A stretch of DNA of 64,000 nucleotides from a bacterium (GTDB taxonomy: Bacteria; Krumholzibacteriota; Krumholzibacteriia; G020349025), in assembly GCA_031362565.1 (NCBI GenBank), contig JANLSU010000048.1, positions 3,664-67,663 on the forward strand, written 5' to 3'. This document shows positions 1-64,000 of the stretch, piece after piece (positions within the stretch are counted from its first letter, which is position 1; every line of letters starts with the position of its first letter). The translations under genes were made by a program, and so were the position numbers. The notes below the pieces were generated by a model. The model was not told the origin of the DNA. It ran no database searches and saw nothing but the letters and a program-made list of their open reading frames with translations.

Positions 1-1953
<1,953 letters not shown>

Positions 1954-1957
<4 letters not shown>

Positions 1958-3636
1958 GGATGTGCCTCCCAACTGCGAATGTGCGCGACGATGGCTTCGA
2001 TCTCCGATTGCGCCAGGGCGCGCCGCGTGACGGAGCCGGTGCCAAATCCCAACATTGAACTGCCGCGCCGGCCGCGGCGAATGGTCTCCACGAGATAGGT
2101 GTCGGTCGCGTTCCGCAGCAACGTCGGGTTGGCGAGCGCGGTGCCTTCGCCGCCCTCGCCGTTCTTGCCGTGGCAGGCGCTGCAGCTCGCGGCGTAGAGC
2201 GCCGCGCCAATGCGCGCGTCGCCCGCGACCCAACGCGCCGGTTTGCCATCGTCGAGCGGACTTGCACCGCCACCCAAGCTGCGGACGTAGGCGACGACGA
2301 AATCGATTTCTGCCGGCCGCAAGCCGCCTTCCGACTCACCCCAGGCCGGCATGCGACGCGGCCGGCGTCCGTGCGTGATGGTGGCCTTGAGGAATGCGTC
2401 GGACGCGATCCCGAGGAAATCCGGATTGCCGATCGCCGGGAATGCCACCATGCCTGGATAACGCATCCCCTCCCCGTTCGACCCATGACACGCAGCGCAG
2501 AACGTGCCGAAGAGAGTGGCGCCATCGGCCGAGAACTCGCGCGCCCCGAACCGCTCGGCGCGCACCCGATCCTTTGGCCAGTACGCTTCGGGCAGATTGC
2601 TGCGCCGCAGCGACAGCATGTAGAAGACGAGCGCATCGATATCTTTTTCTGTGAGGCCGAATTCCGGCATCGCCGATCCGGCGACCACGACGGCGGGTTT
2701 GCGGAAATGCTCCGCGAGCCAGTTCGCGACCGTGTGGGCGCCCTCGACGTGGGTGAAATTGCGCTGCCCTGGATCCATCTCACCGATGCGAGTGAGATCT
2801 GGACCATCGTCACCGCCGACGCCGCCGACCTTGTGACAGCCGCGGCAGCCGCGCGAGTGGAAGACCGCCTTGGCCTCAACGAGTCCCGCCGCACCGACCC
2901 GCGACACCAGCAGCGCTTCGATGGCGTCGCGATCTTCGGGGGCGATTTCGGCGAACGACGTGCGCCACGCCCGAACGCGGCTCGTATCGCGCCGCGCCAA
3001 GTGGTGTGGGTACCAGTCGCGGTCGAAGCCGGCGGCGCCGACGCGCGACAGGTCGGGCCCTTCCATACCGCCGGCGCCGCCCGGACGTGTGGTGCCGCCG
3101 CGGCCGTCCAGTTTGTGACACGCCAGGCAGTCATTGCGCTCCACGAGATTCTTGCCGTGTTCCAGTGCGGCAAGGCGCGGCACTTCGAGATGGGTGTGAC
3201 ACCCACCGCAGCCTGCCGCGGCGTAGTGCCGCGGAATCATCGGCTGCGGCCAGTTGGGCACGTCGCCGTGCGCCGCGGCGCGCTCCGTAGCACGCCCCTG
3301 TCCGCCATGACAAACGGTGCAGCCGAACTCGCCGGGGTCATGAAAGACGTTGGGATGATGCGCAAAGAGCGCATTGCCGGCGACGCCCGTCTCGCCCGGC
3401 GCCATGCCGACGTGGCACGACACGCAGCGGTCCGCCGCATGCAAGTTGGGCACCACGATCTGCCGCAGCTGCACCTTGAATTCCGCGGCGTTGGCGGCGG
3501 GCAAGTGGCGTTTGTAGTCCCGCTGCACGACGCGCCACTCTTGCAAGGCGTTTTCGCGATACGCAGCCCATCCGAGCGCTACGAGCGTCGCGAGGCTCGA
3601 CCAAAGCAGCAGGTGTTTGTTGGCTCGTGCGTTCAT
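1954..3636 (-). CDS. Membrane-anchored heptahaem c-type cytochrome (five CxxCH motifs followed by two class-I-like CxxCHGxNGEG domains)
   Basis: The 560-aa ORF has an N-terminal transmembrane anchor, [18 protein letters not shown]. Seven CxxCH motifs are present: CVSCH, CTVCH, CGGCH, CLACH, CRGCH, CAACH, CSACH. Its stop overlaps the start of the Mo-enzyme gene. Confidence 0.85.
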
Positions 3637-3637
3637 G

Positions 3638-5206
3638 TCAATGCACCGGCCACTGGCTCGGCGACCAGAAGAATTCCCAGTTGGGGCCGCGGAAATGCAC
3701 CCCGATGATCGTCAGCACGACGTAACCGCACAGAAAGCAGGTGAAGAGCGCCACGGCACCGGCGCGCGTCGAGTCGTACTTCTTGACGAGCGCCACCGAG
3801 AACAAGGCATACAAGAGCGTCAGCACCGTGCCGGGGTTGATGGCGGTAATGACGAGTTGAGGCACGTGCGGCCACCACTGCCGGATCCAGCCGAAGCGGA
3901 TGACGAAGGCTTCCACTGCCAGCACCGTACCGAGCCCGAAGGCCGTCGAGCGCAGCACGGTTCGGACCCCACCCGGTCCGCCGAACCATTCACCCGTGCC
4001 CGCCGTTTCGCGCTCCAGAAACGGGATGAGCCCGAGCCCGAGAAGGACGATCGTCGGAATGCCGATGCCGCCCATGAACGCCGAGAACGACACGAGCTCC
4101 TGCAGCCCCAAGAAGTACCAAGGTGCCTTGGCGGGATTTTCGGGCACGGCGGGATTTGCCAGTTCCTTGAGCGGTGCATCCTTCAGCAATGCCAGCACCA
4201 CGCAAATGAGGATCGTCAGCATGAACGCGCCGGCTTCGGCATAGAAGAGATGTGGCATCGCGGGCACGGTGTTCTCGGGCCCATTGCCGACCGCCGGCGT
4301 CCGCCCGCGCACCACGGCCGCCAAGTGGTAGGTCTTCTGCGGCGTCTCGGTGAACACGGGATACGTCGAGGGCTCGAGCGGCTGCAACCGCTGGTCGGCA
4401 TCAGCGGGGCGGACAATCCCGCCGTCCTTGCGCACCCGCCACATGTGCACCCCGAGCAACCCTGTCAGCACGAGCGGCAGGATCATGACGTGCAACAAAT
4501 AGAAGCGGATCAGCGCTTCCTCGCCCACCGTTTCCGAACCCAAGAGCAGGAGCTTCGTGAGCCCGCCCGGATCGAAGTACTGGGTCAGGTGCAACGCGTC
4601 GGTCAGCTCACGTGGCGACTGGGCGATGTTGGCGCCGATGGTGATCGCCCAGTACGCGAGCTGGTCCCAAGGCAGGAGATACCCCGTGAACGATAGACCC
4701 AGCGTCACGGCGAGCAGCCCCATGCCGATGATCCAATTGAACTCGCGCGGCGGCCGGTAGCCGCCAGTGAAGAACACCCGTGCCATGTGCAGGAAGACGC
4801 CGACCACCATGATGTTGGCGGCCCAGCGATGGATGTTGCGGATGAAGCGCCCCGTGGGCACGACAAAATGAATGTCCTTCATCGACAAGTACGCCACATC
4901 GGGATAGGGCTTGTAGTAGAACATGAGCAGAATGCCTGTCACCAGGGTCAGGAAGAACGCCGCCGCTGTGATGACCCCGAGTCCCATCGTCGCCGACCAC
5001 CGCAGCGACCAGCGGTGCACGCGCACCGAGTGCAAGTGCAGGAACAGGCTGCTGAAGACGAAGGTCGAGCGGCTGCGATCGGAACGCGGTGCACCGGAAC
5101 GCACGACGGCGTCACGAAAGCGTTGCGGCGAGTGCCGCAGATTGTCGGCGAAGCGGCGCAGAGCCGGCGTCGCCTCCGGGGTGGGCGGGGCAGGCGCGAC
5201 ACTCAT
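3638..5206 (-). CDS. Cytochrome b (bc1/b6f-type quinol-oxidising subunit)
   Basis: The ORF-track protein 3638..5362 contains typical cytochrome b helices and His ligands (e.g. [48 protein letters not shown]). I chose the start at internal MSVAPAPP, where the ATG at 5206 overlaps the Rieske stop (ATGA). The upstream extension MSMPRF... overlaps the Rieske coding region. Confidence 0.85.
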
Positions 5207-5697
5207 ACGGCCACCTTCGTTCCCGGCGCAACGACTTTGCCCTCGTCGATCACGAACGTGTTGCCGCCGGTGTGGGTGACCGCGAGCCACGAGAGCGGCT
5301 TCGGCGCCGGGCCGCGGACGACCTGGCCGTCGGGACCGAAGCGCGAACCGTGGCATGGACAATGGAAGCCGTCTTCGGCCTGTTTGACGATGCAGCCCAG
5401 GTGGGTGCAGATCGTCGAAATCGCGAAGATGCCCGCCGCGTCGCGGAGAATCGCCACCGAGCGGCCCGGAGGCACGAACGCCACGCCGGGGGCGAGGGCG
5501 TCCGGCAACGTGACCCGGAATTTCTTCGACGGTGACGGCAAAACCGCCGCGCGCGGTAGGCGCGCGATGCCGAGTGTCGCGAACAGCAGAGTCGCGGTCG
5601 CCGACCAGATGGCGGCGATCCCCAGGAAATCACGCCGCGGCATCGCTTCAGGGTCGAGCCTCGAGCGTTTCGAACTCGCGGGCGCATTCGCGGTCAT
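5203..5697 (-). CDS. Rieske [2Fe-2S] protein with TAT-like signal
   Basis: Motifs CTHLGC and CPCHGS are present. The N-terminus is [31 protein letters not shown], with an RRDFL TAT-like motif. The start is taken at the internal ATG at 5697, which overlaps the stop of the upstream gene (ATGA). The ORF-track N-terminal extension is Arg-rich and lies in the upstream gene. Confidence 0.85.
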
Positions 5698-7676
5698 GCC
5701 GGTACCCTCCAAGTCACGTTGAACTGCACGCGCTCCATGCTGATGGCATCCACCGGACAGCGCATGGCACAGAGCGCGCAACGAATGCAGCGTTCTTCGT
5801 CCTTCAAGATGGCGGCGTTTGCGGCGAGATCGGCATCGGCGCCGAGCGCGTGACCGATTGCGGCCTGTAGATCGTTTGTCGGCTCGAGGTCGGTGAGCGG
5901 CACGATCTTGAGGCAGAGCGTCGGACAAACGTCGACGCAACCGCCGCAGAGCACACAGCGCGTGCCGTCGAAGACCGGCGTCACTCCGCAGTCGAGACAG
6001 CGTGACGCCTCACGCTGCGCCGCGGGCGCGTCGAAGCAAATCTCGACGCTGGCGCCTGGCGTGGCGAGGCGCTCGGCGGGTTCCAGGGTCGGAATGACGG
6101 CGCGGCGAATGTTCTCGTAGCCGGTCTCGCGCCGGTAGCGTGCCAGCGGCAAGTGTGCTTCGAGGACCTCCGCGGCCAGCGCGCGGCCCATCACCTGCGC
6201 GTAGATCGAGCGCGCCGCCTTCTTCCCCGACGCCACCGCGTCAATGAGAAGCCGCGTGCCGTGTGCCAAGTCACCGGCCACGAACACGCCGGGTGCAGAA
6301 GTCGCAAGCGTCTCGGGATCGACGCGCGGCCACCCCGGCCGCATCTCGTCGATATCCTCACCGCCCGGCCGCAAGAACGTCAGATCGGGTGCCTGCCCTG
6401 TCGCGAGCAATACGGTGTCGCAGGGCACGGTGCGCTGCTCGTCGTCGTCGAACAACGGCGCGAAGCGGCGATTCTCGTCGTACACCCGTACGCAACGCCG
6501 GAACACGACGGCCCGCACTGCGGCGCCGTCGCCACGCTGAATCTCGACCGGTCCCCAACCATTCAGGCGGTCGATGCCTTCCTCATCGCCTTCCCGGATC
6601 TCGACGGTGTCGGCGGGCATCTCCTCCAACGTCTCGAGCGATGCCAGCGTGACCCGGTGCATTCCGGGCAGGCGCGCAGCAGTGCGGGCCGTGTCATAGG
6701 CCACCTGCCGGACAACCGTGCGCGCGACGTCGTACGCAACGTTGCCACCGCCGATCACGACAACGTCGTGGCCGAGTTTCAGCGCCTCGCCGAGTGCCAC
6801 CGCACGCAGAAAATCGACACCGCCGAACACGAAGGGCCCGGCCTCGCCCGGAAGGTTCAAGCCGCGCGCCTTCTTGGCGCCAACGGCAATCAGGACTGCC
6901 GCGTAGTCGCGCCGCAGTGCCGCGAAGCTCACATCACGTCCGACCGCGACGCCACAGCGGATTTCGACCCCGAGAGCCTCGATGACCGCGATCTCGTGCC
7001 GAATGAGTTCGCGCGGCAGGCGATATTCCGGCACCCCGACGTACAACATGCCGGCAGGCACGGGTTCGATTTCGAACACGACCGGCCGGAATCCGAGGAG
7101 CGCCAAGTCGTGGGCCGCGGACAATCCCGCCGGTCCGGCACCAATGATCGCCACGCGCTGGCCGTTGGCGGGCGCGAAGCGGCCTTCAACGGCGCGATGC
7201 AGAAGCGCTGCCATCTCTTCCGCATCGGCGGCGACTTCGGGGACATAGCCACGCACCGCCGCGAGGACCGCAGCGCTTGGCTGGACACTGGCACCAAACA
7301 TCTCGCAGGCGAAACGTTTGAGAGCCCGAATCGCGATCGGCTGGTCGGCGCCCAAATAGACGCCATCGGCGTCGACGCGTGGAATGGTGCCGCGCCGGCA
7401 GGCCGCTTCACACGGCGCGCCGCAGACGCGACCGCAGATCGAAGCGAACGGATTCGGGCCGCGGGCGATGAGGTACGCTTCTTCGAAGCGCCCGGCGGCG
7501 ATGGCGCGGACGTAGCCGCGCGCGTCGGTGTGGACGGGGCAAGCACGCTGGCAGGAAATGAGGTCGCGGTGGTACCCGTCGCCGGGGACCGCCACCTGCA
7601 GCCGCGAACGCCCGAAGGGGGGTTCGGGCGTGGCGGCTTTGGCTGGCGCAGCTGAGATCCCCGGCTCTGGGCTCAT
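5694..7676 (-). CDS. GltD/NfnB/PreT-like FAD- and NAD(P)-binding oxidoreductase with an N-terminal [4Fe-4S] domain and a C-terminal 2x[4Fe-4S] ferredoxin domain
   Basis: The N-terminal Cys cluster is ISCQRACPV...[14 protein letters not shown]. Two Rossmann motifs follow: [17 protein letters not shown] and [17 protein letters not shown]. The C-terminal region reads [39 protein letters not shown] sequence lies just upstream of the ATG at 7676. This is the first gene of the operon. Confidence 0.8.
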
Positions 7677-7733
7677 GCCTCCGTCCCTTGAGTTTCGTAG
7701 GCCACCTGGATTTTCGGATTTACGGACCCGCTA

Positions 7734-7766
7734 GTCAAGTATTCCGCCTGATATTTTTAAAATACT
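7734..7766. promoter_or_regulatory. Candidate Rrf2/IscR-type operator in the divergent promoter region: GTCAAGTATTCCGCC followed by an imperfect AT-rich palindrome
   Basis: On the other strand the motif reads ATACTTGACT, which matches the left half of the IscR type-1 consensus ATASYYGACT. A near-identical 15-mer, GTCAAGTATTCGGCC, occurs at 46609..46623 upstream of the iscR-suf operon. The region 7677..7894 is AT-rich and intergenic between divergent genes. Confidence 0.4.
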
Positions 7767-7894
7767 GTCTAATAAGAAGTTACGATTTTTGTCGCTGATT
7801 CCTGGAAGCCGTTGCGTGGACTGGCTTTTGGCCCTAGGATTGAGTACCTGACTTTCGAGTCCGGTATTCACCGCGGTTTCGAAGGGACCCGCCC

Positions 7895-8341
7895 GTGTTC
7901 TCCCCGACCTGCCAGTACGCAATCCGCGCCCTGATGTACTTGGCACTGCATGAGGGAAAGGGAGCCGCTTTGGCGCGCGACATCGCCGCCGCCGAAGAAA
8001 TCCCGCGCCAATTCCTGTCGAAGATCCTGCATCAACTTGCACAGAAAGGGCTGGTGCGTTCGCAGAAGGGGCCGGGCGGCGGCTTCTTCCTTGCACGGGC
8101 TGCCAACGAACTCACCGTCGCCGAGATCACGATCGCCGTGGATGGCATCCAGCAGCCGGCGCGACGCTGTCTGCTCGGGCTCGAGGAATGCAGCGAAGTC
8201 GCGAGCTGTGCGCTCCATGAGGCGTGGAAGAAAGTCCGACTCGACTACGAACGCACCATCGGCGTTCTGACGCTCGCCGATTTGGTCGCGACCCGCGGGC
8301 TTCTGAACCCTCTGCCGCATCCGAACCCCACGGATCGGTAG
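7895..8341 (+). CDS. Rrf2-family transcriptional regulator (IscR/NsrR-like, three Cys for an Fe-S cluster)
   Basis: The 148-aa protein has a winged-helix N-terminus, MFSPTCQYAIRALMYLALH...GGGFFLAR. The Cys triad is RRCLLGLEECSEVASCALHEAW. It starts with GTG and is divergent from the respiratory operon. Confidence 0.8.
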   Translation: MFSPTCQYAIRALMYLALHEGKGAALARDIAAAEEIPRQFLSKILHQLAQKGLVRSQKGPGGGFFLARAANELTVAEITIAVDGIQQPARRCLLGLEECSEVASCALHEAWKKVRLDYERTIGVLTLADLVATRGLLNPLPHPNPTDR

Positions 8342-8617
8342 CTGCAACCTGTCGACTGTCCACCGGCCGAATGCAATCGAGCGGTGTGCTTCCCCAAACG
8401 AACCCGGCCACCAAGCTCTTACGAGCGAGGAGGCCGGGCTTCAGGGGCTCGCGAGGAGCCCAACTCTTTCGTGCGTCGCGACGTCGGAACGAAGCGAGCG
8501 CGACCGCGTTCTCTGCCGCGGAACGCACCGTTCGAATTGTCGTGTGCTGACGCCAGTATCGCGACAGGCACGGGGTGGAGTCAACTTGAAGTTGCGGAGA
8601 ACGCTGCAACGAAACTT

Positions 8618-8667
8618 TGTGAAATTTTTCACAACTAGTTCCGGACCGAGTTGTGAAAACTTTCACA
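8618..8667. promoter_or_regulatory. Two perfect CRP-family-like palindromes (TGTGA-N6-TCACA) 18 bp apart inside an AT-rich ~110-bp insert
   Basis: The first is TGTGAAATTTTTCACA (8618..8633) and the second TGTGAAAACTTTCACA (8652..8667). The insert is absent from the paralogous copy at ~10400. It lies in a convergent intergenic region, so a role as a promoter operator is uncertain. Confidence 0.3.
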
Positions 8668-8722
8668 AACTCGTGGGCGTGCGGGGAACTCGGAGCGCTG
8701 CGCACGGCGGCGGCACCTCGAG

Positions 8723-9391
8723 CTACTGGGCGGCGCGACGGCGCTCAGCCAGCTTGGCTTGGCGCACCCGGGACGGCAGGGGCTGGCGGAGTGCCGCTTC
8801 GGCGATCGACGAGGCATCGACCAAGCGGTCGAGGTCGACGCCGGTTTCGATGCCCATGCCGTGCGGCATGTACACGAGGTCCTCGGTGGCGAGGTTGCCG
8901 GTGGCGCCCGGCGCGTAGGGACAGCCACCCAAGCCGCCGGTCGAGGCATCGAACACGTGCACGCCGAGACCCAGCGCCGCCAGTGCGTTCGCGAGCGCCG
9001 TGCCGCGCGTGTCGTGGGAATGCAGTGCGAGCCTCTCGACATCGAAGGCCTCCAACAACAAGCCCACGACATCGTCGACTTGTGAGGGAACGCCGACCCC
9101 GATCGTATCGCCGATCGAAATTTCCTGCACCCCGAGCGCCAACAAATCGCCGGTGACGCGCGCGACGACGTGCGGATCGACGCGCCCCTCGTACGGGCAG
9201 CTGAAGCACGTCGAAACGTAGCCCTGCACTCGCACACCGGCACTGCGCGCCCAGACGACGACCGGCCGAAAGCGTTCGATCGACCCGGCGATCGACGCAT
9301 TGATGTTGCGCTGGTTGAAGGTTTCACTGACGGCCGTGAAGACGGCTATTTCTTGCACGCCGGCGGCGAGGGCCGCATCGAGCCCCTTCTC
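8723..9391 (-). pseudogene. Truncated HMG-CoA lyase paralog (C-terminal ~220 aa only; N-terminal catalytic part replaced by unrelated sequence)
   Basis: The ORF-track protein 8723..9682 matches the intact lyase at 10494..11420 from EKGLDAALAAGVQEIAVFTA onward. Its first ~97 aa (MCLPRASSSPISR...) have no similarity to the lyase and are low-complexity. Confidence 0.6.
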
Positions 9392-9446
9392 ATAACGACC
9401 AAAGGTGGTTGCTCTGCTTGAACGCCGCGGCCCGCATGCCGCGACG

Positions 9447-10082
9447 TCAGTGACACATGCCTCCCAATCGCGATGCCAAGAGGGCCAGGTCTGAACTGTC
9501 GATGTAGCCGTCTTTGGTGTAGTCGGAACATATCGAATAGTTCGGTTGTCCGACCTGGCTGGGGAACTTGTGGGCGAACCTTCCAAACTCCTCGGAATCC
9601 ACATCGCAATTGGCCGGGAAAGTGTCACAGCCGTTCGTGCGGATCGGGAGATTGGCGATGAGGACGCCCTCGGCAAGCACACTCAAGCCGTTGGCGCACC
9701 CGCCTGCGCGTAGGGCGCCCGTAAACTGGGTCCGGCCGTTGAGGTCCGTTGGCGCGTCGGCAATATTGCCACCCGGGCACATGCAAAGAAAGCTGTTGAA
9801 GAGCACGATTTCCTGCGCCGGCACGCCAGCCAACGGTGCCCCGTTACAATTCTTGAGGTAGACCTGAATGCCAATTCCGGCTGCCGCGAATGTTTCCCCG
9901 CCGCTCGGGTCTATGGTAACGACATCATACGGCTGCCCAGTACGATACGCGCCGGTGAAGACGCGCGAGAACAACACCGTGGCATACGAGGAATCCGCAC
10001 AGACGATGCCCATTGCCGGTACAGCCCACCCGATGAGGGCCACGGCAAGCGGAAAACTCGAAAATACATTCTTGAACTGCAT
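9447..10082 (-). CDS. Secreted Cys-rich hypothetical protein with a dockerin/EF-hand-like DxxxDGxIDxxD motif near the C-terminus
   Basis: Signal peptide MQFKNVFSSFPLAVALIGWAVPAMG. Twelve Cys residues. The motif is DYTKDGYIDSSDLALLASRLG. It lies in the unique segment between the two duplication copies. Confidence 0.55.
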   Translation of the reverse strand: MQFKNVFSSFPLAVALIGWAVPAMGIVCADSSYATVLFSRVFTGAYRTGQPYDVVTIDPSGGETFAAAGIGIQVYLKNCNGAPLAGVPAQEIVLFNSFLCMCPGGNIADAPTDLNGRTQFTGALRAGGCANGLSVLAEGVLIANLPIRTNGCDTFPANCDVDSEEFGRFAHKFPSQVGQPNYSICSDYTKDGYIDSSDLALLASRLGGMCH

Positions 10083-10151
10083 GTCTTGACCCTCCGAGGC
10101 GGAGAGAAGTTGGACCGTCGCGCGACGGAAAGAATATCACATCCGCGACTG

Positions 10152-11164
10152 GCGCCCCAAAGCGAACCCGGCCACAAGCTCTTGCAAGCGAGGCGGCCGG
10201 GCTTCAGGGGCTCACGAGGAGCCCAACTCTTGCGCGAAGCAAACTCAACGTCGCCTCTTCGGGACGGGCGCCGGGCCTGCGCACCGTCCATCGGATCCGC
10301 CGCGCCGAAACACGCCGACCGAGGAATCATCAAGTCCTTCGCGACGGCGAATGCGGTCGAGTTCCACCGCGCTCCGGAACGTACCGCGTAATTTGTCGTG
10401 CACTAGCGTCAGTATCGCGATCGAGACGGGGTGAGGTCAACTTGCAGTTGATCGTCATGCAAAAGGAACGGGCGGCGCGGCGGGCGGCGGCAGCTACCGG
10501 GCGGCGCGGCGGCGTTCGGAGAGCTTGGCTTGGCGCACCCGGGACGGCAGGGGCTGGCCGAGGGCCGCTTCGGCGATCGACGAGGCATCGACTAACCGGT
10601 CGAGGTCGACGCCGGTCTCGATGCCCATGCCGTGCAGCATGTACACCAGGTCCTCGGTGGCGAGGTTGCCGGTGGCGCCCGGCGCATAGGGACAGCCACC
10701 CAAGCCACCCGCCGAGGCATCGAAGACGTGCACCCCGAGGCCAAGTGCCGCCAACACGTTTGCGAGCGCCGTGCCGCGCGTGTCGTGGAAATGCAGCGCC
10801 AGGGTTCCGACATCGAAGGTCTCCAGCAGCAAGCCCACGACATCGACGACTTGCGAGGGAACACCGACCCCGATCGTGTCGCCGATCGAAACTTCCTGGA
10901 CGCCTAGTGCGAACAACTCGCCGGTCACCTGCTGCACGGCGCGCGGATCGACGCGCCCCTCGTACGGGCAGCCGAAGCACGTCGAGACGTAGCCCCGCAC
11001 TCGCACCCCGGCAGCGCGCGCCCGGACGACGACGGGACGAAAGCGTTCGATCGATTCGGCGATCGACGCATTGATGTTGCGCTGGTTGAAGGTTTCACTG
11101 GCGGCCGTGAAGACGGCAATTTCTTGCACGCCGGCGGCGAGGGCCGCATCGAGCCCCTTCGCGT
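10152..11164. repeat. Copy 2 of the segmental duplication (overlaps the intact HMG-CoA lyase gene 3-prime portion and its downstream element)
   Basis: See copy 1. It contains the same paired hairpin element at 10156..10240. Confidence 0.7.
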
Positions 11165-11420
11165 TGGGAACGAGGGCTGGATAGCGCGTTCCCGCCTGGC
11201 GGCGAAGGCGGGCGTACACCGTGTCCGAGGCCGCCATCTGTGGAATGGCCTGCGGGCTCACGAACGCGCCGGCCTCGACCGCCGGTAAACCCGCCGCCGC
11301 GAGGGCCTCGATGAAACGCACTTTGACGTCGACGTCGAGCGCCGCGGCGACGTTCTGCAGACCATCGCGCGGTCCGACCTCGTAAACCGTCACGTGCGCT
11401 GGCAGGATGCGGGAACTCAT
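10494..11420 (-). CDS. Hydroxymethylglutaryl-CoA lyase
   Basis: MSSRILPAHVTVYEVGPRDGLQN...HFHDTRGTALANVLAALGLGVHVFDASAGGLGGCPYAPGATGNLATEDLVYML matches the HMGL family signature. The start is chosen at the internal ATG at 11420, which overlaps the stop of the upstream gene (ATGA). Confidence 0.85.
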   Translation of the reverse strand: MSSRILPAHVTVYEVGPRDGLQNVAAALDVDVKVRFIEALAAAGLPAVEAGAFVSPQAIPQMAASDTVYARLRRQAGTRYPALVPNAKGLDAALAAGVQEIAVFTAASETFNQRNINASIAESIERFRPVVVRARAAGVRVRGYVSTCFGCPYEGRVDPRAVQQVTGELFALGVQEVSIGDTIGVGVPSQVVDVVGLLLETFDVGTLALHFHDTRGTALANVLAALGLGVHVFDASAGGLGGCPYAPGATGNLATEDLVYMLHGMGIETGVDLDRLVDASSIAEAALGQPLPSRVRQAKLSERRRAAR

Positions 11421-11908
11421 ACCGGTTCCGCCGCCAAACGCACCAACGTGACGCCGCTTGCGACTTGCGTGCCGGCGACGGCGTGCACGTGTTCGACGAT
11501 CCCGGCGCGCGGCGCGACGATTTCGTACTGCATCTTCATGGCTTCGAGAACGACCAACGTCTGATCCTTGAGAACCGTATCGCCGGCCGCCACCAAGACC
11601 TTCAACACCGCACCCGGCATGGGAGCGGTGAGTTCGCCGGGCGGCGGACCACCGCGCTTGCGGCTCGGGGTTTCGAGACGCAGATGGTGCACGTGGCCGT
11701 CGATCCAAATCCAGCGCTCGTCGCCCGACTTGGCGACGATGCAGCGCCGCTGCCGTCCCGCTTCGCGCAACACGTAGTCGCCCGGGCCCAGTTGATCCCA
11801 GGTGAAGATGCGCTCCCCGGCCGCGGTGGCGAGATGCAAGCGGTCGCCGTCGCGGCGTGCGGCGATTTCAACAAGCGTGTCGCCATTGCGAAAGCGGCGC
11901 GTGATCAT
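11417..11908 (-). CDS. Biotinyl (BCCP) domain protein. It is the C-terminal part of a methylcrotonyl/acyl-CoA carboxylase alpha subunit, encoded separately from the BC domain.
   Basis: Biotin attachment motif EAMKM in ...TLVVLEAMKMQYEIVAPRAGIV. The ATG at 11908 overlaps the stop of the biotin carboxylase ORF (ATGA). The upstream part of this ORF overlaps the BC coding region. Confidence 0.6.
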   Translation of the reverse strand: MITRRFRNGDTLVEIAARRDGDRLHLATAAGERIFTWDQLGPGDYVLREAGRQRRCIVAKSGDERWIWIDGHVHHLRLETPSRKRGGPPPGELTAPMPGAVLKVLVAAGDTVLKDQTLVVLEAMKMQYEIVAPRAGIVEHVHAVAGTQVASGVTLVRLAAEPV

Positions 11909-13440
11909 GATCGGCCCCCGCCGTTCGCGTGCCGCCAGGCGCCGAGCGCCGTCCATGGAGTCGCTGCCACGCTCGTGTCGCTGGTTTGCGCACCGGTCGC
12001 GCCGGCGCCGACGCGCGGTCCGGCCGCATCGTGCAATGCCACCGCCGCCAGCGCCTCGTCCGGCAGCGGCACGGACTCGGGCGTCCAGTCCGCCAAATGC
12101 TCGGCCAGGAAATGCGTCGTGAGATCGCCGCGCTGAAATGCGTCGACCTCGAGAATGGCCTGCAAGTAATCGAGATTGGTGGGCACGCCCAAGATCACGA
12201 ACTCGGCGAGCGCGCGCCGCATGCGGGCCGTGGACTCGGCGCGGTCACGGCCGATCGTGATCACCTTGGCCAGCATCGGGTCGTACTGGATCGGCACGTC
12301 GAGCCCGTCGCGCAGCGCGCCGTCGACCCGCACGCCTGGCCCGCCGGGATGGCGAATGAGCAGGATCCTGCCGCCGGCCGGCAGAAAACCGCGTGCCGGC
12401 TCCTCGGCGTAAACCCGGCATTCCAGAGCGTGGCCGCGTTGCACCGGGTGGAGCGCTGCGGCCGGCATCGGGAGGCCGGCGGCGACTTCGAATTGCATCC
12501 GCACGAGATCGAGTCCGGTCACCATCTCGGTGATCGGATGCTCGACCTGCAAACGGGTGTTCATTTCCAGGAAGTAGAAAGCGCCATGCGCGTCGAGCAT
12601 GAACTCGACAGTACCGGCGCCGCGATAGTCGACGGCGCGCGCCGCCGCGACCGCCGCTTCACCCATGCGGGCCCGCAACGCCGCATCGACGACCGGCGAA
12701 GGGGTCTCTTCGACGATCTTCTGGTGCCGGCGCTGGATCGAACACTCGCGTTCGAAGAGATGCACCGTGTTGCCATGCGCATCCGCGAACACCTGAAACT
12801 CGATATGGCGCGGCCGCTCGAGGTATCTCTCGAGGTAGATGGTGCCGTCACCGAACGCCTTCTCGGCTTCGCCGCGCGCCAAGCCGGCGGCGCGTTCGAA
12901 CTCGGCGGCCTCGTGAACGACGCGCATGCCCTTGCCGCCGCCCCCGGCGCTCGCTTTGACGAGGACCGGAAAGCCCATCTTGGCCGCGGCCTTGGCGAGC
13001 ACCCCGACGTCCTGAGTCTTGCCATCGGTGCCCGGCACGACCGGCACGCCGGCCTTTTGCATGAGCGCCCGGGCGCCGATCTTGCTGCCCATGGCCTCGA
13101 TCGCATCCGGCGGCGGTCCAATGAACGTCAGCCCGGCGGCGGCGCAACGCCGCGCGAAAGTCGCGTTCTCGGACAAGAATCCGTAGCCCGGGTGCACGGC
13201 ATCGCAACCGGCCGCGGCGGCGATTTCCAGCAACCGGTCTTGGTTCAAATACGACTTCGCGGCCTCGGCGGGCCCCAAGAGGTAGGCCTCATCGGCGCGC
13301 GTCACGTGCGACGCGTGCGCGTCGGCGTCCGAGTACACCGCCACCGCTTGAATGCCAAGTTCGCGCAACGTCCGCTGAATGCGGATGGCGATCTCGCCGC
13401 GGTTGGCGATCAGCACTTTGCGAAACAGTGGTTGCTTCAT
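11905..13440 (-). CDS. Biotin carboxylase domain of acyl-CoA (methylcrotonyl-CoA-type) carboxylase alpha subunit
   Basis: MKQPLFRKVLIANRGEIAIRIQRT...ATP-grasp motifs...the C-terminus PWTALGAWRHANG resembles the BC-BT linker. The start is at internal MKQPLF. The upstream ORF-track extension is Arg/Pro-rich junk. Confidence 0.8.
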   Translation of the reverse strand: MKQPLFRKVLIANRGEIAIRIQRTLRELGIQAVAVYSDADAHASHVTRADEAYLLGPAEAAKSYLNQDRLLEIAAAAGCDAVHPGYGFLSENATFARRCAAAGLTFIGPPPDAIEAMGSKIGARALMQKAGVPVVPGTDGKTQDVGVLAKAAAKMGFPVLVKASAGGGGKGMRVVHEAAEFERAAGLARGEAEKAFGDGTIYLERYLERPRHIEFQVFADAHGNTVHLFERECSIQRRHQKIVEETPSPVVDAALRARMGEAAVAAARAVDYRGAGTVEFMLDAHGAFYFLEMNTRLQVEHPITEMVTGLDLVRMQFEVAAGLPMPAAALHPVQRGHALECRVYAEEPARGFLPAGGRILLIRHPGGPGVRVDGALRDGLDVPIQYDPMLAKVITIGRDRAESTARMRRALAEFVILGVPTNLDYLQAILEVDAFQRGDLTTHFLAEHLADWTPESVPLPDEALAAVALHDAAGPRVGAGATGAQTSDTSVAATPWTALGAWRHANGGGRS

Positions 13441-13564
13441 CGTCCGCAGGCTAACACCTGGCCGACATGCGTCGCAACTGCAGCGCGGGGGCGCGGCCGG
13501 AATCGCATTCACGGATGGACGTAGTTGCGCAGCTGGAGCACCCGGAGGCCACCGGAAGAGCCCC

Positions 13565-14035
13565 TCAACGATAGAAATCGACCCATTCGAAGTGGCAGGC
13601 GCGGGGGCCGGCTTGCGCGAAGTCGGCGGAGGAATCGATTTCGAAGCCGTCACTCGTGGGCCGCAACGGCATGAAGAGCGGATCTTCGGGCCCGAGTGCC
13701 TGGCTCGCGGCAGTGCCACGCCGGCCGGTTTCCGAAACGCTGCCGTCGTGGTGCACCGCGATCTCGACGCGGCGATCGGCGTATTCGAAATGAAAACCTT
13801 CGAGCGCCCGGACGTGCAGCCGGATCTGCAGCGCCTGACCGCGGCCCGCAAGCGCCAGATCGGCCCGGCCGATGCCGGAGCCGGCGACCGTCACGATGGT
13901 GCAGGACGCCGTTTGCGAGGTTTCAATGCGCGTTGATTCGGATGCCGAGGTGACGCGGACTCGCGGTGGCAGAGATCCGGCGCACGCCGCGCCCAAAACG
14001 AGGCCCATCGCCGCCAGAGCCGATGAACGCCGCAT
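13565..14035 (-). CDS. Small secreted hypothetical protein (156 aa) between carboxylase genes
   Basis: Signal peptide MRRSSALAAMGLVLGAACAGS. High GC3 consistent with coding. No recognisable domain. Confidence 0.35.
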   Translation of the reverse strand: MRRSSALAAMGLVLGAACAGSLPPRVRVTSASESTRIETSQTASCTIVTVAGSGIGRADLALAGRGQALQIRLHVRALEGFHFEYADRRVEIAVHHDGSVSETGRRGTAASQALGPEDPLFMPLRPTSDGFEIDSSADFAQAGPRACHFEWVDFYR

Positions 14036-14052
14036 CGCGGTGGCACCTCACA

Positions 14053-15663
<1,611 letters not shown>

Positions 15664-15820
15664 GGGGCGCGATCTTACACTACGCCTCCCGAACGGTCAC
15701 GCGCGCAGCGCGGCGCTGGTTTTCGCCGCCGCTTGACGCTCGGACGCGGCGCTGTCTAGGCTCGCGGCGTTCGGTCGCCCCGCCGGCTTGGCCCCCCTCG
15801 TACGATTCGTGGAGGCTGTC

Positions 15821-16975
15821 GTGAAACGCATCCAGGTCGCGCTCTTGCTCCTCGGGCTCGGCGCCAGCGTCCAGACTGCCGACGCGATCCCGCGCTACAC
15901 CGCGCGCTACGGCCAGGCTTGCACTCTCTGCCATGTGAACCCAAGCGGCGGCGGCATGCGCAGCCTTTATGCCAGCCAGTACATCGTGCCCAAAGAACTG
16001 GCGATGAAGCGGCTTACCGACGAAGAGATCGCCAAGATCCAGCCGAAGGTGAGCGAGAGCATCACGCTCGGCGCCGACCTGCGAAGCGCGCACTTCCACT
16101 CCACCGCGGACCAGGTGGCGCGCAATTTCTTTTTGATGCAGGGCGATCTGTACGCGCAATTCTCGATCGACGAGCGCTACTCGGCCAATATCGATGTCGA
16201 CCAGGAGGGCAGCGTCGAGATCTACGCTCTGGCCTGGGTCCTGCCGTGGAGCGGCTACGTGAAGGCCGGGCGCTTCACGCCGGTGTTCGGGTGGAAGTTT
16301 CCCGATCACAATCTGTTCAGCCGCGAGGAACTGAGTTTCGATCAGCCGTTCAACACCGATGCGGGAATCGAAATTGGCTTCTACCCGAAACACGTGTCGC
16401 TGTGGGCCTCGGTGCTGAACGGTGAACCGCCGGTCAACACCCGCTTCGATACCAACGACGACCTGGCCTATGTCGTGGGTGCGCTGTCGCAATTCAAAGT
16501 GCGGCAGTTCGGGATCGGATTGGGCGGCTCGTTCCTCTACAACCAGAAGGATCCGGGGCGGACGAGCGCCAGTGAAGGCGGCGGCCCGCCGGGCCGGCGC
16601 ACCCAAGGCGGTCCTTTTGGTTCATTCACCTGGGGCCCCTGGAGCTGGCTTTGGGAAGTCGACGCGACGCGGCTTCTCATCCCCAACGTGCGGGTCAAGA
16701 CCAAGCTCCTCACGACGCACGAACTGGCGTACGAAGTGCGCCAGGGGGTCGACATCGTCGGCAACTACAACTGGGTCGATCGCAACGTCGACCTGGGGAC
16801 CGGGACCAAGCAGCGCTTCGGGCTGGGTGTCGACGTGACTCCGGTGCCGTTCGTGGAGTTGCAGGCGCAGTTGAACCGCTATGTTGCCACCGGGCACGAC
16901 GCGGCCCAGGCCCTGCCCGACCTCTTCGAGCCCAGCTACTGGCGCTCGGAAGTTCAGATCCACCTCTTTTATTGA
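15821..16975 (+). CDS. Cyc2-like fused monohaem cytochrome c / outer-membrane beta-barrel protein
   Basis: A GTG at 15821 is preceded by GGAGG. Signal peptide VKRIQVALLLLGLGASVQTADA. A single CTLCH haem motif lies ~20 aa after the signal. The remainder has amphipathic beta-strand periodicity and ends ...EVQIHLFY (C-terminal aromatic). This architecture matches the Cyc2 family of outer-membrane iron-oxidase/electron conduits. Confidence 0.65.
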   Translation: MKRIQVALLLLGLGASVQTADAIPRYTARYGQACTLCHVNPSGGGMRSLYASQYIVPKELAMKRLTDEEIAKIQPKVSESITLGADLRSAHFHSTADQVARNFFLMQGDLYAQFSIDERYSANIDVDQEGSVEIYALAWVLPWSGYVKAGRFTPVFGWKFPDHNLFSREELSFDQPFNTDAGIEIGFYPKHVSLWASVLNGEPPVNTRFDTNDDLAYVVGALSQFKVRQFGIGLGGSFLYNQKDPGRTSASEGGGPPGRRTQGGPFGSFTWGPWSWLWEVDATRLLIPNVRVKTKLLTTHELAYEVRQGVDIVGNYNWVDRNVDLGTGTKQRFGLGVDVTPVPFVELQAQLNRYVATGHDAAQALPDLFEPSYWRSEVQIHLFY

Positions 16976-17111
16976 CCGGGTCGGCAGCGCACCGGGGTGT
17001 CGTCTATACTGGTTTGGAACCCATGGCCCATGCCGATCCCCACGGGGCGGGCCCGCCGTTTGTTGCACCCCTATAGCGGCCCCGGCCCGGGCTGCGGTCC
17101 TCGAGGTCGTC

Positions 17112-17687
17112 ATGCTGTGTCGCGTTGCTTTGGCGTTCGCCGGCGTCGCGCTCGCCGCCTCGGCGTCCGCCACACCGTTCGTTCTCGTCCCCACCGCCAG
17201 CAAGGTGCAATTCGAATCCAAGGCGCCGATGGAGTCGTTCACGGGCAAGACGCAGAAGGTTTCTGGCGCCGTGGATCTGGATCCGGCGGCATTGGCCGAC
17301 AGCATCCTGGTTTCGGTCGCCGTCGACATGGCGAGTTTGGAGACCGGCATGGCGCTGCGTGACCGGCACATGCGCGAGAATCACCTGCAGGTCGACAAGT
17401 TTCCCACCGGGACATTCGCCGGCGGCAATCTTGCGGACCTTTCTGCCACGTCGCTCACTTCGGGCGCGCCCGTCACCGGCACGATCACCGGGCAACTTAC
17501 GCTGCACGGTGTGGAGCACCAGATTACGGCGCCGGTGGAACTGAGTTTGAAGGACGGCAGCCTGCATGTCGTGGCGCACTTCGCCGTCAAACTCGCCGAC
17601 TATGCGATCCCGCGCCCGCAAATGCTGATGATGAAGCTCGGAGAAACGCAAACTGTGACCGTCGACGTCACAGGGCGCACGCAGTAA
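17112..17687 (+). CDS. YceI-like periplasmic protein
   Basis: Signal MLCRVALAFAGVALAASASA, then KVQFESKAPMESFTGKTQKVSGAVDLD...LTLHGVEHQITAPVELS, typical of the YceI family. The start is at the internal ATG at 17112. Confidence 0.75.
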   Translation: MLCRVALAFAGVALAASASATPFVLVPTASKVQFESKAPMESFTGKTQKVSGAVDLDPAALADSILVSVAVDMASLETGMALRDRHMRENHLQVDKFPTGTFAGGNLADLSATSLTSGAPVTGTITGQLTLHGVEHQITAPVELSLKDGSLHVVAHFAVKLADYAIPRPQMLMMKLGETQTVTVDVTGRTQ

Positions 17688-17707
17688 CGCCATTGGGGTT
17701 GAACTTC

Positions 17708-19183
17708 ATGATGCACGCCGCGTCGCCGCACCGGCTCCGCACCAGCCGCCTGACGGCTCGACTGGCGTTCGTGGGTGCCGGCGCCTTGCTCCTCAGTTGC
17801 GCCGATTTCGGCGACCCCTTCGTGCCGTCGGTCGCGACCGTGGCGGTGCGCACGACCAACCAAGTAGAGGCCGTGATTGGCGACGACGTCGTGCTTGCGG
17901 CCGACGTTCGCGACGCGGCCGGCCGGCCCATTGACGGTGCACAAGTGACGTGGCTGGCATCCGATCTCGGTGTGGTGCAAGTGCAACCGCAAGGTGCCAC
18001 CGGGGCGCTCGTCAGCGCCCGCGCCGCGGGAACGGCCACTGTCGTCGCGACCTGTCGCGGGGTGGAGAGCACGCCAATCGAAATCACCGTGCGCGTAGCC
18101 CTGATCCAGTCGATCACCATCACGTCGCCACCCAACGCGGTGACGATTCCCATCACTCGATCGGTGCAGTTTACAGCGCGTGTCGTCGATGAACGCGGCA
18201 ACGTCGTGACGGGCGCCAGGGTTGTTTGGAGTGCGTCGGCTCCGGCCGTAGCCATCGACTCGACGGGATTTGCGACCGGCAGCGTCGAGGGCGCGGCCGA
18301 CGTTACTGCGACACTCGGCACCGTGCACAGTGCGCCGGTGCATGTAGTGGTCCGCTTGCTCGCGACGTCGTCGGTGACGATCACGTCACCGGCCAGTCCG
18401 GCGACGATTCCGGTAACGCAGTCGGTGCAATTCGCGGCCACCGTTGTCGACGAGTTTGGCAACTTCGTCGACAACGCCACGATCGTGTGGAACTCGTCGA
18501 ACGCCGCCGTGGCCATCGACACCCATGGACTCGCGACCGGCAGCGCCGAGGGCACCGCCGATGTCACCGCGACGAGTGGGAACGTGCAAAGCGTCCCGGT
18601 TCAGGTGGTGGTCCGGCCACTCGCGACCGGGTCGGTCGAAATCACGAGCCCAGCGAGCCCCGTCAGCCTTTTGACCAACCAGACCGTGCAGTTCGCCGCC
18701 ACGGTCCGTAATGAACTCGGCGCCGTCATGGTCAACGCGCCGGTGGCGTGGAATGCTTCGAGTGCCGCGGTGTCGATCGGCCCGAACGGCCTGTTGCGCG
18801 CCATTGCCGGTGGCCCCGCAACCGTGACCGCGACGAACGGCGGCGTGCAGTCGGCGCCGGTGACGGTGAACGTCACGGCCATCAGCTTCGCGACCGCGGT
18901 GCAGCCGATCTTCGACTCGTTCTGCGTGCGCTGCCACGGCTTCAACGGTAACCTGACCCTCTCGGACAACGCGTACGATCGCATCGTAAATGAGATCTCC
19001 GGGCAAAACCCGTCGCTCTTCCTCGTCAAACCCGGCGACCCGGACAACAGCTACATCTACTTGAAAATGTCCGGCTGCAGCGCCCGCGGCTGTGCCGGCG
19101 ACCGCATGCCGCCCGGCAGCACAGTTGGACCGGCGGCGCTGCAAACCATGCGCGACTGGATTCTGGGCGGCGCGGCGCGCTGA
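17708..19183 (+). CDS. Lipoprotein with four tandem Big_2 (bacterial Ig-like) domains and a C-terminal PSCyt1-like cytochrome c domain
   Basis: Lipobox ALLLSCAD. Four ~80-aa repeats (ITVRVALIQSITITSPPNAVTIPITRSVQFTARVVDERGNVV... x4) are also visible as DNA tandem repeats from ~18040 to 18700. The C-terminus AVQPIFDSFCVRCHG...MRDWILGGA resembles the Planctomycete cytochrome C (PSCyt1) domain. The start could be TTG 17693 or ATG 17708. Confidence 0.7.
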   Translation: MMHAASPHRLRTSRLTARLAFVGAGALLLSCADFGDPFVPSVATVAVRTTNQVEAVIGDDVVLAADVRDAAGRPIDGAQVTWLASDLGVVQVQPQGATGALVSARAAGTATVVATCRGVESTPIEITVRVALIQSITITSPPNAVTIPITRSVQFTARVVDERGNVVTGARVVWSASAPAVAIDSTGFATGSVEGAADVTATLGTVHSAPVHVVVRLLATSSVTITSPASPATIPVTQSVQFAATVVDEFGNFVDNATIVWNSSNAAVAIDTHGLATGSAEGTADVTATSGNVQSVPVQVVVRPLATGSVEITSPASPVSLLTNQTVQFAATVRNELGAVMVNAPVAWNASSAAVSIGPNGLLRAIAGGPATVTATNGGVQSAPVTVNVTAISFATAVQPIFDSFCVRCHGFNGNLTLSDNAYDRIVNEISGQNPSLFLVKPGDPDNSYIYLKMSGCSARGCAGDRMPPGSTVGPAALQTMRDWILGGAAR

Positions 19184-19331
19184 ACCGCGCCGCCGCGCCG
19201 GCTCCTCGCGCCTTACATCCGGCGCGACAAGGCCGCCGGCCACGGCTATACTGGGTCGCTTCTTGAATCCGCGCCGAGGGCCAAGGCCCCCCAGGACCGC
19301 CCTCCTCTCACCTGCACGCCCGGAGGCTCCC

Positions 19332-22076
19332 ATGTCGTTCGCGTCACGCTGCGTTACACCAGTGGGACTCGCTCTCGCGCTCGCACTGCACGCCGTACCA
19401 GGGCATGCCGGCTACGTCAACTTCGAGAGCCAGCAGGTGCATCCGATCGCCTTGACGCCCGACGGCACGAAGTTGCTCGCGGTCAACACGCCGGACGGCA
19501 AACTCGCGGTTTTCAGCGTCAACGGCGGGAATCCGAGCCTGCTCTTCGAAACCGCCGTCGGCATCGAGCCCGTGAGCGTCGCCGCCGAGAGCAATACCCG
19601 CGCCTGGGTCGTGAACCACGTTTCGGACACGGTCAGCTTGGTCGACTTGCTGAGCGGCAATGTCGTCGAGACGCTGGCCGTCGGCGACGAACCGGCCGAT
19701 GTCGTCTTCGCCAACGGCAAAGCCTTCGTGTCGGTGTCGCAAGAGGACGCGGTCAAGATCTACTCGGTCGCGAATCCGGCCGCGCCGCCGGTCGTCGTGC
19801 CGATCTTCGGCAGCGATCCGCAAGCGCTCGCCCGCAATGCCGCCGGCACGCGCGTCTATGTCGCGGTCTTCGAAAGCGGCAATCAGACGACGATCGCCTC
19901 GGGAACCGATGTCGTCAGTCATGGTGGACTGCCGGCCCCGAACCCCAGCGGCCGGCCGAACGTCGGACTCGTCTTGAAATACGTCAACGGCCACTGGGTG
20001 GACGAAATCAACCGGAACTTCGACAACAGCCATCCGTACACCCTTCCCGACCATGACGTCGCGATCCTGGATGCGACGGCCGGGGTGCCGGCTCCACAGT
20101 ACGTGGACGGCTTGGGCACGCTGCTCTTCAATCTCGCGGTGCATCCGGTCTCGGGCAAGCTCTACGTCACCAATACGGAAGCGCTGAATCAAATCCGCTT
20201 CGAGCCTGCTCTGCGCGGCCAGTTCCTGCGCACCCGCGTTTCGATCGTCGACCCGAACGTGCCGGCGGTGCGTTCGCTCGTCGATCTCAATCCGCACATC
20301 AATTACGGAGTCACTCCGGGACCGCCCTCGGAGACCAGCCAGAGCCTGTCGCAACCGGGCGGGATCGCCTTCCAAGCGGCGGGTGGCGTCGGGTATGTCA
20401 CGGCGCTCGGTTCCGCCAAGGTCGCGGTCCTCGACGATGCCGGCAACGTGACGTCGCGCATCGGCGTCGGCCAGGGCCCGAGCGGACTCGCGCTCGACGA
20501 GACCAATCACCGGCTCTACGTTCTCAACCGCTTCGAAGAAACGATCAGCATCGTCAACACCAATACCCGCGCTGTCGACCACGCGGTGTCCTTGGGATAC
20601 GACCCGAGTCCGCTGACGGTCAAGAACGGCCGCCGCTTCTTGTACGACGGCCAATTGTCATCGGGGCACGGCGATCTGGCGTGCGCGTCGTGTCACGCGG
20701 GCGGCAATCTCGATGCGATCGCCTGGGACCTCGGAGATCCGAACGGCGCGTTCCAGCCGGCGCCGCCGAACCAATTGGATCCGCTGTTGCAAGGCTTCCA
20801 TGCGATGAAGGGCCCGATGACGACGCAATCGCTGCGCGGCCTCGCCGGCACCCAACCCTTCCATTGGCGTGGCGATCGCGCCGACTTCGAGAATTTCAAC
20901 GGTGCGTTCGTGTCACTCATGGGACGTGGGACACAGATTTCGGGCGCCGACATGCAAGCGTTCAAGGATTTCGTCTTTACGATCAAGTACCCGGCGAACC
21001 CCGGCCAGAACTTGGATCGCACCTTTCCGAATCCCGCCAGCGGCCCGAGCCCCGAACGCGGCCGGCAGGCCTTCCTGAACAACATTCTCGATGGCCCGTT
21101 TCGCTGCGTGCAATGCCACGCGCTGCCAACAGGTACGAGCGGTCAATTGACCGACCGCCTGGCGTTGCAGGCGCCGCAGGACATGAAGATTCCGCAGTTG
21201 CGCAATCTCTACGAAAAAACCGGTTTGACGTTCACGGCGGGCGAAAAGAAGCGCGGCTTCGGCTTCATCCACGATGGTTCGGAGCCGACGCTGCTCGAAT
21301 TCTTGCGGCTGCCGGTGTTCACTTTCCCGAGCGACGCCATGCGCCAAGACATCGAGGCTTTCCTGCTGACGTTCGACACCGGGACCGCGCCGGCAGTCGG
21401 CGTGCAGCGCACCGTGTATGCGAGCAATCGCAACGATTTGGCCACCGTACAGTGGATCGAAACACTCATCGCGCAGGACCAAGCCGGCAACTGCGACTTG
21501 ATCGTCAAGGGGCGCTTGAACGGCCAGGCACGCGGTTTCGTCTATGACGGCGCCGGAATGTTCCGCTCGGATCGCGCCTCCGAGCCGTTGATGGCCAAAG
21601 ATTTCCTGCGCGCCTTCGCCGGCACCGGATCCGAACTCACGTACACCGGTGTGCCGCCGGGCTCGGGTACGCGCTCCGGCATCGACCGCGACGAAGACGG
21701 GTACCCGGACCGCACCGAGATCGATGCGGGTTCGGATCCGGCCGATCCGGCATCGACACCCACGCCCGTCGCCAACGGCCCGAACGGCAGCAGCAACGGC
21801 GATGCGACGCTGTTCGCCAGCTATCCCAATCCGGCCCGCGACACCGCGCGGCTGTCCTTCGAATTGGTGGCGCATACCAACGTGCGCTTGCGCATCTATG
21901 CCGCCGATGGCCGGCTCGTACGCGCCCTGTGGGATGGCGCCGCCGGTCCGGGCTTGGTGCGACTGACTTGGGACGGTACGAACGACGGCGGGCATCGCGC
22001 CGCTTCGGGGCGCTATTTCTACCGCCTCGACACGCCGACGCATTCTTTCGCGCGGCCGTTGCTCCTCGTGCGTTGA
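19332..22076 (+). CDS. Secreted beta-propeller (YVTN-type) - dihaem cytochrome c peroxidase/MauG-like - TSP3-like - por_Secre_tail/FlgD-Ig C-terminal domain protein
   Basis: Signal MSFASRCVTPVGLALALALHAVPGHA. Propeller repeats (KLYVTNTEA, RLYVLNRFEETISIVNT). Two haem motifs, CASCHAG and CVQCHAL, with CCP-like context (FHWRGD; PQLRN..GFIHDGSEPTLLEFL). Ca-binding-like DRDEDGYPDRTEID. The C-terminal ~85 aa follow the pattern YPNPA..T.L.FEL...V.L.IY...G..V..LWDG...GG.RAASGRYFYRL. The start is at the internal ATG. The ORF-track extension upstream is Arg/Pro-rich. Confidence 0.8.
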   Translation: MSFASRCVTPVGLALALALHAVPGHAGYVNFESQQVHPIALTPDGTKLLAVNTPDGKLAVFSVNGGNPSLLFETAVGIEPVSVAAESNTRAWVVNHVSDTVSLVDLLSGNVVETLAVGDEPADVVFANGKAFVSVSQEDAVKIYSVANPAAPPVVVPIFGSDPQALARNAAGTRVYVAVFESGNQTTIASGTDVVSHGGLPAPNPSGRPNVGLVLKYVNGHWVDEINRNFDNSHPYTLPDHDVAILDATAGVPAPQYVDGLGTLLFNLAVHPVSGKLYVTNTEALNQIRFEPALRGQFLRTRVSIVDPNVPAVRSLVDLNPHINYGVTPGPPSETSQSLSQPGGIAFQAAGGVGYVTALGSAKVAVLDDAGNVTSRIGVGQGPSGLALDETNHRLYVLNRFEETISIVNTNTRAVDHAVSLGYDPSPLTVKNGRRFLYDGQLSSGHGDLACASCHAGGNLDAIAWDLGDPNGAFQPAPPNQLDPLLQGFHAMKGPMTTQSLRGLAGTQPFHWRGDRADFENFNGAFVSLMGRGTQISGADMQAFKDFVFTIKYPANPGQNLDRTFPNPASGPSPERGRQAFLNNILDGPFRCVQCHALPTGTSGQLTDRLALQAPQDMKIPQLRNLYEKTGLTFTAGEKKRGFGFIHDGSEPTLLEFLRLPVFTFPSDAMRQDIEAFLLTFDTGTAPAVGVQRTVYASNRNDLATVQWIETLIAQDQAGNCDLIVKGRLNGQARGFVYDGAGMFRSDRASEPLMAKDFLRAFAGTGSELTYTGVPPGSGTRSGIDRDEDGYPDRTEIDAGSDPADPASTPTPVANGPNGSSNGDATLFASYPNPARDTARLSFELVAHTNVRLRIYAADGRLVRALWDGAAGPGLVRLTWDGTNDGGHRAASGRYFYRLDTPTHSFARPLLLVR

Positions 22077-22090
22077 AGTGTCGAAACGCT

Positions 22091-22121
22091 CCAACGGCCG
22101 GTGCAGCTCACCGGCCGTTGG
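22091..22121 (+). terminator. Rho-independent-type terminator hairpin (13-bp GC stem, 5-nt loop)
   Basis: CCAACGGCCGGTG-cagct-CACCGGCCGTTGG sits 15 nt after the stop of 19332..22076. There is no U-tract, which is common in high-GC genomes. Confidence 0.5.
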
Positions 22122-22288
22122 GACGCTTCCGAGCGCCGCATTGCGCCAAAGACCCCAGAGTCGCAGCCCCGTGCCCCCACTTCAGGCGCGAACTGTAAAG
22201 ATTTCATGCTTCGAAACGCGAAATTCTCCGGCACAACGTGGTACAATGAAGCCGTTGACGCCCCACGGCTCTAACCCCGGAAGATTTC

Positions 22289-22852
22289 ATGCGTGCCTTT
22301 CTCGGGCTCGCCGCCGCCATCGTGGCATGTGCTACGGTCGCGAGCGCCGAGTCGTCCATCTGCGGCGATTGCTACCTGGGCGTCTATGACGATCTCGCGA
22401 TGACACGCGTGTCCGGCGTGGCGTCGTCCTTTCAGGTGAAGAGTCTCTACCTTGGGTTGCGTTTAGGGCCGGGCGTGAACATTACGGATATCGATTTCTT
22501 CGCGTCGTATCCGGCGGGATTCGAAGTGATCGACGTCGAGTCCTATGTCCCGGGCGCGACCTACGAGACCGTGGGGCATGTGGCGCACGTCCACTGGCCG
22601 AGTTGCGTCGGTGGAAGCCTGGCGCTGTTCCGCGTCCGAGTGATCACCACCACCATGCCTCACAACGCGGTAGTGCAATTGCAAAGTGTGCTTGCAAAGC
22701 CCTGCGGCGGTGCGCCGGTTGAAGCATGGAGGATCCCAGCGGGTTGCTACGTACTCAACCCCGGCAGCAGCCGGCCGCCGTGCGCCACTGCGGTCGAGGC
22801 GTCGACATGGTCCCTTGTGAAAGGCCTTTTCAGAACGCTTGATTCGCGCTAG
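22289..22852 (+). CDS. Secreted hypothetical protein; distant member of the IPAGY...W..VK.LYR C-terminal-module family
   Basis: Signal MRAFLGLAAAIVACATVASA. Contains RIPAGCYVLN and ends ASTWSLVKGLFRTLDSR, paralleling the C-termini of the four paralogs at 28603..31743. Confidence 0.5.
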   Translation: MRAFLGLAAAIVACATVASAESSICGDCYLGVYDDLAMTRVSGVASSFQVKSLYLGLRLGPGVNITDIDFFASYPAGFEVIDVESYVPGATYETVGHVAHVHWPSCVGGSLALFRVRVITTTMPHNAVVQLQSVLAKPCGGAPVEAWRIPAGCYVLNPGSSRPPCATAVEASTWSLVKGLFRTLDSR

Positions 22853-23007
22853 AGTGTCGGACGTACGCACCCTGGAGTCCTTCCTCCATGGCGCTGGTGT
22901 TTTTTCCGGGTCGTCTTCGTGGCACGGGATTTGTTCGTACGAATTTCGCACGCCACTCTTCGGCTCCGGCCACTTTTCAACGGCTGAATACGAGGCCAAG
23001 ACCACTT

Positions 23008-24147
23008 ATGGCACTGGATACGATAGCCATCCAACGATTGTCCGCCGCGATCGCCGAAGCGATCGAGCAAGCAATAGCGCCGCTCACCGACGAGATCGAA
23101 CAACTGCGCGCCGCGGTCCTCGACTTGCAGGAAGCCGCGGGACAACCCGCGTCACCGGCGGCGCCGCCACGGACCACGCCAACGCTAGAGATACGCGTTC
23201 CGGCGCCGCGCGCCGCGGCCACGATGCGGACTCGCGGCATCACCCATACACAGACCTGTCGCGTGCCGAGGTGTCCGGCACCGGTGCTCGCCAAGGAATT
23301 GTGCGAGACCCATTATCGCGCCATGCGGCGCGCCTCGTCGGCTGGCGAAAAATTCGACCCGCGTACGCAGCGCCCCGCCGGCGCGCGGCCGGTGTCGCGC
23401 GCGTGTGAGGAGCCCGGCTGCGACGACGCCCACTACGCCCGCGGCCTGTGCCGGCGGCACTACATGACACTGCGCGCCCGGGAACGCGCTGCCGAGCGCG
23501 GCGGGCCCGCGCCGGTCACGGTCAGCCGGACGCGTGACACGGATGACGACCACGAATCGACGCGCCACGAGTTAGCGCCTTCGACACCGGCGCGCACCCC
23601 GGAATCGGTGCGGGCATTCGCCGCCGCGGAATTCGCCCCGACCTTCGACCTCGCGGTGGGCGGCGTGCCCGATCACAGCATCGTCGCAATGCCAACGGCG
23701 GAAGTCGTGGCGCGCGTCGTATCGCAGTATCGCGGCGGTCTCGCCAAAGTTGCGGAAGTCCTCGGGCGTAATCGCCGCACGCTCATGGAAATGCTCGAGA
23801 AACTCAATCTCATGGAGCACGTGGTCACCGTGCGCGCGACGGAACGCAAGCGGATCCTCGCAGCACCGCTCCGCGAACGCTTGGCGGACCTCCTGTTCCG
23901 GGAGAAACTGCTCGACGATCTCGGCTGCCTCAAGGAAGTCGACGAGTCGGCACGCGGCGAAATCCAACTGCGCTGTGCCAAGCTCGCCAAGACGTGCTCG
24001 ACGCAGGAAGAATTGTTTTCCAAGCTCGCGATCGAGTGCGGACTCGAGGACGCCGGGATCAAACGGCTCGTCTGGCGCTATGACCTCCGCCGCCAGCTCC
24101 GCGGCCTGAAGTCGGCACGCCCGGCGCCGACCCGCGTGCACCCTTGA
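23008..24147 (+). CDS. Putative DNA-binding regulator: two zinc-ribbon-like repeats (Cx3-4C...LCxxHY) plus a Fis-type HTH
   Basis: The repeats are CRVPRCPAPVLAKELCETHYRAMRR and CEEPGCDDAHYARGLCRRHYMTLR. The HTH is VVSQYRGGLAKVAEVLGRNRRTLMEMLEKLNL (Fis/NtrC C-terminal-like). The start is chosen at internal MALDTIAIQRL, because the ORF-track N-terminus is low complexity. Confidence 0.5.
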   Translation: MALDTIAIQRLSAAIAEAIEQAIAPLTDEIEQLRAAVLDLQEAAGQPASPAAPPRTTPTLEIRVPAPRAAATMRTRGITHTQTCRVPRCPAPVLAKELCETHYRAMRRASSAGEKFDPRTQRPAGARPVSRACEEPGCDDAHYARGLCRRHYMTLRARERAAERGGPAPVTVSRTRDTDDDHESTRHELAPSTPARTPESVRAFAAAEFAPTFDLAVGGVPDHSIVAMPTAEVVARVVSQYRGGLAKVAEVLGRNRRTLMEMLEKLNLMEHVVTVRATERKRILAAPLRERLADLLFREKLLDDLGCLKEVDESARGEIQLRCAKLAKTCSTQEELFSKLAIECGLEDAGIKRLVWRYDLRRQLRGLKSARPAPTRVHP

Positions 24148-24188
24148 ACCGGCACGCCGTTTGTCGCGGCGTCGCCGCCGCCTGACCG

Positions 24189-25364
24189 GTGAACCGCCGA
24201 GACGGCAGCCACCGGCGGCGATTTGAAGTCGCGTGCGTGGCGGCCGCCTGCCTCGCATTCGGTGGCTGTGGCCGGTCGGGAAACTGGATCGCGCCACAGT
24301 GGGCCGCGGAACCGCGCGCCGCGGAACCCGCGCCGGACGAAATCGACACCCGCCTGTTGCTCATCGGCGATGCGGGCTTACCCGAAATCGACGCGGTTGA
24401 ACCCGTCCTGCAGGCGTTGAGCGCCGAAGCCGCGACGCTCGCGGACCGCACTTGTATTGTCTTCCTCGGCGACAATGTGTATCCGCATGGCCTGCCGCCG
24501 GAAGCCGCCGGCGATCGAGCGCTGGCGGAGCGGCGCTTGAATGTGTCGCTGCAGGCAGCCGCCCGGTCCGGCGCGCGCGCCGTATTCGTGCCTGGCAATC
24601 ACGACTACGCCCTCGACGGCTGGGTTGGGTGGGAGCGCGAACGCGCCTGGATCGAGTCGCGAAATCACCCCGGTGTGCAAGCGCGACCGCTCCACGGCGG
24701 CCCCGGGCCGGACGTTCTCGACCTCGGCGCTCAGGCGCGCCTGGTCTTCCTGGACTCGGAACGGTGGCTCCAAGGCGGCGTGGCTGGGGCCGACCCGCGC
24801 CAGACCGACCGCCGCATGACCGCCCAACTGGACTCGGTGCTGGCGGCGGCGGGATCACGGCATGTCATCGTCATGGCCCACCATCCACGCGCCTCGCACG
24901 GCCCCCACGGCGGATTCTTCACGTGGCGCGACCACCTCTTTCCGCTGACGGCAGCGGCCTCGTGGGCGTGGATTCCGCTGCCGGTCGTCGGTTCGCTGTA
25001 CCCGCTCGCGCGCCGCCTCGGCATCACCCATCAGGATCTGTCGAGCGGCCGGTATCGCGCCCTGCGACGCGGCCTCGAGCAGGCATTCCTCCGCCACCCG
25101 CCGCTCGCTGCCGTGGGCGGCCACGAGCACACGCTTCAAGTGCTTGAATCGCCCGGTGGAGGCTGGAATCTGGTGAGCGGCGCCGGGACGATTTCGCGCT
25201 CCGAAGCCGTCGGCCAGGGCGCCGATTCGCGCTTCACTTGCGGTTGTCCGGGATTCATGAAGCTCGATCTTCTGCGCGACGGACGCGTCCGGCTCGAAGT
25301 CATCGAGGTCGACGCTGTGGGGCGCGTCTCCCGGCCGCTCGCGCGCTGGCTCGCGGCGCCATGA
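24189..25364 (+). CDS. Calcineurin-like metallophosphoesterase lipoprotein
   Basis: Lipobox AACLAFGGCG. Motifs IVFLGDNVYPHG, VPGNHDY, GHEH. Confidence 0.7.
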   Translation: MNRRDGSHRRRFEVACVAAACLAFGGCGRSGNWIAPQWAAEPRAAEPAPDEIDTRLLLIGDAGLPEIDAVEPVLQALSAEAATLADRTCIVFLGDNVYPHGLPPEAAGDRALAERRLNVSLQAAARSGARAVFVPGNHDYALDGWVGWERERAWIESRNHPGVQARPLHGGPGPDVLDLGAQARLVFLDSERWLQGGVAGADPRQTDRRMTAQLDSVLAAAGSRHVIVMAHHPRASHGPHGGFFTWRDHLFPLTAAASWAWIPLPVVGSLYPLARRLGITHQDLSSGRYRALRRGLEQAFLRHPPLAAVGGHEHTLQVLESPGGGWNLVSGAGTISRSEAVGQGADSRFTCGCPGFMKLDLLRDGRVRLEVIEVDAVGRVSRPLARWLAAP

Positions 25365-25456
25365 CGGTGCGCTGGTCGCGCGCCTCCCTGCTGGCGCCTG
25401 CCGCAGCAGCCCCGTAGACTGTCGGACAAGCGGCTCACTTCATCGGAGGCAGTGAC

Positions 25457-26854
25457 ATGGCGGACTTGCGCGTGCATTTCGCCGGCATCGAGTCCCCCAA
25501 TCCGTTCTGGCTCGCCTCGGGGCCGCCCACCAATTCGGGCGATCAAGTGCGCCGGGCCTTCGATCTGGGATGGGGCGGCGCGGTGTGGAAAACGGTCGGC
25601 GAGCCCATCGTCAACGTTTGCTCCCGTTACTCGTCGGTCGACTTCGGCGGCCAGCGCATGATGGGCCTCAACAACATCGAACTCATCAGCGACCGGCCGA
25701 TCGTCGAGAACCTGCGCGAGATCGCCGCCGTCAAGAAACAGTATCCGCGCCACACCGTCATCGTCTCGCTGATGGTGGAATCGACCCGCGAAGCGTGGCA
25801 CGACATCGTCAAGCGCGCCGAAGACACCGGTGCCGACGGGCTCGAGCTCAACTTCGGATGTCCGCATGGCATGAGCGAGCGCGGGATGGGCGCCGCAGTC
25901 GGCCAAGTGCCGGACTACACCTGCCAAATCGTCGAGTGGGTCAAGGAAGTGGCGCGCACGCCGGTCATCGTCAAGCTGACGCCGAACGTGACCGATGTGC
26001 GGTATATCGGCCGCGCCGCCGTCAAAGCCGGCGCCGATGCCGTGTCGCTCATCAACACCATCAACAGCATCACCGGCATCGATCTCGAGGACTTCGTGCC
26101 GCGGCCGCGGGTCGGCACATTGTCGTCGCACGGCGGCTACTGCGGCCCGGCGGTCAAACCCATCGCTTTGAACCTGGTGTCGCAGATCGGCACCGACGCC
26201 GATTGCCGGCGCATCCCGATGTCGGGGATCGGTGGCGTGACGTCATGGACCGATGCGGCCGAGTTCATCGCCCTCGGTTGTTCTACGGTGCAGGTTTGCA
26301 CCGCCGCCATGCACTACGGATTCCGCATCGTCGAGGACCTGGTGGACGGCCTCTCGGGGTGGATGGATGAACGCGGCTACGAGACGATCGAAGACTTCCG
26401 GGGCCGGGCGCTGCCGCACGTCAGCGATTGGGGCCATCTCGATCTCAACTATAAGATCGTGGCGCATATCGACACCGCCAAATGCATCGGCTGCCAACTG
26501 TGCTACGTCGCCTGTCAAGACACTGCACATCAGTGCATCTACGTGGGCGATGCGCTGGAAACGAACGGCACGCCGCGGGCGCCCAAGGGCGCCTCGGCAA
26601 GCGCCGGCCATGCACCGGCTTTCGTGCCCGAGGCGTTCCGGGTGCGCGGTGAACCGATGCGCGCGCCGGTCACCGGGCACGGCGTTTTGGGGCCGGAGAA
26701 CCTCGCGGCGCGCATCCCATGGGTCAAGGAAGACGACTGCGTCGGTTGCAACCTGTGCATGTTGGTGTGTCCGGTACCCGAGTGCATCACCATGGTCGAG
26801 CTCGACACCGGCCGTAAACCCGAGAGCTGGAACGAACGCCAGCGCCGCAAGTAA
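25457..26854 (+). CDS. Dihydropyrimidine dehydrogenase PreA-like subunit (DHOD-fold TIM barrel plus C-terminal 2x[4Fe-4S])
   Basis: GLELNFGCPHGMSERGMGAAVG, SLINTINSITGIDLE, then CIGCQLCYVACQD and CVGCNLCMLVCP ferredoxin motifs. Confidence 0.8.
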   Translation: MADLRVHFAGIESPNPFWLASGPPTNSGDQVRRAFDLGWGGAVWKTVGEPIVNVCSRYSSVDFGGQRMMGLNNIELISDRPIVENLREIAAVKKQYPRHTVIVSLMVESTREAWHDIVKRAEDTGADGLELNFGCPHGMSERGMGAAVGQVPDYTCQIVEWVKEVARTPVIVKLTPNVTDVRYIGRAAVKAGADAVSLINTINSITGIDLEDFVPRPRVGTLSSHGGYCGPAVKPIALNLVSQIGTDADCRRIPMSGIGGVTSWTDAAEFIALGCSTVQVCTAAMHYGFRIVEDLVDGLSGWMDERGYETIEDFRGRALPHVSDWGHLDLNYKIVAHIDTAKCIGCQLCYVACQDTAHQCIYVGDALETNGTPRAPKGASASAGHAPAFVPEAFRVRGEPMRAPVTGHGVLGPENLAARIPWVKEDDCVGCNLCMLVCPVPECITMVELDTGRKPESWNERQRRK

Positions 26855-27186
26855 TGCAACCGGACGTCCTCGACACGACGGCGATCGAATGGCGCAACTT
26901 CGCGGACGCTCCCGGCGTGCGCTACAAAGTGCTGCGGCATCACGCCGGCCGCACCGGCATCACGTTGCTGTTGGAATTCGCGCCCGGTGCGTCCTATCCG
27001 GTACACCGGCATCCCGGCGGCGAGGAATACTACGTGCTGCAGGGCGTGCTCCAGGATGGGCGGCGCGAATACGGCGCCCACACTTTCGTTTGGCATCCCC
27101 CCGGTTCGGTGCACCGGCCGGCGAGCCGCTCCGGATGTACGCTCCTCATCACCTTGCCGGCGCACATCGAGCGGCTCGATGACTGA
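26854..27186 (+). CDS. Cupin-domain protein (ChrR-like)
   Basis: 110 aa; HRHPGGEEYYVLQGV...HPPGSVH cupin motifs. The start overlaps the PreA stop (TAATG). Confidence 0.55.
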   Translation: MQPDVLDTTAIEWRNFADAPGVRYKVLRHHAGRTGITLLLEFAPGASYPVHRHPGGEEYYVLQGVLQDGRREYGAHTFVWHPPGSVHRPASRSGCTLLITLPAHIERLDD

Positions 27187-28246
27187 CGCTCCCGCGGCGC
27201 GCTACGACATCGGCGCATTGTTGCCGGGCGTCGGGGTATTCGGCGGCGTGCGCCGTTTCCTCGCCTTGGGGAACGAACTCGTGTCGCGCGGCCATCGCTT
27301 CACGCTCTACCACCCGGCCGGTGAGCCGCCCACCTGGATGCCGTTTACGGGCCTGACCCGCCCACTCGCCGGGCTCGATGCCGGGCGCCACGACGTCCTC
27401 CTCTGCGGCGAGCCGACACTTCTGCCGTTGTTCGAGGCGGCGAGCGCCCGTCTCAAGCTCTTCTATTGTGTGCTCGAGAAACTGCCCGGCGAGCGGCACA
27501 TCGTGCGGCATCCCGGCTGGGTCGTGGTCGCGAATTCGACGGGCATCCGCGACCGGCTCTGGCGGCGCTACCGGGTACGGGCCGAGCCCGCCATCGGCGG
27601 CGTCGATCTGGCGCTGTTCCACCCCATGGGCCCCTGGCCACCCGCCCGCCGCGAGCCGTTTCGCGTTCTGGCGTACGGGCGCTTCTCCCGGGCCCGCAAG
27701 GGCTCGGCCCTCGTCCTGCGCGCCGCCGAGGCACTCGCGGCCGGGCTTGCGGCGGCGCGACCGCGGCGGGAACCCGCGAACGTCCAACCCGTGCAACTCG
27801 TCCTCTTCGACCACGTGGGCCCGGGCAACGAACAAGACCCGCGCTCCAACCTGGCGGCGCGGCTGCCGGTCGAATTCCACCTCAACCTGGCCCAGCCGGA
27901 CTTGGCGGCGCTGTACTCGAGCTGCGACGTCTTCGTCAGCGCCGAGCGGCGGGCCGGTTGGAACAACACGGTCGCCGAAGCCATGGCCTGCGGCCTGCCG
28001 GTCGTCTGCACCGCGAGCGGCACGCGCGACTTGGCGCGGCACCACTCGACCGCTTGGCTGGTGCGCTGGCGGCACCCTTTCTTTCTCAGCCGCGGCCTGG
28101 CGGCGCTCGAGCGCGACCCGGCGCTTCGCGACCGCCTGCGAGCCGGGGCGCTGGAGCGGGTTCGGGGCTACGGCTGGCCGGCGGTGGCGGATCAGATCGA
28201 GGCGGTGATCGCCCGTCGCCTCGACCGGCAGTCGCCGCGGTCTTGA
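27179..28246 (+). CDS. GT4-family glycosyltransferase
   Basis: Start at internal MTDAPAARYDIGALLPGVGVFGGVRRFL. The C-terminal motif is SAERRAGWNNTVAEAMACGLPVVCT. It overlaps the cupin gene end by 8 nt. Confidence 0.7.
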   Translation: MTDAPAARYDIGALLPGVGVFGGVRRFLALGNELVSRGHRFTLYHPAGEPPTWMPFTGLTRPLAGLDAGRHDVLLCGEPTLLPLFEAASARLKLFYCVLEKLPGERHIVRHPGWVVVANSTGIRDRLWRRYRVRAEPAIGGVDLALFHPMGPWPPARREPFRVLAYGRFSRARKGSALVLRAAEALAAGLAAARPRREPANVQPVQLVLFDHVGPGNEQDPRSNLAARLPVEFHLNLAQPDLAALYSSCDVFVSAERRAGWNNTVAEAMACGLPVVCTASGTRDLARHHSTAWLVRWRHPFFLSRGLAALERDPALRDRLRAGALERVRGYGWPAVADQIEAVIARRLDRQSPRS

Positions 28247-28602
28247 ATCCGGGGCCGGCGGGCCGCCGCCACGACGACGCGGACGTGCGCAACTGCTTTG
28301 CACCCTTTGACTTTCAGTCGCGACTCGCGATACCATGGGGGCACTGCTGGTCGCCCTGCGGGTCCATTCTGCCGTGGATCGGATTCGCGCCCCTCTCGCT
28401 CCAGTGTTGCACGCGGAGCAGCGAGGTTCGAAGGCAGCGGAGGAAGAGCAGCCGACGCGGTTTGGAAACGAACGCGCGTCGAATGAGATCACAGCTGTGG
28501 TGCTGATCGTTTGCACCCGACGTTGCGTTGTATCCACGCTGTGCCCGTCGTATCTGCGCCCACCTACGCGCGGATTCGGCTCGCAAGGGGGAAACCGATC
28601 CG

Positions 28603-29271
28603 ATGAAGAGAGTGTCGTTGCTCACCACGGCCGCCATGCTCCTGCTCGCGGGAAGCGCTGCGGCCCAGAACGCTCTGATCGACTATCAGGGCTACTCCTA
28701 CGAGACCGGTGGATTTCCGGTCAGCAATCCCGGCGACGTTTTGTCGATCGTCGGGGTCGTCGACAATCTCGATGCACGCTTCGGCGTGAATCTGGCCGTT
28801 GACGAAGTAACTCTGTACGTCACGAATCTCGTTTCGACGGGCCAGGTCGACCAGGGCGGCGGAGTCCTCTCCATCGCCTACGGCGGCGGCTCCATCGATC
28901 TGTACCGCGACCCGAGCCGTGATCACGATTACGGCATCTCGCCGCCCAACGCGACCGCACCGTCGACGTTCACGAACGGCGCATTGTTCCTGGGCGGAAC
29001 GCTCAACAGTTTCTTCATGTTCTACGATTCCGCGACCGGCAGCGGGGCGTACGAAGGCAATGCGTCCTTCACGGCAGGAAGCGGTTTGGTGACGCTGAAC
29101 CAGTTGAATGCGGCAGGATACACATTTGGTGGAACCCTCGGTTCCGCAGCATCCGGTGGCAACGTTCCGGCGGGTTACGACCTGCAGGTCGACGGCGTCA
29201 TCGAAGTCGAAGTCATCGTCGGCGTCGAGCAGAAGAGCTGGGGCGCCGTGAAGGACCTGTACCGCCGCTGA
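28603..29271 (+). CDS. Secreted paralog A1 of a novel Gly/Thr/Ser/Asn-rich family with a conserved C-terminal module
   Basis: Signal MKRVSLLTTAAMLLLAGSAAAQ. RBS AAGGGGG upstream. The C-terminus is NVPAGYDLQVDGVIEVEVIVGVEQKSWGAVKDLYRR. It shares ~65% identity with A2. Confidence 0.7.
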   Translation: MKRVSLLTTAAMLLLAGSAAAQNALIDYQGYSYETGGFPVSNPGDVLSIVGVVDNLDARFGVNLAVDEVTLYVTNLVSTGQVDQGGGVLSIAYGGGSIDLYRDPSRDHDYGISPPNATAPSTFTNGALFLGGTLNSFFMFYDSATGSGAYEGNASFTAGSGLVTLNQLNAAGYTFGGTLGSAASGGNVPAGYDLQVDGVIEVEVIVGVEQKSWGAVKDLYRR

Positions 29272-29335
29272 TCGCGGTCGAACCCAATTTGTCGAACACA
29301 CACATCGTAGGATGAGGTTCGTTCCGGAGGTTTTC

Positions 29336-29959
29336 ATGCACATCAAAGCGACTGCAGCTTCGCTGGCCGTGGTGGCGTTGCTGGCCAGCGCCGGTGCCGC
29401 GGTGGCGGATCCGCCCAACTTCGATTTCTTCGGCTACGCGCAGGTCCCGGCAGCGCCCGGGGGCGGACTCATCGTCCGCAGCGTGTTGACGAACAACGGG
29501 GTCGTCCCGACGCCCATCGTTCTCGACTTCACCACCAAGCAGTACACACTGGTGATCACCGGCACGTTCGCAAGCGCCGCCGGCATCGCGCAGCAGTACA
29601 GCGGCGGTACGTTGTCGATCTACGAGGACGCGATCGGCGGCGGAACGGCGGCAAACTATGCGAGCCCGGCGACCTTCACCGACGGCACGTTGATTCTGAC
29701 CGGCGTCGTGGACGGCAACCTGACCCGCAACACGTTCACGCCGACGCTCGGCAACTTCATTGCCAAGATCGACTTCACCGGCGGCACCCGCTTGGGGAGC
29801 CTGAGCACGCCCCAGGACTGGCCGTGCGGCGGCGGCTGGAGCCGGAGCGTTTCCGGGATCCCGGCCGGCTACCAAGAGAACTGGGACGGCAAGATCGACC
29901 TCGCGGTCGTTGGCGTCGAGAGCAAGAGCTGGGAAGGCGTCAAGGCCCTCTACCGCTGA
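29336..29959 (+). CDS. Secreted paralog B1 (second subfamily)
   Basis: Signal MHIKATAASLAVVALLASAGAAVA. GGAGG RBS. DPPNFDFFGYAQV...; the C-terminus is GIPAGYQENWDGKIDLAVVGVESKSWEGVKALYR. It lies 65 nt downstream of A1. Confidence 0.7.
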   Translation: MHIKATAASLAVVALLASAGAAVADPPNFDFFGYAQVPAAPGGGLIVRSVLTNNGVVPTPIVLDFTTKQYTLVITGTFASAAGIAQQYSGGTLSIYEDAIGGGTAANYASPATFTDGTLILTGVVDGNLTRNTFTPTLGNFIAKIDFTGGTRLGSLSTPQDWPCGGGWSRSVSGIPAGYQENWDGKIDLAVVGVESKSWEGVKALYR

Positions 29960-29986
29960 TCTCGAGCCCCGATCCGCTGCACACTC

Positions 29987-30014
29987 GGCCCGGCTTCCTC
30001 CTGGAGGCCGGGCC
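29987..30014 (+). terminator. Terminator-like hairpin after B1
   Basis: GGCCCGGCTTCC-tcct-GGAGGCCGGGCC (one mismatch in the stem), 28 nt after the stop. Confidence 0.4.
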
Positions 30015-30402
30015 GAATGCTTTTGGGGCCGGTTTGCCCCCTCACCCAGGGACCGGCGGCGCCTGGAACCGAATAAGATTCGGAACGAGCGCGACTTGTC
30101 GCCAAGCAGCGGTTTGACTTTCCAGGCTCCGGCCTGATAGGATGGCCGCGATCCGTACAGCAGCCCTCGGAGCGATTCACGTTCTCTGCACGTTGATCGT
30201 TTTGGGAAAAGCCGCCGGAGTCATCTTTCGAACTGCTGGCATCACGATTCATGCATGCACCAGCTCGCGGTTCGGTTGCCGTCCGAGTGTTCAGCGACAC
30301 GCGATGGAGTCCGTCTCCTCTGCACTTGTGGTTCGACATCTGCGCCGTCACCGTTGACGCGAATCGCGCGACAGCGTGACCTCGTAGGGAGGGAAGCCTC
30401 GG

Positions 30403-31071
30403 ATGAAAAAAACCAACTTCATGATCGCCGCGATGGCGCTTTTGGTGAGCAGCGCCGCTCACGCGAACGTTGCCATCATCGACTACCAAGGCTACGCGTG
30501 GGAAACGGGCGGCTTGCCGCTCAGTAATCCCGGCGATGTGCTCTCGGTTGTGGGCGTCGTCGACGCGCTCGACGCCAGCTTCGGCGTCAACCTGTTGATC
30601 GACGAAGTCACGGTCTACGCCTCGGGTCTCGTGTCGACCGGCCAAATCGACCTGGGCGGTGGGGTGCTTTCCGTGTCGTACACCGGCGGCACGCTCGAGC
30701 TCTGGCGCGATCCAAGCCGCGACCACGACTACGGTGTGTCGCCGCCGAACACCACCGCACCGCCGACGTTCGTAAACGGCGGGCTCTTCTTGGGCGGCAC
30801 GTTCCAGAATTTCTTCCTGTTCCTCGACACGTCCACCGGGACCGGCGCTTTCCAGGGCGACGTCGCCTTCACGGCCGGCAGTGGAATCGCGGCGCTGAGC
30901 GCCCTGCAGCCCAACGGGTTCACGTTCGGAGGAACCTTGAATTCGGCGGCGTCCGGCGGCAACGTGCCGGCGGGATACGACATGCAAGTCGACGGAACGC
31001 TGCAAGTAGAAATCGTCACGGGCGTCGAGGACAAGAGCTGGGGCGCCGTGAAGGAAATGTACAGACGGTAA
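30403..31071 (+). CDS. Secreted paralog A2
   Basis: Signal MKKTNFMIAAMALLVSSAAHA. Collinear with A1. The C-terminus is ...EDKSWGAVKEMYRR. Confidence 0.7.
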   Translation: MKKTNFMIAAMALLVSSAAHANVAIIDYQGYAWETGGLPLSNPGDVLSVVGVVDALDASFGVNLLIDEVTVYASGLVSTGQIDLGGGVLSVSYTGGTLELWRDPSRDHDYGVSPPNTTAPPTFVNGGLFLGGTFQNFFLFLDTSTGTGAFQGDVAFTAGSGIAALSALQPNGFTFGGTLNSAASGGNVPAGYDMQVDGTLQVEIVTGVEDKSWGAVKEMYRR

Positions 31072-31119
31072 TCGGGCGACATCGCTTCAACCCTTGGCAA
31101 CGCGGTCCCGGAGGTTCAA

Positions 31120-31743
31120 ATGAGAGTGAAAGTTCTCGCTGCTGCGCTGGCTCTGGGGGCGCTGGTGACCAGCCCAGTCGCCCGGGCGGCCGATCCGCCA
31201 AACTTCGACTTCAACGGCTACGCCCAGGTGTCGGACGTGCTCGCCAGCAGCCTGACCATGCGTAGCGTGCTCACGAACAACGGCGTCGTGCCGACGCCGA
31301 TCGTGCTCGATTTCACGACCAAGCAGTACACGCTCGTCCTCACGGGGACGCTGAGCAGCATCGTGGGCATCGCGCGCAACTACTCGGCAGCGACGTGCGC
31401 GGTCTACGAAGATGCAATCGGCGGCGGCACCGCGGCGGACTACGCGAATCCCGCCACCTTCACCGACGGCACCGTGATTCTGTCGGGGAACTTCGATGGT
31501 TTCCTGGTGCGCAACCGGTTCACGGCGACGCTCGGCAATTTCATCGGCAAAGTTGATTTCAACGCCGGAACGCGCCTCGGGGACATGGTGACGGCACAGG
31601 ACTGGCCGTGCGGCGGCGGTTGGAGCCGGACGGTGTCCGGGATCCCGGCCGGCTACCAGGAGAACTGGGACGGCAAGATCGACCTCGCACCGGTCGGAGT
31701 CAACAACCTGGGCTGGGACGGCGTGAAGCAGCTCTTCCGCTGA
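31120..31743 (+). CDS. Secreted paralog B2
   Basis: Signal MRVKVLAAALALGALVTSPVARA. Collinear with B1. The C-terminus is GIPAGYQENWDGKIDLAPVGVNNLGWDGVKQLFR. Confidence 0.7.
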   Translation: MRVKVLAAALALGALVTSPVARAADPPNFDFNGYAQVSDVLASSLTMRSVLTNNGVVPTPIVLDFTTKQYTLVLTGTLSSIVGIARNYSAATCAVYEDAIGGGTAADYANPATFTDGTVILSGNFDGFLVRNRFTATLGNFIGKVDFNAGTRLGDMVTAQDWPCGGGWSRTVSGIPAGYQENWDGKIDLAPVGVNNLGWDGVKQLFR

Positions 31744-31767
31744 GCCTTTGCAAAGAATCACCGCGGG

Positions 31768-31803
31768 AACGGCCTGGTCTTCGGACCGGGCCGTTTTCTT
31801 TCG
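31768..31803 (+). terminator. Rho-independent terminator (hairpin with TTCG tetraloop plus a T-tract)
   Basis: AACGGCCTGGTC-ttcg-GACCGGGCCGTT is followed by TTTCTTTC, 25 nt after the B2 stop. Confidence 0.55.
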
Positions 31804-31806
31804 GTG

Positions 31807-32718
31807 TCACACGAGGGCGAGGGCGGCAGCGACCGCCACGTCGATGCGCGTCTGCTGCTCGGCAGGCACTTCTCCCAACGGCCGGCGCGCATGCCCGACC
31901 GGCAGGCCGCGCTTCCGAAGCGCGTACTTCACGCCGGGCACCGCGTAGCCCTTCCAACTCGTGGCAACGTCCCGCAGTGCCGCCTGCAGGCCCGCGGCGC
32001 GAGCGCTATCTCCAGCCTTCCACGCCGCTTCGAGGCCGACGGCGACTTCGGGCACAACGTGCGCGACGGCCAGAATGGCGCCGCCGGCGCCCGCTTCGAA
32101 GGCTTCGACGACGCGTGCCCCGCTGCCGACGAAGCCGCACGTCCGGGTCTGAGCGAGTGTCGCCGCCAGCGGTCCACCGTCCCCGGAACTATCCTTGAAG
32201 CCCCAAATATTCGGATGCCGCAGGATTTCGATCAACGTCGAAGCTGCCAGGTCGACACCGCTCATTTCGGGCATGTGATAGACGAAGACCGGCACCGGAC
32301 TCGCGTCGGCAATCGCCATGTAGTGGCTGCGGAACGCCGCGTCGTCCATCCGCGCCCGGTAGGCGTGGGGCGTCAGAACCAGGACCGCATCGGCGCCGGC
32401 CGCCGCCAAGCGCCGTGTCAACGCGATGGTGCCGTGCGTCGAGGCGCGTCCGCTGCCCGCGAAAACCGGCACTCGCCCCTCGGCCGCCCGGTGTGCGGCC
32501 CGCACCAGCACCTCGGCTTCGTCGTCGCTGCAGTGCGCCGCTTCGCCGGTCGTGCCCAAGGCCAAGAATCCACTGACGCCGCGCTCGAGCAGCCACTCGA
32601 CGTTGCCACCCAGCCATTCGGCTGCAAGTTGCTCGCCGTCGAACGGCGTCACGAGCGGCACCCAAATGCCGCGACATTGCTCCGGCTGCAACACGGCCTT
32701 CGCCTCCTTCAGGGGCAT
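31807..32718 (-). CDS. DapA-family lyase (dihydrodipicolinate synthase / N-acetylneuraminate lyase family)
   Basis: Start at internal MPLKEAKAVLQPEQCRGIWVPLVTPF. GTTGE motif and Schiff-base Lys context GFKDSSGD. Confidence 0.7.
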   Translation of the reverse strand: MPLKEAKAVLQPEQCRGIWVPLVTPFDGEQLAAEWLGGNVEWLLERGVSGFLALGTTGEAAHCSDDEAEVLVRAAHRAAEGRVPVFAGSGRASTHGTIALTRRLAAAGADAVLVLTPHAYRARMDDAAFRSHYMAIADASPVPVFVYHMPEMSGVDLAASTLIEILRHPNIWGFKDSSGDGGPLAATLAQTRTCGFVGSGARVVEAFEAGAGGAILAVAHVVPEVAVGLEAAWKAGDSARAAGLQAALRDVATSWKGYAVPGVKYALRKRGLPVGHARRPLGEVPAEQQTRIDVAVAAALALV

Positions 32719-32809
32719 GGCCCGGATACCGGGCCGAACCCGCACTTCATCCTGTAGACTCCGGACGCGAATTGCAACGCGCGGTTGAATCTTTCCAAGG
32801 GACGCTGCG

Positions 32810-33547
32810 ATGCACGGGGACCCAACCGACTCTCCCGCCGATGGACCGCGGCGTTTGGCGCGCGCCGAGGGCGTGCTGCTGGCGCGCACGCGCGGCTTCT
32901 GCGTGGTGCTCGAAGACGCGCATGATCCGCACAACGTGAGCGCGGTGTTGCGGACGTGCGACGCGCTCGGCATCCAAGATATCCATCTGGTGGCGGAGAA
33001 CGAATCCGAATCGATCCTGAATCCCAAGGTCAGCACCGGCGCGCATCGCTGGCTGACGGTGCACCGGCATCGCGGTGCCGCCGAAGCCATCACCGCGCTG
33101 CGCAAGGCCGGCTACGATATTTGCGTCAGCCATCTGGGAGAGCAGGCCGTGCCGCTCGAGGCGCTGCCGGCGACACGCCGCGCCGCATATGTTTTCGGCA
33201 ACGAAAAATCCGGTGTCACTAGGCGCTGGCTCGATGCCGCCGACGCAGTGTTTGTGATTCCCACCTCGGGTTTCAGCGGCAGCCTCAATCTCTCGGTCGC
33301 GGTCGCGCTCACGGTGTACGACCGGCGGTGCCAACGGGCGGCTGCCGGACTGCCGGTGGGCGATCTCGATGCGGCGGAACGCGCCGCGCTGCGCCACGCG
33401 TGGTATGCCGAACTGGCGCACGGCAGTGAAGACCGGCGGCGCGAATACGCCGCCTATCTCGGCGCCGGTGTGAAGCCCAAGGTCATGCCGGCGGCCAATC
33501 GCTCGACTGCCGGGCCGGCGCCGGCGCCATCCGCGGACCGGCCGTGA
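32810..33547 (+). CDS. SpoU/TrmH-family RNA 2-prime-O-methyltransferase
   Basis: GFCVVLEDAHDPHNVSAVLRTCDALG..., VFGNEKSGV, IPTSGFSGSLNLSVAVAL (SPOUT knot motifs). Confidence 0.75.
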   Translation: MHGDPTDSPADGPRRLARAEGVLLARTRGFCVVLEDAHDPHNVSAVLRTCDALGIQDIHLVAENESESILNPKVSTGAHRWLTVHRHRGAAEAITALRKAGYDICVSHLGEQAVPLEALPATRRAAYVFGNEKSGVTRRWLDAADAVFVIPTSGFSGSLNLSVAVALTVYDRRCQRAAAGLPVGDLDAAERAALRHAWYAELAHGSEDRRREYAAYLGAGVKPKVMPAANRSTAGPAPAPSADRP

Positions 33548-34893
33548 TCCGACGCGACGACGTACGCGAATCGTTGCGCCTCGCGCTGCCCGTGGTGCTG
33601 ACGCAACTCGGTTCCATGGCCATGGGCACCGTCGATACGCTCATGGCGGGACGCCTGGGACCCGAGGCGATTTCCGCCGTCGGGCTCGGGAGCAGCATCG
33701 GCATCGCGCCGCTCATCGTCGGAATGGGCACCCTTATGGGGCTCGATCCGATCGTGTCGCAAGCCTTCGGCGCCGGTGATTTCCCGCGCTGCGGACGCGC
33801 GATGCGGCACGGCCTGTTGCTGGCATGCATCCTGAGCGTGCCGATCATGGCGGTGTTGTGGCAAGCGCGGTTCATCCTCACGCACTTGGGCGAACCACGT
33901 GAACTCGTCGACGCAACGGCGCCATTCCTCCGCGTTTGGAGTTTGGGCACCTTGCCGTTTTTGATGTTCGCCACGCTGCGCCAGTTTCTGCAGGGCGTCG
34001 GCGTCGTGAAGCCGGCGATGTGGATCGTGTTCGGCGCCAACGTCCTCAACTTTGCCGCCAACTGGGTGCTGATCTTCGGACATTGCGGCATGCCGGCGCT
34101 CGGCATCGTCGGGTCGGCGTGGGCGACCACCATCAGCCGCATTGCGATGTGCGTGGCGCTCGCACTGTATGTCTTCCGAAGGCCGGTGCTGCACCAGTAC
34201 GCGGTCTGGGCGGCGCGCGGCCGCATCGATCGGGCGCTCTTCAGCCGCCTGGTGCACTTGGGTGCCCCGGTGGGCCTGCAGTTCGGGATGGAAGTCGGCG
34301 TCTTTTCGGCCGCATCGGTCATGATGGGATGGCTGGGAACGGTGGCGCTCGCCGGCCATCAAATCGCCCTCAACCTGTGCAGCATCACGTTCATGGTGCC
34401 GCTCGGGTTGTCGACCACCGCGGCAGTCCGCGTCGGCCAGGCACTCGGGCGCGACGATGTGCATGCCGCGCGCCGCGCCGCCGTCGTGGCCTACGGGATG
34501 GGAATCGGCTTCATGTCGCTCTCGGCACTGACGTTCGCATCCATCCCGCACCAGCTCGTCAGTTTGTATACCGGTGATCTGGCGGTGGCGGACATCGCGG
34601 CGCGCCTGCTGCTCGTGGGCGCCGTGTTCCAGGTCTTCGATGGCGGCCAGACGATCGGCATCGGAGCGCTGCGCGGTGCCGCCGATACACGCCTCCCGAT
34701 GTTCGTGACGATCGTCGCGTACTGGGTGGTGGGCTTGCCACTCGGCTGGTGGCTCGCGTTTCGCGGCGGGCAAGGCCCGGCGGGGCTGTGGTGGGGTCTC
34801 ACGGCCGGCCTGACGTGCGTGGCGTTAGTGCTCGGATGGCGCTTCTACGTGCGGGTGCGGCCCGAGCGTTTGGCCGAACTCAAGGCCCACTGA
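33544..34893 (+). CDS. MATE-family efflux transporter
   Basis: 449 aa with 12 predicted TM helices and typical MATE N-terminus ...LALPVVLTQLGSMAMGTVDTLMAGRLG. It overlaps the upstream stop (ATGA). Confidence 0.8.
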   Translation: MIRRDDVRESLRLALPVVLTQLGSMAMGTVDTLMAGRLGPEAISAVGLGSSIGIAPLIVGMGTLMGLDPIVSQAFGAGDFPRCGRAMRHGLLLACILSVPIMAVLWQARFILTHLGEPRELVDATAPFLRVWSLGTLPFLMFATLRQFLQGVGVVKPAMWIVFGANVLNFAANWVLIFGHCGMPALGIVGSAWATTISRIAMCVALALYVFRRPVLHQYAVWAARGRIDRALFSRLVHLGAPVGLQFGMEVGVFSAASVMMGWLGTVALAGHQIALNLCSITFMVPLGLSTTAAVRVGQALGRDDVHAARRAAVVAYGMGIGFMSLSALTFASIPHQLVSLYTGDLAVADIAARLLLVGAVFQVFDGGQTIGIGALRGAADTRLPMFVTIVAYWVVGLPLGWWLAFRGGQGPAGLWWGLTAGLTCVALVLGWRFYVRVRPERLAELKAH

Positions 34894-37024
34894 CGCCCGG
34901 CGCACTGCGAACGATCCGCAGGATCCGGTCGGCGGGAACGCGCACATCGATGAGGTTCTCGACGGCGCCATCGGGCCACGTCACCCGCACGACGTCGAGG
35001 CGCGTCGCCATGCCGATGCCGGCGCGCACCGGTTGCGTCGTGATGCGGCTCGATTGCACCAGCGTCCCGGTATGCACCTCGAGCCATGCACCGACGCCGT
35101 CCTGGATGCCACGCGGCCCCGCGAGGGAGATTTCGAGGTACCCGTTGGCGCTGCCGCCCTCGTTCCATTGCACTTCGACGACGCTGTCGGCGCGCACACA
35201 CGCCAGATCGAGGTCACCATCGAGATCGAAGTCCGCTGCGGCGACCGAGCCGGTGAGGACAGGCGCCGACGCCGATTCGAGCCGGTCTTCGGCTGCGAAT
35301 AGCACGCCGCGTCCCGAATTCCGCCACAACGCCAGATCCGAGGCCCGCGGCGCGTTGGGGAGCGGCGGCTCGGGGGCCGTGTCTTCGGCCACTCCGGCTG
35401 AAGAACCGCGCGCATCGGCCGGCATGACTTTGCCCCCGACGGCAAAGTTCGTCGCCGGTGCAATGACGGGGCCGCGCGAGTGCAACGTCACGATGTCTTC
35501 GAACCCGTCGTTGTCGAAATCGAATCGTACCAAGCCCGCGACCGGCACCTCGACCGGACGATCGTGAGCATACGTTGTTTGCGGAACGCGATAGGCGGCG
35601 GCACGCACGAACCGCGCACTGCCGCGGTTGGCCAACAGCCAAAGGCCGTTTTCGTTGCCGACCAAGAGATCGAGGGTGCCGTCGGCATCCATATCCGCCG
35701 CATCGACGACGCGGGCGCGTTCCAAATTGAGGCCGGCGACCCGGCTCGTGTTGACGAAGGCGCCGGCGGCGGTTTGAACGAGGACCCGCAGCCGGCCGGC
35801 AACATCCGCGGCGACCAGATCGGGGCGTTGATCGCCGGAGAAATCGCCGCACACAACATCACGGAGCGGCGGCATGGACTCGAGCCCGCGCGCCGCAAAT
35901 TCCGTATCGAAGCGTCCGTTGCCATCGTTGCGCCACACATGCAATCCCGGCGCCGACGTCGTTGCGATAACCAGATCCAGATGGCCGTCGCGATCGAAAT
36001 CACAACTTTGCCAGGCACGAATTTCGTACGGCACATCGGCAACGAGATCGGGCGCCGATGACCCGCCGTGCAGCAGCCACACGCGAGTGTGCAACGACGG
36101 CGGCGCCGCCGGCTTGGCCGTTGCCGCACCGGCGCTTGCATCCGGAATGGGCAGCGTCGCGGCGAGAATGACATCGGGCCGGTCGTCGCGATCGGCGAGC
36201 AGGGTGATTGCGGCCCGCACGGTACCCGCCGGCAAGACCGGCTGCGGCGTCCAGCGCACGCCAGTGCCTGCCGAGTCGGCACGCAGTGCGACGTCGCTGC
36301 CGGCGAGCACCAGATCCGGGCGGCCATCGCCATTCACGTCGGCAACTGCGAGCCCGGTGGCGCGCGCGTCGAGCGAATCACGGCGGAAACGCACCGTAAT
36401 AGCGCCGGCCGTCGAGACCGGCGGCCGCGGCGGCACCTGCACATCGATGAGCCGCGCTGCTTCGGCGGTGGCGCTCGTTCCCGAAGGATCGAGGCGGGCC
36501 GCTTCGGCGCGCGACTTGTCCGCTAGGTCATGGCGCCCGGCGTCGGCATAGGCCGCGGCGAGGGCGGCGCGAATCGCCGGCGCGGTTGGGTCGGCACCGG
36601 CCGCGGCTTCGAAGTCTTGCAGTGCGAGCGCCAGCAGCCGGGCGGATTCCGCCTGTTTCTTTTCCGAACCATTGGATTGGGCTTCGTCACGCAATTCGTG
36701 GCCGCGCGTTTGACGCAGAACTCCGAGGTCGTAATGGGCGCGCGCGTCCTGCGGATCGACTTGCAGCGCGGTAGTCCAGGACTGTTCCGCGGCGCGCTCC
36801 TGGCCCCGCCGCCATTGCACGAGACCAAGATTCGTCCACGCCACCGGATCGCGCGATTCGTCTGCGAGTTCGGAAAGGATGGCTTGAGCGCGTTTCAAAT
36901 CGCCGTTCTCGAACCAAGCGCGCGCCTTCACCGTGGCTTCGTAGCGCGCTTCCGGACTCTCGGGGGCTGGGCTGCAGCCCAGTGCCAGCAAGAGGAGGAC
37001 GAACGGACCCATCCGACGCAACAT
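34880..37024 (-). CDS. Lipoprotein with N-terminal TPR repeats and FG-GAP/VCBS/ASPIC-UnbV-like (CRTAC1-like) repeats
   Basis: Lipobox LLLLALGCS. TPR-like helices. Repeated ...DVNGDGRPDLV..., DFDRDGHLDLV, DMDADGTLDLLV, DFDLDGDLDL motifs. The C-terminal ASPIC/UnbV-like region is GYLEISLAGPRGIQDGVGAWLEV. The exact start codon is uncertain (several Met in the first 20 aa). Confidence 0.7.
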   Translation of the reverse strand: MLRRMGPFVLLLLALGCSPAPESPEARYEATVKARAWFENGDLKRAQAILSELADESRDPVAWTNLGLVQWRRGQERAAEQSWTTALQVDPQDARAHYDLGVLRQTRGHELRDEAQSNGSEKKQAESARLLALALQDFEAAAGADPTAPAIRAALAAAYADAGRHDLADKSRAEAARLDPSGTSATAEAARLIDVQVPPRPPVSTAGAITVRFRRDSLDARATGLAVADVNGDGRPDLVLAGSDVALRADSAGTGVRWTPQPVLPAGTVRAAITLLADRDDRPDVILAATLPIPDASAGAATAKPAAPPSLHTRVWLLHGGSSAPDLVADVPYEIRAWQSCDFDRDGHLDLVIATTSAPGLHVWRNDGNGRFDTEFAARGLESMPPLRDVVCGDFSGDQRPDLVAADVAGRLRVLVQTAAGAFVNTSRVAGLNLERARVVDAADMDADGTLDLLVGNENGLWLLANRGSARFVRAAAYRVPQTTYAHDRPVEVPVAGLVRFDFDNDGFEDIVTLHSRGPVIAPATNFAVGGKVMPADARGSSAGVAEDTAPEPPLPNAPRASDLALWRNSGRGVLFAAEDRLESASAPVLTGSVAAADFDLDGDLDLACVRADSVVEVQWNEGGSANGYLEISLAGPRGIQDGVGAWLEVHTGTLVQSSRITTQPVRAGIGMATRLDVVRVTWPDGAVENLIDVRVPADRILRIVRSAPGVSGP

Positions 37025-37394
37025 CGCTCCGCACCTTCCCATCCGCCTCGACCCCATGCACCGCACCGCGCGGCGCCGCGCGCGCCTCCAGACGACACCT
37101 GACGACGTGGTGGCTCAGGCCTGGAATCCGCGCGCCACCGGCACCCGACAGTGCGCAAGATGCACGCCGGGACGGCTTGCCCCCCGCGCCGCACGTGCAG
37201 CGGCATTGTACGGCGGCGTGCAGCCGGTCTCAATGCATCCGATCAGCAGTGTCCACTGCGTGGCGCATTGCTTCTCGATGCACCCGCCTGCGGTTGCTGG
37301 CTGCGTGGCACTCCGAATGCTATAGTTTCGATGGATTTCGGCCGCGCGGTGCGTAGTCGCGCTTGCCTGCCCTCTGAACTGCGAGGTTTTCATC

Positions 37395-37949
37395 TTGAAA
37401 CAACGGCGGCTGGTTTCGATCGCGACGCTGGCGGTGACGCTGGCGGCCGCGGTGGGCGGTCTGGCGGTAGTGGGGGCCGGTTCCGAACGCACCGCCCCGG
37501 TCGCCGCCGAGGTGCGCCCGGCACCGCAATCCTGCAAACCCGTGGCGCCGGTGCATGTGACGCTCGAGCCAGGCGCCGCGCCCGGCGTGTGGCATGTGCA
37601 CCTGAATGCGGTCGCGAGTGCGAACGACGTCACCGTCGTCGTGGGGTCGAACCGTGGCGACGTCGCGGCCGGCAGCCTCGTGGTCTGGCACGGCAGCCTC
37701 GAGCCCGGTGCCGGTCAGGCGATCGAAGCCCGGTTCCCGGTTGCCGACGATGTGACCAGCGTTTGGGCCGAAGCTCGGATCGCATCCGCGCCCGGCGTGA
37801 CGCAGCGCGACCTGGCGGTACTCGAGGTGCTGAACGGCAAGGCAGCGGCCCGAACTGCGAGTTCCGCCGCCACCGGGCGGGTCGTCACCGACCCGCAGAC
37901 CGGCGAGTCCGTGGTCGAGTTTCAGGGTGAAACGGCGGGCAAGCGATGA
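37395..37949 (+). CDS. Signal-anchored hypothetical protein (184 aa) co-transcribed with the metalloprotease
   Basis: TTG start with GAGGT upstream. Hydrophobic N-terminus LVSIATLAVTLAAAVGGLAVVGAG. Its stop overlaps the next start (ATGA). Confidence 0.45.
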   Translation: MKQRRLVSIATLAVTLAAAVGGLAVVGAGSERTAPVAAEVRPAPQSCKPVAPVHVTLEPGAAPGVWHVHLNAVASANDVTVVVGSNRGDVAAGSLVVWHGSLEPGAGQAIEARFPVADDVTSVWAEARIASAPGVTQRDLAVLEVLNGKAAARTASSAATGRVVTDPQTGESVVEFQGETAGKR

Positions 37950-40102
37950 GCCGCCGCGCCCGCCTCGGCGCCGCCTTTGCCGCGGTTCTCGCTATCGCCG
38001 CGACGGCACAGGCCAACTACACGGTGAGCGGCAAGTTTCAGTACCGTGACCGCCCGTTCGGCGCATCCGGTTTCACCGGTACGACGGTCGATCTCCCGAT
38101 CCGGTTCGCCGACGTCGAAGTCTATGACACCAGCACCAGCGCGGTTCTGGGGTCGGGGGCCACGGATGCAACCGGCAGTTTCTCTTTTGCGGTGACCGAC
38201 GCCGCGACTCGCAACATCGCCGTGCGGGCCAAGACGACGTCGGTGAAGACGCCCACTCTCAAGATCCGGGTGATCACTCCGTCGCCGGGTAACCTCGTAT
38301 TTGCGGTCGCGACGACGGCGTTCAACAACCACACCTCGACCACGAACATCGACTTCACCGCGACACCGGTGGTGGCGGTCCCCTCGGTCTTCACCGCCCC
38401 CGCTGTAGCAGGTGCCGGGGACGCATTCAATATTTTCGACAACGCGCTCGACGCGATGGACTTCATCGCCACGCTGAACGGCTCACGCCCGACACAGCTC
38501 TTGACGCTGCACTGGGATCTGAATTCGGGCGATGGAACGTACTACTCGGATGCCGACCGGACCATTCACTTGCTGGGCCTCAGCAGCGATTCTGACGGTT
38601 ACGACGATACGGTGATTCTGCACGAAATCGGCCACTACACCGAGTTCACGCTGGCGGCGAGCGACAACCCCGGCGGCGGTCACAGTCTGAACGGGGTGTA
38701 CGCGCTGACCCTGACCTGGTCCGAGGGCTGGGCGACGTTCTTCGCGAACATGGTGCGCAAGTGGCGGGGTTTCTCGCGGCCCGAGATCTACGTCGACATG
38801 TTCCCAGCGGCCGGATCCGGCCATCTGTTGATTTCCTACGAATTGGAAACCCCGAATGCCGGCGTGCTTGGCGCCGACAACGAGGTTTCGGTGAATGCAG
38901 CGCTGTGGGATCTGGTCGATGACACGACGACACTGGACGCGACACCCGGCGTCGATGACGACCCGCTGCGGCTGCCGAACGGTCCCCTGGAGTTCTGGCA
39001 AACGTTCACGACCTATTTCCCAACTGCGACGACGATCAGCATGGAAGATTTTTGGGACGGCTGGTTCGCGGGCGGACATGACCACCTGGCGGACATGCGC
39101 ACCACCTTCGGAGCGCACGGGATCGAGTATTTTGACGACAGCTTCGAACCGGATGACGGCGTCGCGCAAGCGCGGACCGTGGTGGCCGGCTCGGCTGCCG
39201 CGCATCACACGATCTACTCGGCCGGCGATGCGGATTGGTGCATCATCGGCGTGCAGGGCGGCGCGCAGTATGAGTTCATGACCCAGTCCCCGGCCCGAAC
39301 CTTTCCGCCCCCAGCAACCCCGCCGCTGCTGAGCGGTGGGGTGACCCACCTCGAGCTCTATGTCAACAATGGCGCGACCCTGGTCGCGACCAGCGCCGAC
39401 GACAATCCGGTCTCGACGCTCAGCTACACGCCGGCACAGACGAGCATCGTCTGGCTGCGTTGCCGGCGCCCGGACAATGTCAATACGTACGGATCGTACG
39501 ACCTCGTGGTGACCGGACCGCCGGTTGCCGTCCGGGTGAGCGATGTCAACGTCAATGCCTTCGGCCGGGCCCTGCGCCTCACTTGGCAGGCAGCGCGCGA
39601 TGGCGCGTTCTCGCACTTCGAGATCGAGCGCGCCGGGTCCGACACCGGGCCCTGGGACGTCCTCGGAACCGTTGCCGAACCGGGCAACGCCAATACGCCC
39701 TACGAATTTGTCGATGCGACGGTGGAGGCCGGAAGGACGTATCAATTCCGTATCATAGGCGTCGAAGCCGACGGCACGCGCGAAGCATTCGGACCGTTCG
39801 CGGCCACGGCGCCGGCACCGGCACGAGTCGCGCTCGCGGCGCCGCAGCCGAATCCGTTCAATCCAACGACCGTATTGCGCTTCGAATTGCCACGCGCGGG
39901 GCGGGTCTGGCTGCGGATTTTCGCGGCTTCCGGAGCGCACATCCGCAGCCTCGTCGCCGGCGAATCCCTGGGCGCGGGTTCCTACGCGCGCACCTGGGAC
40001 GGGCGCGACGACAGCGGCCATGCAGCGGCTTCCGGGGTGTACTGGGCGCGCGTCGATGCCGGCGCGGAACACGCCACCCAGCGCGCGGTGCTGGTGCGCT
40101 GA
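37946..40102 (+). CDS. Secreted zinc metalloprotease (HExxH) with Ig-like N-terminal domain, PPC-like domain and por_Secre_tail/FlgD-Ig C-terminal domain
   Basis: Signal MSRRARLGAAFAAVLAIAATAQA. Active-site motif VILHEIGHYTEF. The C-terminus PQPNPFNPTTVLRFELPRAGRVWLRIFAASGAHIRSLV...TWDGRDDSGHAAASGVYWARV matches the CTD pattern of two other proteins in the window. Confidence 0.7.
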   Translation: MSRRARLGAAFAAVLAIAATAQANYTVSGKFQYRDRPFGASGFTGTTVDLPIRFADVEVYDTSTSAVLGSGATDATGSFSFAVTDAATRNIAVRAKTTSVKTPTLKIRVITPSPGNLVFAVATTAFNNHTSTTNIDFTATPVVAVPSVFTAPAVAGAGDAFNIFDNALDAMDFIATLNGSRPTQLLTLHWDLNSGDGTYYSDADRTIHLLGLSSDSDGYDDTVILHEIGHYTEFTLAASDNPGGGHSLNGVYALTLTWSEGWATFFANMVRKWRGFSRPEIYVDMFPAAGSGHLLISYELETPNAGVLGADNEVSVNAALWDLVDDTTTLDATPGVDDDPLRLPNGPLEFWQTFTTYFPTATTISMEDFWDGWFAGGHDHLADMRTTFGAHGIEYFDDSFEPDDGVAQARTVVAGSAAAHHTIYSAGDADWCIIGVQGGAQYEFMTQSPARTFPPPATPPLLSGGVTHLELYVNNGATLVATSADDNPVSTLSYTPAQTSIVWLRCRRPDNVNTYGSYDLVVTGPPVAVRVSDVNVNAFGRALRLTWQAARDGAFSHFEIERAGSDTGPWDVLGTVAEPGNANTPYEFVDATVEAGRTYQFRIIGVEADGTREAFGPFAATAPAPARVALAAPQPNPFNPTTVLRFELPRAGRVWLRIFAASGAHIRSLVAGESLGAGSYARTWDGRDDSGHAAASGVYWARVDAGAEHATQRAVLVR

Positions 40103-40106
40103 GCCT

Positions 40107-40748
40107 TCACATGATGTTCAGGAGCAAGCGCGCATCCTCGGACATCATGGCGGGCGTCCAGGCCGGCTCCCATACCAGATCGATGTTGCAGTCGGCGACG
40201 CCGTCCACGGCGGCGACCTTGGCCTGTACTTCGGGCGGCAACGATTCGGCGACGGGGCACATCGGCGACGTGAGCGTCATGCGAATGTCGATCCGGCCTT
40301 CGGGCTGCAGGTCGATCTCATAGATGAGCCCAATGTCATAGATATTCACCGGAATCTCCGGATCGTAGATGCTGCGCAGCGCATCGACGATCGCCTGGCG
40401 CAGCGGCGCCATACTGCCATCGTGCGAATCGCGCGCGTGCGACGGCACCAGGGCCATCGCGTCGAGGGACGCATGGGGCGTCGCCGTTTCGGGCCCGGAG
40501 CTCGGAACCGCCGGCGTTGCGGCTGCCGGTGCGGGCTCAGCCGACGCCCCATGTGACGACGCAGCGTGCGACGACGCGACATACGCGGCCGCTCCAAACG
40601 GCGTTCCACTCACGGCGATATCATCGATCGGTGCCCCGGTGGCGGCGGTGTTCACTGCGTCCGGCGACGCGCCTGCCGGCTCGTTGCTGATCATCGGTCC
40701 CTCCTGCGCTTTCTGTTCAGTCTTCCGTCGAAACCACCGCATCGCCAT
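40107..40748 (-). CDS. sufT: SufT/DUF59 (MIP18-family) Fe-S assembly protein with a ~110-aa low-complexity N-terminal extension
   Basis: The C-terminal domain is LRQAIVDALRSIYDPEIPVNIYDIGLIY...SPMCPV..., typical of DUF59. Confidence 0.65.
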   Translation of the reverse strand: MAMRWFRRKTEQKAQEGPMISNEPAGASPDAVNTAATGAPIDDIAVSGTPFGAAAYVASSHAASSHGASAEPAPAAATPAVPSSGPETATPHASLDAMALVPSHARDSHDGSMAPLRQAIVDALRSIYDPEIPVNIYDIGLIYEIDLQPEGRIDIRMTLTSPMCPVAESLPPEVQAKVAAVDGVADCNIDLVWEPAWTPAMMSEDARLLLNIM

Positions 40749-41184
40749 CCGCCTTCAGTGCGGCGTGCAACGTGTGCCACGCCAGACTCGCGCACTTGAC
40801 GCGGGCCGGAAACTCCCGGACCCCCGCGAAGACCTCGAGCTTGCCCAACTCCACATCGGCGTCGGCCGGTGCGGGCGCGGTGTCGGTCACCAGAGTGTGA
40901 AAGCGCCGGAACAGCGCTTCGACGTCGCCGACGCTGCGGCCCTTCACGGTCTGCGTCATCATCGAGGCCGAGGCGGTCGAGATCGCGCAACCGGCCCCCT
41001 CGAAGCTCGCGTCTTGGATCACGCCATCCTGCACGTCGAGGTAGACGTGCAAGCGATCGCCGCACAAACGGTTGAAGCCCTCGGCCTTGCGCACTCCCGC
41101 CACCGCCAGGGCGTGATGGTTGCGCGGCTTGCGCGCATGTTCCAGGATCACTTCCTGGTAGAGATCACGCAGGTCATCGGACAC
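40717..41184 (-). CDS. sufU: SufU-type Fe-S scaffold/sulfur-transfer protein
   Basis: NifU-like N-terminus MSDDLRDLYQEVILEHARKPRN, LCGDRLHVYLD, GAGCAISTASASMM and a third Cys at ARVKCAS. Confidence 0.75.
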   Translation of the reverse strand: MSDDLRDLYQEVILEHARKPRNHHALAVAGVRKAEGFNRLCGDRLHVYLDVQDGVIQDASFEGAGCAISTASASMMTQTVKGRSVGDVEALFRRFHTLVTDTAPAPADADVELGKLEVFAGVREFPARVKCASLAWHTLHAALKADGDAVVSTED

Positions 41185-41226
41185 GGCGTTGCGGCCTCGT
41201 TTCCATTTGCAGTGGGCCTTGGTGAA

Positions 41227-42486
41227 TCAGCCCAGCCAGTCGATTGCCTTTTGGACCGCTTTGGCGAGCGCTTCGACCTCGCCGGCAGTGTTGTACAGCC
41301 CGAACGACGCCCGCGCCGTGGCCGGGATTCCGAACCGGTCCATGACCGGCTGGGCGCAATGATGGCCGGTGCGGATCGCAATGCCTTCGCGGTCGAGAAT
41401 CGTGCCCACGTCGTGCGGATGCACACCGTCGATGACGAACGACAGGACGCTCGCCTTGTGCTCTGCTGTGCCGACCAGCCGCACGCGCGGCATCCGGCCG
41501 AGCGCTTCGGTCGCAAGCTGCAGAAGCCGGGCCTCGTGGGCGGCGATCGCGTCGAGCCCGAGCGATTCGACATAGTCCAGCGCTGCCCCAAGTCCGATGC
41601 CGGCAGCGATGTCGGGCGTCCCCGCCTCGAACTTCCACGGCAAGCGATTCCACTCCGAGCGCTCGAACGTCACGGAGCGAATCATGTCACCGCCGCCTTG
41701 CCACGGTGGCATCGCTTCCAAGAGCGCTTGCTTGCCATGCAAGACGCCACTGCCCGTCGGCCCATAGACCTTGTGGCCGGAAAACGCCAGGAAGTCGGCG
41801 TCCAGCGCCTGCACGTCGACAGCCATGTGCGGCGCGGCCTGGGCTGCATCGACGAGCACCGGAACGCCGCGGGCGTGCGCCGCGCGCACCATTTCGACGA
41901 TCGGATTGACGGTGCCAAGCGCATTCGACACCCAAGCGAGGGCCGCAAAGCGGGTCCGGGGGCCGATCAGCGCTTCGTACGCCGCCAACGGCACCGCGCC
42001 TGCATCATCGATCGGCACGTGGACGAGCGTCGCACCCGTACGCGCGCACAGCAATTGCCAGGGCACGATATTCGAGTGGTGCTCGAGGCCGGTGATGAGG
42101 ATTTCGTCGCCCGGCTGCAGGCGCGCGGCGACGAAACTATTGGCCACCAGGTTGATGGCTTCGGTGGTGCCACGGACGAAAATGATTTCGCGCTCGCTTG
42201 CCGCGTTCACGAAGCGGCGAACGCGCTCGCGCGCCGCTTCGTAGGCGTCGGTAGCCCGGACCGAAAGCAAGTGCACGCCGCGGTGGATGTTCGAGTTGTC
42301 CACCGCGTAGAAGCGGCTGATCGCGTCGATCACCTGGCGCGGCTTGTGGGTGGTCGCCGCGTTGTCGAGATAGACCAGCGGCCGGCCATGGACGTCCTGA
42401 TCGAGCGCCGGGAAATCGCGCCGCACGGCTTCGACATCGTAGGCGCGCTTGGTACCGGCGGCGGTGACCGGAGTGGCGGGCGTCAT
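41227..42486 (-). CDS. sufS: Cysteine desulfurase SufS
   Basis: Start at internal MTPATPVTAAG, overlapping the sufD stop (ATGA). PLP-Lys context FSGHKVYGPTGSGVL. Active-site RTGHHCAQP. Confidence 0.85.
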   Translation of the reverse strand: MTPATPVTAAGTKRAYDVEAVRRDFPALDQDVHGRPLVYLDNAATTHKPRQVIDAISRFYAVDNSNIHRGVHLLSVRATDAYEAARERVRRFVNAASEREIIFVRGTTEAINLVANSFVAARLQPGDEILITGLEHHSNIVPWQLLCARTGATLVHVPIDDAGAVPLAAYEALIGPRTRFAALAWVSNALGTVNPIVEMVRAAHARGVPVLVDAAQAAPHMAVDVQALDADFLAFSGHKVYGPTGSGVLHGKQALLEAMPPWQGGGDMIRSVTFERSEWNRLPWKFEAGTPDIAAGIGLGAALDYVESLGLDAIAAHEARLLQLATEALGRMPRVRLVGTAEHKASVLSFVIDGVHPHDVGTILDREGIAIRTGHHCAQPVMDRFGIPATARASFGLYNTAGEVEALAKAVQKAIDWLG

Positions 42487-43825
42487 GCGGCTCCCTCCCC
42501 GGCGGCGATGCCGGCGGCGAGCGCCAGCAGGCGTTCGGCCGCCATGCCGTCGTAGGCGGCGCGCAACGCTGCGTCGCGGGTGCGTTCGAGCACCTCGCGC
42601 GCGAAGGCCTGCACCAGCATCTCGTACGCCGCAGGCGCATCGAGCCCGCGTGACCGCAGGTAGAACAGCGCCTGGCTGTCCAACCGGCCGATCGTCGCAC
42701 CGTGGGTGCAGCGCACGTCGTCGGCGTGAATTTCGAGTTCCGGCTTGGTGTCGACGAGTGCGGCCTTGGACAACAACAGGTTGTTGTTGCGCTGCTGAGC
42801 GTTGGTTTGCTGGGCATTCGGACGCACGAGCACCCGGCCGTTGAATACGCCATGCGCCGTGCCGCCAAGCACGCCCTTGTAGAGCTGCCGGCTCGTGCAG
42901 TGCGGCTCGCGGTGGTCGACGAACGTCTGGTGGTCGGCGTGCTGCGTGCCGGCATGGATCCACAGGCCGTCGAGAGTGCACTCGCCGCCCGTGGCGTCGA
43001 AGCGCACGTCGACGTCGTTGCGCCCGAGGGCGGCGCCCAATCCCAGGACGAACGACTCGAAGTGCGCATCGCGTCCGAGCCGGGCCTGGGTGCGGGCAAT
43101 GTGGAAGGCGGCTTCGGAGGCGCGCTGAATCCGGTGGTGCGTGACGGTCGCAGCGTCGCCGACGATGATCTCGGTCGAGGCGTTGGTGAACGACGCACCT
43201 TGCCCGGCGTGGATTTCGACGACCGTCGCCTGAGAGTCGGGTCCGGCGACCACGAGGACGCGCGGGTGCGACTCGACTGGGCCGTCGGACTCGGGCCCCG
43301 CCACGAACACGAGTTGAATCGGGGCTTCGAGGCGGACGCCGCGTGGGATGACGATGAGTGCTCCGTCGACTGCCAATGCAGTGTTGAGGGCCGTGAACGC
43401 GTGCGCGGCGGTCTCGGGCTCAGGGTCGACGTACGATTCGAGCCGTGCCGTATCACGCCCCGCCCAGGCGGCGGCGAGCGATTCGATGCGGACGCCCGGC
43501 GCAAGCGCACCGGACTTCGAGAGCGCCGGCGCGTAGTGGCCGTTCACGAAAACGAGCACCGGTCCGGCGATTCCGGCGAGCGTCGCGGCGGCGGCGAGCG
43601 GCGCCATGCGGCTCGATTCGCCTGCCTCGGGTGCCGCAAACGTCGCGCGGGCGATCGGCGTCACATCGGTATGCCGCCAGGCCTCCAGGCGCGTGGTTGG
43701 AAAGCCAAGCGCCATAGAGCGTTCGAACGCCGTGCGTCGCGCCGCCTGCAACCAGGCGGGCGCCGCGCCGCGATCGATCTCCGCCCAGCGAGCGGTACGC
43801 GCGTCTTTCATGGTGGCGTGACTCG

Positions 43826-43829
<4 letters not shown>
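42483..43829 (-). CDS. sufD: Fe-S cluster assembly protein SufD
   Basis: 448 aa, SufB/D-family beta-helix region. Position in the sufBCD order. ATGA overlaps on both sides. Confidence 0.8.
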
Positions 43830-44588
<759 letters not shown>

Positions 44589-44596
<8 letters not shown>

Positions 44597-46031
44597 CGCT
44601 TCCCTCCAGGCTCACGCCGAGCAGCTTCTGCGCTTCGACGGCGAACTCCATGGGCAACTCGCGGAACACGTCCTTGCAGAAGCCGTTGACGATCATCGAC
44701 ACGGCGTCCTCGGCCGAAATGCCGCGCTGTTTGCAATAGAAAATCTGATCGTCGCCGATCTTCGCCACGGTCGCCTCGTGCTCCATTTGCGCGTCGCTGT
44801 TCTTGACTTCGATGTACGGGAACGTGTGAGCGCCGCATTTGTCGCCCAGGAGCATGGAGTCGCACTGCGAATAGTTGCGGGCGCCGGTGGCGTTCTTGGC
44901 GATGCGCACCAAGCCACGGTAGGTATTCTGGCCGTGGCCGGCCGAGATGCCCTTGCTGATGATGGTGCTGCGCGTGTTCTTGCCCAAGTGGATCATCTTG
45001 GTGCCGGTATCGGCTTGCTGGTAGTTGTTGGCCAGCGCCACCGAGTAGAACTCGCCCACCGAGCTTTCGCCCTGCAGGATGCAGCTTGGATACTTCCAGG
45101 TGATGGCCGAACCGGTTTCGACTTGGGTCCACGAAATCTTCGACCGCGCGCCGGCGCACTTGCCGCGCTTGGTGACGAAATTGTAGATGCCGCCCTTGCC
45201 GTTCTTGTCGCCGGGATACCAATTCTGCACCGTCGAGTATTTGATGGATGCATCCTCGAGTGCGACGAGTTCGACCACTGCCGCGTGCAGTTGATTCTCG
45301 TCGCGCATTGGCGCAGTGCATCCCTCAAGATAGCTCACGTGTGCGCGTTCGTCGGCGATGATCAGCGTGCGCTCGAACTGCCCGGTCTTGGCGGCATTGA
45401 TGCGGAAGTACGTCGACAGCTCCATCGGGCAGCGGACGCCCTTTGGTACGTAGACGAAGGAGCCGTCGGAAAAGACCGCCGAGTTGAGAGCCGCAAAATA
45501 GTTGTCGGTGTGCGGCACGACCGAGCCCAGGTACTTACGCACGAGTTCCGGGTGCTCTTGCACGGCTTCCGAGAACGAGCAAAAGAGGACGCCCTTTTCG
45601 GCCAGCTTGCTCTTGAAAGTGGTCGCGACCGAGACGCTGTCGAAGACCGCATCCACCGCGACGCCCGCCAAAAGCTCGCGCTCGTGGAGCGGAATGCCGA
45701 GTTTCTCGTAGGTCTTCAGCAGTTCCGGGTCGACGTCTTCGAGCGACTTCGGGCCATCGCTCTGGTTCTTGGGCGCCGAGTAGTAGACGATCGATTGGTA
45801 GTCGATCTTCGGATAGCGGACCATGGCCCAGGTGGGTTCCACCATCGTCAGCCAATGGCGATAGGCCTTGAGCCGCCACTCGAGCATCCACTCGGGCTCG
45901 TTCTTCTTGCCCGAGATGAGCCGGACGACGTCCTCGCTCAAGCCGGGCGGAACGTGATCGGACTCGATGTCGGTCACGAACCCGTACTTGTAGTCGCGGT
46001 TCGCGATATCCTGGATTTCGTCACGTGACAT
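44589..46031 (-). CDS. sufB: Fe-S cluster assembly protein SufB
   Basis: 480 aa; [25 protein letters not shown]... is a characteristic SufB N-terminus, with the conserved C-terminal region. Confidence 0.9.
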
Positions 46032-46051
46032 GGTGGTTCACCCTCAGGCGT

Positions 46052-46543
46052 TCAGCGCGGTTCGATGTGCAGCATCGAGCTCAGGCGCGAGCGCTCATCG
46101 AGCGAGCGCGAGAGCGCGGATTCCTCTTGCCGCAACAGATCGGTCAGCGTCGTTTGGCGCAGGACGTCGCTCACCAGGCTCTCCAACCGGTTCCAGACCG
46201 AGCGGATGCTGCAGCCGCCCATGTGCACGCACGCCTGGTCGTCGGCGGAGTGAAAGCGTTCGCAGAACTCGCCGTCGAAGATGCGTTCACCCAATCCGTT
46301 CAAAGCGTCCAAGATCGATATCTTGTCGGCGGGGCGGGTCAGCACATAGCCGCCGCTCCGGCCGCGTACGCTCTCGACCAGGCCGCCGTGGCGCAGGAGC
46401 CCCATGAGCTTGGCCACGTGCGGCACCGTCATGCCCTCACGCCGCGCGATCTCGGTCAGGGTCATAGGCTCGGCAACCGACGACTGGGACGCCACCTGCA
46501 GAAGGCAACGGAGTCCGTATTCTTCCTGGGCGCTGACTTTCAT
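46052..46543 (-). CDS. iscR: Rrf2-family regulator (IscR/SufR-like) heading the suf operon
   Basis: Start at internal MKVSAQEEYGLRCLLQVA. Cys triad FCERFHSADDQACVHMGGC. Upstream motif GTCAAGTATTCGGCC at 46609..46623. Confidence 0.8.
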   Translation of the reverse strand: MKVSAQEEYGLRCLLQVASQSSVAEPMTLTEIARREGMTVPHVAKLMGLLRHGGLVESVRGRSGGYVLTRPADKISILDALNGLGERIFDGEFCERFHSADDQACVHMGGCSIRSVWNRLESLVSDVLRQTTLTDLLRQEESALSRSLDERSRLSSMLHIEPR

Positions 46544-46680
46544 GGATCGCCGCTTCCCGTTGGGGCCCCTCTGGACCGAGGTGCATCCTCTCAAATTTAT
46601 ACGTTATGGTCAAGTATTCGGCCAGGGGCTGTCAGCATAGGCGTTAGCGGCGTCGGGGTGGTCCTTGGCGACCCTCCCCC

Positions 46681-46718
46681 GGCCCTCCTCCCCGGCCCTC
46701 CCCCCGTGCTGTAGTCGC
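46681..46718. repeat. Short GC-rich tandem repeat (CCCCGGCCCTCC(T/C) x ~3)
   Basis: Read directly as cctcccccggccctcctccccggccctcccccc, in the promoter-proximal region upstream of iscR. Confidence 0.4.
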
Positions 46719-47132
46719 GACTGTCGGACGGTCGTGTTCGCGGTGCTCGTGTCGACGCCGTGGACACATCCCAGATACGCCGGTTGACGAACGGCGCGCC
46801 ACGTTTCCGAAACACCACGGCCGCGGCGCCACATTCCGCCAGCCGCGGTCACGGCCTGCCGATTGCCAGGACCGGTTGCAGCGCCAGTCCACCCGCGCCG
46901 GCGAGCGCGGGTGTGGCCGAACCGGCCAGAACGCCGTCTCGGGCCGGAGGGGTTTGCAGGGTGTGACACGTTGTGCGGCAGCCATCGACTCGGCTCGGGA
47001 GCGCAGACGTTTTCCATCCGCGGTCGACCGCGCTGCATTCGCATCGTCTCCGTACAGCCCGTCCGCTCGGGCGACGAAGAGGCTGTCCACGGCGTTGACA
47101 CGGGACGAACTCGATCTCGGCGTCGCGATGCA

Positions 47133-47170
47133 AAAGCAGCGAGAAAAGGCTCGTTCTAGAACGAGTTCTC
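47133..47170. terminator. Nested perfect palindrome downstream of the repeat-protein gene (terminator or operator)
   Basis: GCGAGAA-aagg-CTCGTTCTAGAACGAG-TTCTCGC. The inner 16-mer is a perfect palindrome. It lies ~30 nt past the stop of 47199..48383 on the minus strand. Confidence 0.35.
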
Positions 47171-47198
47171 GCTCGATCACACGGCGATGGGTCCGCCT

Positions 47199-48383
47199 CT
47201 ACCGCAAGGCAGCCAGGACCCGTGAGCGGTGGTAGTCGGAATCGATCCTGTGGGCGGCTTCGAGGCAGGCTTCGCGGGTCGCGGCGTCGAGACTGCGGCC
47301 GTTGGCGAGGGCTTCGAGGACCTGGCCTTTGTGGTAGTCCGAATCGATGCGGCCCGCGGAGCGCGCGATGCCCTGGAGAAGCTCCGGGGTGAGATCTTGG
47401 CCGTCGAGGAGGTCTTGGAGAACCCGGGCGTGTTCGTAGTCGGAGTCGATGCCGTCGACGGCGGCGAAGTACGGTGTCACGAGACTCGCTCCGAGCATGT
47501 GCTTGTCGTTCACATCGCGCAACAGCTCGGCGCGCTCGTGATCGGAGTCCAGGTCGAGGGCGCCGCGCAGCACGGCTTCGAGAACGCTGGCGTCGCAGGC
47601 GCTGTTCTCGAGAATCGCATGCAGGGCCTTGCGGTGCTCGTAGTCGGAATCGATCTGGTGCGATGCGTCGGCGCAGGCGACGAGCGCCGCGGGCGTGACT
47701 GCCGGCACCCGGGTTGCGGCCACCACGAATTCGGCGAGTTCGTAGTCCGAGTCGATGCCGCGTCCGGCGGCCGGTGCGAGCCGCTCGACCAGCGCTCCAT
47801 CGGCTTCCGGCAATTTCATCAAGTGTGAATAGGCGACGCGCTTGTCGTAGCTGCCGTCGTAGAGGGCGATTTCCTTGATGGCACCCTCGATTCCGTCGCG
47901 CTGCAGAACGCGCTGCAGGTGGCGCTCGGCGTGGGCCTTGTTGTAGCGCGACACCGTGCGCAGCACTTCGGCGAACCATTCTTGCGCCGCGGTGTCGATC
48001 GACGCCGTGTCACCATCGCGTTTGTACACGCGGTCCAGACTGCCCGCGTCATTCGAGCGAATCTCGATCGACTGCCGGACGCGCCCCAAACGCCGTTCTT
48101 CGGCGCGGAAGTAGCCGCGCTTGTCGATCGACGAGATGTCGCGCTCGTCGTCGGCGACGTCGTAGCAACCCTTGCTGTCCACCTTGAGGGTGCGGCCGCC
48201 ATCCTGGACGCGCAGATGCAAATCGCAGCCGTCATCGCTCACCCGGATCGAAGCCGGGAAACCGAACTGCACATGACCGGCGCGCGCCGCGGTCGGACCG
48301 CAAAACGCCACCACGACGAAACACACCACGGCCGGCGTCCAGCGCTCGAACCCACTGTTGCGATGCCGAATCGAACCCCGCAT
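47199..48383 (-). CDS. Secreted hypothetical protein with ~6 helical repeats carrying an IDSDYE(H) motif
   Basis: Start at internal MRGSIRHRNSGFERWTPAVVCFVVVAFCGPTAARA (signal). Repeats: GRGIDSDYELAEF, HQIDSDYEHRKAL, ALDLDSDHERAEL, DGIDSDYEHARVL, GRIDSDYHKGQVL, HRIDSDYHRSRVL. Confidence 0.6.
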   Translation of the reverse strand: MRGSIRHRNSGFERWTPAVVCFVVVAFCGPTAARAGHVQFGFPASIRVSDDGCDLHLRVQDGGRTLKVDSKGCYDVADDERDISSIDKRGYFRAEERRLGRVRQSIEIRSNDAGSLDRVYKRDGDTASIDTAAQEWFAEVLRTVSRYNKAHAERHLQRVLQRDGIEGAIKEIALYDGSYDKRVAYSHLMKLPEADGALVERLAPAAGRGIDSDYELAEFVVAATRVPAVTPAALVACADASHQIDSDYEHRKALHAILENSACDASVLEAVLRGALDLDSDHERAELLRDVNDKHMLGASLVTPYFAAVDGIDSDYEHARVLQDLLDGQDLTPELLQGIARSAGRIDSDYHKGQVLEALANGRSLDAATREACLEAAHRIDSDYHRSRVLAALR

Positions 48384-48627
48384 GACGCCGACCTCCTTGG
48401 CAGACCTGTCTCGCCGCACCGATCGCGCCCCGCCCGATCGCCATCGATTCAAGGGGCGGCAGTGCCGGCGAGGCGGGGGCCCCGGGGTCGAGGCCGCATC
48501 GGCCCGCCCCGCAACTGATACTCGGATTTGGATACGCAGGCCCACGGGCCCGGGTTCGGTGGGGAGCGCCAGGCCGCTGGGGCACCAGGGTGGGTTGGGG
48601 GCAACGGGGCCTTCGGCGCCCGGCCGG

Positions 48628-51432
48628 TCAGCCCGGGATGATCGCCCGCCGGACGTGGAGCAAGCGGCCGGTCGACGCGGCGAAGGCGTACACCAGCAAT
48701 GCCACCAGATACACCAGGCCGACGGTCGCTGCCGGGGCATACCAGGCCGAAAAATCGGTGGTGAGCGGGAAGTACGCGACGAGCGTCGCGAGGACGAGAT
48801 TCGTGCCGATGGCGGCGAACAGGCCGAGGCGCAAGAGCACCGTAACCAGAATGCCCATCCCGATGGCGCTCGCGACATACGTCACAACCCCGGCGCTCTC
48901 ACCACCACTTCCCGCCAAGAAACTGAAAATGAGCCAAATGAGGACCGGCGCCACCGCCGGACGCCGTACCAGCATGCGCAGCGACACCACCATGAACAGC
49001 ATCACCATCGGCTCGAAGATGACGCCGGTCTGCAAGTCGCAGAGCATTGCCAGGATGCCGGAGGTGCTCTGCAACGGCGCGATGAGCGTCGTCTCCGGAA
49101 GCGACGGCTCACCCATCCGCGCCGCAATCAGGTCCTTCAGCAAGAAGACCACCAGCATCAGAACGCCCGCCGCCATGCCAAGCAAGAGGTCGCGCCCGAC
49201 GCGCGGGTCGCGCAGACGCCCCGCCAGAACTCGATTCCAGCCGATCAAACTGTCCGGCCAATGGCGCCGCACGTAAGGCTCGAGCCCGACATACAGCAGC
49301 CAGACGAGCGTCGAGATGAAGAGAATGACTCCCAAGCAAGGCACGAACAGCGACCACTCGTCGTTCGGGGATGAGGTGTGGTGTGCCGACAGCACCCAGG
49401 AGATCAGATTCAGCACCAAGAGGATGAGCGCGATGCGCGTCGCGCCGCGGTAGTCGCCATGGCCGCGTTTGACGCTGCGGCGCGCCAGTGCTGCGGCACC
49501 CAGAATCAACAAGAACAGGAGAACACCTACAAAGGTCTGCGCACCGCGCTGTTGCGCCGTCAGTGGCCGTTTCGTCATGCGCTCGGCACGGGTCCACGGC
49601 GCGACAATCTGAAATGAACTGATGCGGCCCCGGTAGGCGCCCGCTTCGACACGCAGCGGCACGCCGGGCAATTCCGGATCCTCGCCGACCCAGGCGGCGC
49701 GCCGGTCGGCGAAGGCCTGCGGCACCCACTGTGGCTCGGCGGTCGAGAACAGCTTCGCGTCGAGACCCGCGGCCGTGAACGCCCGCGTCCAGTCGGGTTC
49801 CGATGCCGCCGTTGCCGATGAATCGATCTGCGCCGGCACGGCTTCGAGGCGGCGCAGGCGCCCGGCCGGATCCAGGACAACGCTCAGCATGCCGGAGTGC
49901 AACAGCGGCGGATCGGAGAGCGACACGGCACCGCCGGTCTCCGTCGTCAACGGCGCCATGCGCTCGGGGCTGCGGCGATACCAGAACGAGATCGCGGCCG
50001 TGCGCGGCACCGCGAGTCCATCCCACCGCTGTGCACCGTGCTGGTGATGACGCACCCAATCGATGTAGTCGACATCCGTGGTGAAACCGCGCGCGTGATC
50101 TCCCGGTGCATCCACGTAACCCAGGTCGGCTACGATCTGAACGGCACGGTCTTCGAGAACCGCCGGCGGCTTGTGCAAAGGCACACGGTTGACGAGATAC
50201 CTTTGGCCCGAGACGGCGAGCAGGAGGCCCATTCCGGCCAATGCACCGGCGAGCACGCCCCAGGCGACACCGCGGCGCAATCCCCCGGCACCACCTGCCG
50301 CCGCAACGATTTCCGGTGACGGCATTTCGCCGGCCGCGAGCGCTGCCGCCAGCGGATCACCGCCCGGCAAGGATGCGGCGACCGCGAGTGCCGACTCCGG
50401 CCGCACCGCCGGGTCTTTGTCGAGACAACGCAGAATGGCGCGCTCGATGACCGGATCGAGGTCTTCGAGAATCGACGACGGATCCGCCGGCATCTTCTCG
50501 CGCTGCAACCGCTCGACTTCCAGAACCGAATCGGCGCGAAACGCCCGCCGGCCGGTGAAGATCTCGTACAACACGAGCCCGAGTGAATACACATCGCTGC
50601 GAATCGAGACGGTGTTGCTCGTCAGTTGCTCGGGGGCCATGTAGGCCGGCGTGCCGGCGCGCTTCTCTTGCGGGCCGGTGTGCTCGACGAGCACCGCCAA
50701 ACCGAAGTCGGTGATGCGTACCTTGCCCTGCGCATCGATCATGATGTTGGCCGGCTTGAGATCGCGGTGCAGCACGCCGCGCTCGTGGGCGGCAGCCAGA
50801 CCAGCGCAGAGTTGCCGCGCCACGTCGAGCGCCTTGTCCTCCGGCAGCCGTCCGATGCGGCGCAAGAGCGACCCCAGGTCGTCGCCCTCCACCAGTTCCA
50901 TCGACAAATACGGCACGCCGTCGATGACACCGACGTCGTAGACCCGGCAGACACTCGGATGCGAGACCTGGCGCGCGATACGCACTTCGCCGTAGAAACG
51001 CGCCTGGCGATCGGGGTTTTCCGCCAAATTGCGCGGCAGGAACTTGAGCGCCACCGCTTGCTCGAGCAAGAGGTCGTCGGCCCGGTACACTTCGCCCATG
51101 CCGCCCCGCCCCAGCAAGCCGATGATCCGGAACCGGCCGCCGACGACGGAACCGGAGGCGAAACCACTGTCCTCGGAACTCTGCGATTGGACCCACGCCG
51201 CACTGGAGGCGATCGACGCATAGCGCGGCGAACCGGGCGACATGGCGTTCGGGGCGTTGGTCAGAATCGTGCGTTCATTGTCGTCGCTCTGCAACGAGCT
51301 GCCGCACGCCGGGCAGAACGGGGTGAGACGGTCGAGTTCCTGCGAACACGTCGGACACTGCCGCACGGCTTTCGACTCCAAGGCGAGGGAACGCCGTCCG
51401 GGGCTTTGGCGGCCCCGGACGGCTTTGCCCAA
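48628..51432 (-). CDS. Ser/Thr protein kinase with N-terminal zinc ribbon, central TM segment, extracytoplasmic domain and C-terminal polytopic membrane domain
   Basis: CPTCSQELDRLTPFCPACG. Kinase motifs GRGGMGEVYRA, HRDLKPANIM, DFGLA, APE. Multiple C-terminal TM helices. Confidence 0.8.
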   Translation of the reverse strand: MGKAVRGRQSPGRRSLALESKAVRQCPTCSQELDRLTPFCPACGSSLQSDDNERTILTNAPNAMSPGSPRYASIASSAAWVQSQSSEDSGFASGSVVGGRFRIIGLLGRGGMGEVYRADDLLLEQAVALKFLPRNLAENPDRQARFYGEVRIARQVSHPSVCRVYDVGVIDGVPYLSMELVEGDDLGSLLRRIGRLPEDKALDVARQLCAGLAAAHERGVLHRDLKPANIMIDAQGKVRITDFGLAVLVEHTGPQEKRAGTPAYMAPEQLTSNTVSIRSDVYSLGLVLYEIFTGRRAFRADSVLEVERLQREKMPADPSSILEDLDPVIERAILRCLDKDPAVRPESALAVAASLPGGDPLAAALAAGEMPSPEIVAAAGGAGGLRRGVAWGVLAGALAGMGLLLAVSGQRYLVNRVPLHKPPAVLEDRAVQIVADLGYVDAPGDHARGFTTDVDYIDWVRHHQHGAQRWDGLAVPRTAAISFWYRRSPERMAPLTTETGGAVSLSDPPLLHSGMLSVVLDPAGRLRRLEAVPAQIDSSATAASEPDWTRAFTAAGLDAKLFSTAEPQWVPQAFADRRAAWVGEDPELPGVPLRVEAGAYRGRISSFQIVAPWTRAERMTKRPLTAQQRGAQTFVGVLLFLLILGAAALARRSVKRGHGDYRGATRIALILLVLNLISWVLSAHHTSSPNDEWSLFVPCLGVILFISTLVWLLYVGLEPYVRRHWPDSLIGWNRVLAGRLRDPRVGRDLLLGMAAGVLMLVVFLLKDLIAARMGEPSLPETTLIAPLQSTSGILAMLCDLQTGVIFEPMVMLFMVVSLRMLVRRPAVAPVLIWLIFSFLAGSGGESAGVVTYVASAIGMGILVTVLLRLGLFAAIGTNLVLATLVAYFPLTTDFSAWYAPAATVGLVYLVALLVYAFAASTGRLLHVRRAIIPG

Positions 51433-51435
51433 GGG

Positions 51436-52931
51436 TCACTTCTCGAACATCGACTCCACCGGCACGACGCGGACGTCGCGAATCGCCAGCGGGAAGACGG
51501 CGATCAGCTTGTCTTGCTCGACCACCGGGGCCGGCTTCTCCGAGTCGTAGGTGATCGGACTCGGCGCATCGGACAGGAGTGCCGCTTTCAGCTTCTCCGA
51601 CTCCCCGGTCACCATGGCGATCTTCAAGTTGTCGTACTGCAGGTGCTTGTGAATCGCCGCGTTGACATCGGCGAGCGTCAGCGCCTGCATCATCTTGCGA
51701 AACTCTTCCAGGTGGCTCTTCTCGAGCCCGTAGAACTGGTCGTCGACGGCATAGCCGAGCCGCGTCGTCGTCGTCTCGGCAAAGTGCAGCACGTACTTGT
51801 AGAGGAAGGAGCGCGTCAGTTCGAACTCCTCCTGGGTCATGCCGTTGTCGACCAAGTCCTTGAGCTCGCCCATCCCAGCGCGCAGCGCGAACTGCGCCTT
51901 GTCGTTCTTGAGTGTCCGGATCCAGACTTGGAAGAGCTGTTGGCGGCGGCCGACATTCGCCGGCGGCATGCGCCGTTGCCCGCCCTCCGGGAACGCCTCG
52001 ATATACGAGTAGTCCCCGTAGTTCAAGCCGCGCGCCTCCCGGATCACCTGGTAGAGATGGCTCGAGGAGTTGCGGTGTTCACCGAGCCACGAGTTGGCGA
52101 TCCACAAGGCGTAGAAATCCTTCTCGCCGCGATGCACGTCGAGCGGGAAACCGAACGCGATCGTGCAATCGGCATTCGGTTTGGCGACCATGACCACCTG
52201 GTGGCCCTGGATGCTCTTGGGCTGCGGCGGCGGAACCGCCGCCACCTTCCCAGCCGGCAGCGATTGCACCGATTTCTCGAAGCGCGACTGCAATTCTTTC
52301 GAATAGCCGCCGCCCAGCGCCACGACCGCGTTGTCGCGCGTGAAGTATTTCGCGTAGAAGGCCTTCACATCGTCGAGCGTGATCGACTCCAGGCCCTGCA
52401 CCGTGCCCGAGGCCGGGAATTGGTACGGAGTTCCTTCGAACACCGCCCAGTCGAGCGCCGCCTTCGCCAGCTCTTCGTCCGAAGCGTAGCGCAACGTGTT
52501 CTTCAGGTAGTTGATCTGATCGCTCTTGAGGCGATCGAAATCATCCGGCGCAAACGCCGGCCGCAAGTAGGCGTCGGCGAACAGCGCCGCGAATTTATCG
52601 GCGTTGTCCAAGTGCGTGCGCCCGCCGAACGTCGTCATTTCCTTGTCGACGCGGATCTCGTACGCCGACGCCAACGGATACAGCTTCTTCAGGATGTCTT
52701 CGTACTTGTTGTCCTTGGTGCTGGCCTGCGACAGCATTTCGCCGGTGAGCGCCGCCAAACCTTCCTTGCCGGGCGGATCGTTCTGCGCGCCGACCTTGAA
52801 CCAGATCCCCATCGTCAGGGTGGGGTCGTCCTTCACCGGCAGCAGCACCGCGGACGACTTGCCGCGCTCCTGCCCCGATGCGGCTGCAGCCACCAGCAGC
52901 ACCATTCCGAACATCAGCATCTCCTTGCGCA

Positions 52932-52932
<1 letters not shown>
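51436..52932 (-). CDS. M16-family peptidase, non-catalytic-type subunit (no HxxEH)
   Basis: 498 aa with signal peptide. M16 fold features but lacking the inverted zinc motif. Adjacent to the catalytic M16 gene. Confidence 0.65.
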
Positions 52933-54275
<1,343 letters not shown>

Positions 54276-54591
54276 TCGCGTTCTCCTTGCGGTTCGGAGG
54301 GGTCGCGGCCCCGGCGAGACTTTGGGCCTTGGCCGGCATCATAGCGCAAGTCGCGGCGCCGCGAAGCGGTGCAGCCTCCGGGCTGCCGCGCCGCGCTGCC
54401 GCCGCCGGGAGTGGGCGGGGGGCCGCCGGCTGGGAGACCGGGCTCCGGTTCGAAGGCGGGGTTACGGTCCGAAAGCGGGGCCACGGTGGTCCGAAAGCCG
54501 GGCTACGCCCCGGAACCGGCGCGGCGGCCGCGCCGCGACTTGCCGCGACTTGTCCACCACCCGTTCGGTCGCCTGCGCTAGAGTCGCCCCC

Positions 54592-54990
54592 ATGGTGCGT
54601 TGCGGGGTCGATCTAGTCGAGGTGGCGCGGGTGCGCGCCGCCATCGAAGCGCACGGCGAACGCCTGCTGGCGCGGGTCTTCACGGCCCGCGAGATCGCCT
54701 ATTGCGCCGCCCGGCGCGACCCGTTCCCCCACTATGCGGCGCGCTTCGCCCTCAAAGAAGCCTTCTACAAGTCGATCCCGTACGGCCACCTCGCGGCGCT
54801 CGTGTGGAAGGAAGCCGGACTCCAGCACGGACCCGGCGGGGCGCCCGAACTCGAGCTGCACGGCGCGACGCGTGACCAGCTCCACGGCTGGCAGTTCTCG
54901 GTGAGTGTGTCGCACACGCGCCGCCTGGCGATCGCCCAGGTGTTGGCGCAGCCGCCCGGCGTTTCGTTGTCATTGCACGATTTCGAATAG
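54592..54990 (+). CDS. acpS: Holo-ACP synthase (4-prime-phosphopantetheinyl transferase AcpS)
   Basis: MVRCGVDLVEVARV...FAAREIAYC-like and FALKEAFYK motifs. 132 aa. Start at the internal ATG of the long ORF-track frame. Confidence 0.75.
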   Translation: MVRCGVDLVEVARVRAAIEAHGERLLARVFTAREIAYCAARRDPFPHYAARFALKEAFYKSIPYGHLAALVWKEAGLQHGPGGAPELELHGATRDQLHGWQFSVSVSHTRRLAIAQVLAQPPGVSLSLHDFE

Positions 54991-55208
54991 GAACGATGCG
55001 GCGGTTATGCGTGCGCGGGTGCGCGTCATCGGGCGCGCTGAAGCCGGCTTCGATCAGCAACTGAACAACTAGCGAGCCGCAAACACCAGGTGCGACCAGC
55101 CCCCCTTTGAGATTCCAGCCGCCCCTTGGAGGAAGATCTCGGAATAGACGGGCGGGCGCCGTGGTTCCGAACAGGGGTTGGTCGCATTTGCTCCGAGAGC
55201 CTTTGAAA

Positions 55209-55679
55209 ATGAGGTGTGCCTTGAAATCAGCTGCCGTCGTGGTTCTTTTCGCTGCTGCGCTGGGAGTGGCTGGGTGCAAGAGTGACCCGGTACAGCCCAT
55301 CATCAACAACAACGGGCCGGTCGCACCGACAACAGTCCTACGGACTGGAACGTTGACCGCGGAGAACGGCACCCCCACCGCAGGTTCAGTTTCGGTCATC
55401 CGCGACGCAAACAACGACCAATGGGTCACGTTCGGATCAAATTTCACCTCGTCCTTCGCGACCGGAACCGTGACGGTTTATCTGGCGAAGGCTGCGTCGC
55501 GCATTGGCGATCAGCGCGTGCTCCCACCGCCTCCCGTACCGAACATCCTTGCGGCCGGTTTCGTGTCGTCGAACGGCGCTCAGGCGCTGAAGCTGCCGGC
55601 GTCGTCGACGGGCTTCGGCTACGTCGTGCTGTACTGCGAGACTGCGGAGATCAATTTTGGCAACGCGCCCCTCAACTAG
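55209..55679 (+). CDS. Hypothetical lipoprotein
   Basis: Start at internal MRCALKSAAVVVLFAAALGVAGC (lipobox). Thr/Gly-rich beta-type sequence with one further Cys. Confidence 0.5.
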   Translation: MRCALKSAAVVVLFAAALGVAGCKSDPVQPIINNNGPVAPTTVLRTGTLTAENGTPTAGSVSVIRDANNDQWVTFGSNFTSSFATGTVTVYLAKAASRIGDQRVLPPPPVPNILAAGFVSSNGAQALKLPASSTGFGYVVLYCETAEINFGNAPLN

Positions 55680-55695
55680 GGTGCTCGGACTGTCG

Positions 55696-56472
55696 ATGAA
55701 AAGAGTCCAACGATTGCTCCCGATGTTCATCGTGGCAAAAGCGGCGATGGCAGAAGGCGCGACGCTACCGGTTGATCACCGCATGTTCGATGAGCTCCTG
55801 CATCGATATGTCACGCCGGCAGGTGTCAGCTACCAGGACTGGTCGCAGCACCCCGAGGACATTCAGAAACTGCGCCGGTACTTGAGCGGACTCCAATCCG
55901 CAACCCCGTCGCAGATGGGAGCCGAGCCGGCGCTTGCCTACTGGATCAACCTCTACAACGCTGCGACACTGAACTTGGTGCTGGAGAAGTATCCCATCAA
56001 GAGCATCAAGGACATCGGGGCGCCATCATCGTCGCCTTGGGAAAAGACCGTGGCCACGGTCGAGGGGCGGCCACTCTCGCTCAGTCAAATCGAAAACGAC
56101 GTGATCCGGCCGAAATTTCACGCCGCTCGGAGCCATTTCGCGCTGAATTGCGCCGCCCGCGGTTGCCCACCGATTCGGCCGGAAGCCTACGTCGGTGAAC
56201 GCCTCCGCAGCCAGTTGGAGGATCAAACCAAGCGCTTCCTGGGTGACAGGAAGACGAACTTTGTCGACGCCACGGGGACGATTTGGCTGTCGAAGATCTT
56301 CGAGTGGTATGCAGCCGACTTCGAGGCGGCGAGTGGATCCGTCTGGGCGTTCGTAGCGCCGTATCTCGAGGGGTCCCCGGCGGGCGCAAGGAGCGCCTCG
56401 AAGTCGCCGTTGCGGTACACAGAATACGACTGGACTCTCAACGAGGCCACGAACAAGCCGCCAAAAGACTAG
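55696..56472 (+). CDS. DUF547-domain protein, secreted
   Basis: Signal MKRVQRLLPMFIVAKAAMA. LAYWINLYNAATLNLVLEKYP and FALNCAARGCPPI are typical of DUF547. Confidence 0.65.
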   Translation: MKRVQRLLPMFIVAKAAMAEGATLPVDHRMFDELLHRYVTPAGVSYQDWSQHPEDIQKLRRYLSGLQSATPSQMGAEPALAYWINLYNAATLNLVLEKYPIKSIKDIGAPSSSPWEKTVATVEGRPLSLSQIENDVIRPKFHAARSHFALNCAARGCPPIRPEAYVGERLRSQLEDQTKRFLGDRKTNFVDATGTIWLSKIFEWYAADFEAASGSVWAFVAPYLEGSPAGARSASKSPLRYTEYDWTLNEATNKPPKD

Positions 56473-56531
56473 GCGTGCGGATGCATTCGCGCGCAAGCTG
56501 CCGGAACACTTTGCAAACAAAGGCTGCATGA

Positions 56532-57380
56532 ATGAAACCGCTTGTTGCCCTGACGCTGGCTTGCAGCTTTCTCCTGCTCGGCGGCGAGGCCCACGCGGGT
56601 GGCGGCTGGGCAAGGCGGCCGCACTCCCTTTACGTGAAACTTGCGGCCACGACCTTGACTTCCGATGCCTTTCACATCAGCAACGGCACCGTCGTCCGAA
56701 CGGCGGACTTCAACACTCAGACCCTGCAGCTGTACGTTGAATACGGAGTCCTCAACCGGCTCTCGGCCGTCCTGGACGCGCCGGTCTTCAAACGCGCCGC
56801 CTACGTCACAGCAAGCTCCGCGAGTGGGATCGGTGACCTGGGGCTAACGCTGAAATACGCCATCCTGACCGGGCGATTCCCGGCGTCGTTGGGGATCGGC
56901 GCCGAATTTCCGACCGGAAACCGGCAGGCCTTTGGGGTCAACAAGAACAATCCCGAAGTGCGGATCGTCTTGCCGACCGGAGACGGTGAATTCAACACCT
57001 GGCTCCGCACTTATGTTTCGCATTCGTTTCACCTCTGGCCGGGGTTCGCGTCGATCGATGTCGGCTACAATCTTCGGACGATGGGCTTCACGAATCAATA
57101 TCAAGCCAACCTGCAGTTGGGTTACAAGGCATCGAACGCCGTCTGGGTGTTTGGCGACCTCCGTCGGTTTGCGACCGCGGGCACACCGCGAGGCGGTGCC
57201 GTATTCTCGTCCATCGGCATCGGCGAAGGCGTCGAATACACATCCTATGGCATGGGGCTCTCCGTCGAAGTGGCGCCACATACGGATCTGACGGGCAACG
57301 TCTCCGGTGGTCTGGGGAGGGCCAAGAACATCTATTCGGGGCTCAATCTCGGATTTGGCATCGCAGTCGATCTGCCATAA
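56532..57380 (+). CDS. Outer-membrane beta-barrel protein (putative small transporter/porin)
   Basis: Signal MKPLVALTLACSFLLLGGEAHA. Alternating amphipathic strands with Gly/Tyr/Asn-rich turns. Confidence 0.55.
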   Translation: MKPLVALTLACSFLLLGGEAHAGGGWARRPHSLYVKLAATTLTSDAFHISNGTVVRTADFNTQTLQLYVEYGVLNRLSAVLDAPVFKRAAYVTASSASGIGDLGLTLKYAILTGRFPASLGIGAEFPTGNRQAFGVNKNNPEVRIVLPTGDGEFNTWLRTYVSHSFHLWPGFASIDVGYNLRTMGFTNQYQANLQLGYKASNAVWVFGDLRRFATAGTPRGGAVFSSIGIGEGVEYTSYGMGLSVEVAPHTDLTGNVSGGLGRAKNIYSGLNLGFGIAVDLP

Positions 57381-57504
57381 TCGGCAGAGCGGCGGGAATT
57401 TCTGAGGACCGCCCGGGGTTCGGGAATGTGGTGACTGGTCGGCGTATTCACGGGCCACTCGGTTCACCGGTTTGCCGGCCCGGTAGGCCAACGCTCGAAG
57501 GGGA

Positions 57505-58389
57505 GTGATTCCGATGCACGGTCGTGTTCTTCGGTATGGTCTCGGCATCGCGCTCGTGGGATTTCTGATCTCCGGCGCCGCGAATGCCGCCCTCCTCGAG
57601 GGGCAGACCGCCCCCAACTTCACCAAGGACCAGCTCGATGCCCCTGCCCCGGCGGCGCGCTCCCTGTCCAACTACGCCGGCAAGGTCGTGGTGCTCTTCC
57701 TCCAGGGTTACAACTGACCCTTCTGCCTCACCGACGGTCCGTCGGTGCAGCAGGACATCTGGACGGCCTACAACAACTCTCACCCGGGACAGGTCCAGGT
57801 GATTGGCGTCGATCTCTACAACGGTACCGCCGCCCAGGAGCGGTCGTTCGGCAATGCCACGGGCGCGACGTATCCTCTACTCCTGCGGGGCGCCGACGGC
57901 GCGGCGGGCGTTGGAAACTTGAACACGCTGTATATGCCGACGTCGGGCGTCACTTACGACAACTACGTTGTGATCAACAAGCACGGCATCGTGCGATACC
58001 ACGCTGCGAACCGCTACGCGCACGGCAACCGGTACCACTTGAACGAGATCCGGGGGACAGTCGACTCGCTCGTGACGAACCCGACGGACGTTGGCGACGG
58101 GCCCGGCCCGCTCGGATGGTCGCTTCGTGTCACCCCGAGCCCGTTCCATGCCACGACCTCGATCGAGTTCGTGAACGATGGACCTGCAACAACGGCTCGC
58201 CTGCGCGTCTTCAACCTTGCGGGACGCGAGATCGCGGCTCGGTCCGCGAGCGCGGTGCCGCGGGGACCCGGCCACCTGTCGTGGGATGGGCGGGATACCG
58301 CCGGGAATCGGGTCGCCTCGGGCGTGTATCTGGTGCGAGTCGAGGTCGGAAGGGTCCGACTCACCAGTCGCGTGGTGTATCTCGAATGA
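57505..58389 (+). CDS. Predicted selenoprotein: exported TlpA/redoxin-like thiol:disulfide oxidoreductase with a U-P-F-C active site (in-frame TGA at 57715..57717) and a por_Secre_tail/FlgD-Ig C-terminal domain
   Basis: ORF-track frames 57505..57717 and 57745..58389 share one reading frame, separated only by a TGA. Read through, the sequence is ...GQTAPNFTKDQLDA...NYAGKVVVLFLQGYN-U-PFCLTDGPSVQQDIW...QVQVIGVDLYNG...YPLLLRGADG...DNYVVINKHGIVRY. This matches the redoxin pattern, with the TGA where the WCxxC N-terminal Cys would be. A hairpin lies 11 nt downstream of the TGA. The C-terminus LRVFNLAGREIA...SWDGRDTAGNRVASGVYLVRV matches the CTD. Confidence 0.6.
57729..57747 (+). promoter_or_regulatory. 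Candidate bacterial SECIS hairpin
   Basis: CACCGAC-ggucc-GUCGGUG (7-bp stem; the apical loop contains GGU). It starts exactly 11 nt 3-prime of the in-frame UGA, which is the canonical spacing for bacterial SECIS elements. Confidence 0.5.
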
Positions 58390-58958
58390 GACTGGCTGTC
58401 GCACGGATTGCAGCGGTTGTCGCGGCGGCCGTCACGATCCTTCTTGGAGTCGCAACCGGCTCCGTCGCGGGGCCGCTCGAAAAAAGACCGGCGCCCCGTT
58501 TCGAGGTCCGGAGCTTGAGTGGTGAACACCTGCGCTTGGTGGATCTCCTGGCGCACGGTCCGGTGCTCCTCGACTTTTGGGCCACCTGGTGTAAACCGTG
58601 CTTGGCGTCGCTCCCGGAACTCGAAAAGCTGCACCAGCGCTATCGCGCGCGCGGGCTCACCGTGCTCGGGATCTCCGTCGATGGACCTCGGAACTTCGTC
58701 AAGGTGAAACCCTTCGTCCAGAAACTTCACCTCACCTTCCCCGTCGCCCTCGACGAGGACGGCTCACTGCAAGCGAAGTACTCCGTTGGCGGCTACCCGA
58801 CGAGCGTGCTCATCGGGGCTGACGGTGCGGTGGATTTCCTCTTGGAGGGCTACCAGCCCGGTAACCTCGACGCGCTGGAAAAGAGGCTCCGGTCCCTGCT
58901 CGATGGGGGCGCAAGGGATTCCGCCGCGCAAGAATCGCCGCCGGATTCAACGCGATGA
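58386..58958 (+). CDS. TlpA-family thiol:disulfide oxidoreductase (canonical WCxxC)
   Basis: Signal anchor MRLAVARIAAVVAAAVTILLGVA. LLDFWATWCKPCLASLPEL. YGVGGYPTSVLI. The start overlaps the selenoprotein stop (ATGA). Confidence 0.75.
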   Translation: MRLAVARIAAVVAAAVTILLGVATGSVAGPLEKRPAPRFEVRSLSGEHLRLVDLLAHGPVLLDFWATWCKPCLASLPELEKLHQRYRARGLTVLGISVDGPRNFVKVKPFVQKLHLTFPVALDEDGSLQAKYSVGGYPTSVLIGADGAVDFLLEGYQPGNLDALEKRLRSLLDGGARDSAAQESPPDSTR

Positions 58959-60511
58959 CCCGCTGCGTTCGATGCCGAGTCGGGCGAGCGTTGCTCGCTT
59001 CCATGCTTGGAATTTTCACTCTTCTCGCCCCCAAGCCCGCACTCGCTCAGCTTTCGCTCTACAACCTGCTCGTGGGCCAGGCCGGCAACGAACCCTTCGC
59101 CACTCCGTCCGACCGGCTGTCGCTCTACGACCGGTTGCACGTCGATCTCGATCTCCCCAACGTACGCGCGGGGCTCCGTTGGGAAACCAATCGGAATAGC
59201 CTCGAACTCGATCCGTACGGCGCCGTGACGTTTCGCTACGTCGAGTTCACGGACAAGAGGGGCACGCTCCGCCTCGGAAATTTCTACACCATCCTGGGGC
59301 GGGGTATCGTGCACCGCTCGTTCGATTTGCCAGCGGTGGTTCTGGACCAGCCAGGCACCCAAGCCCGTTACGCCCCGTCGCGAGATGTCGACGGGGCGCT
59401 GGGCGAAGGCCGGCTAGGGCCTGTTGGAGCGCGCGGATTCGTGGGGCGACCGAGCGGTGGCGATGTCTCGCCGGCTTCGGGGGATGCGCGCTATGGAAAC
59501 CTCGAGGCCGGATCTGAGGTCGCTGCGGATCTGTGGCGGGGGACGCGGCTCGGCGCCACCTATCTCCGGGCTTCCGGGCCGGCCGGTTCGCGCTCGGAAC
59601 GAGGCTCAGGGTTCGTACAGGCGGATCTACTGCAGCTCTTCGGCACGAGTGTCGTGTCTCTGCCGTTGTACTTCGAGTATGCGCAGGTCGACGGCTCGCT
59701 CGGTGATTGGTTCCGATTCGACACCGCCGACGACGCGCCGCACGCGCTCTATGTTTCCAGCAGTTTGCTCGTAGACCCGATTAGTATCGCACTCGAATGG
59801 AAGGACTATCGGGGCTACCGTTTCGGCACCAACGATCCTCCCTCGCTCGTCCGCGAGCACTCCGAGCCACTCCTCAATCGGAACACGCACGTTCTGAACG
59901 CGGAGAGCGAGACGGGATACCAAGTCGAGGCTGTCGTGAACGCAACGCGCCAGCTCTCCTTCACCGGCAACCTGAGTCGGGCGGACGGCGACTTCGCGCG
60001 TCGCAGCTCACGCTTCCAGGAACGTTACTTGGAGGCCCACTGGGGCGCACTGGAGCCCGGGGGCTTGGAAGCCGGCGCTTTCTGGAGCAGCGGCCGGGAC
60101 CAGTTCGTGTTCATCCAGCGCCGCCGGATCACCGGCGCGGGCGTCGTCGTGCCGTTGCCCGCCAAAGTACAACTGACGGCGGAACTGGAGCGCCAGGCGG
60201 CGACTCGGACCCCCGAGGTGTCCTTTGTCGATCACTACGGTTCGCTCCAGTTGGCCCGCGGCAACGCAAGTTTGGCCGTGGTGTACGAGCGCTCCACCGA
60301 TCCAGAGCAGGAGGCCCCGGACGACGCCGCAAGCGCCGAAGTGAACCCGCGCCATTTTGTCGCGATGGTGGGTGGCGTGCGTCTCTCCGACCACCACAAC
60401 ATGACGCTGTTCGTCGGCGAGCGCCGCGGGGGACGCGCCTGCACGGCGGGCACTTGCTACGAGGTCCGTTCGTTCCGCGGCGCGGAACTCCGCCTCGTCT
60501 CCCGATTCTAG
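58955..60511 (+). CDS. Outer-membrane beta-barrel protein, hypothetical
   Basis: 518 aa with signal peptide ...LLAPKPALAQ. Ends LRLVSRF (C-terminal Phe). Its start overlaps the tlpA stop (ATGA). Confidence 0.55.
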   Translation: MTRCVRCRVGRALLASMLGIFTLLAPKPALAQLSLYNLLVGQAGNEPFATPSDRLSLYDRLHVDLDLPNVRAGLRWETNRNSLELDPYGAVTFRYVEFTDKRGTLRLGNFYTILGRGIVHRSFDLPAVVLDQPGTQARYAPSRDVDGALGEGRLGPVGARGFVGRPSGGDVSPASGDARYGNLEAGSEVAADLWRGTRLGATYLRASGPAGSRSERGSGFVQADLLQLFGTSVVSLPLYFEYAQVDGSLGDWFRFDTADDAPHALYVSSSLLVDPISIALEWKDYRGYRFGTNDPPSLVREHSEPLLNRNTHVLNAESETGYQVEAVVNATRQLSFTGNLSRADGDFARRSSRFQERYLEAHWGALEPGGLEAGAFWSSGRDQFVFIQRRRITGAGVVVPLPAKVQLTAELERQAATRTPEVSFVDHYGSLQLARGNASLAVVYERSTDPEQEAPDDAASAEVNPRHFVAMVGGVRLSDHHNMTLFVGERRGGRACTAGTCYEVRSFRGAELRLVSRF

Positions 60512-60539
60512 GCGCCCACTTCGACGCGCCTCGCCGGTC

Positions 60540-61097
60540 TCAGCTGATACGGCGGTTGTGCAAGACGGCTTCTTGCAGGTACGCGCCGCCCATGTCGGCG
60601 CCCTCTTGACCTTGCGGCGCTTGGGTTTCGCAGTAGGTCTTGAGGTTCGCGACACACGCTTCCCACTGCTTGAGCGCAACATCGTGGTAGCGCTCCCAGC
60701 GCGGGCCCGATTGGAACGCGGTGGCGCGGACGCGAACGATGGTCGGCTTTTGGCGTGGATCGTTCTTGGAGAACACGTCCACCTCGAGGCGTGTCGGCCC
60801 GAAGATTTCGCCCTTCGGCGTCAGCCAGTGCAGCGCGCCGAAGTACACGAAGTGTCCGCCCATCGATTTGTCGAGCACCCCGGCGAGCGTGCCGCCGGTC
60901 GGACCCAAAAGGTCGTCCTGCCCGAACGCGCCGGGTTCCCACTCGACCACGAACAAGCCGCCCGGCCGCGGTTGGACAACGGCGTTCTTGGCCTTCGCCC
61001 AAGTCTTGATCGCTTGTGCATCGAGAAATGCGAACAGCACCTGCATCGCCGGCGCATCGATGGTCGCACTGAGTTCGAACGAATCCTTCGGGGTCAT
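60540..61097 (-). CDS. SRPBCC/AHSA1-like (activator of Hsp90 ATPase homolog) domain protein
   Basis: 185 aa; MTPKDSFELSATIDAPAMQVLFAFLDAQAIKTW..., typical AHSA1/START-like. Confidence 0.55.
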   Translation of the reverse strand: MTPKDSFELSATIDAPAMQVLFAFLDAQAIKTWAKAKNAVVQPRPGGLFVVEWEPGAFGQDDLLGPTGGTLAGVLDKSMGGHFVYFGALHWLTPKGEIFGPTRLEVDVFSKNDPRQKPTIVRVRATAFQSGPRWERYHDVALKQWEACVANLKTYCETQAPQGQEGADMGGAYLQEAVLHNRRIS

Positions 61098-61159
61098 GCT
61101 CGAATCACCTCATGGTGGCGAAGCTTAGCCGACGGCCGGTGGGACGGACAACCCGGTCC

Positions 61160-61933
61160 TCACATGCCCATGATGTTGTAGCCGCAATCCACGTGCAGCG
61201 TCTCGCCGGTGATGCCGGCACTGTGATCGGAGAGCAAGAACAGCCCCGTGTGCGCCACATCGTCCATGGTGATGTTGCGCTGCAACGGTGATTTCTCGCG
61301 CGCGTGGGTCAGCATCGAATTGAAATCGCCGACGCCTTTGGCCGACAGCGTCTTGATCGGGCCCGCCGACAGCGCGTTGACGCGAATGTTCTGCGGCCCG
61401 AGATCGTTGGCCAGGTACCGCACGCTCGCCTCCAGGGCGGCCTTGGTGACGCCCATGATGTTGTAGTGCGGAATCACCTTTTCGGCGCCGAAATAGGTCA
61501 GAGTGATCATGGCGCCGCCGCCGCGCGCCGCCATGAGTGGTGCTGCGCCGCGTGCCATCGCCGTGAACGAATAGGCCCCGATGTCGAGCGCTTTGTGAAA
61601 GCCGCTACGCGACACGGTGTAATACGGCCCCACCAAGTCCTCTTTCTCGGCGTACGCCACGGCATGCACGAGCAAATCGATGCCGCCCATTTCCTTGCCG
61701 ATCACCTCGAAAAGGCGGTCGATGGCCGCGTCATCGGCGACGTCACAAGGCAGGACGAGCGGACTGTTCAGGGTCTCGGCCAGGCGCCGGACGCGCTCCT
61801 CGATTGCTCCGCCCTGATAGGTCACCGCCAGCGTCGCGCCCTCGGCGACGAGTTGCTGCGCAATCCCGTATGCCAGGCTGCGGTCGTTCGCGAGCCCCAA
61901 AACGAGCGCCTTTTTGCCCGCCACTGAACCCAT
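61160..61933 (-). CDS. fabI: Enoyl-[ACP] reductase (NADH) FabI
   Basis: GKKALVLGLANDRSLAYGIAQ; the Y...K catalytic dyad context YNIMGVTKAALE; 257 aa. Confidence 0.85.
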   Translation of the reverse strand: MGSVAGKKALVLGLANDRSLAYGIAQQLVAEGATLAVTYQGGAIEERVRRLAETLNSPLVLPCDVADDAAIDRLFEVIGKEMGGIDLLVHAVAYAEKEDLVGPYYTVSRSGFHKALDIGAYSFTAMARGAAPLMAARGGGAMITLTYFGAEKVIPHYNIMGVTKAALEASVRYLANDLGPQNIRVNALSAGPIKTLSAKGVGDFNSMLTHAREKSPLQRNITMDDVAHTGLFLLSDHSAGITGETLHVDCGYNIMGM

Positions 61934-62301
61934 CTTGGCCCCCCTCTTCGGTGCACCGGCCGCCGGCGGCCGAGGGCGCAGCGTAGGACGTCAGCCGGAG
62001 ACCACTCAATCGTTCTCTTTACGGGCCCGCAGATCGCCGCCACCCGTCCAGGCGGCGCAGGCTGGGTGCGGCTGTGGCCCGCAGCGCCGGCCTGCCCGCC
62101 AGCGCGGGCGACCTGCACGTGCGAACCCGTTTCCAGACGGCGCTCTCATACCGGGCTGGCCTTCTCGGGGTACCGCGGGGGTTCTCGACAGGCGGAAGGG
62201 GCCGCGGGCGCCGCGATGCCGGACCACAGGCCATGCGGCGCCGCGACCGGCCGCGACGGACCCCCGTGCTCCAGATGGCATGTCCGGTGCAGACCTGGGG
62301 C

Positions 62302-63474
62302 ATGAACCGACGCATCCAGACTCACGTAACGGGACCGCCGTGGCACGACACGCCACCGACGCCCGATGCCCACCGCCGACGCCGGCCCGGCACCCGAGCC
62401 GTGCGCCGGAGCGCGCTCGTGTGCGGCGCTCTGATGGCGACGGTGGCGTTGGGGAGCCGTATTCCGCTGTGGCTCCGAAGCCACGTCGCGGCGGTTTCGA
62501 ACCCGCCGGCGAATGTCGTTGCCGAGCCACTCGACGCCTTACTACGCGGCGTCGAAGCCGCGGCGGATTCGGGCGCCACCGGCGACGTCGCGGCGCGCTG
62601 TGAAGCCATCGTCAACGGTTATCCGGAGCATCCGGTCGTGGAGCCGGCGCTGTTGCGTTTGGTGCAAGCGCGGATTCGCATGGCCGACGAGCGCGGTGCG
62701 CGGGCGGCATTTCAGATGTTGCGCGCCCGCTTCCCGCACAGCCGCTTGTTGTCCGAGGCACTCGTCGATATGGCGAGCTGGCGCTACGAGCAGCGCGACT
62801 ACCATGGCGCAGCGAATGCCTACACGGATCTCGTCGCACTCGTGACGAGCGCCGACGGTTCGGCGGCGGGCGAAGACACCGCACCGCCACCGGTCATCTG
62901 GCGCTCCAAGAGCCTGTGGAACGAGCACAAGCGCGCCGAGCGCAGCCGCACTGAACTCGAACGCCTGGCGCGTTTCAACCAGGCGCTGAGCTATGAGAAC
63001 GCCGGCGACCGGGATTCGGCGCTGCGCGCCTTTGAGCGTTTCCTGTCGCGTTTCCCGCAGGATGCGTGCGTTCCCGAAGCGCGCTTTCGGATGGCGGGTC
63101 TGTTGCTCGAAGAGGAGCGCAGCGACGAAGCGCTCGCCGCCTACCGCGAAGTCTATGAAGATCCGCTCGCCGCGGTGGCGTTCCGTTGCGAGAGTCTCTA
63201 CCGCGCCGGACGCCAGTACGAAGCGACGCGCCGCTTCGAAGAAGCGATCGCGACGTTGCGCCTCGTGCTGCCGCTGCAGCCGGCCGACAACGAGTTCCGG
63301 CTTGCATCGCTCGGTGAACTGGCGCCGCTCCTCGAGTCACGTGACCCCGCCCGGGCGCTGGCGATCTACCGTGAACTCGCGCTGTCGAACGCCGCGCCGA
63401 GCGTGCGGGCGGTGGCCGCGCAACGCCTTGCGACGCTCGAAGGCACGGCGTCGGTGGCGGCCGCGCCGCACTGA
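62302..63474 (+). CDS. TPR-repeat protein (putative periplasmic/membrane-anchored)
   Basis: Hydrophobic segment ALVCGALMATVALGS followed by TPR-like helices (ALLRLVQARIRMADERGARAAFQML..., ALSYENAGDRDSALRAFERFL...). The start codon is uncertain; the ORF-track N-terminus is Arg/Gly-rich. Confidence 0.5.
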   Translation: MNRRIQTHVTGPPWHDTPPTPDAHRRRRPGTRAVRRSALVCGALMATVALGSRIPLWLRSHVAAVSNPPANVVAEPLDALLRGVEAAADSGATGDVAARCEAIVNGYPEHPVVEPALLRLVQARIRMADERGARAAFQMLRARFPHSRLLSEALVDMASWRYEQRDYHGAANAYTDLVALVTSADGSAAGEDTAPPPVIWRSKSLWNEHKRAERSRTELERLARFNQALSYENAGDRDSALRAFERFLSRFPQDACVPEARFRMAGLLLEEERSDEALAAYREVYEDPLAAVAFRCESLYRAGRQYEATRRFEEAIATLRLVLPLQPADNEFRLASLGELAPLLESRDPARALAIYRELALSNAAPSVRAVAAQRLATLEGTASVAAAPH

Positions 63475-63519
63475 ACGAGGCCGGTTGCGGCCCCCGGACC
63501 CTGGCGATAGAGTGTCGCC

Positions 63520-64000
63520 ATGGCCTCCAGTTCCAGTTTCAGTTTCGATGGCATGCACGTCGATTCGTCATTCCGTCCGGGTGCACGCGACGCGGCGATC
63601 GCGTTGGCGATCGCACTCGTGGCATCGCTGCTGCCGTTCCACCACCTGTTCCGCCTGCCGTTCGCGCTCGATGACTACACGTTTCTCCTGCAAGCGGCGG
63701 GGATCGACCCGGCGCCGTTCACGCTCCGGCGTTGGCTCTCGACGCACGCCTACTACGAAGCGATGCTGGGTGTTTTCGGGCCGCGGCCACTGCCGTGGCA
63801 CGGCGTCGCATTTCTGTTGCACGCGTCGTTGGCGGCCGGCGTTTGGGCGATGGCACGGCGCTTGGGTGCATCACGCCCGGCGGCGTACACGGCGTGCGGC
63901 CTGTTCGCTGCGAGTCCCGTCAATGTCACCGTCGTGTACTGGATCGCCTGCATTCAAGAGATCGGCGCCGGACTCTTCTTGGTGGCAGCGGCCTGGGTGA
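63520..64000 (+). CDS. Polytopic membrane protein, ArnT/PMT-like glycosyltransferase family (N-terminal part, runs off window end)
   Basis: My own translation from the ATG at 63520: MASSSSFSFDGMHVDSSFRPGARDAAIALAIALVASLLPFHHLFRLPFALDDYTFLL...LPWHGVAFLLHASLAAGVWAMARRLG. It has TM helices and the DD/loop pattern of GT-C enzymes. It is absent from the ORF track because no stop lies inside the window. Confidence 0.45.
   Translation, partial: MASSSSFSFDGMHVDSSFRPGARDAAIALAIALVASLLPFHHLFRLPFALDDYTFLLQAAGIDPAPFTLRRWLSTHAYYEAMLGVFGPRPLPWHGVAFLLHASLAAGVWAMARRLGASRPAAYTACGLFAASPVNVTVVYWIACIQEIGAGLFLVAAAWV

Follow-up and report, generated by a model that had tools for sequence, protein, structure and literature searches.

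A Cyc2-like fused monohaem cytochrome c-porin family encoded beside a YceI lipocalin and, in most loci, a small cytochrome c

We describe a family of predicted porins with an N-terminal CxxCH haem motif fused to the barrel, which by sequence is a distant relative of Cyc2, known from bacterial iron oxidation, a sister family rather than Cyc2 in the strict sense, and which has a YceI-family lipocalin as a near-obligate genetic neighbour. We found no description in the searchable literature of a partnership between such a porin and YceI, usually joined by a small cytochrome c, and no paper there that mentions "YceI" together with "Cyc2"; the gene neighbourhood is a new finding. The family member analyzed here is encoded in a 64,000-nucleotide stretch of a Krumholzibacteriota contig, hereafter the window (Table 1).

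Table 1. Positions of the porin gene, its parts and its neighbours in the window.
Feature	Position	Strand	Basis and remarks
Fused monohaem cytochrome c-porin gene, 384 aa	15821..16975	+	ORF, start codon GTG 15821; Cyc2-superfamily, "NPxGGG" type
Shine-Dalgarno sequence GGAGG	15811..15815	+	Direct sequence reading; 5 nt upstream of GTG 15821
Predicted signal peptide, aa 1-22, cut after A-D-A	15821..15886	+	Sequence reading
Haem-binding segment A-I-P-R-Y-T-A-R-Y-G-Q-A-C-T-L-C-H-V-N-P-S-G-G-G-M-R	15884..15961	+	Predicted; mature N-terminus
16-strand beta-barrel, aa 81-383	16061..16969	+	AlphaFold2 secondary structure
YceI-family lipocalin, predicted signal peptide	17112..17687	+	Pfam YceI 7.2e-26; conserved partner gene
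Lipoprotein (LLLSC lipobox), four Ig-like Big_1/Big_2 domains, C-terminal monohaem cytochrome c domain	17693..19183	+	Pfam Big_1 1e-21, Big_2 8e-12
PSCyt1/Cytochrome_CBB3-like monohaem cytochrome c domain, CVRCH ... MP	18860..19180	+	Second conserved partner; Pfam below threshold
914-aa YVTN beta-propeller with two CxxCH, TSP3 and FlgD_ig/T9SS-like tail	19332..22076	+	Pfam/NCBIfam; lineage-specific accessory gene

Results

An invariant haem motif at the mature N-terminus

The N-terminus of the porin reads MKRIQVALLLLGLGASVQTADA up to the AxA site of the predicted signal peptide and continues as IPRYTARYGQACTLCHVNPSGGG... in the mature chain. The CTLCH motif (C34, C37 and H38; positions 15920-15934) sits 12 residues past the AxA site, within the mature protein and outside the cleaved signal region, in agreement with the sequence-only reading of the window, which had placed a single CTLCH close to the mature N-terminus behind a signal peptide. 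The protein has two cysteines in total, both within this motif.

A word-indexed search found 202 homologues of the porin and an exhaustive search at E ≤ 1e-3 found 886, which puts the size of the family at no less than 886 clusters at 50% identity. Those relatives that carry a name belong to MAGs of uncultured Eisenbacteria, Krumholzibacteria and Gemmatimonadota. Among 219 full-length relatives, reaching down to ~27% identity, C34, C37, H38, G43 and R47 were 100% conserved, P24 99% and P41 98%; A22, which precedes the predicted cleavage site and is followed by P24, was 88% conserved. The family consensus is AxPRY[ST]ARY-x3-CxxCH-xNPxGGGxR. All matches lacking CxxCH were 339 aa long or shorter, and since, wherever the hit tables list alignment coordinates, their match starts no earlier than query residue 42, they look like fragments truncated at the N-terminus.

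These data bear on whether the protein could be an ordinary porin carrying a fortuitous CxxCH. The porin matched no model in Pfam or NCBIfam, and Foldseek likens its barrel to those of ordinary porins, as such a reading would allow. However, the haem segment is the most conserved 26-residue block of the porin, it aligns with the haem motif of Cyc2 (E 2.4e-12), and the CxxCH within it accounts for both cysteines. The 100% conservation of the motif in the 219 relatives rules out a chance occurrence, and we give this explanation practically no credence. Haem is probably attached covalently to CTLCH.

A 16-strand barrel resembling OprP and OprO

The sequence-only reading had described ~330 residues of amphipathic beta-strand sequence ending in IHLFY and had suggested a beta-barrel prediction as a check. 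The AlphaFold2 model (mean pLDDT 84.3, pTM 0.82, from a 53-sequence alignment) indeed contains a barrel of exactly 16 beta-strands, and the protein ends in ...SEVQIHLFY, so that its last residue is aromatic. The top PDB matches in Foldseek were the phosphate-selective porins OprP (2o4v, E 9e-12) and OprO (4rjw), the best structural match being to the barrel with a TM of ~0.6 at a sequence identity of 12%; unlike the present porin, these proteins are without a haem domain. Comparison of the family profile with PDB sequences returned only 2POR, at E 0.44, and no PDB porin at E < 0.4. We infer that the porin resides in the outer membrane. A long barrel loop at aa 153-179 bears the conserved H163, and M106 and H381, also conserved, lie within the barrel region as well; these three residues are candidates for the distal haem ligand.

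The family is related to Cyc2 but distinct from it

As a comparison set we used 88 sequences with the published Cyc2 motif, including those of Mariprofundus, Zetaproteobacteria, Sideroxydans and Acidithiobacillus, and an HMM built from them served as a surrogate for the FeGenie cluster 1/2/3 HMMs. Alignment of the porin family with this set by hhalign gave Prob 98.3 and E 2.6e-14 over 336 collinear columns. The N-terminal segment alone gave Prob 97.7 and E 2.4e-12, and the barrel alone Prob 80.7 and E 1.3e-5, against Prob 0.5 for a reversed control. Collinear profile similarity thus extends over both haem motif and barrel, placing the family in the Cyc2 superfamily. Reciprocal HMM scores had medians near 24 bits, with reversed decoys at ≤ 8 bits, and the porin family HMM scored 88/88 Cyc2 sequences above every decoy. 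The two families nevertheless separate cleanly, with cross-family scores of ≤ 62 bits versus ≥ 125 bits within each family. The window protein itself scored 29 bits, in two pieces, against the Cyc2 HMM, whose own members score ≥ 125 bits.

The motifs by which Cyc2 is recognized are AXPXFAR[Q/K][T/Y] upstream of CXXCH and PXL about 4 residues downstream of it (PMC8406198), and the window protein has neither. P.FAR[QK][TY] occurred in 0/219 family members and CxxCH-x3-PxL likewise in 0/219, whereas 82/88 of the Cyc2 set carry the latter under a looser x3-5 spacing; conversely, CxxCH-xx-P-x-GG was present in 196/219 family members versus 0/88 Cyc2 sequences. In the window the sequence A-I-P-R-Y-T-A-R-Y matches the Cyc2 motif in spacing and at its A, P, aromatic and Y positions, but not in FAR[Q/K], and CH-V-N-P-S-G-G-G stands in place of PxL. 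Because the strict motifs fail, we assign the porin to a sister family and not to Cyc2 itself, and because they are missing and the HMM scores separate, Cyc2 function is not simply transferable to it.

The design is nonetheless shared. Cyc2 (that of Acidithiobacillus ferrooxidans, Cyc2 PV-1 of Mariprofundus ferrooxydans, and clusters 1-3; Keffer et al. 2021, PMC8406198) and the present family have in common a predicted signal peptide, a CxxCH about 12 residues into the mature chain in the register A-x-P-x-aromatic-x-x-x-[Y/T]-x3-CxxCH, an OprP/OprO-like 16-strand barrel and a C-terminal aromatic residue. The window protein has the signal peptide and single N-terminal CXXCH and, in its AlphaFold2 model, the barrel C-terminal to the haem motif; OprP and OprO are also the templates reported for Cyc2 (PMC8406198). 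The present family differs in having Y-[ST]-A-R instead of FAR[Q/K] and N-P-x-G-G-G-x-R instead of PxL, in the YceI and lipoprotein cytochrome c genes conserved beside the porin, and in being shorter, with a median length of 373 aa versus 446 aa in the Cyc2 set (n=88). At 384 aa the window protein is above the lower length limit for Cyc2 (≥ 365 aa, most ≥ 400) and under typical Cyc2 length. The original label of a Cyc2-like fused monohaem cytochrome-porin therefore holds for architecture, fold (OprP/OprO) and remote homology (hhalign Prob 98.3).

YceI and a small cytochrome c accompany the porin

The sequence-only reading had grouped the porin with a PSCyt1 lipoprotein, a dihaem CCP and a YceI gene immediately downstream into one redox module. 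The YceI gene proved the most constant of these neighbours: it lies directly downstream of the porin on the same strand in 54/61 evaluable family loci and nearby in 5 more, and was also found at loci L121-L124. By comparison, 120 canonical Cyc2 loci contained no YceI or lipoprotein cytochrome c partner, bar one weak YceI match.

The lipoprotein cytochrome was upheld as a partner with respect to its C-terminal domain. Homologues of the lipobox region and C-terminal domain adjoin the porin in most loci, and a domain HMM detected a ~100-aa PSCyt1-like monohaem cytochrome c lipoprotein beside it in 22/31 well-flanked loci; in 8/31 there was no adjoining cytochrome gene. Cytochrome (C), porin (P) and YceI (Y) genes occur in the orders C-P-Y, P-Y-C or Y-C-P. 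The name PSCyt1 fits less well: for PSCyt1 (PF07635), whose gathering threshold is 22 bits, the window domain scores 12.5 bits and those of relatives 14.7-21.0 bits, and for Cytochrome_CBB3, with its threshold of 27, scores lie at 17-24 bits. Going by its sequence, the partner domain is a class-I-like monohaem cytochrome domain.

The dihaem protein fared worse. The gene is present in the window, but full-length homologues were found only at L128, L129, L133 and L135, the loci of the closest relatives, and the CCP match of 22.4 bits falls below the gathering score of 25.6, so that similarity to CCP/MbnH is weak. It is ruled out as a member of the core module on both counts, and of the module as originally drawn YceI and the cytochrome domain are conserved while the propeller/di-haem gene is lineage-restricted. 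Distant porin family members without YceI are found in operons where a cupredoxin gene and a di-haem cytochrome c gene flank the porin, an arrangement that recalls the association of Cyc2 with Cyc1 and rusticyanin. The ~25 kb inspected around the porin in the window hold genes for leucine and pyrimidine catabolism and for glycosyltransferases; genes for a terminal oxidase, carbon fixation or any other part of lithotrophy did not appear among them.

Discussion

We consider it reasonably probable that the porin is a minimal conduit for electrons across the outer membrane, working with novel partners in the periplasm. One c-type haem would be held covalently at the mature N-terminus, fused to the 16-strand barrel, and a small redox-active solute would reach this haem via the pore, Fe2+ being the best-precedented candidate. 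Electrons would then be exchanged between the porin haem and the lipid-anchored periplasmic monohaem cytochrome c, whose PSCyt1-like domain is borne in the window on four Ig-like spacer domains, and the periplasmic YceI lipocalin would connect porin and cytochrome with a lipophilic redox carrier such as a quinone. We infer that the porin transfers electrons, with YceI and cytochrome c as its likely redox partners and with a plausible role in iron redox chemistry. Several points weigh against the conduit: the defining Cyc2 motifs are missing, 8/31 well-flanked loci lack an adjoining cytochrome gene, the named relatives are uncultured, within canonical Cyc2 itself only Cluster 1 counts as a verified iron oxidase (PMC10734462), and YceI is not known to act in any porin-cytochrome system. 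YceI proteins bind polyisoprenoids (PMC9113575, PMC8981238) and UQ-8, and linkage or fusion of YceI with a membrane cytochrome (PMC9113575) or with a c-type cytochrome domain (PMC8981238) recurs. A bolder version of the conduit, which we regard as speculative and on balance improbable, has quinone- or quinol-loaded YceI acting as a mobile periplasmic redox partner of the haem-porin that connects the quinone pool of the inner membrane with the cell surface; this would constitute either a new inward/outward extracellular-electron-transfer route or an outer-membrane lipid-radical detoxification circuit.

The same gene pairing could instead belong to an envelope antioxidant system, the outer-membrane counterpart of LcoA (cytochrome b561) and BcnA (YceI), in which a quinol carried by YceI would neutralize lipid peroxyl radicals or other oxidants, with haem-porin and cytochrome c serving to regenerate this quinol or dispose of electrons, a di-haem peroxidase-like enzyme being added in the window lineage. 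The resemblance to LcoA-BcnA (Naguib et al. 2022, PMC9113575) lies in the tight, widely conserved pairing of YceI with a membrane-embedded haem protein, which in that case is an established peroxidation-defence module with proposed quinone recycling. The very tight linkage to YceI (54/61 loci), its absence from canonical Cyc2 loci apart from the one weak match, and the weakly CCP/MbnH-like propeller/di-haem protein in the window and its closest relatives would all suit such a role. Yet LcoA is an inner-membrane four-helix di-haem b561, whereas the haem protein here is a predicted outer-membrane barrel with haem c, unrelated to cytochrome b561; there are no fusion proteins seen, a cytochrome c is the third partner, and no cytochrome b561 gene was found in the annotated porin loci despite the YceI linkage. 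Moreover, the CCP-like score is below threshold, the propeller/di-haem gene is not family-wide, and distant members without YceI belong to classical cupredoxin/cytochrome c chains, so we think this role unlikely. Those same cupredoxin and di-haem cytochrome c genes speak for a bona fide Cyc2-type Fe(II) oxidase serving energy conservation, in effect a functional fourth Cyc2 cluster passing electrons from dissolved Fe2+ to the cytochrome c lipoprotein and on to a terminal oxidase, as do the shared architecture and remote homology, the periplasmic cytochrome c gene adjoining the porin, and the oxidation of Fe2+ by Cyc2 PV-1 (PMC8406198). Set against this, the defining Cyc2 motifs are wanting, lithotrophy genes were not seen in the ~25 kb around the porin, the family comes from uncultured lineages, and the known Cyc2 pathway offers no role for a near-obligate YceI partner; we rate an Fe(II) oxidase of this kind as somewhat less likely again.

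Least probable of the functional alternatives, and in our view very unlikely, is a transport pair for lipophilic molecules (isoprenoid, quinone or tetrapyrrole), with the barrel as outer-membrane channel, YceI as periplasmic carrier and the haem as cofactor, sensor or gate rather than electron wire. A polyisoprenoid-binding lipocalin in tight gene order with a porin fits the common transport logic of porin plus periplasmic binding protein, but an invariant covalent-haem motif and an adjoining cytochrome c gene are unexpected for a passive lipid channel, and the fold resembles general or specific 16-strand porins and not FadL-type lipid channels.

The proposed electron conduit has further parallels among known systems. 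Cyc572 of Leptospirillum (PMC10654088), which we liken by description, likewise joins a CxxCH at the N-terminus to a porin-like barrel; its reported identity, even to Cyc2, is only ~11% (PMC10654088). The MtrAB/MtoAB/PioAB porin-cytochrome complexes share the outer-membrane electron-conduit logic and the periplasmic cytochrome partners, but are built of separate polypeptides with a 26-strand barrel and a decahaem wire, whereas the present porin fuses one haem to 16 strands.

Cyc2 is the main genetic marker for inferring microbial iron oxidation from metagenomes. The family described here is a large Cyc2 sister clade of the same design, with at least 886 clusters at 50% identity, and since the published Cyc2 motif filter excludes it, motif-based surveys would miss it; equally, its function is not to be assumed from Cyc2. 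With YceI and a tethered cytochrome c as near-obligate companions, the porin forms part of a concrete three-protein module, which could show by what route a single-haem conduit in the outer membrane connects with the periplasm and what YceI lipocalins do beside membrane cytochromes. If the lipocalin-quinone shuttle were true, it would give the widespread protein YceI a defined biochemical role.

The haem-porin gene and its haem motif

We analyzed the haem-porin, the window protein that combines one CxxCH with a barrel, together with its neighbouring genes (table). A canonical Shine-Dalgarno sequence stands five nucleotides ahead of the GTG codon of the intact open reading frame, so the start chosen in the sequence-only reading is correct. 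The product begins with a typical signal peptide, MKRIQVALLLLGLGASVQTADA, ending at an AxA cleavage site and followed by IPRYTARYGQACTLCHVNPSGGGMR. CTLCH lies 12 residues after cleavage and contains both of the protein's two Cys. The C-terminus reads ...VQIHLFY, and an aromatic last residue is usual in outer-membrane barrels. In the AlphaFold2 model, for which 53 aligned sequences were the input (mean pLDDT 84.3, pTM 0.82), the haem motif sits in a short, helical N-terminal stretch, and exactly 16 beta-strands follow across residues 81-383. The signal peptide, the single CTLCH near the mature N-terminus and the beta-barrel ending in IHLFY, all proposed earlier from the sequence, were thus borne out.

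Coordinates of the features discussed; L-numbers are loci scanned for neighbour genes
Feature	Sequence	Position	Strand	Remark
Shine-Dalgarno GGAGG, canonical	Window	15811-15815	+	5 nt before GTG
Haem-porin ORF, intact, 384 aa	Window	15821-16975	+	GTG start at 15821
YceI-family gene	Window	17112-17687	+	Pfam 7e-26
Big-domain lipoprotein, four Ig-like domains, C-terminal CxxCH domain	Window	17693-19183	+
Partner cytochrome, other spacer	L121	7552-7965
Partner cytochrome, other spacer	L156	469-1593
Partner cytochrome, other spacer	L209	3591-4259
Distant-clade operon	L205	1542-4029
Distant-clade operon	L207	4316-7569
Distant-clade operon	L211	2750-5238
914-aa protein	Window	19332-22076	+	YVTN beta-propeller, two CxxCH, TSP3 repeat, FlgD_ig/T9SS-like C-terminal domain
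Leucine-catabolism block	Window	8723-15663	-	Divergent from porin
Dihydropyrimidine-dehydrogenase-like gene	Window	5694-7676	-
Dihydropyrimidine-dehydrogenase-like gene	Window	25457-26854	+
Dihydropyrimidine-dehydrogenase-like gene	L122	11314-14049
Large secreted protein, FlgD_ig/Por_Secre_tail-like end	Window	37946-40102	+
Large secreted protein, FlgD_ig/Por_Secre_tail-like end	L121	6408-7367
Large secreted protein, FlgD_ig/Por_Secre_tail-like end	L123	4199-5692
Secreted protein, several Cys, 187 aa	Window	22289-22852	+
Secreted protein, several Cys, 211 aa	Window	9447-10082	-

No Pfam or NCBIfam model matched the porin. A word-indexed search returned 202 homologs, and HMMER, run exhaustively against 1.84 billion cluster representatives, gave 886 at E <= 1e-3 and 81 at E <= 1e-30; the named relatives were uncultured Krumholzibacteria, Eisenbacteria and Gemmatimonadota MAGs. 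We aligned 219 full-length members of this family, with identity down to ~27%. C34, C37, H38, G43, R47, G84, R88, G150 and G157 were 100% conserved, P24, D86 and R168 99%, and M106, H163 and H381 97-98%; M46 was conserved in only 59%. Judged from the alignment, M106, H163 and H381 are candidate distal haem ligands. The most conserved block had the consensus A-x-P-R-[YF]-[STA]-A-R-[YT]-x-Q-x-C-x-L-C-H-x-N-P-[ST]-G-G-G-x-R. Every family match without CxxCH was at most 339 aa long and, in the hit tables that give alignment coordinates, began only at query residue 42, so these matches look like N-terminally truncated fragments from contig ends. With C34, C37 and H38 invariant as well, a fortuitous CxxCH was excluded.

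Remote homology to Cyc2

Cyc2 has been defined by a signal peptide, a single CXXCH and a 16-strand barrel modelled on OprP/OprO, with AXPXFAR[Q/K][T/Y] upstream of CXXCH and PXL downstream; to be included, a sequence needed the upstream motif and had to reach 365 aa (Keffer et al., PMC8406198). For a surrogate Cyc2 set, each species was represented by one genome, which we scanned with a back-translation of the published motif; this gave 120 loci that included Mariprofundus, several Zetaproteobacteria, Sideroxydans and Acidithiobacillus, from which 88 complete ORFs of 350-600 aa were used for comparison. Alignment of the two families with hhalign gave Prob 98.25% and E 2.6e-14 over 336 collinear columns (query 4-355, template 11-393). 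Both segments contributed, the N-terminal one alone at Prob 97.7% (E 2.4e-12) and the barrel alone at 80.7% (E 1.3e-5), against 0.5% for a column-reversed barrel control. The family HMM scored the 88 Cyc2 at a median of 23.6 bits (maximum 51.8) and the Cyc2 HMM scored the 219 family members at a median of 23.7, with reversed decoys at or below 8 bits. The top four Foldseek matches in the PDB included OprP (2o4v, E 9e-12, TM 0.59) and OprO (4rjw), the same two proteins reported as templates for Cyc2, and both families share a mature N-terminal register of A(-12), P(-10), an aromatic residue (-8) and Y/T(-4) from the first Cys. The earlier description of the porin as Cyc2-like is therefore supported: its family is genuinely, if remotely, homologous to Cyc2 and built to the same design.

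The family is nevertheless discrete. Neither P.FAR[QK][TY] nor CxxCH-x3-PxL occurred in any of the 219 members, so the published Cyc2 pipeline would have discarded them, whereas CxxCH-xx-P-x-GG was present in 196 of the 219 and in none of the 88 Cyc2. Family members are shorter (median 373 aa, versus 446 aa for Cyc2). The two HMMs separated the sets without overlap, for under the family model its own members reached 240 bits or more and Cyc2 no more than 52, and under the Cyc2 model Cyc2 sequences reached 125 bits or more and family members no more than 62. The porin lacks two defining Cyc2 motifs and belongs to a separate family with its own partner set; we class it as a sister family inside a Cyc2 superfamily rather than as Cyc2 itself. 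Canonical, motif-bearing Cyc2 genes were seen in L045 (Krumholzibacteriia), L005 and L026 (Gemmatimonadetes) and L043 (Longimicrobiales). Since canonical Cyc2 occurs in the same phyla as the YceI-paired family, the two probably coexist as functionally distinct paralogous lines.

YceI and a lipoprotein cytochrome c accompany the porin

We scored all ORFs in 80 metagenome loci encoding family members and in four long contigs against HMMs built from the window's neighbour genes. Of 61 evaluable loci, 54 had YceI directly downstream of the porin and co-oriented with it, 5 had it nearby and 2 lacked it. Canonical Cyc2 loci gave one YceI match in 120, and it was weak; the literature searched made no mention of YceI together with Cyc2.

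The search with the window's Big-domain lipoprotein showed that what is conserved beside the porin is the lipobox region and a C-terminal CxxCH domain of ~100 aa (residues about 390-494), with the consensus VSYAxDIQPIFxxxCxxCH...GGLDL...VvPGDPxxSvLYxKv...rMP...tWIleGAxNN. Elsewhere this domain is a small lipoprotein or is carried with different Ig-like spacers. In the 31 loci whose flanks reached 1.3 kb or more upstream and 2.2 kb or more downstream, the order was cytochrome-porin-YceI in 15, porin-YceI-cytochrome in 6, YceI-cytochrome-porin in 1, porin-YceI only in 8 and porin alone in 1. The spacers differed widely between loci (table): none, ASH/HYDIN-type Ig, Fn3-like, or four Big_1/Big_2 domains. 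Because the same domain sits on such different spacers, always with a lipoprotein signal, a tether of variable length is suggested. The domain fell just under the Pfam thresholds for Cytochrome_CBB3 and PSCyt1; for PSCyt1, whose gathering score is 22 bits, it reached 21, so the label it had been given is plausible but unproven.

Three longer and more distant members (P0186, P0193 and P0264; 414-436 aa, PRFAAR[TN]G...NPxGGGMR) had no YceI at their loci. Their operons ran cupredoxin - (81-aa Cys-rich protein with one CxxCH) - porin - di-haem cytochrome c (- small cytochrome c), a layout resembling that of Cyc2 with Cyc1 and rusticyanin. Another member, P0150, had a porin and a lipoprotein cytochrome only. 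In the branches sampled, therefore, YceI accompanies the main subfamily, including the window porin, and a periplasmic c-type cytochrome accompanies several other branches as well.

Other genes of the window

The redox module proposed from the sequence had also included a dihaem CCP gene. Only the closest relatives of the porin (L128, L129, L133 and L135) had a full-length homolog of this 914-aa propeller protein beside them; it is a lineage-specific accessory outside the core, while YceI and the lipoprotein cytochrome stand as conserved partners. It showed sub-threshold CCP_MauG/MbnH similarity at its first haem, CCP_MauG giving 22.4 bits, below the gathering score of 25.6. Among PDB sequences MbnH matched it best (6e1c, E 0.16), and models for hydrazine-synthase beta and beta-gamma had weak matches on its propeller. 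The protein may act as a di-haem enzyme at the cell surface.

The leucine-catabolism block holds HMGL-like lyase genes, a biotin carboxylase with a biotinyl domain and a 536-aa acyl-CoA carboxyltransferase. Genes resembling dihydropyrimidine dehydrogenase (Fer4_20 with Pyr_redox_2; DHO_dh with Fer4) occur close to the porin-YceI pair in the window and again at the 37%-identical locus L122, a hint that synteny extends further or that the two share a lineage. The FlgD_ig/Por_Secre_tail-like ending of several large secreted proteins is probably the lineage's surface-sorting signal. Two further secreted proteins, of 187 and 211 aa, had no Pfam match.

Discussion

From the sequence, fold, homology and synteny we infer, with reasonable though moderate confidence in the scheme as a whole, that the porin system is an outer-membrane electron conduit; haem attachment, cellular location, electron transfer, partners, substrate and direction of flow are all putative here. 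One covalently bound haem at the mature N-terminus would pack against or inside the 16-strand pore, exchanging electrons on one side with a small solute entering the pore and on the other with the lipid-tethered periplasmic monohaem cytochrome c. In the window, the four Ig-like domains that carry the cytochrome may reach across much of the periplasm. By analogy, YceI may pass quinol or quinone to the porin-cytochrome pair, which could support electron flow of the respiration type, the reading we prefer: YceI lipocalins bind ubiquinone-8 and other polyisoprenoids, many Gram-negative bacteria have them genetically linked to cytochrome b561 or fused with it (PMC9113575), and Cbp2D has YceI-like domains together with c-type cytochrome domains (PMC8981238).

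The same precedent would fit an envelope antioxidant circuit formed by YceI and the pair, as cytochrome b561 has been proposed to recycle lipocalin-bound quinone, a quencher of lipid peroxyl radicals (PMC9113575); we regard this as unlikely. That the haem-porin is a dedicated lithotrophic Fe(II) oxidase is possible but unsupported, and we hold it to be quite improbable: the inspected parts of the window hold ordinary catabolic genes, and for Cyc2 of the canonical Cluster 2, too, a role as iron oxidase is accepted only where the context supports it (PMC10734462). The near-obligate pairing with YceI would be unexpected in the fields of extracellular electron transfer or iron cycling, and it makes the role of YceI beside membrane cytochromes directly testable.

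Follow-up and report, generated by a model that had tools for sequence, protein, structure and literature searches.

A short C-terminal tag on unrelated secreted proteins as a probable new signal for sorting or anchoring in uncultured FCB-group bacteria

Introduction

What purpose is served by a common C-terminal ending on five secreted proteins encoded within a single 64,000-nucleotide stretch of Krumholzibacteriota DNA (the window)? A preliminary description of the window noted four paralogs in an A-B-A-B arrangement and a fifth, divergent protein with the same tail, and proposed either a sorting or anchoring tag or an interaction strand of a secreted polymer. Surface proteomes are predicted mainly from C-terminal sorting tags, and LPXTG, PEP-CTERM, GlyGly-CTERM, MYXO-CTERM and the T9SS CTD each led to a dedicated envelope machine. 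Here we delimit the tail, follow it across bacterial lineages and weigh the explanations for it.

Results

A duplicated gene pair and a fifth gene encode secreted proteins with one ending

As first described, the four A-B-A-B paralogs and the fifth open reading frame (ORF) all lie on the forward strand, carry Sec signals (called by inspection from a K/R n-region, a hydrophobic core and an AxA-like site) and end in W..VK.L[YF]R:

22289..22852, + strand: fifth tag-bearing protein, 187 aa; Cys-rich cohesin-like beta-sandwich body; TLDSR after the tag
28603..29271, + strand: A1, 222 aa; Sec signal, PepA-like beta-rich body and C-terminal tag; ORF called as a gene
29336..29959, + strand: B1, 207 aa, the same length as B2; A1 paralog
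30403..31071, + strand: A2, 222 aa; ORF, present in public data (P0056)
31120..31743, + strand: B2, 207 aa; tag somewhat degenerate (LGWDGVKQLFR)

The exact A1 protein is also present in public data (P0001). A six-frame search with W..[VIL]K.[LMIV][YFW] gave exactly five matches in 64 kb, all at the ends of these ORFs, and no other ORF of the window ends in W..VK.L[YF]R. The B1 start was corrected from 29312 to the ATG at 29336 (MHIKAT), with GGAGG 7 nt upstream; the A-B spacers then measure 64 nt and 48 nt, in agreement with the 48-65 nt first given. The hairpins reported after each B gene were likewise recovered as terminator-like structures, and promoter-like sequences precede each A gene:

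28307..28336, + strand: sigma70-like promoter match, ~270 nt 5' of A1 (consensus match only)
29985..30016, + strand: terminator-like hairpin after B1 (14 bp, 11 of them GC, followed by a T-rich tail)
30114..30143, + strand: sigma70-like promoter match, ~260 nt 5' of A2 (consensus match only)
31775..31793, + strand: terminator-like hairpin after B2

There is no credible sigma54 site, of the kind that drives Aquincola pepA, upstream of A1 or A2. Alignment of the A1 and A2 upstream regions revealed no real similarity and thus no shared leader RNA, and an Rfam search over 21.5-33 kb returned a sub-threshold Pxr match on the B1 terminator and nothing else. A1-B1 and A2-B2 would read as two copies of an old two-gene unit that are transcribed separately. 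Two related metagenome contigs preserve the ABAB block in synteny, a syntenic ortholog of the fifth protein lies 5' of the block in L001, and the A-B pairing is strict across many contigs. The neighbours of the block are an adjacent GT4 glycosyltransferase gene, DHDPS, SpoU and MatE; usher, chaperone and curli or CsgEFG-like genes are absent within +/-10 kb, the CsgF matches being noise (best E 0.028).

In pairwise BLAST-type comparison, A1 is 65% identical to A2 (E 5e-115) and B1 is 70% identical to B2, while A1 and B1 share 32% identity over their full length (E 8e-17). The homology of A and B thus extends along the entire protein and is not limited to the shared blocks first described. The fifth ORF resembles A/B in its last ~50 aa only (BLAST E 0.001; hhalign over 64 columns, E 3e-5, probability 72%).

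The A/B bodies are remote relatives of PepA

The mature A/B proteins comprise ~185-200 residues after signal peptide removal. The AF2 model of A1 (pLDDT 82.5) shows eight long strands followed by a helix at the C-terminus, and the A/B body is probably an eight-stranded beta barrel or sandwich. Foldseek comparison of this model with the PDB yielded nothing significant (best E 0.02, TM 0.3), the top matches being assorted 8-10-stranded barrels; OmpA and OprG were among the insignificant ones (E>0.04, TM<0.2). The fifth protein matched only generic cohesin/CBM-like sandwiches (TM <=0.5, query-normalised), and profile HMM searches of PDB sequences with body and tail queries returned no match.

Pfam gave no match for the five window proteins, in line with the initial statement that they contain no known domain, and NCBIfam at E<=10 gave noise only (E 0.05-0.23), the PepA match covering the signal-peptide region alone. 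Across the wider A/B family that statement needs amending, as B-type proteins show consistent sub-threshold matches to floc_PepA (NCBIfam NF033554). The profile was matched by 28 of 77 family members at E<=1, and B-type cores are collinear with its positions ~50-178 (E 4e-5 to 4e-3). Scores of 17-27 bits against a curated equivalog cutoff of 80 make the relation one of remote homology rather than family membership.

PepA, a PEP-CTERM flocculation protein of Aquincola/Zoogloea, attaches EPS to cells (PMC9850573). PepA and A/B are alike in being small secreted proteins, and the exopolysaccharide association of PepA has a counterpart in the glycosyltransferase gene adjacent to the block. A/B differ from PepA in ending with the W..VK.LYR tag instead of a PEP-CTERM domain, in having no sigma54 promoter and in occurring as paired paralogs. 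A/B are likely to act as envelope- or EPS-associated matrix protein pairs, with the GT4 glycosyltransferase encoded next door.

The tag is a linker followed by a predicted short amphipathic helix

The five tags were delimited by regular expression and, for A1, B1, A2 and B2, by sequence logo:

22781..22849, + strand: fifth-protein tag CATAVEASTWSLVKGLFRTLDSR, Cys at -9; AF2 helix 171-186
29215..29268, + strand: A1 tag IVGVEQKSWGAVKDLYRR, aa 205-222; AF2 helix 213-221
29906..29956, + strand: B1 tag VVGVESKSWEGVKALYR, aa 191-207
31015..31068, + strand: A2 tag IVTGVEDKSWGAVKEMYRR
31690..31740, + strand: B2 tag PVGVNNLGWDGVKQLFR

The consensus spans ~17 residues, [PA][VT][PA][VT]E-x-x-[ST]-W-G-x-[VI]-K-x-L-[YF]-R-stop, in which a short extended linker ([PA][VT][PA][VT]E) leads into a predicted S/T-capped, 9-residue amphipathic helix (W-G-x-[VI]-K-x-L-[YF]-R). 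AF2 predicted the tail as helical on two unrelated bodies, those of A1 and the fifth protein, with a moderate pLDDT of 63-79. In the logo, S/T occupies the N-cap, and the variable positions x2 and x5 share one helical face with the conserved, side-chain-less G at +1. The lysine, at +4 from the Trp, is 99% conserved and together with the Trp is the most invariant residue; positions -8 to -2 are conserved although the search pattern left them unconstrained. Among the matches listed, the stop directly follows the tag Arg in 67% and comes one residue later in 22%, so that 89% end 0-1 residues past it. The protein end thus lies 8-10 residues beyond the invariant Trp, with no hydrophobic stretch and one or two basic residues, and KxLYR is sometimes extended by K or R.

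The conserved C-terminal module originally proposed was larger than this. Its last ~17 residues proved universal, whereas its IPAGY...DG part belongs to the A/B-superfamily body, recurs weakly in the fifth family and is absent from other carriers. No Pfam or NCBIfam model matches the tag, and we found no description of it in the literature on the motif and on secretion in the carrier phyla.

The tag is carried by many unrelated secreted proteins

A public-database search of the kind suggested at the outset showed that the tag extends far beyond these paralogs. A tail-only HMM searched against 1.84e9 cluster representatives (E<=1e-3) matched 266 of them, and among the 144 newly numbered matches listed (P0248-P0391) the motif lies <=12 residues from the end in 124. 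Large LPXTG/repeat proteins high in this list matched repeatedly to profile positions ~4-33 ('VPxGYxLxxDG') only and were on that ground treated as unrelated to the tag. Scanning the DNA of 185,579 species genomes for [ST]WG.[VI]K.LYR plus stop recovered at least 118 loci against ~9 expected by chance, as calculated from the pattern; 97 of the 125 ORFs ending at a scan match, among the matches listed, have a clear signal peptide and >=140 aa. Named loci belong mostly to Eisenbacteria, Krumholzibacteriota, Latescibacterota, 'Fibrobacteraceae' and Gemmatimonadota MAGs (taxon labels are MAG record titles), and no cultured carrier was identified among the matches. With the strict pattern, at least two loci occur in 15 assemblies among the matches listed. 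Tag genes also lie in tandem, with as many as 7 in one array, and in other adjacent pairs.

The carriers are mostly small (~190-340 aa), and most tag-bearing proteins of these phyla received no family annotation here. After removal of the last 45 aa, their bodies fall into at least four BLAST-unrelated groups plus singletons. Pfam assigned cargo to the lamin-tail domain (LTD), beta-helix/NosD, CHRD, cupredoxin, NHL/SGL propellers, M10 and reprolysin peptidases, CBMs and ThuA; NCBIfam assigned cargo to choice-of-anchor W, ExeM ('exonuc_ExeM-GG'), DNRLRE, ScyF (PEP-CTERM) and myxosortase- or rhombosortase-dependent metalloproteases. Homologs of this cargo elsewhere bear PEP-CTERM, GlyGly-CTERM or MYXO-CTERM. 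Some carriers are already lipoproteins, including NTF2-like lipoproteins. The tag is thus a portable C-terminal module on many unrelated secreted proteins and lipoproteins. The diversity of cargo also bears out the proposal of a modular tag, distinct from the por_Secre_tail, on otherwise different proteins, and confinement to these paralogs, named in advance as the refuting case, fails because many other proteins carry the tag.

These results bear directly on the proposal that A and B are the major and minor subunits of a secreted polymer, such as a fimbria or functional amyloid, with the tail as an interaction strand or the last strand of a common fold. The strict and old A-B pairing at 32% identity within one transcription unit would suit such subunits, as would the adjacent pairs among other tag genes. 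Since the tail is a predicted amphipathic helix on two bodies and not a beta-strand, the strand reading finds no support, and the occurrence of the tag on enzymes and many unrelated folds speaks against a last strand of one common fold. The block likewise has no usher, chaperone or curli-type neighbours within +/-10 kb, and the A/B sequences contain no amyloid-type repeats. We regard this as the least probable of the explanations considered; A and B may form a heterodimer, but this would not explain the tag.

The tag differs from known C-terminal signals

PEP-CTERM/exosortase, GlyGly-CTERM/rhombosortase, MYXO-CTERM/myxosortase and LPXTG/sortase signals resemble the tag in that they stand at the very end of proteins with a Sec signal, are attached to unrelated cargo and are lineage-restricted with several to many carriers per genome. 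The cargo itself overlaps (choice-of-anchor W, ExeM, ScyF, M36-type and MXAN_2677-type metalloproteases, PepA). Unlike all characterised small sorting signals, the tag has neither a TM helix nor an Arg cluster, and NCBIfam sorting-signal models run against the carriers did not match it. When 2,643 neighbour ORFs from 120 tag loci were clustered, the only recurrent groups were ABC ATPases, sulfatases and T9SS-CTD proteins, the last being linked to one another by their CTDs. No enzyme that might partner or sort the tagged proteins emerged, no cognate intramembrane protease or transpeptidase and no scaffold candidate was identified, and neither L,D-transpeptidases nor proteases were enriched.

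The T9SS CTD (por_Secre_tail/FlgD_ig) likewise marks the C-terminus of secreted proteins in FCB-group bacteria, and the two occur in the same genomes and neighbourhoods. True CTDs (FlgD_ig matches) lie in the window at 19329-22076 and 37946-40102. T9SS CTDs also occur at 28 of the 120 tag loci, where LTD cargo was seen with either signal. None of the five window proteins matched a T9SS CTD profile in Pfam or NCBIfam. The CTD folds into an Ig-like domain of ~70-100 aa, in contrast to the ~17-aa tag with its 9-residue helix, and there is no sequence similarity between them; neighbouring T9SS-CTD proteins have 500-1400 aa, as against the smaller tag carriers. The beta-signal of BAM substrates, a terminal aromatic strand of outer-membrane beta-barrels, was also considered and rejected: the tag ends mostly in Arg and is predicted helical. 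Also considered was the Fibrobacter 'basic terminal domain', which resides on large glycoside hydrolases.

In secretins such as PulD, a short C-terminal peptide of the S-domain forms an amphipathic helix when bound by the outer-membrane-targeting pilotin PulS. PulD-PulS is one specific pair, as opposed to a proteome-wide tag, shares no sequence similarity with it, and no pilotin candidate for the tag was found. In Braun's lipoprotein (Lpp), the terminal lysine of a C-terminal ...KYRK is cross-linked to peptidoglycan by L,D-transpeptidases. By analogy with this basic, aromatic end, the tag might mediate covalent peptidoglycan attachment through its near-invariant lysine, given its extreme C-terminal location and its K-x-L-Y-R end with an occasional additional K or R. 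Lpp is one lipoprotein whose lysine is terminal; the tag occurs on many proteins, its lysine sits 4-5 residues before the end, and Arg is the last residue in most tags (67%). Together with the lack of L,D-transpeptidase enrichment among the neighbours, this leaves attachment of the Lpp type very improbable.

PDZ or carboxylate-clamp readers typically recognise short peptides, and the tag, lying near a free C-terminus, would suit them. It could then be read by a periplasmic PDZ-type protease or chaperone for processing, quality control or degradation rather than localisation. We consider this very improbable: it is hard to see why dozens of structural proteins and enzymes, seemingly abundant ones, should share a degron that is conserved across phyla, no protease is enriched nearby and, to our knowledge, a terminal Arg is atypical among bacterial PDZ ligands.

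Two carriers, P0294 and P0363, contain well-conserved internal copies of the tag at the ends of tandem modules, an arrangement easier to reconcile with a docking peptide or a structural role than with a cleavage signal confined to the C-terminus. The tag might accordingly be a non-covalent docking or ligand-binding helix, dockerin-like or matrix-binding, that contacts a scaffold, EPS/LPS or another tagged protein and involves no dedicated export step. In agreement with this, the tag is a predicted short amphipathic helix conserved on one face, it occurs on lipoproteins too, and the A/B bodies are kin to EPS-binding PepA and encoded beside a GT4 glycosyltransferase gene. An end 0-1 residues past the Arg in 89% of tags is unexpected for a simple binding helix, however, and the 120 loci offered no scaffold candidate. 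Docking alone is in our judgement unlikely, and it overlaps with the retention half of the explanation developed below.

Discussion

Because it is carried by many unrelated secreted proteins in several uncultured FCB-group phyla, the tag, previously undescribed, probably serves as a new signal for sorting or anchoring; it is this function that we infer. We read it as, most likely, a TM-less element for sorting or retention that is present alongside T9SS CTDs. As a whole, the data are best explained, with a probability of about 0.6, if A/B are duplicated PepA-like pairs and an autonomous tag sorts or retains its cargo at the envelope. Cargo would first be exported by Sec, and a lineage-specific envelope factor would then bind the free C-terminus together with the conserved helix face close to it (W, V/I, K, L, Y/F, R). 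This putative factor may sort or retain the cargo at the outer membrane, the cell surface or the matrix, and the tag would stand in for the PEP-CTERM, GlyGly-CTERM, MYXO-CTERM or T9SS CTD of homologous cargo elsewhere. At slightly less than even odds, we further propose that TWGxVKxLYR-COOH marks an unrecognised, TM-free sorting or anchoring pathway for small secreted proteins, parallel to T9SS, in Eisenbacteria, Krumholzibacteriota, Latescibacterota, Gemmatimonadota and related FCB lineages, with PepA-like A/B pairs among its commonest cargo.

The carrier phyla are known largely from uncultured genomes, and a ~17-residue tag on many secreted proteins across several of them would offer a direct route to annotating part of their surface or matrix proteome, as well as a query for phylogenetic profiling toward its machinery. 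Such a tag would show that the canonical TM-plus-Arg architecture is dispensable for a sorting or retention signal. In the window, four 'hypothetical' genes would become pairs of PepA-like matrix proteins with a defined address label.

Five secreted proteins end in a common tail

An ORF check bore out the five forward-strand genes of the preliminary description, with the start of B1 moved to 29336: the tandem A1, B1, A2 and B2 and a fifth, divergent gene. As had been claimed, all five products carry what look, by inspection, like Sec signal peptides at their N-termini. The features discussed here, in a window of ~65% G+C, are as follows.

Features of the window (coordinates, strand, description)
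19329-22076, +, large secreted protein with FlgD_ig-type (T9SS-like) C-terminal domain (CTD), also a beta-propeller, a weak di-haem CCP/MauG-like region and a TSP3 repeat
22289-22852, +, fifth ORF, 187 aa
22888-24147, +, next ORF after the fifth gene, 419 aa
28307-28336, +, sigma70-like match, ~260-270 nt upstream of A1
28603-29271, +, A1, 222 aa
29336 (preferred start), +, B1, 207 aa; GGAGG 7 nt upstream; independent gene call agrees
29985-30016, terminator-like hairpin after A1-B1
30114-30143, +, sigma70-like match, ~260-270 nt upstream of A2
30403-31071, +, A2, 222 aa
31120-31743, +, B2, 207 aa
31775-31793, terminator-like hairpin after A2-B2
34880-37066, -, 728-aa protein with TPR, FG-GAP and ASPIC/UnbV domains
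37946-40102, +, large secreted protein with FlgD_ig-type (T9SS-like) CTD at its end

With B1 starting at 29336, the A-B spacers measure 64 and 48 nt, within the 48-65 nt first described, and a hairpin follows each B as was also noted. The positions of the sigma70-like matches would imply long 5' leaders; those of A1 and A2 share no mutual similarity and gave no Rfam match. A1 and A2 are 65% identical and B1 and B2 70%. A1 and B1, which had been taken for distant proteins sharing blocks, are 32% identical over their whole length (E 8e-17), and A and B are therefore full-length paralogs. Likeness of the fifth protein to A and B is limited to its last 50-64 residues, in agreement with the A/B-like tail ascribed to it, and the pattern W..[VIL]K.[LMIV][YFW] has exactly five matches in six frames of the 64 kb, each at the end of one of the five ORFs. 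We refer to the last ~17 residues of these proteins as the tag and to the rest of each protein as the body.

The 419-aa ORF has neither a Pfam match nor a signal peptide; it contains repeated C..C...HY..(M/L)R motifs, its C-terminal stretch resembles a Fis-type helix-turn-helix, and it is probably a regulator.

The tag is a portable module of exported proteins

A 48-position HMM of the tail, searched against 1.84 billion cluster representatives, gave 266 matches at E<=1e-3, nearly all of them proteins of 170-250 aa or fragments and aligned at the extreme C-terminus. When the last 45 residues were cut from 77 proteins with the tail, all 165 aa or longer and mostly drawn from these matches (eight had been found earlier), the bodies fell into one superfamily holding 61 of the 77, A and B included, the fifth family, a third family, an NTF2/SnoaL-like pair and several singletons. 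A scan of GTDB genomes, one for each species, for sequences that encode [ST]WG.[VI]K.LYR and then a stop codon located at least 118 loci, against ~9 expected by chance in 1.2e12 positions from the information content of the pattern (fewer at high G+C). The search beyond the window proposed in the preliminary description thus yielded carriers with unrelated bodies, and the motif is not confined to the window paralogs. Labels in the records of the 118 loci listed are Eisenbacteria (32 loci), names beginning Krumholzibacteri (10), 'Fibrobacteraceae' or Fibrobacter (9), names beginning Latescibacter (5), Gemmatimonadota (4), Limnocylindria (1) and Udaeobacter (1); none reads Pseudomonadota, Actinomycetota, Bacillota or Bacteroidota, 56 of the 118 being without a phylum label.

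ORFs that end at a genome-scan match are mostly at least 140 aa long with a clear signal peptide (97 of 125); a few have lipoprotein boxes, and the sequence upstream of the tag is unrelated between proteins. Pfam domains on the 97 carriers comprise lamin-tail, right-handed beta-helix/NosD, CHRD, cupredoxin, NHL and SGL propellers, matrixin and reprolysin peptidases, CBMs and ThuA. NCBIfam matches comprise choice-of-anchor W, ExeM (model 'exonuc_ExeM-GG'), DNRLRE, PEP-CTERM protein ScyF, metalloproteases dependent on myxosortase or rhombosortase, and PepA. In other phyla, members of these families bear PEP-CTERM, GlyGly-CTERM or MYXO-CTERM. What these results show is a portable module, restricted to certain lineages and constrained to the C-terminus, that occurs on Sec-exported proteins with many different folds and takes the position held by sorting signals in homologous cargo elsewhere.

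Tag genes are often tandem, and under the strict pattern 15 assemblies have at least two tag loci among the matches listed. At one scan locus, L044 (1648-6972, +), seven consecutive small genes, apparently for lipoproteins, all end in the tag, with lipoprotein boxes in at least two products (…SGCGDDDK, …SGCSDN); at another, L037 (2445-5628, +), four consecutive small genes each end in it.

The preliminary view that the tag is distinct from the por_Secre_tail CTD of other window proteins holds. FlgD_ig-type T9SS CTD proteins lie within a few kb in the window, and in 28 of 120 loci such a protein is encoded no more than 8 kb from a tag gene, so the two signals coexist. Judging from Pfam content and neighbourhood comparison, some tag proteins apparently share cargo homology with CTD proteins via the lamin-tail domain.

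Anatomy of the tag

Alignment of 124 representatives on the Trp gave the profile [PAT]-[VT]-[PAS]-[VTA]-E-x-x-[TS]-W(98%)-G(82%)-x-[VIL]-K(99%)-x-L(79%)-[YF](98%)-R(71%), with the stop codon immediately after the tag in 67% and one residue on in 22%. In about half of the genome-scan tags a Cys lies at one of positions -9 to -11 relative to the Trp, in many cases within CxC or CxxC (CDNCVSSPVEPTTWG and CECPVPNEPASWG are examples); a Cys at -9 is present in the fifth window protein and absent from A and B. The C-terminal module first proposed was broader: its W..VK.L[YF]R tail belongs to the universal tag, while its IPAGY...DG block is confined to the A/B superfamily and, in weak form, the fifth family, and lies outside that tag. 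A set of very large, repeat-containing proteins (P0248, P0249, P0251-P0253 and similar cluster representatives), of which some end in an LPXTG-like sequence, align 8-14 times each to the tail profile, just over its 'VPxGYxLxxDG' part; this points to a recurrent beta-hairpin-like motif unrelated to the terminal tag.

AlphaFold2 predicted a helical tail on two unrelated bodies (pLDDT 63-79). On a helical wheel, two variable positions and the side-chain-less Gly occupy one face, W, V/I, K, L, Y/F and R the opposite one, and S/T the N-cap. The models and the wheel pattern together point to a short amphipathic helix. The preliminary suggestion that the tail is a subunit-interaction strand of a secreted polymer is contradicted as an explanation of the tag, the tail being predicted helical and found on many folds; the last strand of one fold is likewise contradicted.

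Two further representatives, P0294 (606 aa) and P0363 (286 aa), consist of three and two tandem NTF2/SnoaL-like modules, respectively, each module ending in its own well-conserved tag (...TWSGVKSIYRR, ...TWTGMKSLYRV, ...SWSDFKGLYRR). Such internal copies could mean that a polyprotein is processed, or that the tag can function with no free C-terminus.

The A/B family and its remote likeness to PepA

Public metagenomes hold 201 relatives of A1 and 120 of B1. None has a Pfam domain; where named by the source they are always 'hypothetical protein', and the few organism labels read Candidatus Krumholzibacteria. A and B genes repeatedly co-occur on the same contigs, and the window shares with two long related contigs, L001 and L002, the order GT4 glycosyltransferase, A-B-A-B, DHDPS (opposite strand) and SpoU methylase. 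Window A1 is 78% identical to the first A of L002 and 65% to its own neighbour A2, so the tandem duplication is older than these genomes. In L001, an ortholog of the fifth gene likewise precedes the block on its upstream side.

The first A gene of L001 (7036-7701) is split or truncated to a C-terminal fragment of 123 aa, and the second B gene of L002 (12502-13227) has lost its tag through a frame shift near the C-terminus; either defect may reflect misassembly, or a pseudogene within one module copy. The TPR/FG-GAP/ASPIC-UnbV protein follows the ABAB-DHDPS-SpoU-MatE block in both the window and L002; in L001 there is only an FG-GAP_3 protein nearby, which is shorter (422 aa). A divergent Krumholzibacteria B-like subgroup (P0238-P0242) has a degenerate tail without Trp (...PMGDLKVLFR, ...SVGEVKSRF), in which the Lys and an aromatic residue close to the end persist, with a final Arg in three of five.

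An AlphaFold2 model of A1 from a 77-sequence A and B alignment (pLDDT 82.5) comprises eight long beta-strands, with residues 213-221 forming a C-terminal helix. Foldseek found no significant match to it in the PDB; the best E was 0.02, and the top hits were assorted 8-10-stranded barrels. The initial statement that these proteins have no known domain stands for Pfam and needs qualification for NCBIfam, where 28 of the 77 family members match NF033554 ('flocculation-associated PEP-CTERM protein PepA'; best E 2.6e-6), B-type members aligning collinearly over ~100 core residues. All scores are far under the 80-bit cutoff and therefore indicate remote homology rather than membership. PepA itself is small and secreted, and holds exopolysaccharide on cells (PMC9850573).

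Possible roles of the tag

Every characterised small sorting signal joins its signature motif to a transmembrane helix and an Arg cluster, both of which the tag lacks. We rate it as a C-terminal address tag, but one of non-tripartite, transmembrane-less architecture. Neither Pfam (2025 copy) nor NCBIfam 20.0 has a model of the tag, no PDB relative of body or tail was found, and full-text literature searches on the motif and on these phyla with secretion returned no earlier description.

Neighbourhood analysis of tag loci found no partner gene. With this result, the internal tags of P0294 and P0363 and the lipoproteins among the carriers, a docking or retention peptide is no less compatible than a sorting signal that is cleaved. 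Attachment to peptidoglycan by way of the invariant Lys, and recognition by a protease that acts at the C-terminus, are less likely readings. Overall, we give a probability of about 0.6 to a reading in which a putative envelope factor would read the tag, tag-bearing cargo would then be sorted to or retained at the outer membrane, surface or matrix, and A and B would be PepA-like matrix protein pairs. The chance that the tag marks a wholly new pathway is substantial.

Follow-up and report, generated by a model that had tools for sequence, protein, structure and literature searches.

Prx-like thiol:disulfide oxidoreductase selenoproteins combine an AhpC-TSA domain (PF00578) with a UxxC or UxxU motif, and their prototype is WP_010940744.1 from Geobacter (PMC9312934, PMC1794560, PMC13188914). 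The family that we describe here, from Candidatus Eisenbacteria, shares with them the AhpC-TSA/redoxin fold, a predicted selenocysteine (Sec) as the first residue of a UxxC motif, the existence of Cys homologs and a bSECIS-type element directly 3' of the UGA; for both families, function is predicted. We place it beside the Prx-like selenoproteins on the family definition of PMC9312934, namely a PF00578 match above the gathering score together with the UxxC motif. In contrast to that family, which is found in Deltaproteobacteria or Firmicutes, the Eisenbacteria proteins have a signal peptide, a C-terminal domain (CTD) of the type used in type IX secretion (T9SS) and invariant DNY and HGNRYH motifs. 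Sec is also the majority state among the Eisenbacteria redoxin copies, with up to three Sec copies in tandem. The family extends the well-known class of UxxC thioredoxin-fold selenoproteins and does not represent a new principle.

Two further systems are instructive. The extracytoplasmic ResA/TlpA reductases (1SU9, 3C71, 4NMU, 2LS5, 3KCM) provide the best structural and PDB-sequence matches, with a CxxC at the same position, although identity is only ~20-25%, Sec takes the place of Cys and the Eisenbacteria proteins bear an additional C-terminal Ig domain. In domain layout, the family resembles Porphyromonas gingivalis HBP35, a hemin-binding thioredoxin-motif protein secreted by the Por/T9SS pathway (PMC2907840, PMC3120885), in which a thioredoxin-like CxxC-type domain is likewise joined to a conserved CTD that serves T9SS export and surface attachment. 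Unlike the Eisenbacteria family, HBP35 comes from Bacteroidota, uses Cys instead of Sec and binds hemin.

The locus considered here lies in a 64,000-nt stretch of DNA (the window), and its features are collected in Table 1. Judged from its sequence, 57514..58389 is very probably one gene, encoding an exported, selenocysteine-containing thiol:disulfide oxidoreductase. Eisenbacteria have more than 50 genes of this kind, which make up a single family and which public annotation splits into two ORFs. As a consequence, these MAG and metagenome genes now stand in public databases as a 'hypothetical' stub followed by a truncated 'FlgD Ig-like / T9SS sorting domain' protein.

Table 1. Coordinates of features at the locus, numbered from the first letter of the window.
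Feature	Position	Strand	Basis or remark
Shine-Dalgarno-like GGGGAG	57500..57505	+	8 nt 5' of ATG 57514; read from the sequence
Selenoprotein CDS (predicted), complete	57514..58389	+	291 codons, with Sec as residue 68; ends in its own TGA, 58387-58389
Sec-type signal peptide, predicted	57514..57588	+	cleavage between MHGRVLRYGLGIALVGFLISGAANA and A; translation inspected by eye
Thioredoxin-fold AhpC-TSA/Redoxin domain, across the UGA	57601..57999	+	Pfam PF00578, PF08534
UGA predicted to be read as selenocysteine (Sec68)	57715..57717	+	U of the U-P-F-C motif (57715-57726)
Extended hairpin, window copy	57721..57755	+	predicted lower stem, 57721-57726 paired with 57750-57755
bSECIS-like upper stem-loop, conserved	57729..57747	+	CACCGACG-GUC-CGUCGGUG; starts 11 nt past the UGA; 8-bp stem
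Ig-like beta-sandwich, T9SS type-A CTD-like / FlgD_ig	58129..58386	+	PF13860, TIGR04183, AF2
TlpA/ResA-like thiol-disulfide oxidoreductase (WCKPC)	58386..58958	+	Pfam AhpC-TSA 84.6 bits; N-terminal anchor or signal
DUF6029 protein	58955..60511	+	PF19494 36.1 bits; conserved synteny; third conserved operon gene
Short-chain dehydrogenase, conserved convergent neighbour	61160..61933	-	adh_short in the gene calls of locus L033

Reading frame, fold and family of the split gene

The frame that opens at GTG 57505 is closed by the TGA at 57715-57717, and the identical frame then continues to the TGA at 58387-58389, as an earlier note on this DNA had recognized in describing two same-frame ORFs split by a single TGA. 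The true start is likely ATG 57514, which follows a Shine-Dalgarno-like sequence and is also where a public Logan gene call of the 67-aa N-terminal fragment begins; public annotation divides the coding sequence into this 67-aa ORF and a 214-aa ORF. The sequence of the locus is identical in an independent Logan assembly. By inspection, the translated N-terminus has a positive n-region, a hydrophobic core and an A-N-A cleavage site, consistent with a signal peptide, and homologs also have an N-terminal hydrophobic leader, which AF2 models as helical in P0004, a Cys homolog. The signal peptide and the C-terminal sorting domain occur together only in the read-through product.

When the stop was replaced by Cys, residues 32-166 matched Pfam PF00578 (AhpC-TSA, 35.8 bits, cutoff 26) and PF08534 (Redoxin, 34.2 bits), in a numbering that counts from GTG 57505 and makes the stop residue 71. 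Because the Pfam domain spans the stop, both halves form one domain. The PDB sequence matches 2LS5 and 3KCM align their CxxC with the UxxC motif. The AF2 model of P0004 (pLDDT 90.9) finds its best matches among ResA/TlpA-like structures, headed by ResA, 4NMU and 2LS5, and places Cys63 directly before helix 64-84, following strand 53-59. The model, together with the signal peptide seen by inspection, describes an extracytoplasmic thioredoxin fold with the CxxC at the N-terminus of alpha-1. The selenoprotein would work in the manner of ResA/TlpA but is not a ResA ortholog, and it scores 19.9 bits with the NCBIfam ResA subfamily model (cutoff 170).

No NCBIfam model covers the redoxin family, and the NCBIfam peroxiredoxin models match 1 of 57 family members each (E 2e-5 to 3e-4). 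The peroxidatic residue of peroxiredoxins sits in a PxxxTxxC/U motif, and peroxiredoxin selenoproteins are of the TxxU type. The motif of the present family, G-Y-x-U-P-x-C, is of the CxxC type and does not fit PxxxTxxC/U, and a peroxiredoxin-type mechanism was therefore rejected.

The earlier note had proposed that the TGA occupies the place of the first redox-active Cys of a redoxin motif and had recommended looking for Cys there in homologs; as outcomes that would speak against Sec, it had named homologs terminating at the same position and halves drawn from unrelated protein families. On each of these points the outcome favours Sec. TGA 57715 aligns with the first Cys of the CxxC in all 48 full-length database homologs, and a single AhpC-TSA/Redoxin domain crosses the stop. 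Among the top 120 homologs, 72 gene calls start just past the CxxC/UGA site, and U is present in none of the 120 closest database proteins. We also examined ~70 related gene copies in ~10-kb loci, from Eisenbacteria MAGs (different at species level) and from metagenomes. The codon is TGA in ~56 of these copies and TGC or TGT in 14, and the N-terminal part upstream of it is kept in frame in all ~70. Assemblies with Sec forms include JBOHUC01, DATEMP01, VBOT01, JACOSU01, JANPEF01, JBGPFC01 and CAZSQX01, whereas JBKJJJ01 and JANMQY01 are examples of genomes with Cys forms only. Sec/Cys pairs exist inside the redoxin family itself, some of them in tandem (loci L025, L027 and L055).

These observations bear directly on two simpler accounts of the interrupted frame. 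The first is that a Cys-type redoxin was killed by a TGC-to-TGA change, or that the stop is an assembly error, the hairpin being incidental. A single base separates TGA from TGC or TGT, public gene callers do take it for a stop, and the source is a metagenome assembly. However, 46 different sequences, drawn from many species and many samples, share this TGA, their flanks are conserved as protein on both sides, and one genome (L004) has as many as three Sec copies in tandem; the agreement between independent assemblies and the covariation of the hairpin described below also count against decay or error. We consider this account effectively refuted by the family-wide TGA, conserved flanks and covarying hairpin, and give it practically no credence.

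The second account takes the public annotation of the locus at face value, with two real genes, one for a 67-aa secreted peptide and one for a 214-aa CTD protein starting at GTG 57745, and with the hairpin as an attenuator or translational coupling element. A GTG or ATG does occur soon past the motif in many homologs, but these 'starts' vary among homologs and sit within conserved codons. Neither the Pfam domain nor the predicted fold is interrupted at the stop, and the Cys forms of the family are single ORFs equal in length to the read-through product. In addition, the downstream product would bear an export tag at its C-terminus while lacking both the beta1-CxxC-alpha1 core and any signal peptide. 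We therefore regard two separate genes as extremely unlikely, and the in-frame TGA 57715 as almost certainly encoding, on this comparative reading of sequences, a selenocysteine in the U-P-F-C active site of an exported thioredoxin-fold oxidoreductase.

The hairpin downstream of the UGA

The earlier note had described a SECIS-like hairpin eleven nt downstream of the TGA, and its canonical spacing, the G/U in its loop and its conservation throughout the family support that reading. The layout is that of the E. coli fdhF SECIS: the stem begins 11 nt past the UGA (+15), the apical GGUC (57736-57739) occupies +22..25, counted from the U of the UGA and including G23/U24 (57737-57738), and a C follows the UGA. 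In contrast to the fdhF element, the Eisenbacteria hairpin has a perfect 8-bp GC-rich stem with no bulged U, and it encodes the conserved peptide D-G-P-S. Since loop sequence and register are the same as in fdhF, read-through tests of the element in E. coli are plausible.

Folded alone, the window hairpin is only modestly unusual (z = -2.2), and 2 of 200 shuffled sequences fold as well. The comparative support for it, in contrast, is far beyond chance. The hairpin is present after every Sec form, with 97% of the 8 upper-stem pairs formed, and at least 7 of the 8 pairs are found in 44 of 46 Sec forms compared with 3 of 12 Cys forms. The upper stem is 71% paired in the Cys forms, most of which have lost the hairpin. 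Four stem pairs show two-sided changes in the family alignment: 15-33 (CG 28, GC 13), 17-31 (CG 42, GU 2, AU 1), 18-30 (CG 41, GC 4) and 21-27 (CG 44, UA 1). The observed covariation was reached by none of 500 shuffles. Codon choice is similarly constrained in the loop region, where Gly is GGT in all 45 Sec forms (GGT being 14% of Gly codons in window genes) and Pro is CCG in 42 of 43.

A census of 914 kb of related DNA, on both strands, returned 56 hairpins of this type with at least 7 bp, 48 of which put GGUC exactly +22 from the family TGA. One further census hairpin, in the Cys form of locus L015, is a fossil; the sister of this form, L023, has Sec.

The window copy can be extended by a predicted lower stem (Table 1). 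Its six pairs are each formed in about 47-89% of family sequences, five of them in 47-80%. Conservation within the family is limited to the 8-bp upper stem, and the lower stem was rejected as a functional part. No Rfam family matches the hairpin at the gathering score, and at E <= 10 the only hit is a chance msiK match on the opposite strand.

Stop codon usage and the decoding of UGA

We considered whether the UGA might be read through as Trp, Cys or Gly rather than Sec, by near-cognate or suppressor decoding or under a reassigned code. A UGA-C context is leaky, and tblastn with the E. coli proteins found no selA, selB or selD match in the window and ~390 kb of related loci. ARAGORN likewise identified no tRNA-Sec in the window and related loci, nor any tRNA whatever in the window or in 30 loci. 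Because the DNA searched is a small sample of each genome, the missing selA, selB, selD and tRNA-Sec say little. Nor did the window or the loci contain any other convincing TGA-interrupted ORF with a redox motif and hairpin.

Against such non-Sec decoding, TGA is the stop of 17 of 21 window genes, including the selenoprotein gene itself; TGA being the usual stop, a changed genetic code is excluded, and reassignment was rejected on this ground. The downstream element has the loop sequence of the E. coli SECIS in the E. coli register, and the codon stands in the place of the catalytic Cys, as is characteristic of Sec/Cys exchange (PMC9312934). Reading of the UGA as another amino acid is thus very unlikely.

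The anatomy of the locus suggests how selenocysteine insertion would proceed. At UGA 57715, the hairpin would recruit a SelB-type factor carrying Sec-tRNA(Sec), and Sec would be inserted as residue 68, placing the U-P-F-C active site at the N-terminus of helix alpha-1 in a TlpA/ResA-like fold. Although indirect, the evidence that the family provides for Sec decoding in Candidatus Eisenbacteria, a phylum found largely in soil and groundwater, is strong. In the literature that we searched, Eisenbacteria are absent from selenoproteome reviews and the database paper, and no link is made between Eisenbacteria and either selenocysteine or type IX secretion.

C-terminal domain, predicted export and operon partners

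The earlier note had also assigned the protein a T9SS-type C-terminal sorting domain of the Por_Secre_tail/FlgD-Ig kind. The FlgD_ig/Por_Secre_tail-type C-terminus is borne out, with PF13860 (FlgD_ig) scoring 39.1 bits on the window protein (cutoff 27); TIGR04183, at 22.1 bits, falls 0.9 bit short of its cutoff of 23, and the T9SS link comes instead from matches at the level of the family and from the fold. TIGR04183 matches 44 of 57 family members at E <= 1e-3, with a best E of 3e-8. The AF2 model of the window CTD (pLDDT 93.7) has 7 strands, and in a Foldseek comparison with the PDB, PorU (6ZA2) occupies ranks 1-2 (E 2.6e-4, TM 0.75) and PorZ (5M11) rank 4, both of these being T9SS proteins that bear such C-terminal domains themselves. 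CTDs of T9SS cargo follow lower in the list, with mirolase (8QB1) at rank 24 and NucA (8GLK_D) at rank 48.

An alternative that leaves the selenoprotein itself in place is that the Ig-like domain is not a T9SS signal, and that the protein is periplasmic or docks on the DUF6029 barrel through this domain. In the literature searched, T9SS is described only for Bacteroidota or the wider FCB group, and none of its core genes was seen among the ~28 window proteins scanned. The CTD model also matches FlgD and generic Ig domains, the generic Ig folds with similar scores, and the TIGR04183 score is just under cutoff. The family-level TIGR04183 matches and the ranking of PorU, PorZ and the two cargo CTDs speak for a sorting domain instead, as does the placement of the domain at the extreme C-terminus and its presence on two other large proteins of the window, as with sorting tags. 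A different role for the domain has an appreciable chance of being correct, well short of even. From these sequence and model comparisons we regard T9SS type-A sorting domains as homologs of the domain, which most likely directs the protein to or through the outer membrane.

If so, the signal peptide would carry the selenoprotein across the inner membrane, and the predicted export route would continue by way of the C-terminal domain, bringing the protein to act as a selenol/thiol reductant at the envelope or cell surface. The combination of signal peptide, Sec redoxin domain and T9SS-type tail would imply selenium chemistry at the cell surface, for which HBP35 is a Cys-type precedent; the literature searched gave no example of a Sec-type surface redoxin with such a tail, and the one paper in it that names both selenoprotein and T9SS is irrelevant here.

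The gene immediately downstream is a conserved part of this arrangement. Its ATG (58386-58388) overlaps the selenoprotein stop as ATGA, and nearly every locus long enough to show it has this gene downstream of the redoxin gene. The earlier note had described it as a TlpA-like WCKPC protein coupled by an ATGA overlap, which is correct, and as the Cys member of a Sec/Cys paralog pair, which we rejected, since BLASTP against the selenoprotein gives E = 3.1. Its score with the NCBIfam ResA subfamily model is 100 bits (cutoff 170). The sequences indicate a conserved, translationally coupled operon partner that is not a close paralog, and we suggest that this co-transcribed periplasmic protein probably serves as the redox partner that recycles the selenoprotein.

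The third operon gene encodes a DUF6029 protein that ends in ...LRLVSRF and for which a public gene call begins at about 59003. DUF6029 has been linked to Wzi-like outer-membrane barrels (PMC9603273), and the protein is a putative outer-membrane beta-barrel with which the selenoprotein is probably associated. Taken further, the arrangement could make this the first selenoprotein family that travels as type-IX-like cargo, with Sec as its ancestral and dominant state, kept in up to three tandem copies, and a selenol displayed on or outside the outer membrane of soil and groundwater Eisenbacteria, to which a dedicated TlpA-like reductase and the DUF6029 barrel would feed electrons, together forming an extracellular selenium redox module. 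We put this forward tentatively, as a scheme that we think somewhat more apt to fail than to hold.

Beyond the operon, the synteny of the convergent short-chain dehydrogenase gene was found by tblastn in at least 15 loci.

The interrupted redoxin frame and its homologs

The ORF at 57505..57717 terminates at the TGA at 57715-57717, after which the frame remains open up to the TGA at 58387-58389, and the earlier note was thus right to describe two same-frame ORFs split by a single TGA. The start codon is likely the ATG at 57514, which lies 8 nt 3' of a GGGGAG sequence; the 67-aa N-terminal fragment in the public gene call begins at this position. With the stop replaced by Cys, Pfam AhpC-TSA (35.8 bits) and Redoxin (34.2 bits) both match residues 32-166, a range that crosses the stop at residue 71 (numbering from the 57505 ORF), and FlgD_ig matches residues 217-280. 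Because the redoxin alignments span the stop, the two ORFs are halves of one redoxin domain, with an Ig-like domain C-terminal to it.

A homolog search of a 5.8-billion-protein collection, from which the best 120 matches were considered, returned proteins of ~280 aa that span the entire query and a more numerous group of ~205-215 aa that covers only its last 72%. All 48 full-length homologs carry CxxC opposite the window TGA-x-x-Cys, in agreement with the earlier placement of the TGA at the first redox Cys of a WCxxC-type motif. The 72 short homologs all begin a few codons 3' of the equivalent motif, and none of the 120 contains U or X. In DNA from 29 species-level genomes, nearly all named Candidatus Eisenbacteria or Eiseniibacteriota, and from 35 metagenome contigs, the active-site codon is TGA in ~56 family copies and TGC or TGT in ~14. 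The frame is also conserved upstream of this codon (N-terminal APxFTK...GKVVVLFLLGY).

These comparisons bear on other explanations for the TGA. A pseudogene or an assembly error could not recur in 46 distinct sequences that share the same TGA and conserved flanks. If the TGA instead separated two genes, the downstream product would lack both the beta1-CxxC-alpha1 core and a signal peptide, yet retain a C-terminal export tag. An altered genetic code was ruled out, since TGA is the usual stop in this 66% G+C window, ending 17 of its 21 genes, the selenoprotein gene among them. At the level of sequence, the evidence for a real selenoprotein gene is solid. SelA, SelB and SelD had no matches in the window or in the ~390 kb of related loci, and neither tRNA genes nor further selenoprotein candidates were found there; this DNA represents only a tiny part of the genomes.

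In some genomes the gene is present as two or three tandem copies, and the arrays of Sec paralogs sit 5' of the same TlpA-like/DUF6029 pair. In a neighbour-joining tree most deep branches are Sec forms and the Cys forms are dispersed over at least eight places, which suggests that Sec is old in the family and that Cys has replaced it repeatedly. Two Sec-form loci with a complete Eisenbacteria-type operon also occur in MAGs labelled Planctomycetota (L006, JABFRZ01) and Limnocylindria (L018, JBKJYH01); as their contigs are short (3.4-3.5 kb), the labels probably reflect mis-binning rather than horizontal transfer.

Coordinates of features in the window and in related loci (L numbers)
Feature	Position	Strand	Remark
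Upper stem-loop, 8-bp stem CACCGACG/CGUCGGUG around GUC	57729-57747	+	begins 11 nt past UGA
Protein, 994 aa, beta-propeller repeats	19092-22076	+	C-terminal FlgD_ig / Por_Secre_tail-like domain
Protein, 718 aa	37946-40102	+	C-terminal FlgD_ig / Por_Secre_tail-like domain
Protein, 282 aa, signal peptide, OMP-like composition	56532-57380	+	directly upstream of selenoprotein gene
Respiratory-type cluster	1954-7676	-	multi-haem cytochrome c (560 aa), cytochrome b, Rieske protein
SufB/SufD Fe-S assembly, 934-aa Ser/Thr protein kinase, M16 peptidase pair	42483-46031, 48628-54275	-	
Tandem Sec copies	L004:3056, 4095, 5075		three Sec copies
Tandem Sec copies	L024:5163, 6136		two Sec copies
Two Sec copies	L013:1456, 4379		second copy past DUF6029 gene
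Mixed tandems	L025, L027, L055		one Sec and one Cys copy each

The SECIS-like hairpin

The hairpin that the earlier note placed downstream of the UGA is present at the expected distance. Considered in isolation, the window fold departs only mildly from chance (z = -2.2). An additional 6-bp lower stem is predicted in this copy; in the family it is not conserved, each of its six pairs forming in ~47-89% of sequences. The upper stem pairs at 97% in 46 distinct Sec forms, as against 71% in 12 Cys forms, and compensatory changes occur at pairs 15-33 (C-G in 28, G-C in 13, by joint third-position changes in Leu and Val codons), 17-31 (C-G 42, G-U 2, A-U 1), 18-30 (C-G 41, G-C 4) and 21-27 (C-G 44, U-A 1), counted from the U of UGA. 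None of 500 shuffles reached the observed covariation score, and slid controls gave about a third of it. In the loop, Gly is encoded by GGT in 45 of 45 Sec forms, compared with 14% of Gly codons in window genes, and the following Pro by CCG in 42 of 43; in the Cys forms the codons are GGT, GGG or GGC for Gly and CCG, CCC or CCT for Pro.

In a census of both strands of the window and loci (914 kb), 56 hairpins had a stem of 7 bp or more closing on GGUC, 48 of them at +22 from the TGA of the selenoprotein family. The remainder comprise six background hairpins, one at a contig edge, and one in a Cys form (TGT; L015, 376-423), where the SECIS hairpin is copied perfectly; its sister is a Sec form (L023, 6106-6153). 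We interpret this copy as a fossil SECIS left by a recent change from Sec to Cys, and remnant SECIS structures in Sec-derived Cys forms have been described (PMC1794560). Across the family, the hairpin is conserved, covaries and goes with the TGA. It is in the same register as the E. coli fdhF SECIS, with GGUC at +22..25 and the upper stem starting at +15 in both. In the E. coli element, G23 and U24 are the SelB contacts.

Fold and C-terminal domain

In the AlphaFold model of a full-length Cys homolog (P0004; pLDDT 90.9), a signal helix is followed by a thioredoxin fold, in which the first Cys of the motif sits directly N-terminal to helix alpha-1, and by a seven-strand beta-sandwich. Its nearest solved structures are ResA, the Bacillus thiol-disulfide oxidoreductase 4NMU, Bacteroides 2LS5 and Bcp/AhpE peroxiredoxins, and in sequence alignment the WCxxC of 2LS5 and 3KCM pairs with U-P-F-C. 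A peroxiredoxin type was rejected, the motif being CxxC and not T-x-x-C. Invariant D-N-Y and H-G-N-R-Y-H motifs and further His residues (RYHAA) lie at 57958-58050 (residues ~152-181), ~85-110 residues past UxxC in the family alignments; with Sec/Cys, they might build a site that binds a metal or a substrate.

The C-terminal 96 residues of the window protein are modelled confidently (pLDDT 93.7) and best match PorU and PorZ; the matches also include the mirolase CTD and the NucA CTD from a T9SS translocon complex, as well as FlgD and generic Ig domains. On the window protein, the T9SS type-A sorting model TIGR04183 scores 22.1 bits (cutoff 23); across the family, 44 of 57 members match it, with a best E of 3e-8. 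Counting this protein, the C-terminal tag is present on three proteins within 64 kb, a recurrence that a sorting signal would be expected to show. No T9SS core genes were seen in the window, and literature searches returned nothing on T9SS in Eisenbacteria.

By PF00578 plus UxxC, which defines the predicted Prx-like thiol:disulfide oxidoreductase selenoproteins (PMC9312934, PMC13188914), the family's sequences place it in that class. It differs from the known members in its phylum, its signal peptide and T9SS-type tail, its own invariant DNY and HGNRYH motifs, and in having Sec as the majority state. HBP35 is a known Cys-type thioredoxin-like T9SS cargo (PMC2907840, PMC3120885); we found no Sec-type example in the literature searched. 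NCBIfam has no model specific to the family. Its size is modest, with 166 representatives among 1.84 billion at E <= 1e-30, and some of those counted are unrelated multi-Ig proteins.

Operon context and proposed function

The strongly conserved downstream order is one to three redoxin-CTD copies, a TlpA/ResA-like WCKPC gene and a DUF6029 gene, usually adjoined by a convergent short-chain dehydrogenase. The WCKPC gene overlaps the selenoprotein stop (ATGA), as first noted; its suggested Sec/Cys paralogy was not borne out (no detectable paralogy, BLASTP E = 3.1), and we read its product as a periplasmic electron donor. DUF6029 has been tied to Wzi-like outer-membrane barrels (PMC9603273), and the DUF6029 protein of the window ends in ...LRLVSRF.

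The analysis establishes genetics and architecture; chemistry, export route and substrate are inferred. Sec would be inserted at residue 68 in a SelB-dependent manner, the protein would be exported by the Sec translocon, and the CTD would target it to the outer membrane. At the envelope or surface, the Sec/Cys pair would then work as a strongly nucleophilic reductant that the TlpA-like partner returns to its reduced state.

The upstream 282-aa protein matches nothing in Pfam or NCBIfam, nor is it conserved beside the operon in other loci. The SufB/SufD, kinase and M16 genes are ordinary housekeeping context. In the respiratory-type cluster, the Rieske protein is known from gene calls on locus L070; the cluster also contains an FAD/4Fe-4S oxidoreductase, and an Rrf2 regulator lies nearby.
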